From positions 14,761 through 78,760 of the forward strand of contig CAJFLB010000002.1 in the NCBI GenBank assembly GCA_904387305.1: a stretch of 64,000 nucleotides of DNA. The letters are read 5' to 3'. Positions 1 to 64,000 of this stretch are shown piece by piece; positions within the stretch are counted from its first letter, which is position 1; each line of letters opens with the position of its first letter. Under the pieces are notes generated by a model that had not been told where the DNA came from, made no database searches, and worked only from the letters and a program-made list of their open reading frames with translations. The translations under genes and the position numbers were made by a program. The DNA is from an uncultured Clostridia bacterium. Its GTDB lineage: Bacteria > Bacillota > Clostridia > TANB77 > CAG-508.

Positions 1-739
1 TTTTGTATTCTTCATCTAAATATTGATTATACACAATATCTGGGTATTTCATCATCATAGTTTTAAACTGATTCATATATATTTTTACTAAATCTTTTAT
101 TGAAACTGTCTCTATGGTATATTGATTATACTGATTTTTTTCAATGCTTGTAATTGACTCTTTTACTACAATATCATCTATACTATTAATTTTGTCTGCA
201 ACAGGCTCAATACAAAATGTTTTGTTTTCATTATCTATTTTTATAATATAATATTTTTCTTCCAAACGCGAATTACGTATATCTTCTATATATATGTTTG
301 TTATATATACAATCATATTTTGATCATATCTTACTTTCATACTAATTGGAACGATATTATATGAATAATCTATGAATTCAACCTGAAGATTGTCTTGACT
401 TAAATCATTTTCATTTACATATGTTATATCTAATAAGCTTAGAATGGCTTCACGTTGTTGTTCCAAACTTTCTATACGATATCTATCTGTTTCTATCACA
501 TTATCACGATTATATGATAAAATTTGAATATATTCACTTAAAGAGTTAATAACTGAAAAAAATACATTTGAATCTTTTACTATTTGAAACCCATTCTGGT
601 TACTTTCAAATTGAATTCCAGCATCTTCTGTTTCTTCTTGTGTATCCGTATTAAGTCTTGTCAGTATGATAGCCATTATGGCTATCATACTGACAATTAT
701 TAAAAGACATATTATTAATATTTTTTTATATTTTTTCAT
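1..739 (-). CDS. Partial CDS running off the window start. N-terminally membrane-anchored hypothetical protein at the distal side of the T4SS island.
   Basis: Reverse-strand ATG at 739 sits 8 nt after an AGGAGT SD. Translation MKKYKKILIICLLIIVSMIAIMAIIL... stays open to position 1. One N-terminal TM helix. Same strand as the T4SS operon. Confidence 0.5.
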   Translation of the reverse strand, partial: MKKYKKILIICLLIIVSMIAIMAIILTRLNTDTQEETEDAGIQFESNQNGFQIVKDSNVFFSVINSLSEYIQILSYNRDNVIETDRYRIESLEQQREAILSLLDITYVNENDLSQDNLQVEFIDYSYNIVPISMKVRYDQNMIVYITNIYIEDIRNSRLEEKYYIIKIDNENKTFCIEPVADKINSIDDIVVKESITSIEKNQYNQYTIETVSIKDLVKIYMNQFKTMMMKYPDIVYNQYLDEEYK

Positions 740-750
740 ATTTCATACTC

Positions 751-3700
751 CTAATTTGTAAATCTAAACACATTTGTAAATCTGCTTGATGCTCCTGATG
801 AAATTTTAACTACATCTCCCGTTTGTGGTGCATGTATAAATTCATCATTTCCCAGATATATTCCCATATGATGATCATTCCATACAATATCTCCTGGTTG
901 TGCTTCACTCCATGACACCTCATTACTTGTACCTAAATAAGGTGGATATCCATATGTAGTACGAGGTAGAGAAATACCTACTTGTTGATATACCCAATAT
1001 ACTAATCCAGAACAATCAAAAGTATCTGGTCCTGTTGCGCCCCAAACATATGGACATCCTAATTTCGTTCTAGCAATTTCAACAATTTCAGAATTTCCTT
1101 GAGAACTTCCTCCTGATGAACCATTTTGCTTAAATTGAGCATACCACTCCTGCGCATATTGATATCTTGTGGCAGTCTCTCCTCTGGAAGATGGCCATGA
1201 ACCAATAAAAAATATTTCAAAATGTCTTCCCCAGTACCAAGTTGCATACTCTAAGTCATCTTCGGTCGTAGCATTCATAATAACATCTTTTACCCCTGTA
1301 TAGCCAGTATTTAACTCTTGCCACATATATTCTAATTGTGTTTCTACATCTGTCCAATCTGTACCTCTTGAGTCAGCTAATGCTCTTAAACCATCTAATC
1401 TACCACCTAGCCACTGGCATAAACCTGTAGCTCCTATTGAATTGACAACAGTTGGATCAAATGAACTTTCTCCTTGTATATTTCCTAAAATGGCTGCAGC
1501 TCCTACGGCTGGAACACCTTTTCCTAGTAAGAAATCATATATTTGTCCTGGTATTCCATCTATTCCACTAGTTCCAGAAGTAGATTCATTGTTGGTTTCA
1601 AAGTTTGCTGGATCAAAGATACTCCAATCAAATTCTTCATCTGGATTCCAAAATCTGGTCTTATTTGATACCTTATAAAATAAATATTTTGTTAAATCTA
1701 CCATATTCTCGGTAGTTTCGTGGCTTTCTAATAAGTCAAATACCAACCTAGAACCATCTATAAGGTAATTTTTAGCCTTTCGATGTTTCCATGATGATAA
1801 AATTGTAACAAAATTTGGTTCTTCTGAATCCTTATCTGTCTTTTCTTCAATATTAGGTGGTGATGCTATATATTGATTTCTTTCTACTGTATTTGTAATG
1901 CTTTCATGTCTATTAACAGTTGCATAATATATTCTTTCTGTTACAGATGTAACTGCTCCATCTACATATTCATAAGTATCTGTCCATCTAGCCATCTCAC
2001 TTTGCAATAAAGCATTTGCATGTCCATATGTATCTGATCCTGTTCTTGTTTCATTTGGTGTAGCTGGATATGGCATCTCTTCTAAATCATTTTCTGTATT
2101 TGTTACAGTAGCTTCTGGTGTAGAATATGTATAGTTTCTAGTATAATTTACAATCCAAACATCTGCTTTTGTTAATTGAATATCTAACGTATTTGTGCTG
2201 GTAATCATTGTATGTGTTGTCGTATAATTTGTACTCTCTTCATCTATCCAAGGTCCTCCTGAAGCGCTATATCTATTTGCATCAGATGGAGAACTACCAT
2301 ATAAAACCGTTACAGTTGCCATCGTTTCTGTTTTTGTTTTCTCAGTATATGTATATACATTTACATTTGTATTGACTGTTAAATTATCATGTACTGTTAT
2401 TTCTATTTCACTATTATACACTAAATCTGCTAATTCTAATACAAAATCTTGCTCCTCGCTCATAACTAATAAAACCCATAAATAGTAAAATGGCATCGTA
2501 TATCCACTTACAAAGTCTTGAAAATTAACATTAGTTGTTGTCATACGATATGTTGTGGTTGAATATGTTTCAACATCTGGATCATTTGATTCTACTGTAT
2601 CTGTCACACTATTCCAGGTAGCTACTTTTGCATAGAACACTGTCGTTGTGGTACTATCTGAAGAATCTCCACTACCACTGCCTATTCCAATTCCACCAGT
2701 ACCATTTCCCATTCCATTATTATATTTAAAACTTAATGGATCGATAGGCTCTCCATTATATTCGATTTGAAAATGAAGGTGTGGTCCTGTTGAAATTCCT
2801 GTACTTCCAGATATCGCAATTACTTGTCCTTTTTCAACCGTATCTCCTGCTGAAACATTTACTTGACTATTATGCATATATTTTGAAACATAACCATTTC
2901 CATGGTCAATCGTTACCATGTATCCCGCTGAATCACTCCATCCTGCCGTTGTTACTTGTCCAGCTTCCATAGCACATACATTTGAACCTGATGGAACTCC
3001 TATATCAATTCCTTTGTGATTATAAGATGCTCCTTCTGTTGGAGAATTCCTATATCCAAAGTTTGAGCTTATTCTTGTACTCGTAGTTGGCCAATATAAA
3101 ATATCTTCACCAGTACTATCATCTGAATTATCATCTGAATCATCTGAGTCATCAGAATTACTACCGATAACCGCTTCTGCAATATTTTCTACCCAAGTAT
3201 TATAATCTGTTAAATGAACACCATCTGATGTCTTATCATCTTGCAAATATCCATCTGATGTGACATATCCTTCAGTTGTATCTATAAAATATACATTTTG
3301 TTTACTCTCACAGTATTGTTGGATATCTGCATTATATGCATCAATCATAGAATTCATTTCATCTGGTGTATATAAAAATCCAGACCCATTTCTTCCAAGA
3401 GGAAAAACTTTTTGTATGTAGATATTTTTTCCGCTATATTTTACCACTAATCTATCTATAAGTTCCTTCATCTGTTCTTGACTTGTAGGATTATTAACCC
3501 CTAATAATACACATACACTATTTACTTCACTTGTATCTGGAAGACTATCAATTCTTTGTAGCCAATGATATGCATATGTAGAAGGTTCAGCACTAAATAA
3601 ACTATTTTGTAATAATTCTATATTCTCATCACTTAACCAATATGTTGATGTGTGTGCTTGATCTAATCCATGTGTTATGGAATCTCCTATAAATAACATT

Positions 3701-4350
3701 CCATCAAGAGACTCGACTTTTCCCTCTTCTCTTGAATTACCTGTATTTTCATTTCTAACCACTCTACTTTCTATTGTAAAATGACTAAGTGCTTCGTTTC
3801 TATCAGCTTCAGATCCACTCACATTATAATTATCAATGTAAGTTTGAAAAGTTTCTGGATCCACATATGTCATAGTAGAAGTCGTTCCATCTGCTTGTGC
3901 TCTCTTTAATTTAATAATACCTTGTACTTCATTAGAATTAACATCTGCTATTGCTTCCCAATCAATCGGTTCATCTGGATTTGGTCTTGTATCCAAATAT
4001 TGTGTAACAAGTTCTGCATTCATTAATTTTTGTAATTCTTCTGGTCCATCAAGATATACACTTACTCTACTTCCTTCACTTATTAATTTATCCCATAACT
4101 CTTGTGCTGTCATATTTGTTGTTATCTTGCCATCTGTTCCAATAGAAATATTGTGTGTATATTGACTAGCACCAAATGGTGTATTGCTCCAATCATCGTC
4201 TTTAAAACTTCCATCATCTTTTTTATTTACATACCATGCTGCTGGAAAAAGAATAATAACTATTAATGACATTACTAATGCTATTTTTAAAAAAAGCGTC
4301 GCTTTTCTTTTCAAATCAATTTTTGTTTCATTTTTTACTTCATCATCCAT
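751..4350 (-). CDS. Giant secreted/anchored peptidoglycan hydrolase with four catalytic modules: SGNH/GDSL-like (GDSITHG), M23/LytM peptidase (HxxxD...HLHF), lysozyme-like muramidase (GNIQGESSFDP...GLCQW) and C-terminal NlpC/P60 (Cys...His...His). CwlT/VirB1 functional analogue of Gram-positive conjugation systems.
   Basis: 1199-aa ORF. N-terminal TM. Motifs read directly: LFIGDSITHG; GIDIGVPSGSNVCAMEAGQV...GPHLHFQ; AAILGNIQGESSFDP...GLCQWLGGR; GCPYVWGATGPDTFDCSGLVYWV...HHMGIYLG...HAP. Acidic SDDSDDSDD linker and a Thr-rich stretch. Confidence 0.75.
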   Translation of the reverse strand: MDDEVKNETKIDLKRKATLFLKIALVMSLIVIILFPAAWYVNKKDDGSFKDDDWSNTPFGASQYTHNISIGTDGKITTNMTAQELWDKLISEGSRVSVYLDGPEELQKLMNAELVTQYLDTRPNPDEPIDWEAIADVNSNEVQGIIKLKRAQADGTTSTMTYVDPETFQTYIDNYNVSGSEADRNEALSHFTIESRVVRNENTGNSREEGKVESLDGMLFIGDSITHGLDQAHTSTYWLSDENIELLQNSLFSAEPSTYAYHWLQRIDSLPDTSEVNSVCVLLGVNNPTSQEQMKELIDRLVVKYSGKNIYIQKVFPLGRNGSGFLYTPDEMNSMIDAYNADIQQYCESKQNVYFIDTTEGYVTSDGYLQDDKTSDGVHLTDYNTWVENIAEAVIGSNSDDSDDSDDNSDDSTGEDILYWPTTSTRISSNFGYRNSPTEGASYNHKGIDIGVPSGSNVCAMEAGQVTTAGWSDSAGYMVTIDHGNGYVSKYMHNSQVNVSAGDTVEKGQVIAISGSTGISTGPHLHFQIEYNGEPIDPLSFKYNNGMGNGTGGIGIGSGSGDSSDSTTTTVFYAKVATWNSVTDTVESNDPDVETYSTTTYRMTTTNVNFQDFVSGYTMPFYYLWVLLVMSEEQDFVLELADLVYNSEIEITVHDNLTVNTNVNVYTYTEKTKTETMATVTVLYGSSPSDANRYSASGGPWIDEESTNYTTTHTMITSTNTLDIQLTKADVWIVNYTRNYTYSTPEATVTNTENDLEEMPYPATPNETRTGSDTYGHANALLQSEMARWTDTYEYVDGAVTSVTERIYYATVNRHESITNTVERNQYIASPPNIEEKTDKDSEEPNFVTILSSWKHRKAKNYLIDGSRLVFDLLESHETTENMVDLTKYLFYKVSNKTRFWNPDEEFDWSIFDPANFETNNESTSGTSGIDGIPGQIYDFLLGKGVPAVGAAAILGNIQGESSFDPTVVNSIGATGLCQWLGGRLDGLRALADSRGTDWTDVETQLEYMWQELNTGYTGVKDVIMNATTEDDLEYATWYWGRHFEIFFIGSWPSSRGETATRYQYAQEWYAQFKQNGSSGGSSQGNSEIVEIARTKLGCPYVWGATGPDTFDCSGLVYWVYQQVGISLPRTTYGYPPYLGTSNEVSWSEAQPGDIVWNDHHMGIYLGNDEFIHAPQTGDVVKISSGASSRFTNVFRFTN

Positions 4351-4370
4351 ACTATTCTCCTATTTTAGTA

Positions 4371-5345
4371 CTATATTTCTATTTGAAAATTACCATACCT
4401 ATTATAGAAACTCTTATTTTGTAAAGTAACATATGTCTCATTATCTAATATCATCCTAGAGAAAACAAGTTTATCAATTCGTTTTTCAGAACCATATCTG
4501 CAATAATATTTTATTTCTAATTCTCTTGTCTCTCTAGGGTTTATTGTAAGTTGTGCTTTACTTAATTCATGTGTATATGCTGCATATTGAATTCCATTAT
4601 CATCTTCAATATACATAGCCTCTATATTTACTCCATCATCTAATACAATTGTATTGTCAGAATTATTTGTAATTTTAATTTTATATTTTTGATAATCCAT
4701 ATAACTATCTTCTTCTTGTACTTCTATTGTTATATTATCTTGTTCTTTAGATTTCTTTATTTCTTCTCTTCCAATATATCCATTAATATTTAATTGATAT
4801 TGTCCATCTTTTTCTACTACAGTTATATGGTCTTGAATTGTATTTTCTTTAGAATATTTACCTGTTGATAAAAAATCTTCATTTATATTTACCTTATATA
4901 TGTTACTTATCCAATTTTCAACTGTTACATTTTTTGTTTCATTGTTAAATACTTGATTATAATAACTTTGTTGAAAATCTTCTAACGTAGGATACATTTC
5001 TTCTTTGCACTCTTGTGTTAATAAATCATAGGCTTCTTGCAAATTTCCATTATTACAAAAACTAATAAAGTTATCAATTATCCCCACTTGTGTTTTCTGT
5101 CCTTCAGAAATTGGATTTCCCGTCAAACTTGAGTTGGCATCATCTACTCGTACACTATTCAAATTATCATTAATCATAGTTGTATTCGTAATACTTTGTA
5201 TATCCGCATTTCTTAACTCTTTTTCGTTCTGCCTCTTATAAAAATAATTAATTAGCTGTATAAGTCCAATAATGATGGCAACTATCGCTATATATTTCCA
5301 TATTTTTTTCCTATTTTGATTATACCATCTAACAAATCTATTCAT
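4371..5345 (-). CDS. Membrane-anchored (N-terminal TM) extracytoplasmic protein. Possible VirB8/TcpC-like T4SS component.
   Basis: 324-aa ORF tightly packed in the operon. One TM near the N-terminus followed by a ~280-aa soluble domain. Architecture only, no motif recognised. Confidence 0.35.
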   Translation of the reverse strand: MNRFVRWYNQNRKKIWKYIAIVAIIIGLIQLINYFYKRQNEKELRNADIQSITNTTMINDNLNSVRVDDANSSLTGNPISEGQKTQVGIIDNFISFCNNGNLQEAYDLLTQECKEEMYPTLEDFQQSYYNQVFNNETKNVTVENWISNIYKVNINEDFLSTGKYSKENTIQDHITVVEKDGQYQLNINGYIGREEIKKSKEQDNITIEVQEEDSYMDYQKYKIKITNNSDNTIVLDDGVNIEAMYIEDDNGIQYAAYTHELSKAQLTINPRETRELEIKYYCRYGSEKRIDKLVFSRMILDNETYVTLQNKSFYNRYGNFQIEI

Positions 5346-5357
5346 TGCTATTTTCTC

Positions 5358-6743
5358 CTATTCTATACTAAATGACATGACAAAATCTGTTCCTTCTAAT
5401 AATTTCATAATAATAGTAATGTTTTTCTGTTCTGACTGGTCTTCTGCTGCATTTTTTATTTTTGCTCTATATATATATGTATCTCCTTCTTCAGAAAATT
5501 CTAAATATTCTATGTCATTTTCCTCATAAAAGTTTTCTTTCATATATACTCTAAAGTTTTCTAAACTTCCATATGTATTATTTCTAAACGTTTCATCTAA
5601 TCTATTATATACATATCTATAATCTCCATCATTTATAGCATCTAATACTTTTTCTACATTCATTCCAACTTTTGTTGATATATCTGCTGGATCATACTTT
5701 TGTGTAAAATCTATTAGGTCAACCGTATATGTGTCTAAAATAACACTATAATCTGTTAAAGATCTTTCAATAAAAATATAATAATGATCATTTGCATCTA
5801 AACACACATATTCTTTATATTCTTCAAATTGATTAATTAGATATTTCGATAAATAGTTACTTTTCAAACTATCATAATTTTGTTCTACATATTCTGTAAA
5901 TTCTTGCTGACTTTCATATTTATTTTCTCTATATTCTTTATCTAACATGTCATATGCAGATTCTACTTGATGTAATAATTTGGTTTGATATTCTGAAAAA
6001 TATTGATTAACTATATATTGATCATTAGTGTTTACATAATCAAAATGATTATAATTATTGGATGTCACACTGTTTGTATCAATTTCTATTTTTGCTATTT
6101 GTGTATCTTTGTTATATTCTCTACTATTCAAATATTCTTGTCCAAACATAGAATATGTATCATTTTGCATATCTAACTTAATAAGTAAATTTTCTTCTAT
6201 ATCATTTATTGTAAATTTTGTTAAAATCAATTTTATTTGAGTTGATATATCTCCTTCATATATTTCTTCTATTTTTAGATTATAATTTACATTTTTCGTA
6301 TAATCTCCTTGCTGTATATATTCTTGTACAGCCTCACGAATACTGTCTTCTGTAAGCTTTACCTCTTCTACATATTGTTCATCAAACATATGATATATGG
6401 CATCAATCGCTTCTTCTTCTAATATTGTAATAATTTCTTCTCTGGATTGTTGTAGTTTTCCAGTTTCAATATATTCATCACCATTTGCTTCTTTGATCAT
6501 GGTTATATAATTATTCAATATTCCTTTTACTGTATAATATATATCATAATTCTCCACTTGTTTAAATGTTTGTGGTGACGAAGTTTCCACCGTTTCATTT
6601 ATCTGCTGTGATGAATTTGCATTTTCAGTTCCTTGCGTATTTCTTTGAAAAAGAAGGATACATATTATTCCTATCATTATAAAAAAAATGACAAGTAATA
6701 ATATAATTTTCATCTTTTTATTTGAATTTCCTAATTTTCTCAC
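5358..6743 (-). CDS. Membrane-anchored acidic hypothetical protein of the T4SS operon.
   Basis: 461-aa ORF with an N-terminal hydrophobic segment and an Asp/Glu/Tyr-rich ectodomain. Operon context. Confidence 0.4.
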   Translation of the reverse strand: MRKLGNSNKKMKIILLLVIFFIMIGIICILLFQRNTQGTENANSSQQINETVETSSPQTFKQVENYDIYYTVKGILNNYITMIKEANGDEYIETGKLQQSREEIITILEEEAIDAIYHMFDEQYVEEVKLTEDSIREAVQEYIQQGDYTKNVNYNLKIEEIYEGDISTQIKLILTKFTINDIEENLLIKLDMQNDTYSMFGQEYLNSREYNKDTQIAKIEIDTNSVTSNNYNHFDYVNTNDQYIVNQYFSEYQTKLLHQVESAYDMLDKEYRENKYESQQEFTEYVEQNYDSLKSNYLSKYLINQFEEYKEYVCLDANDHYYIFIERSLTDYSVILDTYTVDLIDFTQKYDPADISTKVGMNVEKVLDAINDGDYRYVYNRLDETFRNNTYGSLENFRVYMKENFYEENDIEYLEFSEEGDTYIYRAKIKNAAEDQSEQKNITIIMKLLEGTDFVMSFSIE

Positions 6744-6855
6744 ATTATCCTCCTTGCTTATCCTACATCTCTAAATTTATATTTATTAAAATGAAAACTA
6801 TATGATTATAAATTGTATGTTTATATAACCATATAGTTTTCCCTCCTTTTTATCT

Positions 6856-9555
6856 CTAATGTAAATTTTTCTTTATTTTATCAAAATCTGTGGTTAAACC
6901 TGTAATTCTATTTGCTTTCTCTTTTGCTCTTTGTTCGCTTGCACCAGCTTTTTGGAATTGTTCTGTATATCCTCCTCTTATATCTTTCTTATCTTTGTCT
7001 TTTTGTCTATCGATATCTCCATATTTGTCATGTGCATCAAACACTAATAAAGCATCATTAAAGCTTATATCATCATTTTGCTCTTGTAATTTTTCCAATG
7101 CAGCAATATCTTTTGGACTTGTAACTTCATTTTTTAAATACTTATCAATTTTTCCACTCTTATATAACTCTTTAGTCTTTTCTACTCCCAATTGTCCTTC
7201 TATAACTTCTCTCTTCTTTTCATCTTTTTTCCACTTCTTTATTCTTTCTTCTGCTAAATGTCTATCATAATCTTCTCCCCAAAAAGCTCTTTCTCTTGCA
7301 ATTTGTGCTGCTGATTTTGTTTGTGTTGGTGGATTCGTATCTATTCTTGAAGCTCCTAAAGCTCCTCCTGCAAGAGCTGCTCCTCCTGCAAATGAAGCTG
7401 CTTTACTTGGATCTCCTGTTGCAATACCAATGGTTGCTCCTGCAACTGCTGCTGTTGCCCCCAATGCTGCTCCTGCTGCTAATTTTGCTCCTGTTCTAAT
7501 AGCCTTTGGTGCCACTTGTTTTAATTTTCTAGGCATTTGTTTTGTTGCTGTAAATTTTGCAGTTCTTCCTAATCTTTGTAAAAAGGCTTTATTTTCTGCA
7601 GCATTTGCACTCATTCTATCTCTGACTCCTTGTGGTCTACGTATCGTTTGCCTACTTCCATTTGCTTGCTGTGGAGCCCTTGCTTGGCTTCTATTACTAT
7701 TTGAATTTAATCTAATTGGTGTATTATCCTCTTCCTCTTCATCACCATCTTCTTCATCTGTTGGATTTGTATTTCCATTCATAGCAAATCTGATTGGTCC
7801 ATTATTATCTTCATCTGTTGGATTTACATTTTCACGTGTATTTAATCTACTTTGCTCATCATGATTTTGTGCATCATCCCCATTATTCGTATCTCCCATT
7901 AATTCAGCAATATCTTCATCTGAATATCCAGAATCTCTTAATATTTGTTCATATTCTTCATCAGAATATTGCCTTCCTCCGTCATTTCTATATGCTTCTC
8001 GTGCCATTTGATCCCTTTCCGCCGGATCCCAATCTTCTGTACCATAATTATCATCATAAGCATCTAGCATGGCTTGTTGGGCTGTTTCTCCCTCACCGTT
8101 TTCACTATCTTCCTCATTATTATCATTATGTCCCATTCTTAGTAATGCATTATCATCCTCATCTTCTTCATTATTAGCATTCCATCCTATTCTAGGTGAT
8201 GAACTATTCTCATCATCTGAATCGTTACCACCTTTTCCTTTACCATTGCTTCCTCCTGGTTTCCTATGTAAGACTTTTTGTAAGCCTGAATTCAACATAG
8301 CAGCCCCTGCAGCTGCACCTGCAAAAGAACCTGGTGTACTTGCTTTTTCGAATCCGAAGAAACTACGCATCAATTTTTCTGCTGGAATCATAAATCCGAT
8401 AGCTACTAAAGAATATACTACATTTGTTGATGCTAATTCATAAGCTGATGTTACTAGTACAGTATATAGCAATAAATGTAATGGCTGTAACAATAAATTG
8501 AATATATATTCTTTTAACCATCTATTAAATCCTTGTGCTTGTCCATCACTTATCTTATCTATAGGATATGTTAAAGCAACTAATGGTGCTATCATTGTTA
8601 AAAAAGCCATATATAGTACCCTTCTTAAATATACAAATGTAAAATATACTGTAAATAGTACTAACATAACATAACATAATCCATATCCAACAAAAGCCAT
8701 ATCTCCATAACTAACTTGTGCTTTTAATCTTAACATTCCCATCAAGTTCGTTGGCCAGATAATTTGCGCTGGATTTGTACTCTCATCAACCAAATTAGCC
8801 ATACCTAACTCTTTTAATTTATCTGAAATATATTTATCATCATCATCTTCCATTAGTACGACTTGGTCAAAACCGTCAAGATGACCTAGTTCTCCATTTC
8901 CATCTACATTTCTTATCGCATCTTCTAAATCAACTACACTTGGTTGTGTTGTGGCAATAATATCATTAAACGCTTCAACAATTTCTACTGAAAAGACCAT
9001 GATATAATGCATAAAAAACAATAAACATACACCTACCACCCAATCAAAAAGCATTTGCTTATATTTTGCTTTTTCTTGTGATACAGATGCTAATAACATT
9101 CTGATTCCTACATATAGTAATACTGACATAGATGCTACAATTGCAATATTTCTGATGGCACTATACCATTGACTAACTAATGGTTGTAAATCTAAAGCAG
9201 TATTTTGTCTTGAGGTAATAACTTCCTCTCCATCTTCATTTATATAGAAATAATATTTTACTTTTTCTTCTATCGTTGTGGATGTTGCATTTCCAGCATC
9301 GTCATGCCCTGTTTCTGGCTCTTCATCAGTATGATCTATGTACTCCATTAATTCATCTGTAACTAAAATAATTCTTCCTTCTTCTGTTTCAGTTCTAGTT
9401 TCTATTTGCCCTGCTAGGTAATATGTTGTTATTGTTCTCGTTATCTCTGTTTTTGCATATACACTTCTTTGCGGATTAAAAAAATTAACATCAAATAATA
9501 AAATCTGTCCACTAAATATTTCCTCTGGTGAAAGTGAAAATAATGGCAAAAACAT
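6856..9555 (-). CDS. VirB6/TrbL-like polytopic membrane protein with a long disordered Asp/Glu/Asn/Gly-rich insert, an Ala-rich hydrophobic segment and a Lys/Glu-rich C-terminus.
   Basis: 899-aa ORF. 6 or more predicted TM helices in the N-terminal half. Sits between the VirB4-like gene and the hydrolase genes, as VirB6 homologues do in Firmicutes T4SS loci. Confidence 0.5.
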   Translation of the reverse strand: MFLPLFSLSPEEIFSGQILLFDVNFFNPQRSVYAKTEITRTITTYYLAGQIETRTETEEGRIILVTDELMEYIDHTDEEPETGHDDAGNATSTTIEEKVKYYFYINEDGEEVITSRQNTALDLQPLVSQWYSAIRNIAIVASMSVLLYVGIRMLLASVSQEKAKYKQMLFDWVVGVCLLFFMHYIMVFSVEIVEAFNDIIATTQPSVVDLEDAIRNVDGNGELGHLDGFDQVVLMEDDDDKYISDKLKELGMANLVDESTNPAQIIWPTNLMGMLRLKAQVSYGDMAFVGYGLCYVMLVLFTVYFTFVYLRRVLYMAFLTMIAPLVALTYPIDKISDGQAQGFNRWLKEYIFNLLLQPLHLLLYTVLVTSAYELASTNVVYSLVAIGFMIPAEKLMRSFFGFEKASTPGSFAGAAAGAAMLNSGLQKVLHRKPGGSNGKGKGGNDSDDENSSSPRIGWNANNEEDEDDNALLRMGHNDNNEEDSENGEGETAQQAMLDAYDDNYGTEDWDPAERDQMAREAYRNDGGRQYSDEEYEQILRDSGYSDEDIAELMGDTNNGDDAQNHDEQSRLNTRENVNPTDEDNNGPIRFAMNGNTNPTDEEDGDEEEEDNTPIRLNSNSNRSQARAPQQANGSRQTIRRPQGVRDRMSANAAENKAFLQRLGRTAKFTATKQMPRKLKQVAPKAIRTGAKLAAGAALGATAAVAGATIGIATGDPSKAASFAGGAALAGGALGASRIDTNPPTQTKSAAQIARERAFWGEDYDRHLAEERIKKWKKDEKKREVIEGQLGVEKTKELYKSGKIDKYLKNEVTSPKDIAALEKLQEQNDDISFNDALLVFDAHDKYGDIDRQKDKDKKDIRGGYTEQFQKAGASEQRAKEKANRITGLTTDFDKIKKNLH

Positions 9556-9556
9556 C

Positions 9557-9862
9557 CTATCCGAATATCCGACTTGCCAATAAAGACGAAGCTGCTGCTA
9601 TTGTACTTCCTACTATAATGACAGATGTTAAACCTGAAGCAGCTAAAAAGGTCCCAACAGCTTTGACAGCTCCCCATATTACTGAAAGAGTAGCTGGTGT
9701 AAAAGCAACAATTAAAGCCACAACGGCAACTGCTGCCGCAATTACTGCTAAAACTTTTAGTAGCGTCTGCCACCATGGTGTATCTGGATCTAAATCGACA
9801 TCTATTCCAATCTCACTTTGTTCCATGATAACTTCATGCAAGATTGTATTGGCTCCGGTCAC
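9557..9862 (-). CDS. Small membrane protein with two hydrophobic helices. No canonical ATG start; GTG assumed.
   Basis: 101-aa ORF. Ala/Val-rich TM segments. Confidence 0.3.
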   Translation of the reverse strand: MTGANTILHEVIMEQSEIGIDVDLDPDTPWWQTLLKVLAVIAAAVAVVALIVAFTPATLSVIWGAVKAVGTFLAASGLTSVIIVGSTIAAASSLLASRIFG

Positions 9863-10037
9863 CTAATGCAACAATTAAAGAAACAATTGGACTCAATAAT
9901 ACACCACCAACTCCATCATCATCTGTTGCTTGCACTGGTGTTGCTAATCCAAATTGGAAAAACAGTACCATAAGGAGCATAATCGCTATTTTTTTCAAAA
10001 CTTTCTTATTTTCAAAAATTTTCATTTTTTCCTCCAA
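9834..10037 (-). CDS. Small signal-peptide/TM protein immediately downstream of the VirB4-like gene. Overlaps the next ORF by 29 nt.
   Basis: 67-aa ORF: MKIFENKKVLKKIAIMLLMVLFFQFGLATPVQA then one hydrophobic helix. Confidence 0.25.
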   Translation of the reverse strand: MEEKMKIFENKKVLKKIAIMLLMVLFFQFGLATPVQATDDDGVGGVLLSPIVSLIVALGDRSQYNLA

Positions 10038-12026
10038 CTATCTATCTTGTTTTCTTTTTGCTAATTTATTTAAATTTGTTTCTACAAATTCAAATTCTTT
10101 TCTCGTTGGTACAATTTTTAATATAGCTGTATCTGATCCAACTTTTAGTAGCCCTTCACCTTTTTGACATGTAACTAAAAATCCTGCTTCTCCTTCTGAT
10201 AATTTGAATACTTCTTTCAAATATTGAATTTCTGATTTGTCTTGTGCCAAGAATAATTTTGTATCTGATGATGTTAAAACAGCTTGTGCTTCTGGTTTCT
10301 CATAAAAATCTTGGAATCTTTGAGAAATAATCGCTAAAGATACATTTCTTTTTCTAGCACGTCTAGCCATTTTATTTAAAAAGTCTACAGCTTCTGGGTA
10401 TGGAAGTAACATCCATGCCTCATCTACCAAAACTCTTTTTTGCGTAGCTTTTCTTCTGTCTTCACTATTTTTCTTAACAAATTTTTCCCAAATCCATGAA
10501 AGCAAAATTTGTTGTGCAAGTGGTCTTGCAAATCTTTCCTCTAATTGTGATATGTCCAAATTAATAAATGGTGCTCCCTCTAGTAAATCAAATGTAGATT
10601 GTCCATCAAAATATGCCATTTGTCCATCATATTCCCTTACATATTGTCTCATAACTTTTAACAAATAACTATAATGGAATTGATAGTCTGGGTTTTTATT
10701 GTCTCTAGCTTTTTCTTGAATTCTTTTATACCAACTACCAATTGTTGGCATTTCTTTTTTCTCTTTTTCGAATAAATTGTCTCCTCGTAATCCCATATTG
10801 GCTGTTTTGTATAAACTGTTAGGATTATTCGTAATTCCTAAACTTGCATATTCTTCTGCTACTGATTCAGCAATGATCTGTTTTGTTAGCTCATTTACTT
10901 CTGTACTTCTTGTACTTCCTTTTGCCATTGTAAGTAAAGCTTGCGTAACGTCTTCTACTTTATTTTCAATATTTAAGACTGTTCTTTCTTTTCCTGTAAT
11001 TTCGTCTTTCACTCTTTCCACTTCTACATCAAATAGATTGATAACCGTTTGAGAATTTGGACTAATCACAACATTGATTCCACCTAAACTTTCAGCAACA
11101 ATGGTATACTCACCTTCTGCATCAAGTGCTAAACTTTCTATTCCCATCAATACAGATGATCTAGATACTAATGTTTTCATTGTAACAGATTTTCCAGCAC
11201 CAGATTTAGCAAATATAACCATATTATAGTTTGTCAATGATGGATGGAAATTATCAAATAATATTGGTGTTCCTGTCTGTTTATTAAATCCGATAGGAAC
11301 TCCAGTTTCATGACCTACTTCAGAAGTTGTAAATGGAAATACAGTTCCCATTGAATTTCTGTCGAAAGTATGTAATTTTTTTACCTTATCTTCCATTAAT
11401 GGTAAATTTGATTGGAATGCTTCTTCTTGTATTCCCCATGCTGTTTTTATATTTACTAGTGTTTTTGACATCTCAGAAGTTAACATTTTCGTGTCTCTAT
11501 CTAAATCATCTAAATTGTATGCAAAAAGTGTTGCTATAATAGATGCTTCATATAATTTATTAAATCCTGCTGCAATTTCGTCTCTCAATTGTTCAGCTTC
11601 TAATCTTTTTTGTGTAATTGTACTCTCTCTATTGATGTTTCCTTTGTCCATAGCTACAATTCTTTCTGTTTCCAATTCATTAATAACTCTATTTAATTCA
11701 TTCTGTGATCTTTCTTCTTTTATTGGATTAATAAATATAGATGTGTTAATATCTCCAAAAAGATATAAATCTCTAAATAATTCTGGGAAAGTACACATTC
11801 TTGGCAATTGTGAAACAAAAAAACTTCTAGCATATCTTTTAGTATTTGATATAATTTCTAAATGATCTATATTACTAGCATCAATTCCTGATGGTGCTAT
11901 TAATTCTTTGATTGTTTTCTTTCTTAAGAAACTAACCTTTTCTTTCTGTATTGGTTCTTCTTTAACAGTTTCTTTCTTTTTACCAAACATTTTCTTTCCT
12001 CCTTTATTTAGCTTTTTTCTTATCAA
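10038..12026 (-). CDS. VirB4-family conjugative transfer ATPase (PrgJ/TrsE/TcpF-like).
   Basis: 662 aa. Walker A IFAKSGAGKSVTMKTL. Walker B-like VLVDEAWMLL. N-terminal YARSFFVSQLPR...INTSIFINP region typical of Gram-positive VirB4 proteins. Paralogous to the ORF at 35660..37378 (shared ...SGAGKS...IDPEREY/LDAEGEY block). Confidence 0.8.
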   Translation of the reverse strand: MIRKKLNKGGKKMFGKKKETVKEEPIQKEKVSFLRKKTIKELIAPSGIDASNIDHLEIISNTKRYARSFFVSQLPRMCTFPELFRDLYLFGDINTSIFINPIKEERSQNELNRVINELETERIVAMDKGNINRESTITQKRLEAEQLRDEIAAGFNKLYEASIIATLFAYNLDDLDRDTKMLTSEMSKTLVNIKTAWGIQEEAFQSNLPLMEDKVKKLHTFDRNSMGTVFPFTTSEVGHETGVPIGFNKQTGTPILFDNFHPSLTNYNMVIFAKSGAGKSVTMKTLVSRSSVLMGIESLALDAEGEYTIVAESLGGINVVISPNSQTVINLFDVEVERVKDEITGKERTVLNIENKVEDVTQALLTMAKGSTRSTEVNELTKQIIAESVAEEYASLGITNNPNSLYKTANMGLRGDNLFEKEKKEMPTIGSWYKRIQEKARDNKNPDYQFHYSYLLKVMRQYVREYDGQMAYFDGQSTFDLLEGAPFINLDISQLEERFARPLAQQILLSWIWEKFVKKNSEDRRKATQKRVLVDEAWMLLPYPEAVDFLNKMARRARKRNVSLAIISQRFQDFYEKPEAQAVLTSSDTKLFLAQDKSEIQYLKEVFKLSEGEAGFLVTCQKGEGLLKVGSDTAILKIVPTRKEFEFVETNLNKLAKRKQDR

Positions 12027-13164
12027 TTATTTTTTTAGCGTCTTTCACCACATCTTCTCCTAATATTTGTTCATTCTCATCTAATAAGTCTTTGGCCATT
12101 TCATTAATCAACTGATTCATTCTTTCTTCCCTTTGTTTTGCTCTTCTTACTTTATCTTGATTCATCATAGCTTCTACCGCTGCATCATTTGCTGTTATAT
12201 TTGCTTGTGTACTAATTTCTGCATCTATTTCTTCCATTCTTTTATCTAATACATTTTTAGCTGTTGAATATAATTCATCAACACCAGCTTTTAATGCATT
12301 ATCTAATTGATATGTTTCTGATTCATCTCTGTTATATGCTATATAAAGTAACTCAGCTAATTCTTCGCTATCTAGCACTTTTCCTGCTACATCACACACC
12401 CCTAAAGAACTTATCAGTGCTTGTGCTTTTGTATATAAATCAGAAAAAGCCATACTTTTTATTTCTTCTGCATCATATCCTGCATTAGTATTTTCTTCTG
12501 GAACATGTGATAAAACAACATAATAGTGTTTTTTCAATATGTTCTTATTCAAATTCATTTTTTCAGTATTATTAACAATGTCTAATCCATATTCATACAA
12601 GTTCTGCGCTTTTACTAATTCAAATCTAGCATTGTTTATTTCCCTAGCTGTATATTCGTCTGTATTTATCATTGAATTATATTCCATTTGTTTTCTCATA
12701 TATTCATTTCTGATGCTATTTACTCTAGTTTTGTATCTGTTGATACTGCTTCCTAAATTAACAGTTCTTGTTTGAATATATAATTGTATTGGATATCTTA
12801 AAGTATTTAAGAATTGTAAGAAGCCTTGCTCAACACTATTTTTCTCTAATCCAGACATCAAATCATAGTTAACTCCTTGACATTCAATTACCATGATGTA
12901 TTGTCTTCCATTTTTTCTAACAATCATATTATCTTCAATTTTATCAAATTCCATAAAACTAAAAATCGAATTTTTCGTATATTCAATATCTTTTTTTACA
13001 TTTTTATTCTCTTCTGGCATCTTATTATTTCCTATACGATCTGATTTACTTTGACTTTTCTCTTTAAACATTAAGACAAGAAGTACAATTAGTAATACAA
13101 AAAACACACTTACTAATACGACTAAACTAATTGTCAAAAAGTTGCTTATTTGATTATCACCCAT
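12004..13164 (-). CDS. N-terminally membrane-anchored coiled-coil protein of the T4SS operon. One segment weakly resembles the N-terminal domain of Tn916-ORF16-type VirB4 proteins.
   Basis: 386 aa. TM at residues ~12-34. Segment YIMVIECQGVNYDLMSGLEKNSVEQGFLQFLNTLRYPIQLYIQ resembles YIKILEVTPINYNLKSDLEKEAILNSFKIFFRTCQFDIQILIQ of the ORF at 34962. Confidence 0.4.
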   Translation of the reverse strand: MGDNQISNFLTISLVVLVSVFFVLLIVLLVLMFKEKSQSKSDRIGNNKMPEENKNVKKDIEYTKNSIFSFMEFDKIEDNMIVRKNGRQYIMVIECQGVNYDLMSGLEKNSVEQGFLQFLNTLRYPIQLYIQTRTVNLGSSINRYKTRVNSIRNEYMRKQMEYNSMINTDEYTAREINNARFELVKAQNLYEYGLDIVNNTEKMNLNKNILKKHYYVVLSHVPEENTNAGYDAEEIKSMAFSDLYTKAQALISSLGVCDVAGKVLDSEELAELLYIAYNRDESETYQLDNALKAGVDELYSTAKNVLDKRMEEIDAEISTQANITANDAAVEAMMNQDKVRRAKQREERMNQLINEMAKDLLDENEQILGEDVVKDAKKIIDKKKAK

Positions 13165-13516
13165 GATTCATGTCCTCCTCTTTCCAAATATACACTCTAT
13201 TTTTTTTCCTTTTAAAATTTATCCATCTTTTCGCAACATCATCTATATTTTCTCCACCAGTTTTTCTTGCAAACTCAAATTTTTTATTATCTGGAATCTT
13301 AAATGTTCCTATGCAAAATCCAATTGCTCCAAAAATAACATCTACGATAATTCCCGCAAATTGCATTCCCAAAGCATTTAGTATAAAATAAAATAATAAA
13401 CCTACTCCCATACCGACCATTGTATAAATTAAAGCCTTTGTAGAAAAGACATATAATATTCTACTTTCTCCTTTATAATTTCTAGGTATTTCATATGTTT
13501 TCATTTGTTTTCTCAC
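13157..13516 (-). CDS. PrgI/VirB3-like small membrane protein.
   Basis: 119 aa. Two adjacent TM helices (YTMVGMGVGLLFYFILNALGMQFAGIIVDVIFGAIGFCIG). Located just upstream of the VirB4-like gene, as PrgI-family genes are. Confidence 0.5.
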   Translation of the reverse strand: MRKQMKTYEIPRNYKGESRILYVFSTKALIYTMVGMGVGLLFYFILNALGMQFAGIIVDVIFGAIGFCIGTFKIPDNKKFEFARKTGGENIDDVAKRWINFKRKKNRVYIWKEEDMNHG

Positions 13517-13669
13517 TCCTTTTTATCCATTTCCACTTATATATAATTATAACATAAAATCCCCCTAAAAGTACATATATATACAAAAAAAAACAATTTT
13601 AATTATATTGTAATTGATATGTAATCCTTTTGTAATATTTATTCTGTTTTATGTAACTGTGGGAGACAA

Positions 13670-13715
13670 AAAATAGAACTTGGTTTTCGAAATAAACCAA
13701 GTTCTATTTTTATAT
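13670..13715 (-). terminator. Rho-independent terminator after the pilin-like gene array.
   Basis: Hairpin atagaacttggtt-tcgaaataa-accaagttctat flanked by T/A runs. Confidence 0.55.
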
Positions 13716-13727
13716 TTCTTACTTTCA

Positions 13728-14084
13728 TTAAACACCTAGATTAGATGTAAAGTTGAATACAAATGTTGCAATTGTTGAAGCCGCAAATACAAATGCTGCA
13801 CCAATGATGTATGGTAATAATGTCTTTTTGTATTCTGCTTTTTCTTCAGCACTACCCATCATGTATTTTATACCTAAAACAACCAAAACAATAACTGATG
13901 CAATAGAACCAATAGTACTTACAATTTGAATAATTTGGTTACCCACAGTATTAATTGCTGTAACAGATGCTCCTCCTCCAGTATATGTAGTTGGTGAAAT
14001 TCCTGATGACGCTGCGTTAACAGTCACTGTTAATGCTAACAATAATATCATTGCAACTAATAATATTTTTACCGTTTTTTTCAT
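13728..14084 (-). CDS. VirB2/TrbC-like pilin-family protein, tandem paralog 1. Signal peptide, hydrophobic helix, charged loop, hydrophobic helix.
   Basis: 118 aa. Conserved core IVSTIGSIASVIVLVVLGIKYMMGSAEEKAEYKKTLLPYIIGAAFVFAASTIATFV shared with the next three genes. Confidence 0.5.
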   Translation of the reverse strand: MKKTVKILLVAMILLLALTVTVNAASSGISPTTYTGGGASVTAINTVGNQIIQIVSTIGSIASVIVLVVLGIKYMMGSAEEKAEYKKTLLPYIIGAAFVFAASTIATFVFNFTSNLGV

Positions 14085-14161
14085 AGTTCTTCCTCCTTTT
14101 ATTTATATTCCTTTTGTATTTTAGGATTTGTATATTTTCCCTTTATTTCATTATAGCACTT

Positions 14162-14521
14162 TTATAAATTTATTGCAACATTATATACAATTGTTGCAAT
14201 TGTTGAAGCTGCAAATATAAATGCCGCTCCTATAATGAAAGGTAATAATGTCTTTTTATAACTTGCCTTTTCTTCAACGCTTCCTAACATATACTTTATT
14301 CCTAAAACAATAATAACAATTACAGACAATATGGATCCCACAGTGCTTACGATTTGTACAATTTTGTTACCAGCTGTCGAAACATCTGATGTTCCTGTCG
14401 TATCTCCTGTAAGTCTTTCAATCGTAAGTGCTGCATTTACATCATTGGGCAACCATATTGATATTATAACACTAATTAATATGATGCTTATCATTATTTT
14501 TAAAAATTTTTTTAATTTCAT
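14162..14521 (-). CDS. VirB2/TrbC-like pilin-family protein, tandem paralog 2.
   Basis: 119 aa. Same two-helix core (GIKYMLGSVEEKASYKKTLLPFIIGAAFIFAASTIATIV). Divergent post-signal N-terminal region. Confidence 0.5.
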   Translation of the reverse strand: MKLKKFLKIMISIILISVIISIWLPNDVNAALTIERLTGDTTGTSDVSTAGNKIVQIVSTVGSILSVIVIIVLGIKYMLGSVEEKASYKKTLLPFIIGAAFIFAASTIATIVYNVAINL

Positions 14522-14532
14522 CTATCTACTCC

Positions 14533-14916
14533 TTATTGAATTATATTTATAACTAATTTCCAGATTGAAAAAGCTCCAAATACAACTATACAGGATACAA
14601 TATAGGCTGGTAATGTTTGTTTTATATCTGCTTTCTCTTCTGAAGTTGCTAGCATATATTTAATTCCTAAAACCATTCCTATAATAACAGCCATAATCAT
14701 GCTAATTCCTAATAATATATTATATAAAAGATCAGATGTATCACCTAGTGTCGTATCATCTATTGTTGCATTAACTCCATCTTGTCCTCCTCCTATATCT
14801 AAAAAATTGTCAGCTCCTGCAAATATTTCATCAATTGATAAAGCTTGTACATTTGTTGGATATATTACTATAAGAAATAGAGTTAAGATACATACAAAAA
14901 TTATGATTTTTTTCAT
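14533..14916 (-). CDS. VirB2/TrbC-like pilin-family protein, tandem paralog 3. The most divergent.
   Basis: 127 aa. Signal peptide, acidic Asp/Gly/Thr-rich variable region, then the GIKYMLATSEEKADIKQTLPAYIVSCIVVFGAF core. Confidence 0.45.
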   Translation of the reverse strand: MKKIIIFVCILTLFLIVIYPTNVQALSIDEIFAGADNFLDIGGGQDGVNATIDDTTLGDTSDLLYNILLGISMIMAVIIGMVLGIKYMLATSEEKADIKQTLPAYIVSCIVVFGAFSIWKLVINIIQ

Positions 14917-14939
14917 ATATTTCCTCCTTCCATTTCTTT

Positions 14940-15335
14940 CTAAAATCCTAATACAATACTTTGAACAATTCCTAAAAGATTTGTTATTCCAAATAACATA
15001 ATTGCTCCAATTAAATATGGTTTTAATGTTTGTTTATATTCTGCTTTTTCTTCTACACTACCCATTACATATTTTATACCAATAAGAATAAGTGCAACAA
15101 CAGAACTAATAGACCCTATAACTTGTACTATTCCAATAATGTCATTTCCTATTTCCTCCAATCTTGTCGCTCCACTTACACTACTAGTTGAGGTTGGTTT
15201 ATACTCTTCTGGGTTAAATGTTTTTTCTTCCGTTCCTTCACCCATATTTTGAGCTTGTACTGTTTGACTAACAGTAAGAAGGCATATTATAAAAATAATA
15301 CAAATGATAACAATTTTCTTTTTATCTATTTTCAT
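14940..15335 (-). CDS. VirB2/TrbC-like pilin-family protein, tandem paralog 4.
   Basis: 131 aa. Core GIKYVMGSVEEKAEYKQTLKPYLIGAIMLFGITNLLG. Longer Glu/Thr/Ser-rich variable region. Confidence 0.5.
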   Translation of the reverse strand: MKIDKKKIVIICIIFIICLLTVSQTVQAQNMGEGTEEKTFNPEEYKPTSTSSVSGATRLEEIGNDIIGIVQVIGSISSVVALILIGIKYVMGSVEEKAEYKQTLKPYLIGAIMLFGITNLLGIVQSIVLGF

Positions 15336-15534
15336 TTCAACACCTTCCTTTCAAATAATTCATTTTTATTTCTTTTTTACTGTTTAATTTAATTATACTC
15401 TATTTCTTATAAATTATCAAGATATTTTGCTGTAAATCTCTTTTATCTTAATATAAAAAAAGATTTTTGTAAATACATATTTGTCGAATTTTAACAAAAA
15501 AATAATATAAAGTAACAATACTTTATATTATCTT

Positions 15535-15624
15535 TGGCGGAGATGAGAGGGTTCGAACCTCCGCGCCCCTTTCGGGACCTAACTGTTTAGCAAACAGTCC
15601 CCTTCACCACTTGGGTACATCTCC
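15535..15624 (-). tRNA. tRNA-Ser (anticodon GCT). Long variable arm. CCA encoded.
   Basis: Reverse complement folds as a cloverleaf: GGAGATG acceptor, anticodon loop TTGCTAA, T-arm GGTTCGAACC. Confidence 0.85.
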
Positions 15625-15684
15625 ATATAAATTTATTTATAAATAAAAGTTAGATATTATGATATTATCTAACTCTTATGTTAT

Positions 15685-15776
<92 letters not shown>

Positions 15777-15863
15777 ATGTCTCAAGGACATTTCTTATCT
15801 TAACATATTTTTTAGGATTTTGTCAATACTTATTTTAATTTATTATAAATTATTTTTCACCAA

Positions 15864-17333
15864 TTATTCATATATTTCAAAACCTGCTATTTCACCAACA
15901 TATTTTTTTGTATTTTTTACATGTTCTTTTACCTTTTCACTTTCTTGGTAAATACTTTCATCTTCGTTTTTATAAATTAAAAATTGGACATTTTTCATAT
16001 TATCTACTTTTTCTATTAATCCATCTTCTCCTTCAATACCAAGATTTCCTTTAAAAGGTAAATCAAAATCACCATTATTTCTTTTTAATGGTACCATATA
16101 TAATGCTGCCCTATTAGAAAATACAATTACGTTTTTTTCATTTTCTTCTATATATTTCACAACTTTTTCATTTTCTTCATATTCTTCTCTTCCTAGCATG
16201 CCACCAAAAAAAGGATATTCCCATGAATAAGGATAATCATTATTTGTTATGGATTTAACCCAAACATTCAAATTGTAGCAAGAAAAAATAATCATAGCAA
16301 AAATAATAACTCCATTGACCACTTTTAATATTTTCGTTATTCCTTCTTTAAAATCTTCAAATACTAGATATACCATATATACTACATTTATGATCATCAA
16401 ATATGTTCCAATTATAATATGTGTCCAATTGAAAATCGGATAACATACAATGGAAAGCATGATCGAAAATATTAGCAATATTTTTATGTTCTCTATTTGC
16501 TTTTCTGTTAAAAAATTCTTTTTTATAAAAAATATACTCATTCCTATATTAATAGTTATAATACCTATCATAAATACAATAGCAGAGGACTCAAAATTTA
16601 GATTTTCATTTGCAAATTCTAATATACCACCTAAAGTGTAATTAAAAAAGTTATATAAATTATTATCCATTATTAGATATAAGACAAATATGATTCCACC
16701 TAGTAAAACAACACCTATATATTTAAATATTTCTATTAGCTTATTTTTAATATCTTTTTTTGAAATACTTAAATATATTATACTCCCTAATAGATAATAT
16801 ATCCCTATATTTTGCTTAGTTAATATGATTAAAATTGTTATAATAGATTGAATAAGTATATTCTTCCTCGTTTTTTCATTTATCAGATAATATGTACCTA
16901 TTACAAAAAACAACAAAGCCATATTATTATAATTAAAACTTGTTCTAATCATTAAAAAGAATTCTTGTAAGCATATCACTAATACTGCTAACAAGGAAAG
17001 TGTTTTGGGTATCTTCAACTTTTTTAGAATTTTATAAGTCATTAAAAATAATATGGACATGAAAGCACAATGACTAATTCTAAAAATGCATAAATTTGCT
17101 CCTAGCAAATGAAATATTCCTTCAGCTATCCAAAAAAATAATGGTGTTATAATGACATTTATCTCTTCATATATTTTAAATCCATTATACATTTTATATA
17201 CATTTTGAAAATTCCATATTTCATCATTTGATTCTAAATAAATATTTAAACTAATTCCTAAAGAAATAAGAAAAAATAATATAAAAACTGCTATATTATC
17301 TTTCCTTTTTATTTTTTCAATTATATTTTTCAT
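15864..17333 (-). CDS. Polytopic membrane protein, probable GT-C fold glycosyltransferase (ArnT/PMT-like).
   Basis: 489 aa. About 12 TM helices. DE motif in the first extracytoplasmic loop (ESNDEIW). 4-nt overlap with the upstream DUF4446 gene. Confidence 0.4.
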   Translation of the reverse strand: MKNIIEKIKRKDNIAVFILFFLISLGISLNIYLESNDEIWNFQNVYKMYNGFKIYEEINVIITPLFFWIAEGIFHLLGANLCIFRISHCAFMSILFLMTYKILKKLKIPKTLSLLAVLVICLQEFFLMIRTSFNYNNMALLFFVIGTYYLINEKTRKNILIQSIITILIILTKQNIGIYYLLGSIIYLSISKKDIKNKLIEIFKYIGVVLLGGIIFVLYLIMDNNLYNFFNYTLGGILEFANENLNFESSAIVFMIGIITINIGMSIFFIKKNFLTEKQIENIKILLIFSIMLSIVCYPIFNWTHIIIGTYLMIINVVYMVYLVFEDFKEGITKILKVVNGVIIFAMIIFSCYNLNVWVKSITNNDYPYSWEYPFFGGMLGREEYEENEKVVKYIEENEKNVIVFSNRAALYMVPLKRNNGDFDLPFKGNLGIEGEDGLIEKVDNMKNVQFLIYKNEDESIYQESEKVKEHVKNTKKYVGEIAGFEIYE

Positions 17334-17851
17334 TGTTCCCTAACCTTATATACTTGTTTATTTTCTATTGCTTTTTGTATTGCTTCTTGTTCTTCCTCTG
17401 AAATCGTATATTTTGATTTTCCATTTTCTACAGGTTTTGCATATATATTAGACATTTCTCTAGAATAAATACCATTTAGAACTACACCATTATTTTTTTC
17501 GTCTAACATTGCAAGTGCAAAGCTTAAATCACTTCCTGTATCTTTAAATGCATTATATCTTACAATTCCTATCTTTTGTATACAAGTATCCATATTCGCA
17601 TCTATCGCATCTACCAAATTTTTGATTTCTGCATTTTGCTTTTCTACTCTTTCTACTCTATACATGTAATTTTCTAAATCTTCTTCTATATTTTCTCCAT
17701 TTCCTAATTTTTTCAAAAAGGTTTTATAATGTTTATTTATAGAATGAAGTCTTGCTAACATGATAAAAAATCCTATAAAAAGAATACATAATACAATACC
17801 ATTTATTATTAGAAAAGTATCTATCTTTAAAAATTCTAATATTGCCTCCAT
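17330..17851 (-). CDS. DUF4446-like membrane-anchored protein typically encoded downstream of parB in Clostridia.
   Basis: 173 aa. N-terminal TM then a coiled-coil soluble domain. Position immediately after parB. Confidence 0.5.
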   Translation of the reverse strand: MEAILEFLKIDTFLIINGIVLCILFIGFFIMLARLHSINKHYKTFLKKLGNGENIEEDLENYMYRVERVEKQNAEIKNLVDAIDANMDTCIQKIGIVRYNAFKDTGSDLSFALAMLDEKNNGVVLNGIYSREMSNIYAKPVENGKSKYTISEEEQEAIQKAIENKQVYKVREQ

Positions 17852-17865
17852 TCAATCACCTTCCT

Positions 17866-18705
17866 TTATTTTATTAAATTTAATATCCTTTCTAAATCAT
17901 CATTAGAAGTATATTCTATGATAATTTTTCCCCTTCTTTTCCCTGCATCTAATCTTACTTTAGAGCCAAAGAAGCTTTGGAAATTATCTTCTATACTTTT
18001 ATATAATATGTGATTTCTATCTAACTCCTCTTTTGTTTCTTTTACTCTTGCTTTTTTCTCAACTTGTCTTACAGTTGCCCCTCTTTCTAGCATTTGTATA
18101 GCTGTTTTATATTGTTTTTCTGGGTCTGTAATCGCAAGTAATGCTTTGCAATGTCCTTCTGTTAATTTTCCCTCTTTTGCCATTTCTAATACTCTAGGTT
18201 CTAGATTTAAAATTCTAACGATATTGGCAATCGTACTTCTTCCTTTTCCTAACTTTTTAGCTACTTCTTCTTGTGATAATCCATAATTATCAATCAAAGT
18301 TCTAACACCTAAAGCTTTTTCATAAGGATTTAAATCTTCTCTTTGCATATTTTCTATTAATGAAATTTCAGAATTAATTCTCTCATTATCTTCTCTTATA
18401 ATTGCTGGAATTTCTGTTAATCCGGCTATTTTAGATGCTCTCCATCTTCTTTCCCCTGCAACAATTCCATAATATCCATCTTTTTTTGTTACAACGATTG
18501 GTTGTATTAATCCATATTCTTTTATGGATTCTGCTAATTCCTCTAAAGCTTCTTGGTCAAAATTCTTTCTTGGTTGATCTCTATTAGGCTCCACTTCTGT
18601 TACCTTTAAATTTTTTAATATATCATTTTCTTGCATTTGTTCTTCTTCTGGTGCTGGTCCGAATAAAGCATCTAATCCTTTTCCTAACCCTGACATCTTA
18701 GCCAT
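17866..18705 (-). CDS. parB: Chromosome partitioning protein ParB/Spo0J.
   Basis: 279 aa. ParB box motifs GLIQPIVV...GERRWRA. HTH. Downstream of parA. Confidence 0.85.
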   Translation of the reverse strand: MAKMSGLGKGLDALFGPAPEEEQMQENDILKNLKVTEVEPNRDQPRKNFDQEALEELAESIKEYGLIQPIVVTKKDGYYGIVAGERRWRASKIAGLTEIPAIIREDNERINSEISLIENMQREDLNPYEKALGVRTLIDNYGLSQEEVAKKLGKGRSTIANIVRILNLEPRVLEMAKEGKLTEGHCKALLAITDPEKQYKTAIQMLERGATVRQVEKKARVKETKEELDRNHILYKSIEDNFQSFFGSKVRLDAGKRRGKIIIEYTSNDDLERILNLIK

Positions 18706-18720
18706 GTATATCTCCTCCTT

Positions 18721-19509
18721 TTATATCATATGTTTTGCTTTTTTCTCTTCTTCATTCATTTTTAAAAACTCTTTTGCAAATTTTATATATGCTTTTGCGC
18801 CTTTAGATCTAGGATCATATTCTGTAATAGGCATTCCATAACTTGGAGCCTCACTTAATCTTACATTTCTTGGTATAACTGTTTTATATACTTTATCATT
18901 AAAATATTTTTTTACTTCTTTTACAACTTGATTTGATAAATTGGTTCTTATGTCATACATTGTAAGTAAAGCACCTTCTACCATGATATTTTTATTTAAA
19001 TGTTTTTTTACTAAATTTACAGTATTTAACAGTTGTCCCAAGCCTTCTAGTGCAAAATATTCACATTGCACAGGGATTAATACACTGTCTGAAGCTGTGA
19101 AAGCATTTAATGTAATTAAACCTAATGATGGAGGACAATCTATAAAAATGTAATCGAAAACATCTTTTATTTCCTCTAACTTTTCTTTTAGTCTTTGTTC
19201 TCTTGACATCATAGATACTAACTCTACTTCTGCTCCTGCTAGATTCATGTTTGAAGGGCATAACAATAAATTTTTGATTACTGTTTTTTGAAGTGCTTGT
19301 TTTATTTCTGTATCATTTACTAAAATGTCATATGTAGAAAACTCTACCTCTTTTTCAATTCCTAAGCCACTTGTCGCATTTCCTTGAGGATCAGCATCAA
19401 TTAATAATACTTTCTTCCCTTTCTTTGCTAATATTGTGCTTAAATTAACGGTTGTCGTTGTTTTTCCAACGCCCCCTTTTTGGTTTGCAACTGATATAAC
19501 TTTTCCCAA
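18721..19509 (-). CDS. soj: Chromosome partitioning ATPase ParA/Soj.
   Basis: 262 aa. Deviant Walker A KGGVGKTTT. MinD/ParA family. TTG start. Confidence 0.85.
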   Translation of the reverse strand: MGKVISVANQKGGVGKTTTTVNLSTILAKKGKKVLLIDADPQGNATSGLGIEKEVEFSTYDILVNDTEIKQALQKTVIKNLLLCPSNMNLAGAEVELVSMMSREQRLKEKLEEIKDVFDYIFIDCPPSLGLITLNAFTASDSVLIPVQCEYFALEGLGQLLNTVNLVKKHLNKNIMVEGALLTMYDIRTNLSNQVVKEVKKYFNDKVYKTVIPRNVRLSEAPSYGMPITEYDPRSKGAKAYIKFAKEFLKMNEEEKKAKHMI

Positions 19510-19645
19510 AATCTTTCGCCTCCATTTTTAGTTAACATTTACTCTTTAGTTTGTTTGTGTTCTATAATAATCATATATAAATATAAAAAAAAAGTCAATA
19601 AAAATTCACAATTTTTTTGACTTTTTTTCTTTCATTTTTTTATTT

Positions 19646-20368
19646 CTAATAAAGTGGCTCTTTTGAAGGAATTCCAGGCTTTCTAGGATATTTTCCAGGT
19701 GTTTGTCTTTCTTTTTTTATTAAAATTAAATTCCTTCTATTATCACTTTTTGGAAGTGTAAATTCTTCTATCTTATCAATTTTTCCTCCTAATAGTTTTA
19801 TAGAATTTTTACTCTTAGAAATTTCTTCATTAATTTCAGAACCTTTCATACATATTGCCATTCCTTTTAAATCAACCATTGGTAACATATATTCTGACAA
19901 AGTAGTCAAATTTGCCACCGCTCTTGAAGTAGCCACATCAAATGTTTCTCTATATTGTTTATTTTTTGCAAATTCTTCAATTCTAGCATGTATAGCAGTT
20001 ATATTTTTCAATTCTAGTTTTTGTATGACCTCGTTTAAGAAGTGGATTCTTTTATTTAATGAATCTAATAAAGTAATATCTAAATCTTCTCTCATTATTT
20101 TAACAGGAATTCCTGGAAAACCTGCTCCAGTTCCAATGTCAATAACAGATTTGTTTGGCTCAATATATTTTATAATCGTTAAAGAATCAATAAAATGTTT
20201 TAAAATAATTTCTTTAGGTTCAACAATTGCAGTTAAATTTATTTTTTCATTCCATTCAATTAGCAAATTCATATATTGATAAAATTTTTGTAATTGTTCC
20301 TCTGTAAACACAATATTGATTTCTTTTCCATAATCTATCATTAAATCAGAAAATTCTTTTATATCCAT
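19646..20368 (-). CDS. rsmG: 16S rRNA (guanine527-N7)-methyltransferase RsmG (GidB).
   Basis: 240 aa. SAM-binding motif DIGTGAGFPGIP. Classic position after mnmG. Confidence 0.85.
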   Translation of the reverse strand: MDIKEFSDLMIDYGKEINIVFTEEQLQKFYQYMNLLIEWNEKINLTAIVEPKEIILKHFIDSLTIIKYIEPNKSVIDIGTGAGFPGIPVKIMREDLDITLLDSLNKRIHFLNEVIQKLELKNITAIHARIEEFAKNKQYRETFDVATSRAVANLTTLSEYMLPMVDLKGMAICMKGSEINEEISKSKNSIKLLGGKIDKIEEFTLPKSDNRRNLILIKKERQTPGKYPRKPGIPSKEPLY

Positions 20369-20526
20369 TTTTATTTCCTTTCTTTAATAATTTATTTCTA
20401 TTTTACAAAATAGATTTATAAAGTAGAACAAATTATCCAATTTTTATTGTTTTTTAAAATAATTATAAAAAATGGAACGATTTGGCACACCCTATCGTTC
20501 CAAAATGAAACAAAAAGTAAATAAAT

Positions 20527-22413
20527 CTAATTTTTATTATTTCCTTCTTTCAATTGTTGTAAATAAATTAAAAGTACAGATACATCAGCAGGTGAAACGC
20601 CTGATATTCTAGATGCTTGTCCAATAGAATGTGGTTTGAATTTATTTAATTTTTGTCTTCCTTCTAAGCTAATTCCTTTAATTGTTTCATAATCTACATC
20701 ATCTGGTAATATTTTTTCTTCTAATTTTTTGAATTTTTCTACTTGTGCTTCTTGTAATTTAATATAACCTTCATATTTTATTTGAATTTCTACTTCCTCT
20801 TGCTCTTGTTTTGAAAGTTTAGGTCTATTTTCGTCTATTTTACCTAAATTTTGATAATTCAATTCTGGTCTTTTTAATAATTCTGCCATTTTTGTTCCAT
20901 TTGTTAGTGCTGACGTTCCTTGTTCTACTAGAAACTTATTTACTTTTTCTGTTGGTTTTACGACTAAATGTTGTAATCTTTCTTTTTCTTTTTCTATATT
21001 TTCTTTTTTATTCAAAAACTTTTGATATCTTTCATCTGATATTAAGCCAATTTGATGCCCAATTGCCGTCAATCTTAAATCTGCATTATCTTGTCTTAAA
21101 AGTAGTCTATATTCTGCTCTAGATGTCATCATTCTATATGGTTCATTGGTTCCTTTTGTTGCAATATCATCAATTAAAACACCAATATATGCTTGTGATC
21201 TATCTAATATTAATGGTTCTTTTCCTTTTATTTTTTGTACTGCATTAATTCCTGCAATCAATCCTTGTGCTGCAGCTTCTTCATATCCTGAAGTTCCATT
21301 GATTTGCCCAGCCATAAATAATCCATCAATCCCTTTATATTCTAAGGATAATTTTAAGTTTGATGGGTCTATACAATCATATTCTATGGCATAAGCTGGT
21401 CTTGTAAACTCTGCATGTTCTAAACCTGGTATTGTTCTATAAAGAGCAATTTGCACATCCTCTGGAAGTGATGAGCTCATTCCTTGTATATACATTTCTT
21501 CTGTATCTAATCCTACTGGTTCTACAAATGCTTGATGTCTTGGCTTATCACTAAATCTCACCACTTTATCTTCTATTGAAGGACAATATCTAGGTCCTGT
21601 CCCTTCTATCTTCCCTGCATATAATGGTGATCTATGTAAGTTGTTTCTTATAATTTCATGCGTTTTTTCATTCGTATAGGTTAAATAACAATCAACTTGC
21701 TCAAATTCTTTTGGTTCATCTTCAAAAGAAAATGCTTCTATTCCTTGATCTCCTTTTTGGATTTCCATTTTACTAAAGTCTATACTTCTTTTATTAATTC
21801 TAGCTGGTGTTCCTGTTTTAAATCTTACTAAAGGAATTCCTAAGTTTTTTAAGACGTCTGATAATTTATTAGCTGCCGCCACACCATCTGGTCCACTTTC
21901 TTTTGAAAATTCTCCAATAAAAATCTTTCCTTTTAAATATGTACCTGTTGCTAATATGACAGTCTTTACTTGATAAACCGCTCCGACATCTGTTTTGATT
22001 GCTTTTACTTTTCCATCTTCAACAACGATATCTACTATCTCTCCTTGTTTGACTTCTAGGTTTTCTTGTTTTTCTAAAGTATGTTTCATTTCAGCTTGAT
22101 ATTTCTTTCTGTCAGCTTGCGCTCTTAAAGAATGTACTGCTGGTCCTTTTGAAGTATTTAACATTTTAATTTGTATCATGGTTTTATCAATATTTTTTCC
22201 CATCTCTCCACCCAAAGCATCGATTTCTCTTACTAAGTGTCCTTTGGAGCTTCCTCCAATATGTGGATTACATGGCATATTGGCAATCGCTTCTAAGCTA
22301 ATTGAAAAAATTAATGTTTTCATTCCTAATCTTGCTGCTGCAAGTGCTGCTTCACAACCAGCATGTCCTGCACCAACAACAGCTACATCATATTCTCCTG
22401 CATTATATTCCAT
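20527..22413 (-). CDS. mnmG: tRNA uridine 5-carboxymethylaminomethyl modification enzyme MnmG (GidA).
   Basis: FAD motif [16 protein letters not shown]. Start placed at MEYNAGEY, which follows GGAGAG by 7 nt. The 47 codons upstream in the track ORF are rejected as a spurious extension. Confidence 0.9.
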
Positions 22414-22906
22414 TTTTTCTCTCCTTTTTTCATTCCGTGTGAAACAGAAAGTTTTGTTTTGTTCTTTTTTTGTTTTTATTTTTACTTTTTGGTAAACCCA
22501 TTTTAGGGATACTGCCTTTTTATCAATCATTTGTTTTGCGAACACGGTATACATAACCTTTGTTTTTTATGTATCAGTTTGCTAAAGTTCGCTATTTTCC
22601 TACTGTTGCTCGATTTTTGTTCGCCCCTTGTTTACATTGATTAATAGGTAAATTTTTTAAACTTTTTTGTTCTTTTTTTACTTTTTTATTTTCATTATTA
22701 CTATTTTTTTTATATTTCTTGCACATTTTTATCTTTTGCTTTATATATTTTTAGTATTTTATATTTTTATTTTACATATATTTTTATCCACTGCTTTTAT
22801 TTGCCTTTAAAATCCATTTTAATCACTTTTTTGTGTTTTGGTATAAAATTATACTTCTTTTGTTTCTTTTTTTCTTATTTTTTATTTTCGTTTGTCACTG
22901 ATAAGA

Positions 22907-24278
22907 TTATTTTCCTAAACAGAACTTTGAAAAAATTTCATTAATAATATCTTCTGTTACAAATTCTCCTGTAATATTTCCTAAATCTTCTAAAATCTCT
23001 TTTATATAAACAGCAATAATATCAATTGGCATCTTTTCTTGTATTGTTTCTTTTGTCTTTTTTATACTTTCGACTGCTTGATGAATTAGATTTTTATGTC
23101 TGATATTGGTAATCACTAAGTCATTATCTAAATTAATTTCATTTATTTCAAATAATTTTGTAATTTCTGCATATACATCATCAATACCAATATTATTTAG
23201 TGCAGATATTTCTATAATGCTATCTGTTACTTCTCTAAATTCTTTATCTTCTTTGTGTAATTTCTGCTGTAAATCTATTTTATTTAATAAAATAATGACC
23301 TTTTTCCCTTTTATAATTTCTAAAATCTCTTTATCTTCTTTTGATAAATCTTTAGAAGCATCAAAAATAGCAATAATTAGATCTGCATTTTTAGCAATCT
23401 CTTTTGATTTATGGATTCCTATCTTTTCTACCTCATCTTTTGCATTTCGAATTCCTGCTGTATCAATTAATTTTAAAGGAATTCCATTAATATTTACATA
23501 TTCTTCTATTGTATCTCTTGTTGTTCCTTCAAATTCAGTTACAATTGCCCTATCTTCTTTTAAGATTCTGTTTAATAAAGAGGATTTTCCTGCATTTGGT
23601 TTCCCTATAATAGCCGTTTTTATTCCTTCTTTTAATATTTTCCCATTATCAAAACTTTTTTCTAGCTTATTTAACTTAATTTCTACACTATTGAGCATAT
23701 TCATGATTTCGTTGTTCGTAACTTCTTCTACATCATATTCTGGATAATCAATTGCAACCTCTATGTTTACCATGACATCTAAAATTTCTTGTTTAATTGC
23801 AGAAATTTCTTTAGATAAGCCACCTTCTAATTGCTTTATACCAGCTTGTACTTCTTTCTCACTTTTAGCATTAATGACATCAATAACAGATTCTGCCTGT
23901 GTTAAATCAATACGACCATTTAAAAATGCTCTTTTCGTAAATTCCCCTGGTTCCGCTAATTCTGCCCCATTTTTCAAGCATAATTCTAAGATTTTTTTCA
24001 TGACAATATTTCCACCATGTGAATTGATTTCACACATATTCTCTGTTGTATAGCTCATTGGCTCTTTAAAATAAGAAACCAAAACTTCATCAATTATTTT
24101 TTCGTTTTCCACAATATACCCATATTTCATGGTATATCCTTTTATGTTTTCTATGTTCTCTTGCTTCTTTGGATTGAATATTTTTTCTAATATTTCAAAG
24201 CAATTTTTTCCACTCATTCTAATAATACCGATTCCCCCAATCCCGAGGAGCCGTAGATATGGAAGCGATTGTACTCAT
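22907..24278 (-). CDS. mnmE: tRNA modification GTPase MnmE (TrmE). N-terminal ~11 codons are out of frame with the body: apparent +1 frameshift near 24245.
   Basis: Body encodes the G-domain GKPNAGKSSLLN and the C-terminal CxGK. ATG at 24278 follows a strong GAGGTGA SD and encodes MSTIASISTAP. The expected continuation GIGGIGIIRMSGK is in the adjacent frame. Confidence 0.75.
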
Positions 24279-24441
24279 GAAATTCACCTCTCTTTTTTTG
24301 TCAATAATGATTATATCACATTATGTCAATTTTTAAAATAGTTATTAAAAATTTATCTGTTTTTGTCTAAAAAAATAAAAAATGAGGTCATAGGCAATTT
24401 ATACTATTTCCGTATAAAATTTGACCTTTGACCTCAAATTT

Positions 24442-25140
24442 TTATTTTGTTTTCTTTAAAGAAATCACAATTCTTCTATTAGGTTCTTCTCCTATGCTTT
24501 CTGTTTGTACTTTATCATTTTGTTGTAATTTACTATGAATAATTTTTCTTTCATATGCTTGCATAGGCTCTAATTTAACAGGTTTTCTTGTTTTTATAAC
24601 TGTCTTTGCTACCTTTTCTGCAAGTTCTTCTAATGTTTTTTCTCTTTTTGCTTTATATCCTTCAATATCTAAAATAACTCTAACTTTTTTATCTATTTCT
24701 TTACCTGCAATCGCTGATAATATGCTCTGGAAAGCATATAATGTCTCTCCCCTATATCCGATTAAAAAACCTAAGTTTTCATTTGATATTTCAACATTTA
24801 AGCCTGTTTTATCTTTATGAATTGCATAAGTTGTATTTTCTGGTAATTCTTTTTTTATTTCTTCCATAAAAGCCTTTACATTTTCTTCCGCTTTTTCTTG
24901 TTCTTCTTCTGATAATTCGATGATTTTTTTAGCTTTTACTTCTTTCTTTTCTGTTTTTTCTTCTTTTAATGTCATTTCTACTTTAACAACTCTTGGTGCT
25001 AAAATACTAAAAAAGCTTCTTTTTTCTTCATTTTCTAATACTTTTATATCTACTTTATCTTTTGAAACTCTTAATTGTTTTAAACCATTCTCTATTGCTT
25101 CATTTGTCGTTCTTCCTTCTGCAATAATTGTTTTATCCAT
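24442..25140 (-). CDS. jag: Jag/KhpB RNA-binding protein (Jag_N, KH, R3H).
   Basis: 232 aa. KH-like GxxG. C-terminal R3H-like segment. Conserved position after yidC. Confidence 0.8.
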   Translation of the reverse strand: MDKTIIAEGRTTNEAIENGLKQLRVSKDKVDIKVLENEEKRSFFSILAPRVVKVEMTLKEEKTEKKEVKAKKIIELSEEEQEKAEENVKAFMEEIKKELPENTTYAIHKDKTGLNVEISNENLGFLIGYRGETLYAFQSILSAIAGKEIDKKVRVILDIEGYKAKREKTLEELAEKVAKTVIKTRKPVKLEPMQAYERKIIHSKLQQNDKVQTESIGEEPNRRIVISLKKTK

Positions 25141-26062
25141 CTTGTTCTTCCTCCTCAGTTTTTATTACTTTATTTAAAATCAATCTTTCCATAATCATCA
25201 ATATATTATTTGTTAACCAATATAACGCTAATCCTAATGGTGCAATCATTGCAACTGATACAGACATTAATGGCATAAACCATGACATCATTTTATTTGT
25301 TTGCATGATAGCATCCATTTCATCTTTTTCTTCTGGAACTAGCTCTTTTCCTGTTGTTCCGTCTATTGGAACACTTTCTTTTGCGTTCTTTTGATTCTTT
25401 TGTTGCATTGATGTTGATAATTTTATTGATATAAAAGAAGAAACGATATACAATACTGGGATAATATATACTGTGAAATCTGTTAAATTTTGTTGTGGTA
25501 CTTTACTTAAGTCTAATCCTAAGAAATTCATTTCTAGATTTGCTCTATCAATATATTCATCATCTGGATTTTGTTCTTTTAAAAATTCATATTCTCTAAT
25601 AATATCAATTTCTGGATAAGCTGTGCTTACGGATTTGCCACTTTCCTGCAATTGTGTAATATATTTATTCATATTCTCTTCTGGTATATTTTGCATATAG
25701 GTTAATGGTGATCTTACTAAATAAAAGATTGAGAATAAAAGAATAATTTGTATAATTGCTGTTAAGCAACCGCTAAAAGGGCTCATCTTTTCTGTTTTAT
25801 ATAATTCCATCATTTCTTGGTTCATTTTTTCAGGATTATTTTTATATTTAAATTGAATAATTTTCATTTTTTCCTGAATTTTAGCTGTTTTTTTCATTGT
25901 CCTCTGTTGTTTGACCGAAAATGGAATAAATAAAATCTTGATAAAAATGGTAAAAATAATAATGGCCAGTCCATAATTATTTATAAATCCATATATAAAA
26001 GCTAATAAATAGCCAAAAATATTTGCAAAAAATTGAAACATTCTGCTTCCTCCTAGATTCAC
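25133..26062 (-). CDS. yidC: Membrane protein insertase YidC/OxaA (short Gram-positive type).
   Basis: 309 aa. Multiple TM helices. Conserved operon position after yidD. The true start may be the internal MFQFF. Confidence 0.8.
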
Positions 26063-26277
26063 TTTAATGGATCATATCCACCTTTTGAGAAAGGATTACA
26101 CTTTAGAATCCTTTTTACTGCTAGAAAGCCACCTTTTATTGTGCCATATTTTTCTATTGCTTGTTTTGCATATTCTGAACACGTAGGATAATATTTGCAT
26201 CTAATGTTTTTTTGTTCTAACCAACTGGAAATATGTTTTTGATAAAAATTGATTAAAAAAATGAGTATTTTTTTCAT
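26059..26277 (-). CDS. yidD: Membrane protein insertion efficiency factor YidD.
   Basis: 72 aa. [11 protein letters not shown] motif. Confidence 0.8.
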
Positions 26278-26278
26278 A

Positions 26279-26626
26279 TTATTCCTCTAAAAACAATCTA
26301 GCATCTTTAAATACTTTTTGGATATCTTTTTTTACATAATCATAGCAAGCTTGTCCTATTTCTTGTTGTTTTTTCCAAATAAAAACGATATCATATCCTG
26401 TTTTTGTGTGTTCTTCTATTTGCTTATAATTTTCTCTTATAATTCTTTTCACATAGTTTCTTTTTACTGCTTTTCCTAACTTAGAACTTACGGCAATTCC
26501 TAAAAAATTAATATTCTTATTATTTTTTTTAATGAAAATTGCAATATATTTTCCAGAATAATATTTTCCTCTGTTTAAAACATTTTTGAATTCATAATTT
26601 TTCTTCAACATTTTTGTTTTTTTCAT
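26279..26626 (-). CDS. rnpA: Ribonuclease P protein component RnpA.
   Basis: Basic ~115-aa protein (start chosen at [13 protein letters not shown]). KNxxxR/AVxRNxxKR motif. Sits between rpmH and yidD. Confidence 0.8.
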
Positions 26627-26741
26627 TTTTAGTCCTTTCCCTAAAGAAAAGCAAAGATTATATAAAAAGATAATCTGATTTATTTTTAAAAGGCTCGCTT
26701 TTGCGGCCTTTTTCAATAAATTATAATTTTAATATATTAAA

Positions 26742-26876
26742 TTAAGCACTCAATTTTTTTCTACCTTTTGCTCTTCTTGCTTTTAATATATTTTGTCCAG
26801 ATCTTGTTTTCATTCTTTTCATAAATCCGTGTTCTTTCTTTTCTTGTCTATTTTTTGGTTGATAAGTTCTTTTCAT
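26742..26876 (-). CDS. rpmH: 50S ribosomal protein L34.
   Basis: Translation [53 protein letters not shown]. Confidence 0.85.
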
Positions 26877-27059
26877 CTATTCGCACCTCCTATTGTTTTG
26901 TATATATAAATTCCATAATTGGAAAATATTTGCTAAATTTTAAATAAGCATATCGATTATACATTAAAACAAATGCAGTTGTCAAGAGTATTTCCATTTT
27001 TTTATTATTTTACGTATTTGTTTAAAAATTTTGTCTTTTTTTGTAATATTTTTGTAAAA

Positions 27060-27290
27060 AAGCCTTAGTTTTCCACAGTTTTTTATCTTGTTTTCCACAA
27101 TAAAAAAATTTTTTCCACAATTGTATTGACTTATTTTATATAATTTTGTTATGATATGAAAAGCATAAAAAATATTCATTTTTTGTTGAAAATACTTAAA
27201 TTTTTGTTCGCATAAAAAACGAATTTCATTACAGAATTATTACAATATTATCAACATTTGTGGATAACTTTGTGGATAACTTTTAAAGAA
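27060..27290. promoter_or_regulatory. oriC upstream element: DnaA-box cluster and dnaA promoter region.
   Basis: TTTTCCACA at 27069, 27091 and 27111. Perfect TGTGGATAA (= TTATCCACA) at 27259 and 27271. Gene strand bias flips here. Confidence 0.65.
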
Positions 27291-27301
27291 GGGATGATGA
27301 A

Positions 27302-28654
27302 ATGGCAATCGATAAAGAAGAATTAGTTGCAAAAATAAAAGAACTATTAAAACCAGAAGTAACAAAAATATCTTATGATACTTGGATTTTGCCTCTAGAT
27401 ATAAGAAGTATTGATGGTGATAATATTGTTTTTACAACAATTTCAGAGTTTCAAAAAGATTTTATAGAAAACAAATATAGGAGCTTGATTTTTAATACTT
27501 TACGATACATAACCAACAAGGATTGGACTTTTTCTGTTATTGATTTATCAAAAGAAGAGCAAAATGATGAAATAGTCATTAAAGATAATTCTAATACAAA
27601 TTCACCAGAAGAAGTAGAAATAAACAAATCAACTTTAAATCCAAAATACACATTTGAAACATTTGTTGTAGGAAATAGTAACCGTTTTGCTCATGCAGCA
27701 GCTCTAGCAGTAGGGAATGAGCCTGGAAAAGCTTATAATCCATTATTCTTATATGGTGGTGTTGGATTAGGAAAAACACATTTAATGCATGCAATTGGAA
27801 ATCGAATTTTACAGAATAATAATAAAATGAATGTATTATATGTTACTTCAGAGAAATTTACGAATCAATTAGTAAATGCCATAAAAGATAATAAAAATGA
27901 GGTTTTTAGAAATAAATATAGAAGTATTGATGTATTGTTAATAGATGATATTCAATTTATAGCTGGAAAAGAACGTATTCAAGAAGAGTTTTTCCACACT
28001 TTCAACTCGTTATATGAAGATGGAAGACAAATCATCATATCTAGTGATAAACCACCTAGAGATATTCAATTTCTAGAAGATAGATTAAAATCCAGATTTG
28101 AATGGGGACTTCTTGCTGATATTTCTTGCCCTGATTATGAAACACGTTTAGCTATCTTAAGAAAAAAAGCACAAGATGAAAATATTTTAATTGACGATTT
28201 TATCTTATCTGATATAGCAAATAAAATTGATTCAAATATTAGGGAATTGGAAGGTGTGTTTAATAAAATCGTTGCAAGAGCTTCTTTAATTCATAGTCCA
28301 ATTACTATTGAACTTGCAGAAAATATTATTAATGAATTTAAATATGAAAGTGAAAAAGTTATTTCTTGCGATTTTATAAAAGAAACCGTCGCAAAATATT
28401 TTAGCATTAATAAAGATGATTTATCAGGAAATAAGCGTTCAAATGATATTGCTTTTCCAAGGCAAATTGCTATGTATCTATGTAGAGAAATTGCGAATAT
28501 GTCTTTTCCTCAGATAGGAGTAGACTTTGGAGGCAGAGATCATTCTACAGTTATGCATGCTTGTAAAAAAATAGAAAAAGAAGTAAAAGAAAAAAATAAT
28601 ACTAAGTTAATTGTGGATAGTGTGAAAAATATAATTATAAATGGAAAACAATAA
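27302..28654 (+). CDS. dnaA: Chromosomal replication initiator DnaA.
   Basis: 450 aa. AAA+ Walker A GGVGLGKTHL. C-terminal DNA-binding domain. Confidence 0.95.
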   Translation: MAIDKEELVAKIKELLKPEVTKISYDTWILPLDIRSIDGDNIVFTTISEFQKDFIENKYRSLIFNTLRYITNKDWTFSVIDLSKEEQNDEIVIKDNSNTNSPEEVEINKSTLNPKYTFETFVVGNSNRFAHAAALAVGNEPGKAYNPLFLYGGVGLGKTHLMHAIGNRILQNNNKMNVLYVTSEKFTNQLVNAIKDNKNEVFRNKYRSIDVLLIDDIQFIAGKERIQEEFFHTFNSLYEDGRQIIISSDKPPRDIQFLEDRLKSRFEWGLLADISCPDYETRLAILRKKAQDENILIDDFILSDIANKIDSNIRELEGVFNKIVARASLIHSPITIELAENIINEFKYESEKVISCDFIKETVAKYFSINKDDLSGNKRSNDIAFPRQIAMYLCREIANMSFPQIGVDFGGRDHSTVMHACKKIEKEVKEKNNTKLIVDSVKNIIINGKQ

Positions 28655-28976
28655 GAAATTTGCACTTAAAAAATACATTTTTGAAATTTGTGTTTGATGA
28701 AAAATTTGTTCTTAAAAAGATATTCTTTCTATTCTTACGGAATAGCTAAAAAGAATATCCACAGCTTCATGTTAATAAGCTGTTAAAAATTTGTTTATAA
28801 CTAACTTTTACACAATTATAACAAAACGATGTGGATTATTTTTTAAGTTTTCCACTAAATTATAAACAGTAATTTTACTAGGGATTGTAACTATCAACAT
28901 AGTTTTCCACAGTTTCCACAATGCCTAATACTATTACTACTAAAAATATTATATATATTTATAAGGAGGAATCGCC
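28655..28976. promoter_or_regulatory. dnaA-dnaN intergenic origin element with DnaA boxes and an AT-rich stretch.
   Basis: ATATCCACA at 28753. TGTGGATTA at 28830. TTTTCCACA at 28904 and GTTTCCACA at 28912. Then an AT-rich run before the dnaN RBS. Confidence 0.55.
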
Positions 28977-30095
28977 ATGAAGATTGTTTGTTATAAAGAC
29001 AAACTTATGAAAGCATTGAATTCCGTAGTAAAAGGTGTAGCTTCTAAAACAACAATGCCTATACTAGAAGGAATTTTAATTCAAACAAATGATAATGAAA
29101 TAAAGTTAACAACCTATGATTTAGAAATAGGTATAGAATATGTAATGGAATGTGATGTATTAGAACAAGGAAGTACAGTAGTAAATGCTATAATGTTTAG
29201 TGAAATTATTAGAAAATTACCAGATACAGAAATAAAAATATCTCTAAACGCAAATAACTTATTGGAAATTGAATGTGAAGGTTCTTTATATAAGTTAGCT
29301 ACAATGAATCCTGAAGAATTTCCAGAATTACCAAAGATAGAAGTAGAAAATTCTATTGAAATTGATCAAAATGTATTAAAAAATATGATAAGAAGAACAA
29401 TTTTTGCAGCAAGTACTGAAGAAAGTAGACCAATTTTTACAGGTTGCTTATTTGAAATTGAGAACAATAAATTAAGTTTAGTAGCTGTAGATGGTTTTAG
29501 ATTAGCATTAAGAAAAGTATTTTTAACGAAGCAAAGTAATGATTTCAGTGCTGTTATTCCAGGAAAAACATTAATAGAATTAAATAAAATTATAACAGAT
29601 TCATTTGAACCAATAAAAATAGGAGTTTCTAAGAATCAAGCATTATTTGAAATGGATAATTGTAAGATCGTTACAAGAATTTTAGATGGTGAATTTTTAA
29701 ACTATAAAAATGTTATTCCTAATACTTGGGAAACAAGAATAAAAGTAAATAAAAGTAATATACAAGATAGTTTTGAAAGAATTAGTTTAATTTCTTCATC
29801 TTCAGTAGAAAAAGAGAAGAAATATCCTGTAAAAGTACAGGTAGATATAGGAAAAGTAACAATTTTATGTACTAACCAAACAGGAGATGCAAAAGAGGAA
29901 TTATATGTTTCAACAGAAGGAAAGAACTTAGAAGTAGGCTTTAATCCGAAATATTTTCTAGATAGTTTAAAAGCAATTGATGATGAAGAAGTATATATAG
30001 AATTTGGAAGCAGTATATCTCCATGTTTAATAAAATCAGTGGAAAATAATGATTATGTATATATGATTTTACCAATTAGATTAAAAGAAGATTAA
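28977..30095 (+). CDS. dnaN: DNA polymerase III beta sliding clamp.
   Basis: 372 aa. Three-domain beta clamp. Conserved position. Confidence 0.95.
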   Translation: MKIVCYKDKLMKALNSVVKGVASKTTMPILEGILIQTNDNEIKLTTYDLEIGIEYVMECDVLEQGSTVVNAIMFSEIIRKLPDTEIKISLNANNLLEIECEGSLYKLATMNPEEFPELPKIEVENSIEIDQNVLKNMIRRTIFAASTEESRPIFTGCLFEIENNKLSLVAVDGFRLALRKVFLTKQSNDFSAVIPGKTLIELNKIITDSFEPIKIGVSKNQALFEMDNCKIVTRILDGEFLNYKNVIPNTWETRIKVNKSNIQDSFERISLISSSSVEKEKKYPVKVQVDIGKVTILCTNQTGDAKEELYVSTEGKNLEVGFNPKYFLDSLKAIDDEEVYIEFGSSISPCLIKSVENNDYVYMILPIRLKED

Positions 30096-30126
30096 AGGTG
30101 GAAGTATTTCTACCTTTAATATTTTT

Positions 30127-30165
30127 TATACTTATCCACTTTTTATGAAAAGATTGTGGATAATG
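30127..30165. promoter_or_regulatory. Inverted pair of DnaA boxes immediately downstream of dnaN.
   Basis: TTATCCACT at 30132. Perfect TGTGGATAA at 30155. Confidence 0.4.
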
Positions 30166-30169
30166 TTTA

Positions 30170-30850
30170 TGCAAAATAATAAATAAATTTTTAAAATAAA
30201 TCAAAACGATATAAAAATCAAATTTAAATAAAATAGAAAAAAATAGTAAAAAAAAGAATAAAATAGTAAAAAAAAGATAATGAAAGATTTTAAATAAAAT
30301 AGAAAAAAAGAAAAAAACAAAAAGATGAAAAAAATAGAATAAATTAGAAAAAAAAAGATAAAAAAAGAAAAATAGAGAAAGAATAAATAAAAAGTTTTTT
30401 CAAAAAATAGATAAAATATTAAAATTTTAAAATTAAAAATATAAAATAATTAATAAAAAAATTAATAATAAAATAAATTAATAAATATAAAATAATTATT
30501 TATTAATAAAAAATAATTAAAAAAATAAATAATAAAAATATATTTATAATAAATATAAATAAAAAATTAGAAAAAATAACAAAAAAATAAAACATGAAAA
30601 TCAAAAATAAGCCGATTTTATTTTTTAATAATATAATTTTATATCTAAAATAATTATAAAAATAAAAAAGAAAATAAAAAATGCAAAAAAAATGAAGCGT
30701 GAAAATCAAAAATAAGCCATTTTTATTTTTTAGTAATATAATTTTATATTAAAAAATAGAAAGAAAAAATAAAAAAATAGTAAAAAAAAAGATAAAAATA
30801 TAAATAAAAAGAAAATAAAAGAAATAAAAAACAAAAAAAGTTATACACAA
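30170..30850. repeat. About 680 bp of >90% A+T, A-skewed low-complexity spacer between dnaN and recF. Contains two copies of a ~60-bp repeat.
   Basis: No ORF on the plus strand. CATGAAAATCAAAAATAAGCCGATTTTATTTTTTAATAATATAATTTTATAT at 30594..30650. GCGTGAAAATCAAAAATAAGCCATTTTTATTTTTTAGTAATATAATTTTATAT at 30697..30755. Confidence 0.8.
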
Positions 30851-31945
30851 ATGGAGAAGAATATGTGGATAAGTAAAATAAGTTTAAACAATTTTAGAAA
30901 TTATGAAAATGAAATAATTGAATTAAATAAAAATTTAAATATATTTTATGGTGAAAATGCACAGGGAAAAACGAATATAATTGAAAGTATTTTTTTATGT
31001 AGTATGGGAAAATCCTTTAGGGCTAAAAAAGATAGCGAAATGATTCAATTAGGAAAAGAAAATGCATTGATAGAAATTCTTTACGAAAAATCTGATAGAT
31101 GTGGAAAAATAAAAATTGATTTATCAAATAAAAAAAATATATTTTTAAATGGAATTAAATTAAAAAAATTAAGTGAATTATTAGGGAATATAAATGTAGT
31201 TATTTTTACACCAGACGATATTCACATTTTAAAAGGTGGACCACAAAATAGAAGAAGATTTTTAGATATTATGATCAGTCAGTTAAAACCAAATTATATG
31301 TATAATTTAAATTTATATTTAAAAACAATTGAACAAAGAAATAATTATTTAAGACAAATTAGAGAAGAAAATAAAGGCGAAGAATTATTAGATATTTGGG
31401 ATGAAAAATTAATAGAATATGCAGAAAAAATATGTGAATATCGAAAAGAATTTATAAAAAAGATACAAGAAAAAATAATAAAAATTCATAAAGAAGTAAC
31501 AGATAATAAAGAAGAATTAAAAATTGAATATCATTCAGATTGTGAAGATAAAGAAAAATATAGAAAACTATTGAAAGAAAGAAGAAAATTAGATATTATA
31601 AAAGGATATACCACAAAAGGAATTCATAGAGATGATTTCACAATATTTATAAATGATAAAGACTTAGGGACATATGGATCTCAAGGACAACATAGGACGG
31701 CAATTTTGTCTTTAAGAATGGCTGAATTAGATATTATATATGATGAAATTGGAGAATATCCAATATTATTATTAGATGATTTTATGTCAGAATTAGATGA
31801 AAAAAGAAGAAAACATTTATTAGAGAAAATTGAAAATATACAAGTAATAATCACTTGTACTGATAAAATAAAACTTGAAAATAAAAATATTTTAATATAT
31901 AATGTAAAAGACGGAAAAGTGATAAAAGAAAATCAAGAAGTTTAG
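30851..31945 (+). CDS. recF: DNA replication and repair protein RecF.
   Basis: 364 aa. Walker A GENAQGKTN. SMC-like signature. Conserved position. Confidence 0.9.
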   Translation: MEKNMWISKISLNNFRNYENEIIELNKNLNIFYGENAQGKTNIIESIFLCSMGKSFRAKKDSEMIQLGKENALIEILYEKSDRCGKIKIDLSNKKNIFLNGIKLKKLSELLGNINVVIFTPDDIHILKGGPQNRRRFLDIMISQLKPNYMYNLNLYLKTIEQRNNYLRQIREENKGEELLDIWDEKLIEYAEKICEYRKEFIKKIQEKIIKIHKEVTDNKEELKIEYHSDCEDKEKYRKLLKERRKLDIIKGYTTKGIHRDDFTIFINDKDLGTYGSQGQHRTAILSLRMAELDIIYDEIGEYPILLLDDFMSELDEKRRKHLLEKIENIQVIITCTDKIKLENKNILIYNVKDGKVIKENQEV

Positions 31946-31957
31946 GAGGATACACAA

Positions 31958-33886
31958 ATGGAAAAATATGATCATAAGTATGGGGCAGAACAAATACAAG
32001 TATTGGAAGGACTTGAAGCCGTAAGAAAAAGACCTGGAATGTATATAGGAAGTACATCTATTAGAGGACTTCATCATTTAGTATATGAGATTGTTGATAA
32101 TGGTGTAGATGAAGCTTTAGCAGGGTATTGTACTGAAATTAATGTTATTATAGAACAAGGAAATGTTATTTGTGTAACAGATAATGGTAGAGGAATACCA
32201 GTAGAAATACATCCAAAAACACATATCTCAACAGCAGAAACTGTATATACAGTTCTACATGCTGGAGGAAAATTTGGTGGAGATAGCGGATATAAAGTAT
32301 CAGGAGGATTACATGGTGTTGGTGCTTCAGTAGTAAATGCTTTATCTACTTGGGCTGAAGTAACAATAAAAAGAGATGGCGGACTTTACCAAATGGCTTT
32401 TGAAAAAGGAAAAACAGTTAAAAAATTGGAAAGAATCGGAGATGCTGAAGGAACTGGAACCAAAGTTAGATTTTTAGCTGATGATACTATTTTTGAAAGT
32501 TTAAATTATGAATACGAAGTATTAGAAAAAAGATTTAGAGAAATAGCATTTTTAACAAAAGGATTGAAAATTACAATAGAAGATCAAAGAGAGGAAACAC
32601 CTAAAAAAGCTGAATTTTGTTATGAAGGTGGTTTAATATCTTTTGTAGAATATTTAAATAAAAATAAAGAAAAGTTACATAAAACACCAATTTATATAGA
32701 AAAAGATGGAGAAATACCAGTAGAAATTGCTATACAATATACATCAAGTTATTCAGAAAATATATATACATTTACAAATAATATTAACACAATCGAAGGT
32801 GGAACACACTTAGAAGGATTTAAAAGAGCTTTAACAAAAGTTATGAACGATTATGCAAGAAATCATAACATATTAAAAGAAAAAGATAGTAATTTACAAG
32901 GTGAAGATATTAGAGAAGGAATAACGGCAGTTGTATCTGTAAAAGTAAAAGAGCCTCAATTCGAAGGACAAACAAAAACAAAATTAGGGAATAGTGAAGT
33001 TACAGGTGTGGTACAAAGTATGGTAAATGAAGCATTATCTACATTTTTAGAAGAAAATCCATCTGTAGCAAAAGCCATATTAGATAAATGTATTAGTGCA
33101 TCAAGAGCAAGAGAAGCAGCTAGAAAGGCTAGGGAATTAGTAAGAAAGAAAAGCAATTTGGAAACATCTACATTACCAGGAAAACTTGCAGATTGTAGTA
33201 GTAAAAATGCTGATGAATGTGAAGTTTATATCGTTGAGGGAGATTCAGCAGGAGGTAGTGCAAAACAAGGAAGAGATAGAAAATTCCAAGCAATATTACC
33301 TTTATGGGGAAAAATGTTAAATGTAGAAAAAGCTAGAGCAGATAAAATATATGGAAATGATAAATTAAATCCAGTTATTGTTGCTATAGGTGCAGGAATT
33401 GGTGCAGATTTTGATGTTACAAAAATAAGATATGGAAAAGTAATCATCATGGCAGATGCTGATGTTGATGGTTCACATATTAGAACATTATTATTAACAT
33501 TCTTCTTTAGATATATGAGACCATTAATAGAAAATGGAAATGTATATTTAGCACAACCACCATTATATAAATTATCTAAAAAAGGAATGGAAGATAAATA
33601 TTGTTATACAGATGAAGATTTAGAAAAAGCATATAAAGAATTAGAGGAACAGGGAATTACAAGAGACTCATTATCTTTACAAAGATATAAAGGTTTAGGA
33701 GAAATGAATCCAGAACAATTATGGGATACAACAATGAATCCAGAAACAAGAATTCTTATTAAAGTAACTATGGAAGATGCTCAAAAAGCAGATGAAATCT
33801 TTACATTATTAATGGGAGACGAAGTAGAGCCAAGAAGAGAATTTATACAACAAAATGCAAAATATGTAAGAAACTTAGATATATAA
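31958..33886 (+). CDS. gyrB: DNA gyrase subunit B.
   Basis: 642 aa. GHKL ATPase motifs. Toprim EGDSAGG. C-terminal domain. Confidence 0.95.
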
Positions 33887-33912
33887 AAAATTATTTTTGA
33901 ATATAAAAATTT

Positions 33913-33947
33913 AAAGGCAGATAATAGAAACATTATCTGCCTTTAAT
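33913..33947 (+). terminator. Rho-independent terminator of gyrB.
   Basis: aaaggcagataat-agaaac-attatctgccttt. Confidence 0.6.
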
Positions 33948-34299
33948 CAGTAAAGCTAATAATAATCGCAGTTAAAACCAAGATACATAATTTTCAAATC
34001 TAGCATATATTACTATATGCGTAAACTTTAAACCACATATATTAATCATTCGCTTGACCATTAATACACCACTAACAACTAAATTCATCCAATAAAAAGG
34101 ACTACTAATAATCATTAGAAGATATAAGAATAATCGTAACTAAGATACATTACATATTATTTTGCCACAATACAGATTATAAAAAGAAAATCTAAAATAA
34201 AAATATAGCATACAAACAAGTAATATATTCACGTCGCCAACATATTATAATATTAAAAAACACCATAATACATTTTTGCTCAAATAATAATAAACGAAT

Positions 34300-34900
34300 A
34301 AACATCTAATATTATTTTTTGTTTAACTATTATTAACCTTACATTATTATTATATTCAAAAATAAAAAAAATATTCAAAAAAAATAAAAAATAATAAAAT
34401 AAAAATTAAAATGAATAATTAAAAAATAATTAAAAAATAATTAAACAAATAATTAAAACAAATAATAACAAATAATTAAAATAAATAATTAAAATAATAA
34501 TTAAAAAAATAATTAAAATAATAATTAAAAAATAATTAAAAAAATAATTAAAATAATAATTAAAAAATAATTAAAAAAATAATTAAAATAATAATTAAAA
34601 TAAATAATTAAAATAATAATTAAAAAATAATTAAAATAAATAATTAAAATAATAATTAGAATAAATAAAAAAATATATTAAATAAATAATTAAAATAATA
34701 TTTAGAATAAATAAAAAAAATATTAAACAAATAATTAAAATATAATTAGGATAAATAATGAAAATAATTAATTAAACAAATAACTAAAATAAATAATAGA
34801 AATAAAAACTAAAAAAATAATTAAATAAAAAAAGGCAGAAGAATAAAATAATATTAAAAAATAAGATAAACCAAAAATAAAAAGTAACATAAAGTCGAAT
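34300..34900. repeat. A-rich microsatellite-like tandem array (unit ~12-13 bp AATAATTAAAAA, higher-order ~36 bp), about 35 copies.
   Basis: 34398..34660 reads ...aataattaaaaaataattaaaaaaataattaaaataataattaaaaaataattaaaaaaataattaaaataataatt... No ORF on the plus strand. Confidence 0.8.
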
Positions 34901-34918
34901 TTTGTCAAAAAGTTTTTC

Positions 34919-34947
34919 TTGACAACCAATGTAAAATATTGTAAAAT
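34919..34947 (+). promoter_or_regulatory. Near-consensus sigma-A promoter for the split VirB4 gene.
   Basis: TTGACA (34919-24), 17-bp spacer, TAAAAT (34942-47). AAGGAG just downstream. Confidence 0.45.
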
Positions 34948-34961
34948 TCAGCATAAGGAGT

Positions 34962-35540
34962 GTGATAAATATAAAAGAAAAGACTGTCCAAGAATGGATA
35001 CCCATAAGACAAATACTGAAAGAAGGGATTATCGAAATTGAAAATAATATATACATAAAAATATTAGAAGTTACACCAATTAATTATAATTTAAAATCAG
35101 ATTTAGAAAAAGAAGCAATTTTAAATTCTTTTAAAATTTTTTTTCGAACTTGTCAATTTGACATTCAAATTTTAATTCAAAGTAATAAAGAAGATTTAAC
35201 TCATCATATTTCAAGAATAAAAAAATATGTATCAAAAAAAGAAAATAAATATTTAAAAAATATTAGTGAAAATTATATTCAATATATTTCTAATCTAAAT
35301 AATAATAAAAAATCATCTTCAAAAAAATTTTATATCATAATAAAAAATCAGCCAATTAATAAAAAAGAAAAAAATATAGAAATAATAAAACAAGAATTAA
35401 ATGAAAAATATATAAAAATAAAAGAATGTTTATCAAGATGTGGAAATAAAGTAAATAATATAGATAAAAAAGAAGAAATATTAAAAATATTTTTTTCTTA
35501 TTTAAATACAAAAAAATATTTAAATAAAAAAGATAACTAA
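34962..35540 (+). CDS. N-terminal fragment/domain of a Tn916-ORF16-type VirB4 conjugation ATPase.
   Basis: 192 aa. IPIRQILKEGIIEIENNIYIKILEVTPINYNLKSDLEKEAILNSF matches the N-terminus of the Tn916 ORF16 family as recalled. GTG start. Confidence 0.6.
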   Translation: MINIKEKTVQEWIPIRQILKEGIIEIENNIYIKILEVTPINYNLKSDLEKEAILNSFKIFFRTCQFDIQILIQSNKEDLTHHISRIKKYVSKKENKYLKNISENYIQYISNLNNNKKSSSKKFYIIIKNQPINKKEKNIEIIKQELNEKYIKIKECLSRCGNKVNNIDKKEEILKIFFSYLNTKKYLNKKDN

Positions 35541-35659
35541 AAGGAGGAATTAATATAGAATTAAAAAAAATAATAACAAGAAATAATAAAGAAAAAAATT
35601 TATCTATTTTAGAAGGAACAATATTTGAAAAAGATAAAATTTCTCCAGCATATATTAAT

Positions 35660-37378
35660 TTGCAAAATCCTAAATATATAGAAATTGATAATGTATATTA
35701 TACAGGAATTATTATTGTTGATTATTATAGAGAACAAACAGATATTATTTTAAAAAGTATTATAGAAAGTAACATAAATATAAATATATCTATTTTTTAT
35801 GAAAAACAGGATTCATATAAAGTAATAAAAGAGCTGACCTATCATATAGGGAATGTAGGATTAGAGGTAAAAAATAACAATGAAAATAGACAAGACATTG
35901 ACATTGCAACATCTATTTATGGAGATGCTAAATATATTAGAAAAGAAATGCAGATAAACAATGAAGATATGTATTATTTATATATATATTTATTAATATA
36001 TGCAGAAGATAAAAAACAATTAGAATATCTAATTAGTAAAATAGAAGGAATATCCCAAAGCAAAGGGATACAAACAAGAAGAGCAAATTTTAGACAAGAA
36101 GAAGTATTTAAAAGTTGTATGCCGATTATGGAAAATAATCGACTCATAAAAAATATAGCAAAAAGAAATGTATTAACATCCAGTTTAATTGCAACATATC
36201 CATTTATATCGTCAACTATTTTTGATGAAGATGGAATTTTTATTGGAACAAATATCTATAATGATTCACTTGTATTTATAAATAGATATGATACAAAAAA
36301 ATATAAAAATGCCAATATATGTATTTTTGGGACAAGTGGAGCGGGTAAATCTTTTTATACAAAATTATTAATTTTACGTTATAGATTAATGGGAATAAAA
36401 CAATATATTATAGATCCAGAAAGAGAATATGTTAGTCTTAGTGAAAATTTAAATGGAACAAGAATTATTATAGGACCAAATTCTCAAACATATATTAATA
36501 TATTAGAAATTAGAAAGGAAAGTATAGAGGAAGGGGAAAATGGATATTTAGCAACTAAAATAGGTAAGTTAATCGGATTTTTTAATTTGATTTTTGGAGA
36601 GTTAAATGAAGAAGAAAAAGCATTAATAGAAGAAAAACTAATTGAGACTTATAAAGAAAAAAATATTAACTTTGATGATAAGTCATTATATAAAAGAGAA
36701 AATAAAAAGTTAATATTTAAAAATAAAAAGGATATGCCTATATTAGAAGATTTACATAACGTTTTGAAAAAAGATAAAAAAACAGAAAAATTTGCTATAA
36801 AATTAATCCCATTTGTAAAGGGATCTATGAAATTTTTTAATCATCATACAAATATAGAATTAAAAAATGAACTTATTGTTGCTGATATATATGAATTAGG
36901 TGAAGAGAATTTAAAATATGGTATGTATTTATTTACAGATATTTTTTGGGACAAAATAAAAGAAAACAGAAAAGAAGAAAAAGCAATTTATTTAGATGAA
37001 ATCTGGAGACTAATAGGGGTAACTTCTAATAAAAATGTTGCAAGTTTTATCTACAAAATATTTAAAACAATTAGAAAATATGGAGGAAGTAGTGTTGCAA
37101 TAACACAAGATATTTCAGATTTGTTTAGTTTAGAAGGAGGAATTTATGGAAAAAGTATTTTAAATAATTCTAGTATAAAAACATTTTTTGCACTAGAGGA
37201 AGAGAATATAAAAGTACTATCAGAATATGCAAATTTATCAGAAAAAGAAAAAGTGGAAATTAAATCATTAAAAAGAGGAGAATGTTTAATGTTTGTAGGA
37301 GAAGATCATATATTAACCAGAATAGAATGTTCAGATGAGGAAAGTGAAATTATAAGAGGAGCAAATAATAATGGATAA
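35660..37378 (+). CDS. ATPase part of the Tn916-ORF16-type VirB4 protein, in the -1 frame relative to the previous ORF. The frame is open from 35537. There is no canonical start after the AAGGAGG at 35541.
   Basis: PAYINLQNPKYIEIDNVYYTG...NANICIFGTSGAGKSFYTKLLILRYRLMGIKQYIIDPEREY. Walker A and B present. About 800 aa in total with the upstream fragment. Paralog of 10038..12026. Confidence 0.7.
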   Translation: MQNPKYIEIDNVYYTGIIIVDYYREQTDIILKSIIESNININISIFYEKQDSYKVIKELTYHIGNVGLEVKNNNENRQDIDIATSIYGDAKYIRKEMQINNEDMYYLYIYLLIYAEDKKQLEYLISKIEGISQSKGIQTRRANFRQEEVFKSCMPIMENNRLIKNIAKRNVLTSSLIATYPFISSTIFDEDGIFIGTNIYNDSLVFINRYDTKKYKNANICIFGTSGAGKSFYTKLLILRYRLMGIKQYIIDPEREYVSLSENLNGTRIIIGPNSQTYINILEIRKESIEEGENGYLATKIGKLIGFFNLIFGELNEEEKALIEEKLIETYKEKNINFDDKSLYKRENKKLIFKNKKDMPILEDLHNVLKKDKKTEKFAIKLIPFVKGSMKFFNHHTNIELKNELIVADIYELGEENLKYGMYLFTDIFWDKIKENRKEEKAIYLDEIWRLIGVTSNKNVASFIYKIFKTIRKYGGSSVAITQDISDLFSLEGGIYGKSILNNSSIKTFFALEEENIKVLSEYANLSEKEKVEIKSLKRGECLMFVGEDHILTRIECSDEESEIIRGANNNG

Positions 37379-38429
37379 TATTATAACAGCTATATATGAA
37401 GAAAAAATATTAAGAAAAATAATAAAAAATAAATTAATAAAAAATGAAAATATATTATATAAAGAAGCAATTATAGATATAGTAAAAAAAAATAAAAAAA
37501 TAGATATACTTATTATTAGTGAAAAAATTCCTGGAGATATAGATATTATTAAATTAATAAAAAAAATAAAAAATATAAATAAAAAGATAGAAATTATTAT
37601 TATTTTATCAAATAAAAAAAATGAAAAAGAATTAATAAAAAATAATATAAAAGAAATTTATTTTAATAATATATTTAGCATAAATAAATTAATAAAAAAA
37701 ATAAAAGATAAAAATATAAAAAATACAAAAATAAATAATAATATAATAAATAAAAAAACAAAAAAAATAGTAGAAAAAATATATAGATTAATTAATAAAA
37801 ATAAAAAAGAAAAAATAACAGATAAAAAAATTATATTTATTTTTGGAGAAGATAAAATAAATAAAAAAATAATAGAATTATACATTATAAAAAAAATAAT
37901 TTTAGAAAATAAAAAAATAACAATTATAAATTTAAAATTAAAAAATAATAAAAAAATAAAGAATCAAAATATAGAATATAAAAAAACTATAAAATTAAAA
38001 AATATAAATTCTAAAAAAAATAGATATTATTTAAATTACAAAATAGATTATAAATTGAAAGAAAAAAAGGTAGACAGAAATATAAAAGAAATTATAAATA
38101 TTAATAAAATGTTAGAAGATAAGAATGAATTAATAAAAAGTAAAATTGTAAGGGAAATAGTAAGAAAGTATAGGAAGCAAACTGGGTATATAATTTTTAA
38201 TGTTGATTATGTAAACAATCATATATTAATAAAAAGAAGTAAATTACAGAATAAAAATTTAAATATTTTTGTAGCTGAAAATAAAAAAGAAGATTTATTA
38301 ATGTTAAATAAAAATATAAATAAAAAAATTAATTTAATTATTTTAAATTATCCAAAAAATAATTTATCAAAATATTTTTATAAAATAATATTAAAAAATA
38401 AATTTAACAAAATAAAAATAATTAATTAA
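37371..38429 (+). CDS. 352-codon Lys/Ile/Asn-rich low-complexity ORF, translationally coupled (8-nt overlap, GAGGAG SD) to the VirB4 gene. Possible degenerate receiver-like segment.
   Basis: Open for 352 codons on the A-rich strand of ~93% A+T DNA, where TAA/TAG are expected every ~10 codons. Motif IDILIISEKIPGDIDIIKLIKKIKNINKKIEIIIILS. Confidence 0.4.
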   Translation: MDNIITAIYEEKILRKIIKNKLIKNENILYKEAIIDIVKKNKKIDILIISEKIPGDIDIIKLIKKIKNINKKIEIIIILSNKKNEKELIKNNIKEIYFNNIFSINKLIKKIKDKNIKNTKINNNIINKKTKKIVEKIYRLINKNKKEKITDKKIIFIFGEDKINKKIIELYIIKKIILENKKITIINLKLKNNKKIKNQNIEYKKTIKLKNINSKKNRYYLNYKIDYKLKEKKVDRNIKEIININKMLEDKNELIKSKIVREIVRKYRKQTGYIIFNVDYVNNHILIKRSKLQNKNLNIFVAENKKEDLLMLNKNINKKINLIILNYPKNNLSKYFYKIILKNKFNKIKIIN

Positions 38430-41400
38430 TAAAATGAATTAAATAAATAATTAAAAAAAGTAATTAATAAAATATATAGTAAAAATATAAATAATTAATT
38501 AAAATTAAATAATTAATAAAAAAAATAAATTTTATAAACATTAATTAAATAGAATAAAAATTAACAATTTATTTTTTATATAATTTTATTATAAAAGTAA
38601 TAATTAAAAATAAAAATATAAAAAAAATAAATATTATAAAAATAAATAAATTTTTAAATAGAAATAAATATAAAAAATAAAAGGAAAAAATGATTAAATA
38701 AGAATTATAAAAAATAAAAGATAAACTAAAAAATATTTTTATAGTAGAAAATATTAACTAAAAAATTAGGTAAAAAGTTTATTGAAAAAATTAAAAAGTG
38801 CTTAAAAATCTAAAAGAAAAAATACTTAAAACACTATAAATTTAAGGAATTTATAAAAAATAGAAAGAATAGTTAATATGATTTAAAAGTAAACATAATT
38901 ATAAAATAATAATATAAAAAATTTTATTAAAATTATCAGTAAAATAAATATTATAAAAATAAAATATGATAGAGAATATAAAAAAATGTAAATAAAAAAT
39001 AATTAATAAAATATTTTTGAAATTAAAAATAAATTAATTAATTTTAGAAAAAGTATTATAAAAAAATAAAAACGATAATTATAAAAAATAAATAAAAATT
39101 ATTAAAAATAAAAATTAAATTATAAATAAAAAATAATTTTATTAAAAATAAAAAAATTAAAATTAGTTAAATAAAAATTATAAAAAAATAAATAATAATA
39201 AAAAATTAAATATATAATTAAAAATTTAAATAAATAATAAAAAAAATAGATTAGAAAATAATACAATTAATAATATAAAAGAAATAATTAAAAAAGGAGA
39301 ATATAAAAAATAAAAATAGCAAGTGTATAATGATTTAAAAGTTTACCAAAAAAGAATAAAAGAGTTTTGAGAAAAAGAGAAAACTAAAATAATATAAGCT
39401 AAAATGTTTCTGCTTTCAAAGAAAATGTGAAAATAATAAGTATATTAATTTTGATAAAATAGTAAACATAATCAAAAAGTAAAGATCGTAAAAAAGTTTT
39501 GAAAATTGAAAATAAGTATATAAATGAATATTTAAAAATTAAGAAAATTAGAAATGTGTAAAAATATAAAAATAATCTTAAAAAGAAATTAATAAAAAAT
39601 TTAATATAAAACAATTTAATTTTCTTAAAAAATTATTAAAAAAAATAAATAATAAAAGATAATTATAAAAAAAGATATTAAAAATTAGAAATAAAATAAA
39701 TAATTAAAAATAAATTAAATAATAAAATAATTAATATAAAAAATAAATTATTAAAAATAAAAATAATTTAAAGAATAGTTAAAATAAAAAATAATAAGAA
39801 AGTTAGATATATAATAAAAAAATTTTAAATTTAAAATTAATAATAAAAATATTATTAAAAATAATATTTTAAAATAAATAATTGAAGAATAAAAAAAGAA
39901 AAAAATCTTTTATATATAAATAAAAAGATATGAATTTTAATTAAAAGATAAGATTATGATTTAAAAGTTTACAAAATAAAGAATAAAAGATTTTGTAAAA
40001 AGGGAAAAGCTAAAATAATATAAGCTCAAAAGCCTATTCTTTCAAAGAAAATTTGAAAATAATAAGCATATTAATTTTGATAAAATAGTAAACATAATTT
40101 AAAATAAAAATAATAAATAAAGTTTTGAAAATTGAAAATAAGTATATAAATAAACAATTAAAGAATCAAGATAATTAGAAATGTATAAAAATATAAAAAT
40201 AATCTTAAAAAGAAATTAATAAAAAAATTATTATAAAACAATTTAATTCTCTAAAAAAAAAATAAATAATGAAAAGATAATTATATAAAAAAACATTAAA
40301 AATAAAAAATAATAAAAAAATAAAATATAAATTCATAAAAAATAATAATATTAAAAAACTATAATAAAATAAATAATTATATAAAATAAATTATTAAAAA
40401 ATATAATTATAAAAATTAAAAAAATAAAATATAAAATTATAATAAAATAAGAAATAATTATTATAAATATTAAATAAAAAAATTATCAAAAATAAAAAAT
40501 TAAAAATTGTAAATAAAATTAATTAAAATAAAAAATTTAAAATAATAAATAAAATTAATTAAAATAAAAAATAAATAGAATTAAAAATATAAAATAATAA
40601 TTTTAAATATAAATATAAGTAATAAAATTAATACAAATTAAAAACAAAAAATTGACAATAAAAATAGCATATAAAAATATTTAATTCGATAATAAAATTA
40701 AAGTAAATAAACAAATAATCTATTTTATCAGAATTGTAAAAGTAAAAAATTTAATAAAAGAAGGACGAATTAAAAGATTACAGAAGACAAAGTGATTAAA
40801 TTTGTAAAAATTTAAAAAATAGTAGAAAAATATAATAACTTTGGCTAGAAATCAACTATTCTAGTAAATACTAGAAAAATGTAAAGATAAAAAGTATATA
40901 AATTAACACAAAAAAGTCAACATAATACAAAAATAAAATCTAAAATAGAAATAAATAAAGGAATGATGTAAAAATAAAATATAATAAATAAAATCTTAAA
41001 ATAAGAAAAAGGAATTAATTAAAAATTTTTAAAATAAAAAATAAATCAATTAATTTAATTAAAAAAATTTTATAAAAATAATAATAAAATATAATTTATA
41101 AAAAATAGTAATATTAAAAAAATATATAAAAAATAAATATTTGTATAAAATAAATTATAAAAAAATATAATTATAATAATTAAAAAAATAAAATATAAAT
41201 TAATAAAATAAAAAAATAATTATTATAATATTAATAAAAAAATAATAATAATTAAATATAATGAAAAAAATAACTATAAAAAAAATGATAATTAAAAATT
41301 AAATATTAAATATGTAATTAAAATTGTAAATTAATAATAAAAGATAATACATTAAAATAGTAGATAATTTATTATAGAAATAAAATAGAAAAAACAAAAA

Positions 41401-51406: not shown

Positions 51407-52931
51407 TTTTAAAATAGGGAATCATTTGTAATTTGCAAGGGGAATATATTTTATTACCATCTGATAAAAAACATAAGGCATGAAAGGTTTCTAGTTTTTG
51501 TGTAAAATAATTAGATTCATAGATATAATCATTTTGAATGTATGTACTGATGGATTCGGAAATATTAGAATTTTCAGAATTTAATGTATTGGAAATATAA
51601 CTAAAATTGGTTTCTTTTGCATTTTCGGAAACACTTTTTGAAATTCTTGTTTTTTCTTCTTTCCCTAATTGTTTTTGTGCTTCTTCAATAGTAAAAATAT
51701 CATCTGTACGAAACCAAATTTTATTGATTAGATTTTGAACAATAACTTTTACAAATGAATCATCTTTTAATGTATTTTTTAAAGAAGAATAACTTTGTGT
51801 ACTAACAATATTGATACATTTTGCTTCTCTACTTAAAGAGAAAAATTCTGCATCTGTTTTACTAACATATTTATCATATTCGTCACAGATAAAAGCAGTA
51901 GGATAGACGTTATTATTAGATAAATTGGTTAATATTTCTGTTTGAAAATCGAGTTTTAAATAAGTAGCGATAATTTTAGAAAGACTAGCATATTCAGAAA
52001 TATTCATATTTAATACGACAATTTTTCCCTTTTTTATGACTTCTTCAAAACCAGTAAAGGTGAGTTTTTCTTTAGGGGAACAAAAACAAGACATAACATC
52101 ATAATCAGAAACAAAAGTGTTGGTAATTCGAGTGATTTCGGAAATGAGTATTGCTTTTGTTCGTTGATCTAAAGCTTCAAATTCTTTCTGAAAAAAATCT
52201 AAACAAGCATTTAATTCATAAATTTCCTGTTTTTTTAATTTTCCATTAATAAAAAGTTCCTTTAAAATAGGGATTTTTTCCTTATAATATGTTGGAATCG
52301 TTATTAATTTATGAAGTTCTAAAAAAGTAACATATCCTTGATTATAAAAACGACATAATTTGATACATTCAGTTAAAACTTGTTCTGCTTTATCTAACCA
52401 ATAAGATTCTGAATTGTTTTCCGAGAATAATAAAAGAATAGTTTTTAAACGATTTGCTAATACTTGAGCTTTCAAATGTGGTTTATGTAATGGATTATAA
52501 TGAATATGTGAATGTAATTCTATAACAATTAGGTCAGAAAGTAGGTCATAAGTTTTACAAAATTCTTTTACTTGTGCATAGTAATTTCCTTTTACATCTA
52601 AAATAAGCATTGCTATTTTTTTGTTAGGATGTTTGCTATTAAATCTAAGAATTTGTTCTGTAAAAGGATACATGGCAGAAGAAGTTTTACCAGAACCAAT
52701 GGTGCCAGTAATTAAAAAATTTTGATAAAGTCCACTTTTAGGAATATATACATCTGATTTTGTGGTCTCGTTAAATCCAATGAATAATTGTAAATCATTA
52801 CAGGTGTTAGACATATTTTTTTGTTTTGTGGATAACATAAAGTTTGTATTTAACTTTTTTGATTTGTTTTTTTCTGATTTAAATAATTTTTTGAACAATT
52901 TAGAAAAGAAAAAATTTGTTATGATGATCAT
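51357..52931 (-). CDS. VirD4/TraG-like type IV coupling protein (P-loop ATPase). The canonical ATG lacks an N-terminal TM, but the frame stays open 5' to a strong AAAAAGGAGGT SD (53158) with only ATT/ATA starts.
   Basis: 524 aa. Walker A ITGTIGSGKTSS. ILDVKGNYY. Walker B-like AFICDEYDKY. The in-frame upstream extension encodes the hydrophobic ...SFFILCLSIFFVFLHFHFFHSIY. Confidence 0.55.
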   Translation of the reverse strand: MIIITNFFFSKLFKKLFKSEKNKSKKLNTNFMLSTKQKNMSNTCNDLQLFIGFNETTKSDVYIPKSGLYQNFLITGTIGSGKTSSAMYPFTEQILRFNSKHPNKKIAMLILDVKGNYYAQVKEFCKTYDLLSDLIVIELHSHIHYNPLHKPHLKAQVLANRLKTILLLFSENNSESYWLDKAEQVLTECIKLCRFYNQGYVTFLELHKLITIPTYYKEKIPILKELFINGKLKKQEIYELNACLDFFQKEFEALDQRTKAILISEITRITNTFVSDYDVMSCFCSPKEKLTFTGFEEVIKKGKIVVLNMNISEYASLSKIIATYLKLDFQTEILTNLSNNNVYPTAFICDEYDKYVSKTDAEFFSLSREAKCINIVSTQSYSSLKNTLKDDSFVKVIVQNLINKIWFRTDDIFTIEEAQKQLGKEEKTRISKSVSENAKETNFSYISNTLNSENSNISESISTYIQNDYIYESNYFTQKLETFHALCFLSDGNKIYSPCKLQMIPYFKNERSFYNEKKKNKYKK

Positions 52932-53507
52932 TGAAAAGGTAAAACTAAAAATATGTATTACTTTTATGTGTTTCCATAAAATTGGATTTTTCGAACAAAT
53001 ATCAAAAGGTTTTAATCCATACGGAATAATTAATTCTTCTGCAGTATAAATAGAATGAAAAAAATGAAAATGTAAAAAAACAAAAAATATACTTAAACAT
53101 AGGATAAAAAATGATTTTAAGAATCGTAAAAATAAAGATCGTTTAATAAACTAAGAACCTCCTTTTTCTATGAATTTTTGTTTTAATTTTAATTTTGAAC
53201 CTTGTTGATTATGAAAAATTTTGATATCAAAAAATGTATATATTGAATATAAAGTAATAAAAAGATGAATAATAAAAGAGATAAAAAATAAATCTAAGAG
53301 TGTAAAAATATAATCACCGCCTTACAATTTTTTCCATAATACAATATTTTTTATCATTTGTCTATACTTTTTGTGAAATTTGTGATAAAATTTATAAAGA
53401 TGTGTTATTATTCAGACAATATAGACCAAATAATTTATATAATGTATTTGGACAACAGATTTTTGTTTGAACTGTAACAAATAATATTTCAAATGGGAGG
53501 AATTATA

Positions 53508-53705
53508 ATGAAATTTAATAAAGATACAAGAATTGGAGAATTGTTAGAAGTAGCTCCAGAAAAAGCAGAAATATTATTAAATGTTGGAATGCATTGCATT
53601 GGTTGTCCTGCATCTCAAATGGAAACAATCGAAGAAGCTTGCGATGTTCATGGAATTGATGTAGAAGATGTATTAGAAAAATTAAATGCAGAACAAGAAA
53701 AATAA
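53508..53705 (+). CDS. DUF1858-like small protein (hybrid-cluster-protein-associated redox disulfide family).
   Basis: MKFNKDTRIGELLEVAPEKAEILLNVGMHCIGCPASQMETIEEAC. ATG follows GGGAGG. Confidence 0.6.
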   Translation: MKFNKDTRIGELLEVAPEKAEILLNVGMHCIGCPASQMETIEEACDVHGIDVEDVLEKLNAEQEK

Positions 53706-53868
53706 TATAATAAAAATAGATTATAATCATGAAAAATTTGTGAAAAATCCATAAAAAATAAGGGTGTTTAACAAAAAAACAAAAAAAATTCACAAATTTT
53801 TCATAAATCTATTGACAACTGCGAAAAAATATTGTAAACTATAAAAGCGTTCTGGATAACGCATAAAT

Positions 53869-53944
53869 GGGCTATTAGCTCAGGTGGTAGAGCACTTGAC
53901 TTTTAATCAAGTTGTCCCGCGTTCGAGTCGCGGATAGCTCACCA
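53869..53944 (+). tRNA. tRNA-Lys (TTT).
   Basis: Cloverleaf with anticodon loop CTTTTAA. T-arm GTTCGAGTC. CCA encoded. Confidence 0.85.
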
Positions 53945-53987
53945 AATGAAACTAAATAATATTTTTATTATTTAGTTTCTTATATAA

Positions 53988-54062
53988 GGCCCCGTGGTCA
54001 AGCGGTTAAGACACCGCCCTTTCACGGCGGAGACATGGGTTCGATTCCCGTCGGGGTCACCA
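53988..54062 (+). tRNA. tRNA-Glu (TTC).
   Basis: Anticodon stem-loop CCGCC-CTTTCAC-GGCGG. T-arm GGTTCGATTCC. Confidence 0.85.
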
Positions 54063-54067
54063 ATTTT

Positions 54068-54144
54068 GCCACTTTAGCTCAGCTGGCCAGAGCATCGCAC
54101 TTGTAATGCGAGGGTCCCCAGTTCGAATCTGGGAAGTGGCTCCA
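54068..54144 (+). tRNA. tRNA-Thr (TGT).
   Basis: Anticodon stem-loop TCGCA-CTTGTAA-TGCGA. T-arm AGTTCGAATCT. Confidence 0.85.
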
Positions 54145-54463
54145 TTATAAAGGTCATTCGTTTTGAGGGAAGCTCTTGATGATTGGCTTTTTTTTATGCC
54201 TTATATCTTTTTTATAGAGTAGGCTATTTTTTGCTTTCATAATTAATAAAAGTATGGAATATTTAACAGTTGATTTTTGGGAATTTCATTTGACAAAGCA
54301 TTAATAATATGTTATTATTTAAGTACATAATAAGAATGTCTAATACCGATAGATATTTGTAGAATGTATGTGTATCCGCGAATGCACATACTTTTTTTAT
54401 ATAATAATAGAGTAGACCGCGAAATCTACTCTATCAAAATATGTATTACTACATAATTTAGTC

Positions 54464-54590
54464 GTTGTCTAATTGCTTATCTTCAATTTGTTGAAACTGT
54501 TGTGAAAGTTCAAGTCTAACAACTTTCTCTCTTTCATCTAGCAATTTATCAACTAAACAAAGAATTGCATCACCGATAGACATATGTAGT
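54464..54590 (-). CDS. Possible 41-aa small ORF (MSIGDAILCLVDKLLDEREKVVRLELSQQFQQIEDKQLDND).
   Basis: ATG 9 nt after AAAGGGGGT. A hairpin AACCTTT-TCGAGCG-AAAGGTT lies in its 5' leader. Confidence 0.25.
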
Positions 54591-54992
54591 ACCCCCTTTC
54601 CGCCTTTTAGGAAAAGACTAACCTTTTCGAGCGAAAGGTTGTTATTATATTACATTAATTTACAATAAAAAACAAGCGAACATAAAAGGAATTTTGAATT
54701 ATTTTCATTAAATATCCCTAAATATATTTCCTATTTTCTTTCATTTCAGTTACTTTTATTAACACTTTTTATTTTTTGATTCATTATTTATCTTTTAAAA
54801 ATTATCAAACAAAGAACTAAAATATTCAGTATATAAAGTATCAGAAACACTGCAGACATAGTTCCAAATCATAGTTAGCAAATTATCTTTTTTTTATTGC
54901 AGGAACGACAAGGTTTTAGGTTACCAAACTGCATCTCTAATTATTAATGTTAGATCAGGTTCTTATTTTACATGTTACCTTTATTAAAAAAA

Positions 54993-55001
54993 TGGTAATA
55001 T
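54993..55001 (+). promoter_or_regulatory. Extended -10 promoter (TGgTAATAT) upstream of the sigma-factor gene.
   Basis: TG-n-TAATAT about 35 nt upstream of the ATG at 55036. Confidence 0.3.
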
Positions 55002-55035
55002 GTAAATAGATATCTAGAAAAGGAGCTCTAAACAA

Positions 55036-55590
55036 ATGAGTAATAAGAGAATAAAGGAATATATTTCTGATGGAAAAATGGATATAACCAATATCATAAA
55101 AGACTTTGCGGGATATGTTTTTATTATCATAAAAAATAGCAAATATTATTTTAACAGCGAAGATATTGAAGAAATTGCTTCAGACGTATTTCTTGCAATA
55201 TGGCAAAATAGAGAAAAATTAGATGTAACCAAAGAAATAAAACCATATATTGCAGGAATAACAAAAAATTTAATTTTAAAAAAGAAAAGAACGATTACAA
55301 ATCAGAACTTAAATATTGAAATTTTAGAAAAATCTATACAGGATAATATAGATGTCTATAATAAAACAGAAGAACACGAAAAAACAACAATTATCATGGA
55401 AGAATTAAAGAAAATGAAAGAAGAAGATAGAAAAATATTTACAAGTTATTATTATTCTTCCAAAAAAATAAAGGATATATCTAGGGAGCTTAGCGTTTCG
55501 GAAATTAAAGTAAAATCAAGATTATCCAGAATAAGAAAAAAGTTAAAAAAAGAATTAGAAAAAAGGGGGTATGGTTATGAACGAAAATAA
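55036..55590 (+). CDS. Sigma-70 family (ECF-like) RNA polymerase sigma factor.
   Basis: 184 aa. Region 2-like segment. Region 4 HTH ISRELSVSEIKVKSRLSRIRKKL. Confidence 0.7.
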   Translation: MSNKRIKEYISDGKMDITNIIKDFAGYVFIIIKNSKYYFNSEDIEEIASDVFLAIWQNREKLDVTKEIKPYIAGITKNLILKKKRTITNQNLNIEILEKSIQDNIDVYNKTEEHEKTTIIMEELKKMKEEDRKIFTSYYYSSKKIKDISRELSVSEIKVKSRLSRIRKKLKKELEKRGYGYERK

Positions 55591-56704
55591 AATAATTGAA
55601 AATATAATTGAAAAATCACAAATAAAAATAGCTATATCCGAATTTAAAGAGGAGGAAAGTAGTATGCCCAAAATCAATAAAATAGCAAAATCAGTTGCCA
55701 TAATTTTAGTTGTATTAGGATTGGGAACAGGAATCGTATATGCTACAACAAATTTGTATGAAAAAATATGGAAATCACCTACATATGTAACCCAAGAGAA
55801 AGAGGAAGAAGAAATTGCAAATATAAAGTCAGAAATAACAAATGAAGAAAAAGAAGAATTTATTACAAATGATGAAGCAAATAAAATAGTTATATCCATA
55901 CTTAGCAAGCTAGGATACACAAACGAAAATATTACGGAAACGAATCTTTTGAGAGGATATGAAAATAGTGTTAATTATATCATAAAAACAAATACAAATA
56001 AAACAATTACAATAGATCCAAAAACTGGAGAATTATATAATATGATTAACAATGATATTATGAATAAAAATGTAAATCTAGATAAAATAGATAGTCAGAA
56101 AGCAATTCAAATTGCGGAACAAACATATCAAAATTTAGGGATAGAATTGGTCAATAATGGATATGAAGTGGCTAAAGCAGAGGAAAATGGTTATACATTT
56201 GGTGAAAATAGTAATAAAATGTGGAATATTATATTTGCTAAAAAGTATGAGGATAGGTTTGATGTGGAAGATTATTATTCTATTGCCTTTTTAGTAAATA
56301 GTGATAAAGTTTACTATTATGTAGTTACTGGAAATATAAAAGGAAATTTTGAAAATAATCCAATTATTCTTACAAAAGAAGAAGCTATAAAAATTGCAGA
56401 GGAAAAAGAAAAGGAATTTTCAAATCTTGATATTTCTAGCATAGAAGCAGAATTATCTATTGAAAAAATGAATTTATTTATTTGGGGATTGGAAAATAAT
56501 ATAGATAATCATGATGGTAAATATACAATAGAAGAAAAAAGTAGAAATGTATGGGCTGTAACAGTAAAACATGATACGGAATATCCAATAAGAGAATATG
56601 ATATGGAAAGTATAAGAGAAAAATATGATAAAAAATACTATGTTGACGCAACTACAGGAGAAATTATTGGTGGAGAACAAGCAGAAATATTGCAAAATAA
56701 ATGA
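55571..56704 (+). CDS. Putative anti-sigma factor: single-pass membrane protein overlapping the sigma gene by 20 nt.
   Basis: 377 aa. Short cytoplasmic N-terminus, TM (VAIILVVLGLGTGIVYA), large extracytoplasmic domain. Gene coupling. Confidence 0.5.
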   Translation: MVMNENKIIENIIEKSQIKIAISEFKEEESSMPKINKIAKSVAIILVVLGLGTGIVYATTNLYEKIWKSPTYVTQEKEEEEIANIKSEITNEEKEEFITNDEANKIVISILSKLGYTNENITETNLLRGYENSVNYIIKTNTNKTITIDPKTGELYNMINNDIMNKNVNLDKIDSQKAIQIAEQTYQNLGIELVNNGYEVAKAEENGYTFGENSNKMWNIIFAKKYEDRFDVEDYYSIAFLVNSDKVYYYVVTGNIKGNFENNPIILTKEEAIKIAEEKEKEFSNLDISSIEAELSIEKMNLFIWGLENNIDNHDGKYTIEEKSRNVWAVTVKHDTEYPIREYDMESIREKYDKKYYVDATTGEIIGGEQAEILQNK

Positions 56705-56734
56705 AAAGGTCTTTACGAAAGTAAAGGCCTTTTC
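56705..56734 (+). terminator. Terminator after the sigma/anti-sigma operon.
   Basis: aaaggtctttac-gaaa-gtaaaggcctttt. Confidence 0.5.
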
Positions 56735-56888
56735 ATTTAGAAAAAGATAAAAAATAAATTGCTATGTATTTTTTTCTTAATTTGTGATAATCTATAGAAG
56801 TAAGATATCTAGAAATTTTAATTGTACTTATGATAAAGGAAAGGAGAAATTCGTATAACATATATTTTCATTATACGATGAAAATAAA

Positions 56889-58556
56889 ATGAAAGATAAA
56901 ATAAAAAAATATAAATACATTTTCATTATTTTAGTGGTAGCAAGTATTGGATCCATTCCTCTTTTTAGCAAAGATTTAGATGTGTATTATGATGATGGAA
57001 TTCAGCATATAGCCAGAGCATATGCAACTTATCTATCTATTGTAAATGGAGAACATACAGAAGTTTTATCTAGTTTAGCAAATGGATTTGGATATAGCTG
57101 GGATTTATTTTATGGAAATTTTTCAACAATATTAATTTTGATTGGTAAATGTATAACGACAACCTTTATTGGTGGATATAAATTAACTTTATTTATAGGG
57201 CTTTTCCTTTCTCGGGATAACCATGTATTTGTTTGTGAATCGATTAACAAAAAGTAAAGAAATAGGAACACTTGCAGCAGTTTTATACATGCTAATGCCA
57301 TATCATTTAAATGATATGTATATTCGAAATGCTTTAGGAGAGTTTTTGAGTTATATTTTTATTCCATTAGTATTTTTAGGATTGTATAAAATATTCCAAA
57401 AAGAAAAAGGAATTTACATATTATGTGTAGGTGCTGTTCGGTTTAATTTTGACACATATTCTAATGACATTGTTAACAGCTATTATGGCTGGAATATATG
57501 TATGTGTAAATATTGTAAAATTAAAAAATAGAGAAATCTTAAAACAATTAGGGATTTCTATATTATGTGTTCTTGGTATTAGTGCGTTTTTCTGGATGCC
57601 TATGTTAGAAACCTACTCTTTTACAGATTATGCGGTGTACCAAGAAGATAGTATGGCAACAACAGAATCTTTACATGAAAGTGGATTAAATATAAAAACA
57701 TTATTATATACAGATAACACAATATATGTATTTGAAGTTGGAATACCAATTTTAATTATGATTTGTTTATCTATGGTTGCAATAAAAAAAGGAATTGATA
57801 AAACATATAGAAAAGAATATATTCTATTCTTCATTTTAGGAATTTTATTTACTGTAATAACTATAAAACAATTCCCATGGGGAATATTTGAAAATATTTT
57901 TCAAATTATACAATTTAAATGGAGAATGTTATTATTTTCAAATTTCTTCTTAGCTATTATTTGTGCAATTAATATGAATGCGATTATAAAGAACTTTAAC
58001 TATAAAGATATTATTGCTATTTCTACAATCTTTATTTTATATATTGGATTATTTATACCATTACTACAAGGAAACCCAGAAATTCAAGATATTGATCAAC
58101 ATACCATAGGAGAAATTACAGAAAATAAAAGAGATACTATTGTTGGAATGGGAAAAGGAGAATATTTACCTGTAAAAAGTAATGAGAATAGAGAATATTT
58201 AAGAACAAAAGAAGATGCAATTTACATAATTAAAGGCGTGCGGAATGATTGAAGAGGTAAATAAAAATGGTCAAAGTCTAAATTGTGAGGTAAAAGCTTT
58301 AGAAAATGGAACAATTGTGGAATTTCCATATATATATTATCCAGGATATAAAATCACTGTAAATGGTGAAGAAATAGAAGGGTTTGAAAGTGAACATGGA
58401 TTTTTAGCAATTTCCTTGCCAGAAACATATAAATCAGAAATTGTTGTAGAATATGTAGGAACAAATTTAATGATTATATCAAAAGTGATTTCTGGAATGA
58501 CATTAATCAGTATCATGATATATGAAATTTATAAGAAAAAAATAAAAGGGGATTAA
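56889..58556 (+). pseudogene. YfhO-family membrane protein gene disrupted by at least three frameshifts. Four consecutive ORFs in different frames.
   Basis: Fragments of 122, 102, 273 and 103 aa are collinear. Polytopic membrane segments then C-terminal FPYIYYPGYKITVNGEEIE resembling the YfhO YDPGWKAxVDGK motif. Confidence 0.5.
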
Positions 58557-58661
58557 AAGACCCTTTTTTTTACAAATTAAAATAGTAAAAAAGTAGATTG
58601 CTATTTATAGCAGAAAATGATAAAATGAAAAAAAAGAAATTAGAGAGAAAGAGGTAAGAAT

Positions 58662-59393
58662 ATGGAAAAAATAGCAATTGTAACAGGTGGTTCAAGAGGA
58701 ATCGGAAAAGCAATTGTAGAAGATTTAGCAAGAAAAAATGTAAAAGTAATTGCAAACTATAATCAATCTGAAGAAAAGGCAAAAAAATTAAAAGAAGAAT
58801 TAGAAAAAGAAAATATTTCAATAGATATTTTTAAGGCAGATGTATCTAAAAGGGAAGAAGTAAAAGCAATGGTTGATTATACCATAAAAAAATATGGTAA
58901 AATCGATATACTGATTAACAATGCAGGAATCAATCAAGAAAAAATGTTTCAAGATATTACAGATGAAGATTGGGACAATGTTATAAAAGTAAATTTATAT
59001 TCTGTTTTTTGTACCACTCAAGAAGTTATAAAATATATGATAAGTCAAAAAAATGGGTGTATTATTAATATTTCTTCTATTTATGGCATTAATGGAGGTT
59101 CCTGTGCAGTAGCATATTCTGCTACAAAAGCAGGAATAGATGGGATAACAAAAGCTTTGGCAAAAGAATTAGGTCCTTCAAATATAAGAGTAAATTCAAT
59201 AGCACCAGGTTGTATGAATACAGATATGAATGCATATTTAACTAAAGAGGAGTGGGAGGAAATAAAACAAGAAACACCACTTGAAAAAATAGGAGAGGGA
59301 ATTGATATTGCTAAGTGTGTAGAATGGTTAATTGAAGATACATTTACAACGGGACAAGTCATTTCTATAAATGGAGGATTGGTTATTACATAA
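58662..59393 (+). CDS. Short-chain dehydrogenase/reductase, 3-oxoacyl-ACP reductase (FabG)-like.
   Basis: TGGSRGIGKAI. NNAG. Catalytic S...YSATKAG. Confidence 0.8.
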   Translation: MEKIAIVTGGSRGIGKAIVEDLARKNVKVIANYNQSEEKAKKLKEELEKENISIDIFKADVSKREEVKAMVDYTIKKYGKIDILINNAGINQEKMFQDITDEDWDNVIKVNLYSVFCTTQEVIKYMISQKNGCIINISSIYGINGGSCAVAYSATKAGIDGITKALAKELGPSNIRVNSIAPGCMNTDMNAYLTKEEWEEIKQETPLEKIGEGIDIAKCVEWLIEDTFTTGQVISINGGLVIT

Positions 59394-59398
59394 GAAAT

Positions 59399-59475
59399 GG
59401 GTCAATTGGGACCTGGTCCCAATTGACCCATTTCACTCAAAACAAAAAAGAGGCTTTTGTATGAAAGCCTCTTTT
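59399..59475. terminator. Two tandem hairpins forming a bidirectional terminator. The first is a perfect 33-bp palindrome.
   Basis: gggtcaattgggacc/tggtcccaattgaccc. Then aaaagaggcttttgtatgaaagcctctttt. Confidence 0.6.
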
Positions 59476-59478
59476 ATT

Positions 59479-59955
59479 TTATTCTTCATCATTATTTATT
59501 GCTTTTTTCTTATAATTTCCAGAAATAATTTTTGGAAGATATGTAATAATTTTGTATACAGCTAAGCGGATTTTTTTGCTCCACAAATAAGCCTTTCTTA
59601 ATTTTCTAGGAGAACCTAATGAAGATGGCTCATCTTCTAAAACTAATAATTCGGTCGGAAGTTTTTCTAAATTAAATATATAATTTTGCCCATTGTTATT
59701 ATCCCAATTGTCATTTTCATCTTTAAAACAGAAATTAAAAGTATTTCCTTCTCCTAATATAATTTCAGCTTGAAAACCTAAGTCTGTTTTTTCCATGACA
59801 ACATCATTTACATTATCCCAATTATCACCAAATCCATAGTGAATAGACACTTCTTTAGAATTATCTTGGAATAATTGTCCAGTATATGAGATTTTAACTC
59901 TTGTATTTTCAACTAACTTATCAGTATTAAAAAAAATATTTTTTGTTAATTCCAT
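59479..59955 (-). CDS. Hypothetical protein, possibly a beta-sandwich carbohydrate-binding-like domain.
   Basis: 158 aa. Trp/Asn/Asp-rich (GFGDNWDNVNDV, DENDNWDNNNGQNY). Confidence 0.4.
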   Translation of the reverse strand: MELTKNIFFNTDKLVENTRVKISYTGQLFQDNSKEVSIHYGFGDNWDNVNDVVMEKTDLGFQAEIILGEGNTFNFCFKDENDNWDNNNGQNYIFNLEKLPTELLVLEDEPSSLGSPRKLRKAYLWSKKIRLAVYKIITYLPKIISGNYKKKAINNDEE

Positions 59956-60215
59956 TTCTTAACTCTCCTTATTTATCTTTTGCTGATTACATTATAATAT
60001 TAAATTTTACAATCTTCAAGAGTTTTTTCTAAAAATAAACAAAATATCAAAAATGTAATCAATTTGTAACTATTTTGTAATAAATATATGAATTAGGAAA
60101 AGCTACTCTGAATAAGATGTATAAGCAAAGAAAAAACATTTTTAGGCAAATAGATATATTGTCAAAAAAGTAAGAATATGATAATATTTAAATAGAATGA
60201 AAAGGGGAAGATATT

Positions 60216-62264
60216 ATGAAAGAAGATTTAATGGAGGCAAAAGACTTAGAATCTAAAGAAGAAAAAATTGAAGAAACATTGCAAGACGAAAAAAATCAAG
60301 AACTGGAAACTAAAAAAGGAGAACAAGATAAAAAAGAAGAAATGGTTCACGAAGAAAAAGCAATGCAAGATGAAAAAGGAGAAAATAAAATAACAGACAT
60401 AAAAGATGATGTAAAGAAAGAAGAGAAAGAGCAAGATAAAAATCAAATAGATAAAAAACAAGATAATGAAGCCAAAAAAAAGAATGAAAAGAAAAAAGAT
60501 TCTAAGAATGAAGTCAAAAAAGAAAAAAAGAAAAATAGTAGAGAAAATAAAAATGAAAAAAAGCAAATAAACAAAGCAAAAAAAATCATTATTTCTATCA
60601 TAATTGTAGCTATTGTAGCATTGCTATTTTCTACAGTTTTTGCATTAACAAATATGAATAATGAAAAAATTATTAGTGGAGTTACAATTAAAGGTATAGA
60701 AGTTTCAAAATTAACAAAAGATGAAGCTATTGCTAAATTAGAAACTGTATATACTGAAAAAATGAATAAGAATATTATGCTTCAATATGAAGAATTGGAG
60801 TCAGAATTAAATCCAACACTTATGGAAGTCAATTATGATATAGAAAAAGCAGTAAATGAAGCATATTCTTTAGGAAGAAATGGAAATATATTTATCAATA
60901 ATTATAATATACTAGGAACACTAATTGGTAAAAGAGACTTTAATGTAGATATGACAATGAATGAAGAAACAACAAAACAAACCATTAATGATGTCGGTGC
61001 TAATTTACCAGGAATATTGATAGAATCTAGTTATAGTGTAGAAGATGATGAATTGATTATTACAAGAGGAAAAGAAGGTGTTGTTATCAATTCAGATATA
61101 CTTTTATCAGAAGTAAAAGAAATGCTAAATGATATTCATGAAACAGAAAATGTGATTGAAATTCCAGTAGAAACAAAAACACCACAAGAAATCGATGTGG
61201 ATAAAATCCATAGTGAGATTTATCAAGAAGCACAAGATGCCTATTATACAAAAGAACCTTTTACGGTTTATCCAGAAGTAAAAGGAATTGATTTTGATGT
61301 AGAAAAGGCAAAAGAAATGATTGCATCTGAAGTAAAAGATGAATATGTGATAGAATTAATTATAACCAAACCAAAAGTAACACTAGAAGATATCGGAACA
61401 GAAGCATTCCCAGATCGATTATCTACTTTTTCAACAAAATATAATGCAAGTGATAAAGACAGAACAACAAATTTAGTAATAGCTTGCCGAAAATTAAATG
61501 GAAAAGTAATTATGCCAGGAGAAACATTTTCATATAATGAAACATTAGGACCAAGAACATATGCGGCAGGTTATAGAAATGGAAAAATATACGAGAATGG
61601 TCAAGTAGTAGACGGATTAGGAGGAGGCATTTGCCAAATTTCTTCAACATTATATAATGCAGCTTTAATGTCAGACATGGAAATTGTAGAAAGAAGAAAC
61701 CATCAATTTGTTACATCATATGTTGACAAAGGGAGAGATGCGACAGTTGTATATGGGGCAACGGATTTTAGATTTAAAAACACAAGAACATATCCAATAA
61801 GACTTGTAGCATCTGCTACAGGAGGAGTGGCAACTGTTTCTGTATATGGAATAAAAGAAGCAGACAGAGAATATACATATTCATTTAGAACAGATGTTAT
61901 ATCAACAATACCATATACCACCAAGTATGTTGAGGATTCAAGTGTGGCAGCTGGTAAGGAAGTAGTAACACAAAAAGGAACAAATGGCTTAGTTTGTAAA
62001 ACATATATGACAAAAATGTTAAATGGAAAAGTGGTTTCAACAAAATTACTTTCAACAGATACCTATAGTGCAATGCAAAGAATTGTTAAAAGAGGAACAG
62101 CAGAAAATACTTCTAATCAAACTCCATCAACAACTCCACCTACAACAGATTCAGGAACAACGAATGAGTCAACAGAACAGCTTCCAGAAGAAACACCTCC
62201 AACACAAGAACCAGAAGAACCACAAAAACCGGAAGAAACACAGGAACTAGAAAATGAAGAATAA
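60216..62264 (+). CDS. VanW-family protein with an N-terminal Lys/Glu-rich region, a TM anchor, a VanW domain, a G5 domain and a Thr/Pro/Glu-rich tail.
   Basis: VanW core MPGETFSYNETLGPRT...GGGICQISSTLYNAAL...RRNHQFVTSYV. G5-like TKYVEDSSVAAGKEVVTQKGTNGL. Confidence 0.75.
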   Translation: MKEDLMEAKDLESKEEKIEETLQDEKNQELETKKGEQDKKEEMVHEEKAMQDEKGENKITDIKDDVKKEEKEQDKNQIDKKQDNEAKKKNEKKKDSKNEVKKEKKKNSRENKNEKKQINKAKKIIISIIIVAIVALLFSTVFALTNMNNEKIISGVTIKGIEVSKLTKDEAIAKLETVYTEKMNKNIMLQYEELESELNPTLMEVNYDIEKAVNEAYSLGRNGNIFINNYNILGTLIGKRDFNVDMTMNEETTKQTINDVGANLPGILIESSYSVEDDELIITRGKEGVVINSDILLSEVKEMLNDIHETENVIEIPVETKTPQEIDVDKIHSEIYQEAQDAYYTKEPFTVYPEVKGIDFDVEKAKEMIASEVKDEYVIELIITKPKVTLEDIGTEAFPDRLSTFSTKYNASDKDRTTNLVIACRKLNGKVIMPGETFSYNETLGPRTYAAGYRNGKIYENGQVVDGLGGGICQISSTLYNAALMSDMEIVERRNHQFVTSYVDKGRDATVVYGATDFRFKNTRTYPIRLVASATGGVATVSVYGIKEADREYTYSFRTDVISTIPYTTKYVEDSSVAAGKEVVTQKGTNGLVCKTYMTKMLNGKVVSTKLLSTDTYSAMQRIVKRGTAENTSNQTPSTTPPTTDSGTTNESTEQLPEETPPTQEPEEPQKPEETQELENEE

Positions 62265-64000: not shown

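What the first reader, a model, noticed from the sequence alone, without database searches (positions are those of the whole stretch)
13728..15335. Four tandem VirB2/TrbC-like pilin paralogs with a conserved two-helix core and hypervariable mature N-termini, in a Gram-positive T4SS locus
All four share a signal peptide and the core ...IVSTIGSI.SVIV.VVLGIKYM.GS.EEKAEYKKTLLPYIIGAAF.FAASTIAT..., which is helix, basic loop, helix. This is the topology of VirB2/TrbC pilins. The 25-45 residues between the signal peptidase site and helix 1 differ completely in length and composition: Gly/Thr-rich, Asp-rich and Glu/Ser/Thr-rich versions. MPF-FA/FATA type IV systems of Firmicutes are generally considered pilin-less. 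A four-gene pilin-like array at the head of the operon, plus a fifth copy at 51017, suggests a diversified surface filament or adhesin set, or secreted substrates of the system.
Basis: partly seen in the sequence, partly recalled or inferred. Interest (0 to 1): 0.7.

Follow-up and report, generated by a model that had tools for sequence, protein, structure and literature searches.

The report
Four-pilin array in clostridial T4SS
Four neighbouring small genes really do encode VirB2/T4SS-pilin-family proteins at the head of a type IV secretion gene cluster that sits at one fixed place beside the chromosome's replication origin in 78 uncultured gut Clostridia assemblies, which matters because Gram-positive type IV systems are generally described as having no pilins.

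Summary
Four tandem minus-strand genes (15335-13728) each encode a signal peptide, a variable segment and a conserved helix-loop-helix core. All four pass Pfam's cut-off for PF18895 T4SS_pilin, and two also pass PF04956 TrbC/VirB2.

They head a cluster: pilins, PrgI (VirB3-like), a 386-aa protein, VirB4, an 899-aa VirB6-like protein that starts with a pilin-like module, two single-pass membrane proteins and a giant cell-wall hydrolase.

This is not a mobile element. The same gene order recurs in 79 loci from 78 species-representative assemblies, all uncultured gut Clostridia. It lies behind a tRNA-Ser pair, usually next to parB and about 12 kb from dnaA. No relaxase or integrase was found in the window. 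The coupling protein is encoded 36 kb away in a second conserved locus.

The N-termini are specific to each paralog type rather than random. They are still the fastest-evolving part, even against a relative at about the species boundary.

The "fifth copy" is not a copy. It is a remote, highly conserved pilin-like protein.

The closest described parallel is the origin-proximal, relaxase-less T4SS with VirB2 arrays in Patescibacteria. Filament formation is inferred, not shown. Fold searches could not discriminate.

The parts
15392..15420 (-). sigma-70-like promoter candidate for the pilin array (TTGATA-17-TATAAT)
   Evidence: Matches 11 of 12 consensus positions and ends 57 nt upstream of the first pilin ATG. 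A consensus match only.
14940..15335 (-). pilin paralog type 1 (131 aa). Mature N-terminus QNMGEGTEEKTFNPEEYKPTSTSSVSGATR.
   Evidence: PF18895 29.8 bits (cut-off 26.6); PF04956 26.6 bits (cut-off 27.9). Predicted signal peptide plus two hydrophobic helices. 47 of 65 first-position genes in four-gene arrays are of this type.
14533..14916 (-). pilin paralog type 2 (127 aa), the most divergent, with an Asp/Gly-rich N-terminus LSIDEIFAGADNFLDIGGGQDG...
   Evidence: PF18895 28.6 bits, above cut-off; PF04956 19.1 bits, below. 44 of 65 second-position genes are of this type. The N-terminal motif is conserved among relatives.
14162..14521 (-). pilin paralog type 3 (119 aa). N-terminus ALTIERLTGDTTGTSD.
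   Evidence: PF04956 42.1 bits and PF18895 37.6 bits, both above cut-off. 58% identical to type 4.
13728..14084 (-). pilin paralog type 4 (118 aa), the most conserved and the candidate major subunit. N-terminus ASSGISPTTYTGGGASVTA.
   Evidence: PF18895 43.7 bits and PF04956 42.7 bits. More than 4110 homologues. 59 of 65 last-position genes are of this type. Lowest dN/dS of the four pilins against L014 and L012, 0.13-0.15. AlphaFold2 gives a helical hairpin, pLDDT 75.
13669..13711 (-). intrinsic-terminator-like hairpin (18-bp perfect stem plus U-run) directly after the last pilin gene
   Evidence: (-25 kcal/mol, z = -5.5). By a loose criterion, 69 of 77 related loci have a hairpin plus T-run between the last pilin gene and PrgI; many lie 20-30 nt past the stop codon and have different stem sequences.
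13157..13516 (-). PrgI-family (VirB3-like) membrane protein
   Evidence: PF12666 27.4 bits (cut-off 27). Follows the pilin genes in every related locus that extends that far.
12004..13164 (-). 386-aa single-pass membrane protein between PrgI and VirB4, in the position of TrsD/TraC in pGO1/pIP501-type systems
   Evidence: Single N-terminal hydrophobic segment. The orthologue in L004 carries a precomputed PF26593 'TraC-like' hit. No Pfam hit in the local copy. No detectable similarity to VirB4.
10038..12026 (-). VirB4-type ATPase
   Evidence: PF19044, PF12846 and PF01935. 81-99% identical across the related species tabulated, with dN/dS 0.02-0.03 against three relatives. The nearest plasmid homologue is 43% identical, on Clostridium botulinum plasmids.
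6856..9555 (-). 899-aa polytopic, VirB6-like protein with an N-terminal pilin-like module (residues 128-185) and a large C-terminal hydrophilic part
   Evidence: hhalign against the pilin profile gives probability 87%, E 4e-6. PF18895 E 2.6e-4. Several hydrophobic segments. Diverges fast: 41% aa identity against L014, which is 96% nt identical in the housekeeping genes.
5358..6743 (-). 461-aa single-pass membrane protein, a variable T4SS accessory
   Evidence: Single N-terminal hydrophobic segment. Detected in only some related loci.
4371..5345 (-). 324-aa single-pass membrane protein, a conserved T4SS accessory (a VirB8-like role is possible but untested)
   Evidence: Single N-terminal hydrophobic segment. 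Present in most related loci.
751..4350 (-). 1199-aa multidomain cell-wall hydrolase (VirB1 analogue)
   Evidence: GDSL, Peptidase_M23, Phage_lysozyme2 and NlpC/P60 domains. Found at this position in the related loci long enough to reach it.
15535..15776 (-). tRNA-Ser(GCU) and tRNA-Ser(UGA) pair that bounds the cluster on the origin side
   Evidence: The same pair precedes the array in 29 of 29 related loci tested.
15864..17333 (-). PMT_2 (GT-C) glycosyltransferase. A possible but untested partner of the Ser/Thr-rich pilin N-termini.
   Evidence: PF13231. 82% aa identity against L014, whose neighbouring genes are 99-100% identical.
51357..52931 (-). VirD4-type coupling protein, encoded apart from the main cluster
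   Evidence: PF10412 and PF12696. 69-98% identical among the 120 best of 5727 homologues. The gene order T4CP, small protein, 291-aa protein, DnaB_2, DnaI-like, gyrA is conserved in other assemblies, and the 98-103-aa ORF was called in L087/L088 but not in L089/L090.
   Evidence: PF18895 23.1 bits, below the 26.6 cut-off. hhalign against the array family gives probability about 1%. The mature part is nearly invariant across species.
50133..51008 (-). 291-aa polytopic membrane protein, possibly VirB6-like
   Evidence: Weak TrbL/VirB6 hit, E 0.11. Several hydrophobic segments. Conserved next to the coupling protein.
49812..50123 (-). 103-aa small membrane protein of the second locus
   Evidence: Hydrophobic segments. 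A 98-aa ORF occupies this position in L087/L088; none was called there in L089/L090. No family hit.

Best explanation
The four genes encode paralogous subunits of the VirB2/TrbC-T4SS_pilin superfamily. They belong to a type IV secretion apparatus that is a fixed chromosomal feature of a lineage of uncultured, low-GC gut Clostridia. It is not cargo of a conjugative element.

Shown:
- Family membership and topology: signal peptide, variable segment, helix, charged EEKAxYK loop, helix.
- The gene order pilins, PrgI (VirB3-like), 386-aa protein, VirB4, VirB6-like protein, hydrolase.
- The same order in 79 loci from 78 species-representative assemblies, behind a tRNA-Ser pair and usually next to parA-parB-DUF4446, about 12 kb from dnaA.
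- Strong purifying selection on VirB4.
- Much faster change, with signs of allele replacement by recombination, in the pilins and in the 899-aa, 461-aa and 324-aa proteins downstream of VirB4.
- No relaxase or integrase among the window ORFs scanned.
- The coupling protein is encoded in a second conserved locus on the other side of the origin.

Inferred mechanism. The precursors are exported by Sec and cut by signal peptidase I after V-x-A. They then sit in the membrane as two-helix hairpins with both ends outside. VirB4, with the VirB3-like protein, extracts them and stacks them on the VirB6-like protein, whose own N-terminal pilin-like module may seed the assembly. The product would be a short filament or conduit through peptidoglycan opened by the giant hydrolase.

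The last gene (type 4) is the likely major subunit: it is the most conserved, gives the strongest family match and is followed by a terminator-like hairpin. Types 1-3 would be minor or alternative subunits. Their Ser/Thr- or Asp/Gly-rich N-terminal segments would lie on the outer surface and diversify between strains.

The promoter-plus-hairpin arrangement would give high pilin expression with limited read-through into the machinery genes. By analogy with Patescibacteria, the system most likely serves a lineage-wide cell-to-cell or uptake/export function rather than transfer of a mobile element.
For: Family and topology:
- Pfam: all four pass the PF18895 cut-off and two pass PF04956.
- A distant, sub-threshold match to the Mycoplasma ICE pilin-like family NF045849.
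- Signal-peptide and two-helix features; AlphaFold2 hairpin model, pLDDT 75.

Context and conservation:
- PrgI, VirB4 and hydrolase follow the array. The order VirB2-VirB3 is also seen in true virB operons.
- The VirB6-like protein carries a pilin-like N-terminal module, as reported for the archaeal pair CedA/CedA1 and for VirB6/VirB2.
- Of 79 loci from species-representative assemblies, all that extend far enough show the same gene order: 71 of 71 with enough downstream sequence have PrgI and VirB4, 45 of 56 with enough upstream sequence have the parB/DUF4446 block, and the array has 4 genes in 50 and 3 in 9 of 59 complete loci.
- The tRNA-Ser pair precedes the array in 29 of 29 loci tested.
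- dnaA, dnaN, recF and gyrB are confirmed, and GC skew switches sign near 27 kb.

Evolution:
- VirB4 dN/dS is 0.02-0.03; pilins 1-3 give 0.13-0.64 and p899 gives 0.45-0.56.
- Against L014, dS in the T4SS block is 0.27-0.86 versus 0.02-0.16 in the housekeeping genes.
- Variation concentrates in the mature N-terminus: 38-68% identity there versus 76-93% in the core against L014; across the lineage 0.20-0.31 versus 0.52-0.63.

Expression signals and second locus:
- Promoter candidate and terminator-like hairpin.
- The coupling-protein locus keeps its gene order in other assemblies.

Literature parallel: Patescibacteria have VirB2 arrays of 2-11 genes with PrgI, TrsD, VirB4 and VirB6 near dnaA, mostly without a relaxase and with the coupling protein often distant. 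The array is essential in Southlakia.
Against: - A profile search of PDB sequences finds no pilin.
- Direct hhalign against an Agrobacterium-type VirB2 alignment is in register but not significant (probability 0.3%).
- Signal-peptide cleavage was judged by rule of thumb only.
- A topologically identical small protein of a Gram-positive T4SS, TraB of pIP501, is essential for transfer, and its authors considered it unrelated to pilins. A membrane-resident role is therefore a real alternative.
- Absence of a relaxase was checked only within this 64-kb window and by gene lists of related loci.
- 11 of 56 loci with enough upstream sequence lack the parB/DUF4446 block directly upstream.
- The monoderm envelope is assumed from the NCBI taxonomic labels, not tested.
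Confidence: 0.6

Rival explanations
1. The four proteins are membrane-resident channel or assembly subunits of the T4SS, like the small signal-peptide-bearing two-helix protein TraB of pIP501. They never polymerise into an extracellular filament. The paralogs would build a hetero-oligomeric ring or liner of the translocon.
For: The topology is the same as described for TraB of pIP501, which is essential for conjugation. The pilin-like module is also built into the polytopic 899-aa protein. The literature holds that monoderm conjugation works without pili. Fold searches give no specific match to solved pilins.
Against: The proteins pass the Pfam cut-offs of pilin families. A buried membrane subunit would not be expected to carry a fast-diverging, Ser/Thr-rich external N-terminal segment. 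Four paralogs, a separate promoter candidate and a terminator-like hairpin suggest a high-copy structural subunit. No NCBIfam match to CagC/TraB-type families was returned. VirB2 itself is needed for transfer in Gram-negative systems even where no pilus is made, so the two readings are not exclusive.
Confidence: 0.3
2. The cluster is an ordinary integrative conjugative element inserted at tRNA-Ser. The pilin-like genes serve mating-pair formation for its own transfer, and its recurrence reflects repeated site-specific integration rather than vertical inheritance.
For: It lies directly downstream of tRNA genes, a classic integration site. The nearest plasmid relatives carry the same module. The T4SS block shows higher dS than its flanks and host-incongruent divergence, for example in L027.
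Against: No integrase or relaxase among the scanned ORFs of the window. The coupling protein lies 36 kb away in another conserved locus. Gene order is identical in 78 assemblies, with VirB4 81-99% identical and under strong purifying selection. GC content does not differ from the flanks. The elevated dS is better explained by allele exchange at a fixed locus.
Confidence: 0.07
3. The genes encode unrelated small membrane proteins (holins, bacteriocin precursors or immunity proteins) or substrates secreted by the T4SS, and the Pfam matches reflect hydrophobic composition only.
For: The proteins are short and hydrophobic. Structure searches return only generic hairpins. hhalign against Agrobacterium VirB2 is not significant.
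Against: No holin, bacteriocin or immunity family match in Pfam, NCBIfam or PHROGs. Pfam pilin E-values reach 3e-11 and span the whole model. The genes are always linked to PrgI and VirB4. PF18895 genes occupy the same position in related plasmid clusters.
Confidence: 0.03

Closest known systems
Patescibacteria (CPR) chromosomal T4SS with VirB2-like pilin arrays (Southlakia epibionticum, TM7x; Quinonero-Coronel 2025, PMC12102498; review PMC12857230)
   Same: Tandem arrays of divergent VirB2-like genes (2-11 there, 3-4 here). Association with PrgI/VirB3, VirB4, a VirB6-like protein and a protein in the TrsD position. Location near dnaA. No relaxase nearby. Coupling protein encoded elsewhere. 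Fixed chromosomal system conserved across a lineage.
   Different: The host is labelled Clostridia/Bacillota in all 79 records, not Patescibacteria. Paralogs are more alike here (30-58% versus a mean of 25%). [quoted passage not shown] Whether the two systems share direct ancestry was not tested, and essentiality is unknown.
VirB2/TrbC conjugative pilins of Gram-negative T4SSs (Agrobacterium VirB2, RP4 TrbC; Pfam PF04956)
   Same: Cleavable leader, two hydrophobic helices joined by a short charged loop, and a gene placed just before virB3-virB4.
   Different: The loop is longer and carries a conserved EEKAxYK motif. There is a 16-35-residue variable mature N-terminus. No cyclase or TraF-type peptidase gene was seen. 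No outer-membrane components (VirB7, VirB9, VirB10) or VirB5 were detected. Direct profile comparison with Agrobacterium-type VirB2 is not significant.
Bartonella Trw and Anaplasma T4SSs with multiple variable VirB2 copies
   Same: Tandem amplification and sequence variation of the pilin gene within a T4SS locus, interpreted as surface variation.
   Different: Those are Gram-negative intracellular pathogens with recent duplications. Here the paralog types are old and mostly keep their position in the array, and the host is a gut anaerobe.
T4SS modules on large plasmids of cultured Firmicutes (C. botulinum pINGR16-02E1, C. perfringens pJFP838A, Thermoanaerobacterium pMU3262, B. thuringiensis BTB_502p, a C. 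difficile BI1 300-kb record)
   Same: The same order: small pilin-like gene, PrgI, ~320-aa protein, VirB4 (DUF87), large membrane protein, giant hydrolase. VirB4 is 29-43% identical. The small genes of three of these plasmids (four genes) score above the PF18895 cut-off.
   Different: They carry one or two pilin-like genes rather than a four-gene array. They are plasmid-borne. The genes are annotated only as hypothetical proteins, and tblastn of the window pilin against all plasmids finds nothing.
TraB of pIP501 (Enterococcus), a small T4SS protein with a cleaved signal sequence and two transmembrane helices
   Same: The same predicted topology and placement within a T4SS gene cluster. TraB is essential for transfer.
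   Different: Its authors found no relevant relation to VirB2. No sequence link to the present family was found or directly tested. It is a single gene with no variable N-terminal segment described.
Archaeal Ced/Ted DNA-import pili (CedA1/TedC with CedA and CedB)
   Same: VirB2-like pilins working with VirB4 and VirB6 homologues in a cell without an outer membrane. The VirB6-like protein starts with a pilin-like region.
   Different: Archaeal hosts, DNA import demonstrated there, and no recognisable sequence similarity claimed here.

Membership tests
Pfam PF18895 T4SS_pilin | Whole-protein score at or above the curated gathering cut-off (26.6 bits) | tested here: met
   43.7, 37.6, 28.6 and 29.8 bits for the four array genes. 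The 51017 gene scores 23.1 bits and fails.
Pfam PF04956 TrbC/VirB2 pilin | Whole-protein score at or above the gathering cut-off (27.9 bits) | tested here: inconclusive
   Met by 13728 (42.7) and 14162 (42.1). 14940 narrowly misses (26.6). 14533 fails (19.1).
VirB2-type conjugative pilin | N-terminal leader cleaved by signal peptidase | tested here: inconclusive
   K/R-rich n-region, hydrophobic h-region and a V-x-A motif at residues 24-30 in all four. No dedicated predictor or proteomics was available.
VirB2-type conjugative pilin | Two hydrophobic helices joined by a short charged loop | tested here: met
   Hydropathy analysis. AlphaFold2 helices at residues 42-76 and 79-116. Invariant K, E and E/K positions in the loop.
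VirB2-type conjugative pilin | Gene placed next to virB3 and virB4 homologues | tested here: met
   PrgI and VirB4 follow the array, in 71 of 71 loci with enough downstream sequence. Compare VirB1-VirB2-VirB3 in Agrobacterium-type plasmids.
VirB2-type conjugative pilin | Detectable profile similarity to experimentally characterised VirB2 | tested here: not met
   hhalign of the family alignment against three Agrobacterium-type VirB2/TrbC proteins gives probability 0.3%, E 0.18, although the alignment is in register. Both alignments have low diversity, so the test is weak.
VirB2-type conjugative pilin | Fold match to solved pilin structures | tested here: inconclusive
VirB2-type conjugative pilin | Polymerises with phospholipid into an extracellular pilus | not testable with these tools
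   Needs microscopy, biochemistry or multimer modelling.
Patescibacteria-type chromosomal T4SS | Tandem array of divergent VirB2-like genes near virB4 | tested here: met
   Four genes at 30-58% identity, 1.7 kb from virB4. Arrays of 3-4 genes in related loci.
Patescibacteria-type chromosomal T4SS | Chromosomal, near the replication origin, with no relaxase nearby and the coupling protein often distant | tested here: met
   dnaA lies 12 kb away. No relaxase domain in the scanned ORFs. The coupling protein is at 51357-52931.
Patescibacteria-type chromosomal T4SS | TrsD homologue next to VirB4 | tested here: inconclusive
   A 386-aa protein occupies that position, and its L004 orthologue has a precomputed PF26593 'TraC-like' hit. 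There is no hit in the local Pfam copy and no similarity to VirB4 by hhalign.
Patescibacteria-type chromosomal T4SS | VirB4 falls in or next to the Patescibacteria VirB4 clade | not tested
   No Patescibacteria sequences could be obtained.
MPF-FATA-type conjugative T4SS of a mobile element | PrgI-family protein, VirB4 and a membrane-anchored multidomain hydrolase | tested here: met
MPF-FATA-type conjugative T4SS of a mobile element | Linked relaxase, coupling protein and element boundaries (integrase, variable presence) | tested here: not met
   No relaxase or integrase among the scanned window ORFs. The coupling protein is unlinked. The cluster sits at the same site in 78 assemblies.
Holin / bacteriocin / immunity proteins | Match to a corresponding family model | tested here: not met
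   None in Pfam, NCBIfam or PHROGs.

The most novel reading that the evidence does not exclude
A whole lineage of bona fide Firmicutes (uncultured low-GC gut Clostridia) runs a domesticated, origin-proximal T4SS that builds a multi-pilin surface filament or conduit. It would be the same design as the essential Patescibacteria system.

Three things would follow. Gram-positive T4SS pili exist. VirB2-like pilins were already part of monoderm T4SSs, because PF18895 genes also head the related clusters on Clostridium, Bacillus and Thermoanaerobacterium plasmids; this would answer the open question of where the Patescibacteria pilins came from. And these gut bacteria may depend on T4SS-mediated contact with other cells.
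Probability: 0.3. Interest if true: 0.9.

Novelty: new variant of a known kind. Interest (0 to 1): 0.72.

Why it matters
Reviews up to December 2025 state that VirB2 pilins are absent from Gram-positive T4SSs, with Patescibacteria as the only exception. Here a pilin-family array is an integral, strongly conserved part of a T4SS in 78 assemblies labelled Clostridia.

Single pilin-family genes, annotated as hypothetical proteins, also head homologous clusters on plasmids of cultured and genetically tractable Firmicutes: B. thuringiensis Bt407, C. perfringens and Thermoanaerobacterium. The old question of whether monoderm T4SSs use pilins or pili therefore becomes directly testable in the laboratory.

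The finding also gives a candidate source for the Patescibacteria pilin arrays. And it points to an unrecognised, probably important surface machine in abundant uncultured gut bacteria. Its exposed parts diversify between close relatives, as capsule or pilin loci do.

Tried and rejected
- **PDB sequence profile search.** Only designed membrane proteins were found.
- **tblastn of the pilin against all plasmids.** No match.
- **hhalign of the family against Agrobacterium-type VirB2.** Not significant.
- **hhalign of the 51017 protein, alone or as an alignment, against the array family.** Not significant. The 'fifth copy' was rejected as a paralog.
- **hhalign of the 386-aa protein against VirB4**, to test TrsD-like remote homology. 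Nothing found.
- **Exact look-ups of window proteins in the assembly index.** Not on record.
- **Inverted repeats that would suggest a shufflon or invertible switch in the array.** None beyond the terminator-like hairpins.
- **Holin or bacteriocin reading.** Rejected, with no family hits.
- **GTDB placement of the host lineage.** It could not be established. Literature searches for UMGS1711 and for TANB77 with T4SS gave nothing useful.
- **Literature searches for earlier reports of VirB2-family genes in Firmicutes T4SSs.** These found only the Patescibacteria papers.


Full report

Four ORFs lie head to tail on the minus strand at 15335-14940 (131 aa), 14916-14533 (127 aa), 14521-14162 (119 aa) and 14084-13728 (118 aa). 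Each is preceded by an AGGAGG-like ribosome-binding site. Identity to the last gene is 58%, 30% and 45%. At DNA level the core-coding part is a 207-nt direct repeat at 76% and 63% identity.

Each protein starts with a K/R-rich stretch, then a hydrophobic stretch and a V-x-A motif at residues 24-30. A polar segment follows, then two ~30-residue hydrophobic segments separated by a charged loop. Genes 1 and 2 keep it in degenerate form. The polar segment is about 16-35 residues rather than 25-45.

**2. What family are they?**

All four exceed Pfam's curated cut-off for PF18895 (T4SS_pilin): 43.7, 37.6, 28.6 and 29.8 bits against a cut-off of 26.6. The two most similar genes also exceed the cut-off of PF04956 (TrbC/VirB2), at 42.7 and 42.1 bits against 27.9. 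NCBIfam gives sub-threshold matches to the Mycoplasma ICE pilin-like family NF045849. No holin, bacteriocin or immunity family appears in Pfam, NCBIfam or PHROGs.

Membership therefore rests on three things: the Pfam models, the topology and the gene context.

**3. Context in the window**

Downstream on the same strand lie these genes:
- a PrgI-family (VirB3-like) protein at 13516-13157;
- a 386-aa single-pass membrane protein;
- a VirB4 ATPase at 12026-10038;
- an 899-aa polytopic protein;
- two single-pass membrane proteins of 461 and 324 aa;
- a 1199-aa hydrolase with GDSL, M23, lysozyme and NlpC/P60 domains.

Residues 128-185 of the 899-aa protein match the pilin profile (hhalign probability 87%, E 4e-6). 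The same relation between a VirB6-like protein and its pilin has been reported for archaeal CedA/CedA1 and for Agrobacterium VirB6/VirB2.

A good sigma-70-like promoter candidate lies 57 nt upstream of the first pilin gene. A perfect 18-bp hairpin with a U-run follows the last one. By a loose criterion, 69 of 77 related loci have a hairpin plus T-run between the last pilin gene and PrgI. Many lie 20-30 nt past the stop codon and have different stem sequences.

Upstream are tRNA-Ser(GCU) and tRNA-Ser(UGA). Then come a PMT_2 glycosyltransferase, DUF4446, parB, parA, rsmG, mnmG, mnmE, jag, yidC and rnpA. On the other strand are dnaA (27302-28654), dnaN, recF and gyrB, and the GC skew changes sign at about 27 kb. 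The array is therefore about 12 kb from the replication origin.

No relaxase or integrase domain was found in any ORF scanned.

**4. Related sequences**

The last pilin has more than 4110 homologues, and all 120 listed carry both Pfam domains. A profile search of 1.84 billion cluster representatives finds 6155 clusters at E <= 1e-3 and 3999 at E <= 1e-10.

A scan of one genome per GTDB species found 375 matching stretches. The best 79 loci come from 78 assemblies, all labelled uncultured Clostridia, Clostridium, Eubacteriales or Bacillota. Their sources are human, rabbit, chicken and mouse gut. The loci have a median GC of 28.6%.

In every locus that extends far enough the gene order is the same: [mnmE-mnmG-rsmG-parA-parB-DUF4446-(PMT_2)]-pilins-PrgI-386aa-VirB4-899aa-(461aa)-324aa-hydrolase. 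The counts are:

| Feature | Count |
|---|---|
| PrgI and VirB4 downstream, where enough sequence is available | 71 of 71 |
| parB/DUF4446 block directly upstream, where enough sequence is available | 45 of 56 |
| Array of 4 genes, in loci with both flanks | 50 of 59 |
| Array of 3 genes, in loci with both flanks | 9 of 59 |
| tRNA-Ser pair preceding the array | 29 of 29 tested |

This is the signature of a vertically inherited chromosomal system, not of a mobile element.

**5. How the paralogs evolve**

Paralog type largely tracks position in the array. In four-gene arrays, type 1 is first in 47 of 65, type 2 is second in 44 of 65, and type 4 is last in 59 of 65. The duplications are therefore old.

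Each type has its own N-terminal motif, recognisable among relatives:
- type 1: FNPEHYKPSSTSSVSGA;
- type 2: LSIDDIFTGADNFLxKGGGQ;
- type 3: ALTIGxLTGNTxGT;
- type 4: ASSGVAPGxYTGGGASV.

"Hypervariable" overstates the case. Even so, this segment is the fastest-evolving part. Mean pairwise identity across the lineage is 0.20-0.31 there, against 0.52-0.63 for the core.

Locus L014 comes from a genome at roughly the species boundary with the window. Housekeeping DNA is 96% identical, and ParB, ParA, RsmG and DUF4446 are 99-100% identical at protein level. Even so, the pilins are only 63-88% identical over their full length. The mature N-termini are 38-68% identical and the cores 76-93%. The 899-aa protein is 41% identical, while VirB4 is 97-99%.

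dN/dS is 0.02-0.03 for VirB4. It is 0.13-0.64 for pilins 1-3 and 0.45-0.56 for the 899-aa protein. Against L014, synonymous divergence in the T4SS block is 0.27-0.86, several-fold above the flanking housekeeping genes at 0.02-0.16. Some genomes, such as L027, combine near-identical ParB with very divergent T4SS proteins.

I read this as exchange of alleles by recombination at a fixed locus, as happens at capsule or pilin loci, together with relaxed or diversifying selection on the exposed parts.

**6. The "fifth copy" and other T4SS parts in the window**

The 51017-51406 protein scores below the PF18895 cut-off. It shows no significant profile similarity to the array family. Its mature part is almost invariant between species. 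It does share the loop motif: GDEEKIRTGKK against SAEEKAEYKK. It is a remote relative at best, not a variable copy.

It lies between a VirD4-type coupling protein (52931-51357) and a 291-aa polytopic protein with a weak TrbL/VirB6 match. The order coupling protein, small protein, 291-aa protein, DnaB_2, DnaI-like, gyrA is conserved in other assemblies. A 98-103-aa ORF after the 291-aa gene was called in L087/L088 but not in L089/L090. The coupling protein is 69-98% identical among the 120 best of 5727 homologues. The apparatus is thus split into two conserved loci on either side of the origin.

A third VirB4-like gene (35660-37378) sits in an extremely AT-rich island between gyrB and gyrA. That island is present in close relatives but not in a more distant one.

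**7. Relatives in cultured bacteria**

The nearest plasmid VirB4 proteins are 43% identical (C. botulinum plasmids) and 42% (C. beijerinckii). Others are 29-33% identical, in Thermoanaerobacterium, C. perfringens, C. difficile, Paenibacillus and B. thuringiensis.

Their clusters share the order small ORF, PrgI, ~320-aa protein, VirB4, large membrane protein, giant hydrolase. The small ORFs are all annotated as hypothetical proteins. Several match PF18895 above its cut-off:
- C. perfringens pJFP838A: 30.2 bits;
- Thermoanaerobacterium pMU3262: two adjacent genes, 36.5 and 38.1 bits;
- B. thuringiensis BTB_502p: 31.7 bits.

The C. botulinum and C. difficile genes fall just below the cut-off. Pilin-family genes are therefore a regular but unremarked part of this class of Firmicutes T4SS cluster.

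**8. Comparison with the literature**

Guglielmini et al. 2014 found no pilin homologues in MPF-FATA and noted that monoderms lack VirB2. Beltran et al. [quoted passage not shown] The pLS20 family paper says the same. The December 2025 nomenclature review states that VirB2 and VirB5 are not found in Gram-positive T4SSs, with Patescibacteria as the one exception.

In Patescibacteria, arrays of 2-11 divergent VirB2-like genes accompany PrgI/VirB3, TrsD, VirB4 and VirB6. They often lie near dnaA, mostly without a relaxase, with the coupling protein often distant. The array is essential in Southlakia. The present system matches that description point by point, but in genomes labelled Clostridia.

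TraB of pIP501 is a small protein with a cleaved signal sequence and two helices, essential for transfer. Its authors judged it unrelated to VirB2. It is the basis of the main rival reading. Full-text searches found no report of VirB2-family arrays in Firmicutes.

**9. Most likely mechanism**

These steps are inferred. Sec exports the precursors and signal peptidase I cleaves them, leaving a membrane pool of two-helix hairpins. VirB4 with the VirB3-like protein extracts them. They stack on the VirB6-like protein, whose own pilin-like module may act as the seed. The filament or conduit passes through peptidoglycan opened by the multidomain hydrolase.

Type 4 would be the major subunit and types 1-3 minor or alternative subunits, with their N-terminal segments on the outer surface. 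The coupling protein would deliver a substrate that is still unknown.

Because the system is fixed, origin-proximal and lacks a nearby relaxase, I favour a lineage-wide cell-contact, uptake or export function over transfer of a mobile element.

Confidence differs by step. I put about 0.85 on these being T4SS pilin-family components of a conserved chromosomal T4SS, about 0.45 on their forming an extracellular filament, and 0.6 on the composite statement. The rivals and the tests that would decide between them are listed in their own sections.

**10. Verdict**

It is wrong on the fifth copy and overstated on hypervariability. The larger finding is the conserved origin-proximal system. It is a new variant of a known kind, and it contradicts a widely repeated generalisation.

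Noticed in passing
window 34000-44000 (between gyrB 31958-33886 and gyrA 45161-47620): An ~11-kb island with GC of only 9-19% and no Ns, full of A-rich low-complexity tandem repeats. It carries a second VirB4-like ATPase (35660-37378, PF19044 E 1e-19) and Lys/Ile/Asn-rich ORFs (34962-35540, 37371-38429). About 150-nt units recur near 39330-39480 and 39955-40100. A VirB4-like gene next to gyrA is also present in the close relatives L089/L090 but not in L087.
   Followed up: partly
window 49812-52931: A second conserved T4SS-related locus: VirD4-type coupling protein, a remote pilin-like 129-aa protein, a 291-aa polytopic protein with a weak TrbL/VirB6 match, and a 103-aa membrane protein. It sits directly next to DnaB_2/DnaI-like replication genes and gyrA. 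The order is kept in other assemblies, except that the small last ORF was called only in L087/L088.
   Followed up: yes
window 15864-17333: A PMT_2 (GT-C) glycosyltransferase lies just upstream of the tRNA-Ser pair and the pilin array. It diverges along with the pilins: 82% aa identity against L014, whose neighbouring genes are 99-100% identical. The pilin mature N-termini are 17-27% Ser/Thr. This suggests O-glycosylation of the pilins, which was not tested.
   Followed up: no
window 6856-9555, residues 128-185 of the product: The 899-aa VirB6-like protein begins with a module homologous to the pilin core, including the EKAKYK loop motif. The equivalent proteins of a C. botulinum plasmid and of L004 show the same weak PF18895 hit.
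   Followed up: partly
L091, L093, L094, L095, L096 (plasmids of C. botulinum, C. perfringens, C. difficile, Thermoanaerobacterium, B. thuringiensis): Genes annotated 'hypothetical protein' just upstream of PrgI-VirB4 clusters match PF18895, with those from three of the plasmids scoring above the cut-off. MOB-suite types all five plasmids as non-mobilizable.
   Followed up: partly
L019 and L077 (contigs 6 and 20 of assembly CAKPPS01): One metagenome-assembled genome contributes two separate copies of the whole pilin-T4SS locus. This is either a real duplication or two strains binned together.
   Followed up: no
proteins P0249-P0252, P0329 and others from the representative search: Some database proteins contain 2-5 pilin modules in one polypeptide of 200-450 aa. 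These may be true tandem fusions or read-through gene calls.
   Followed up: no
L027 compared with window 751-24217: Housekeeping proteins are 85-99% identical (ParB 99%), but the T4SS proteins are far more divergent: pilins 40-62%, PrgI 56%, the 386-aa protein 49%, VirB4 81%. The T4SS locus seems to be exchanged or to evolve independently of its flanks.
   Followed up: partly
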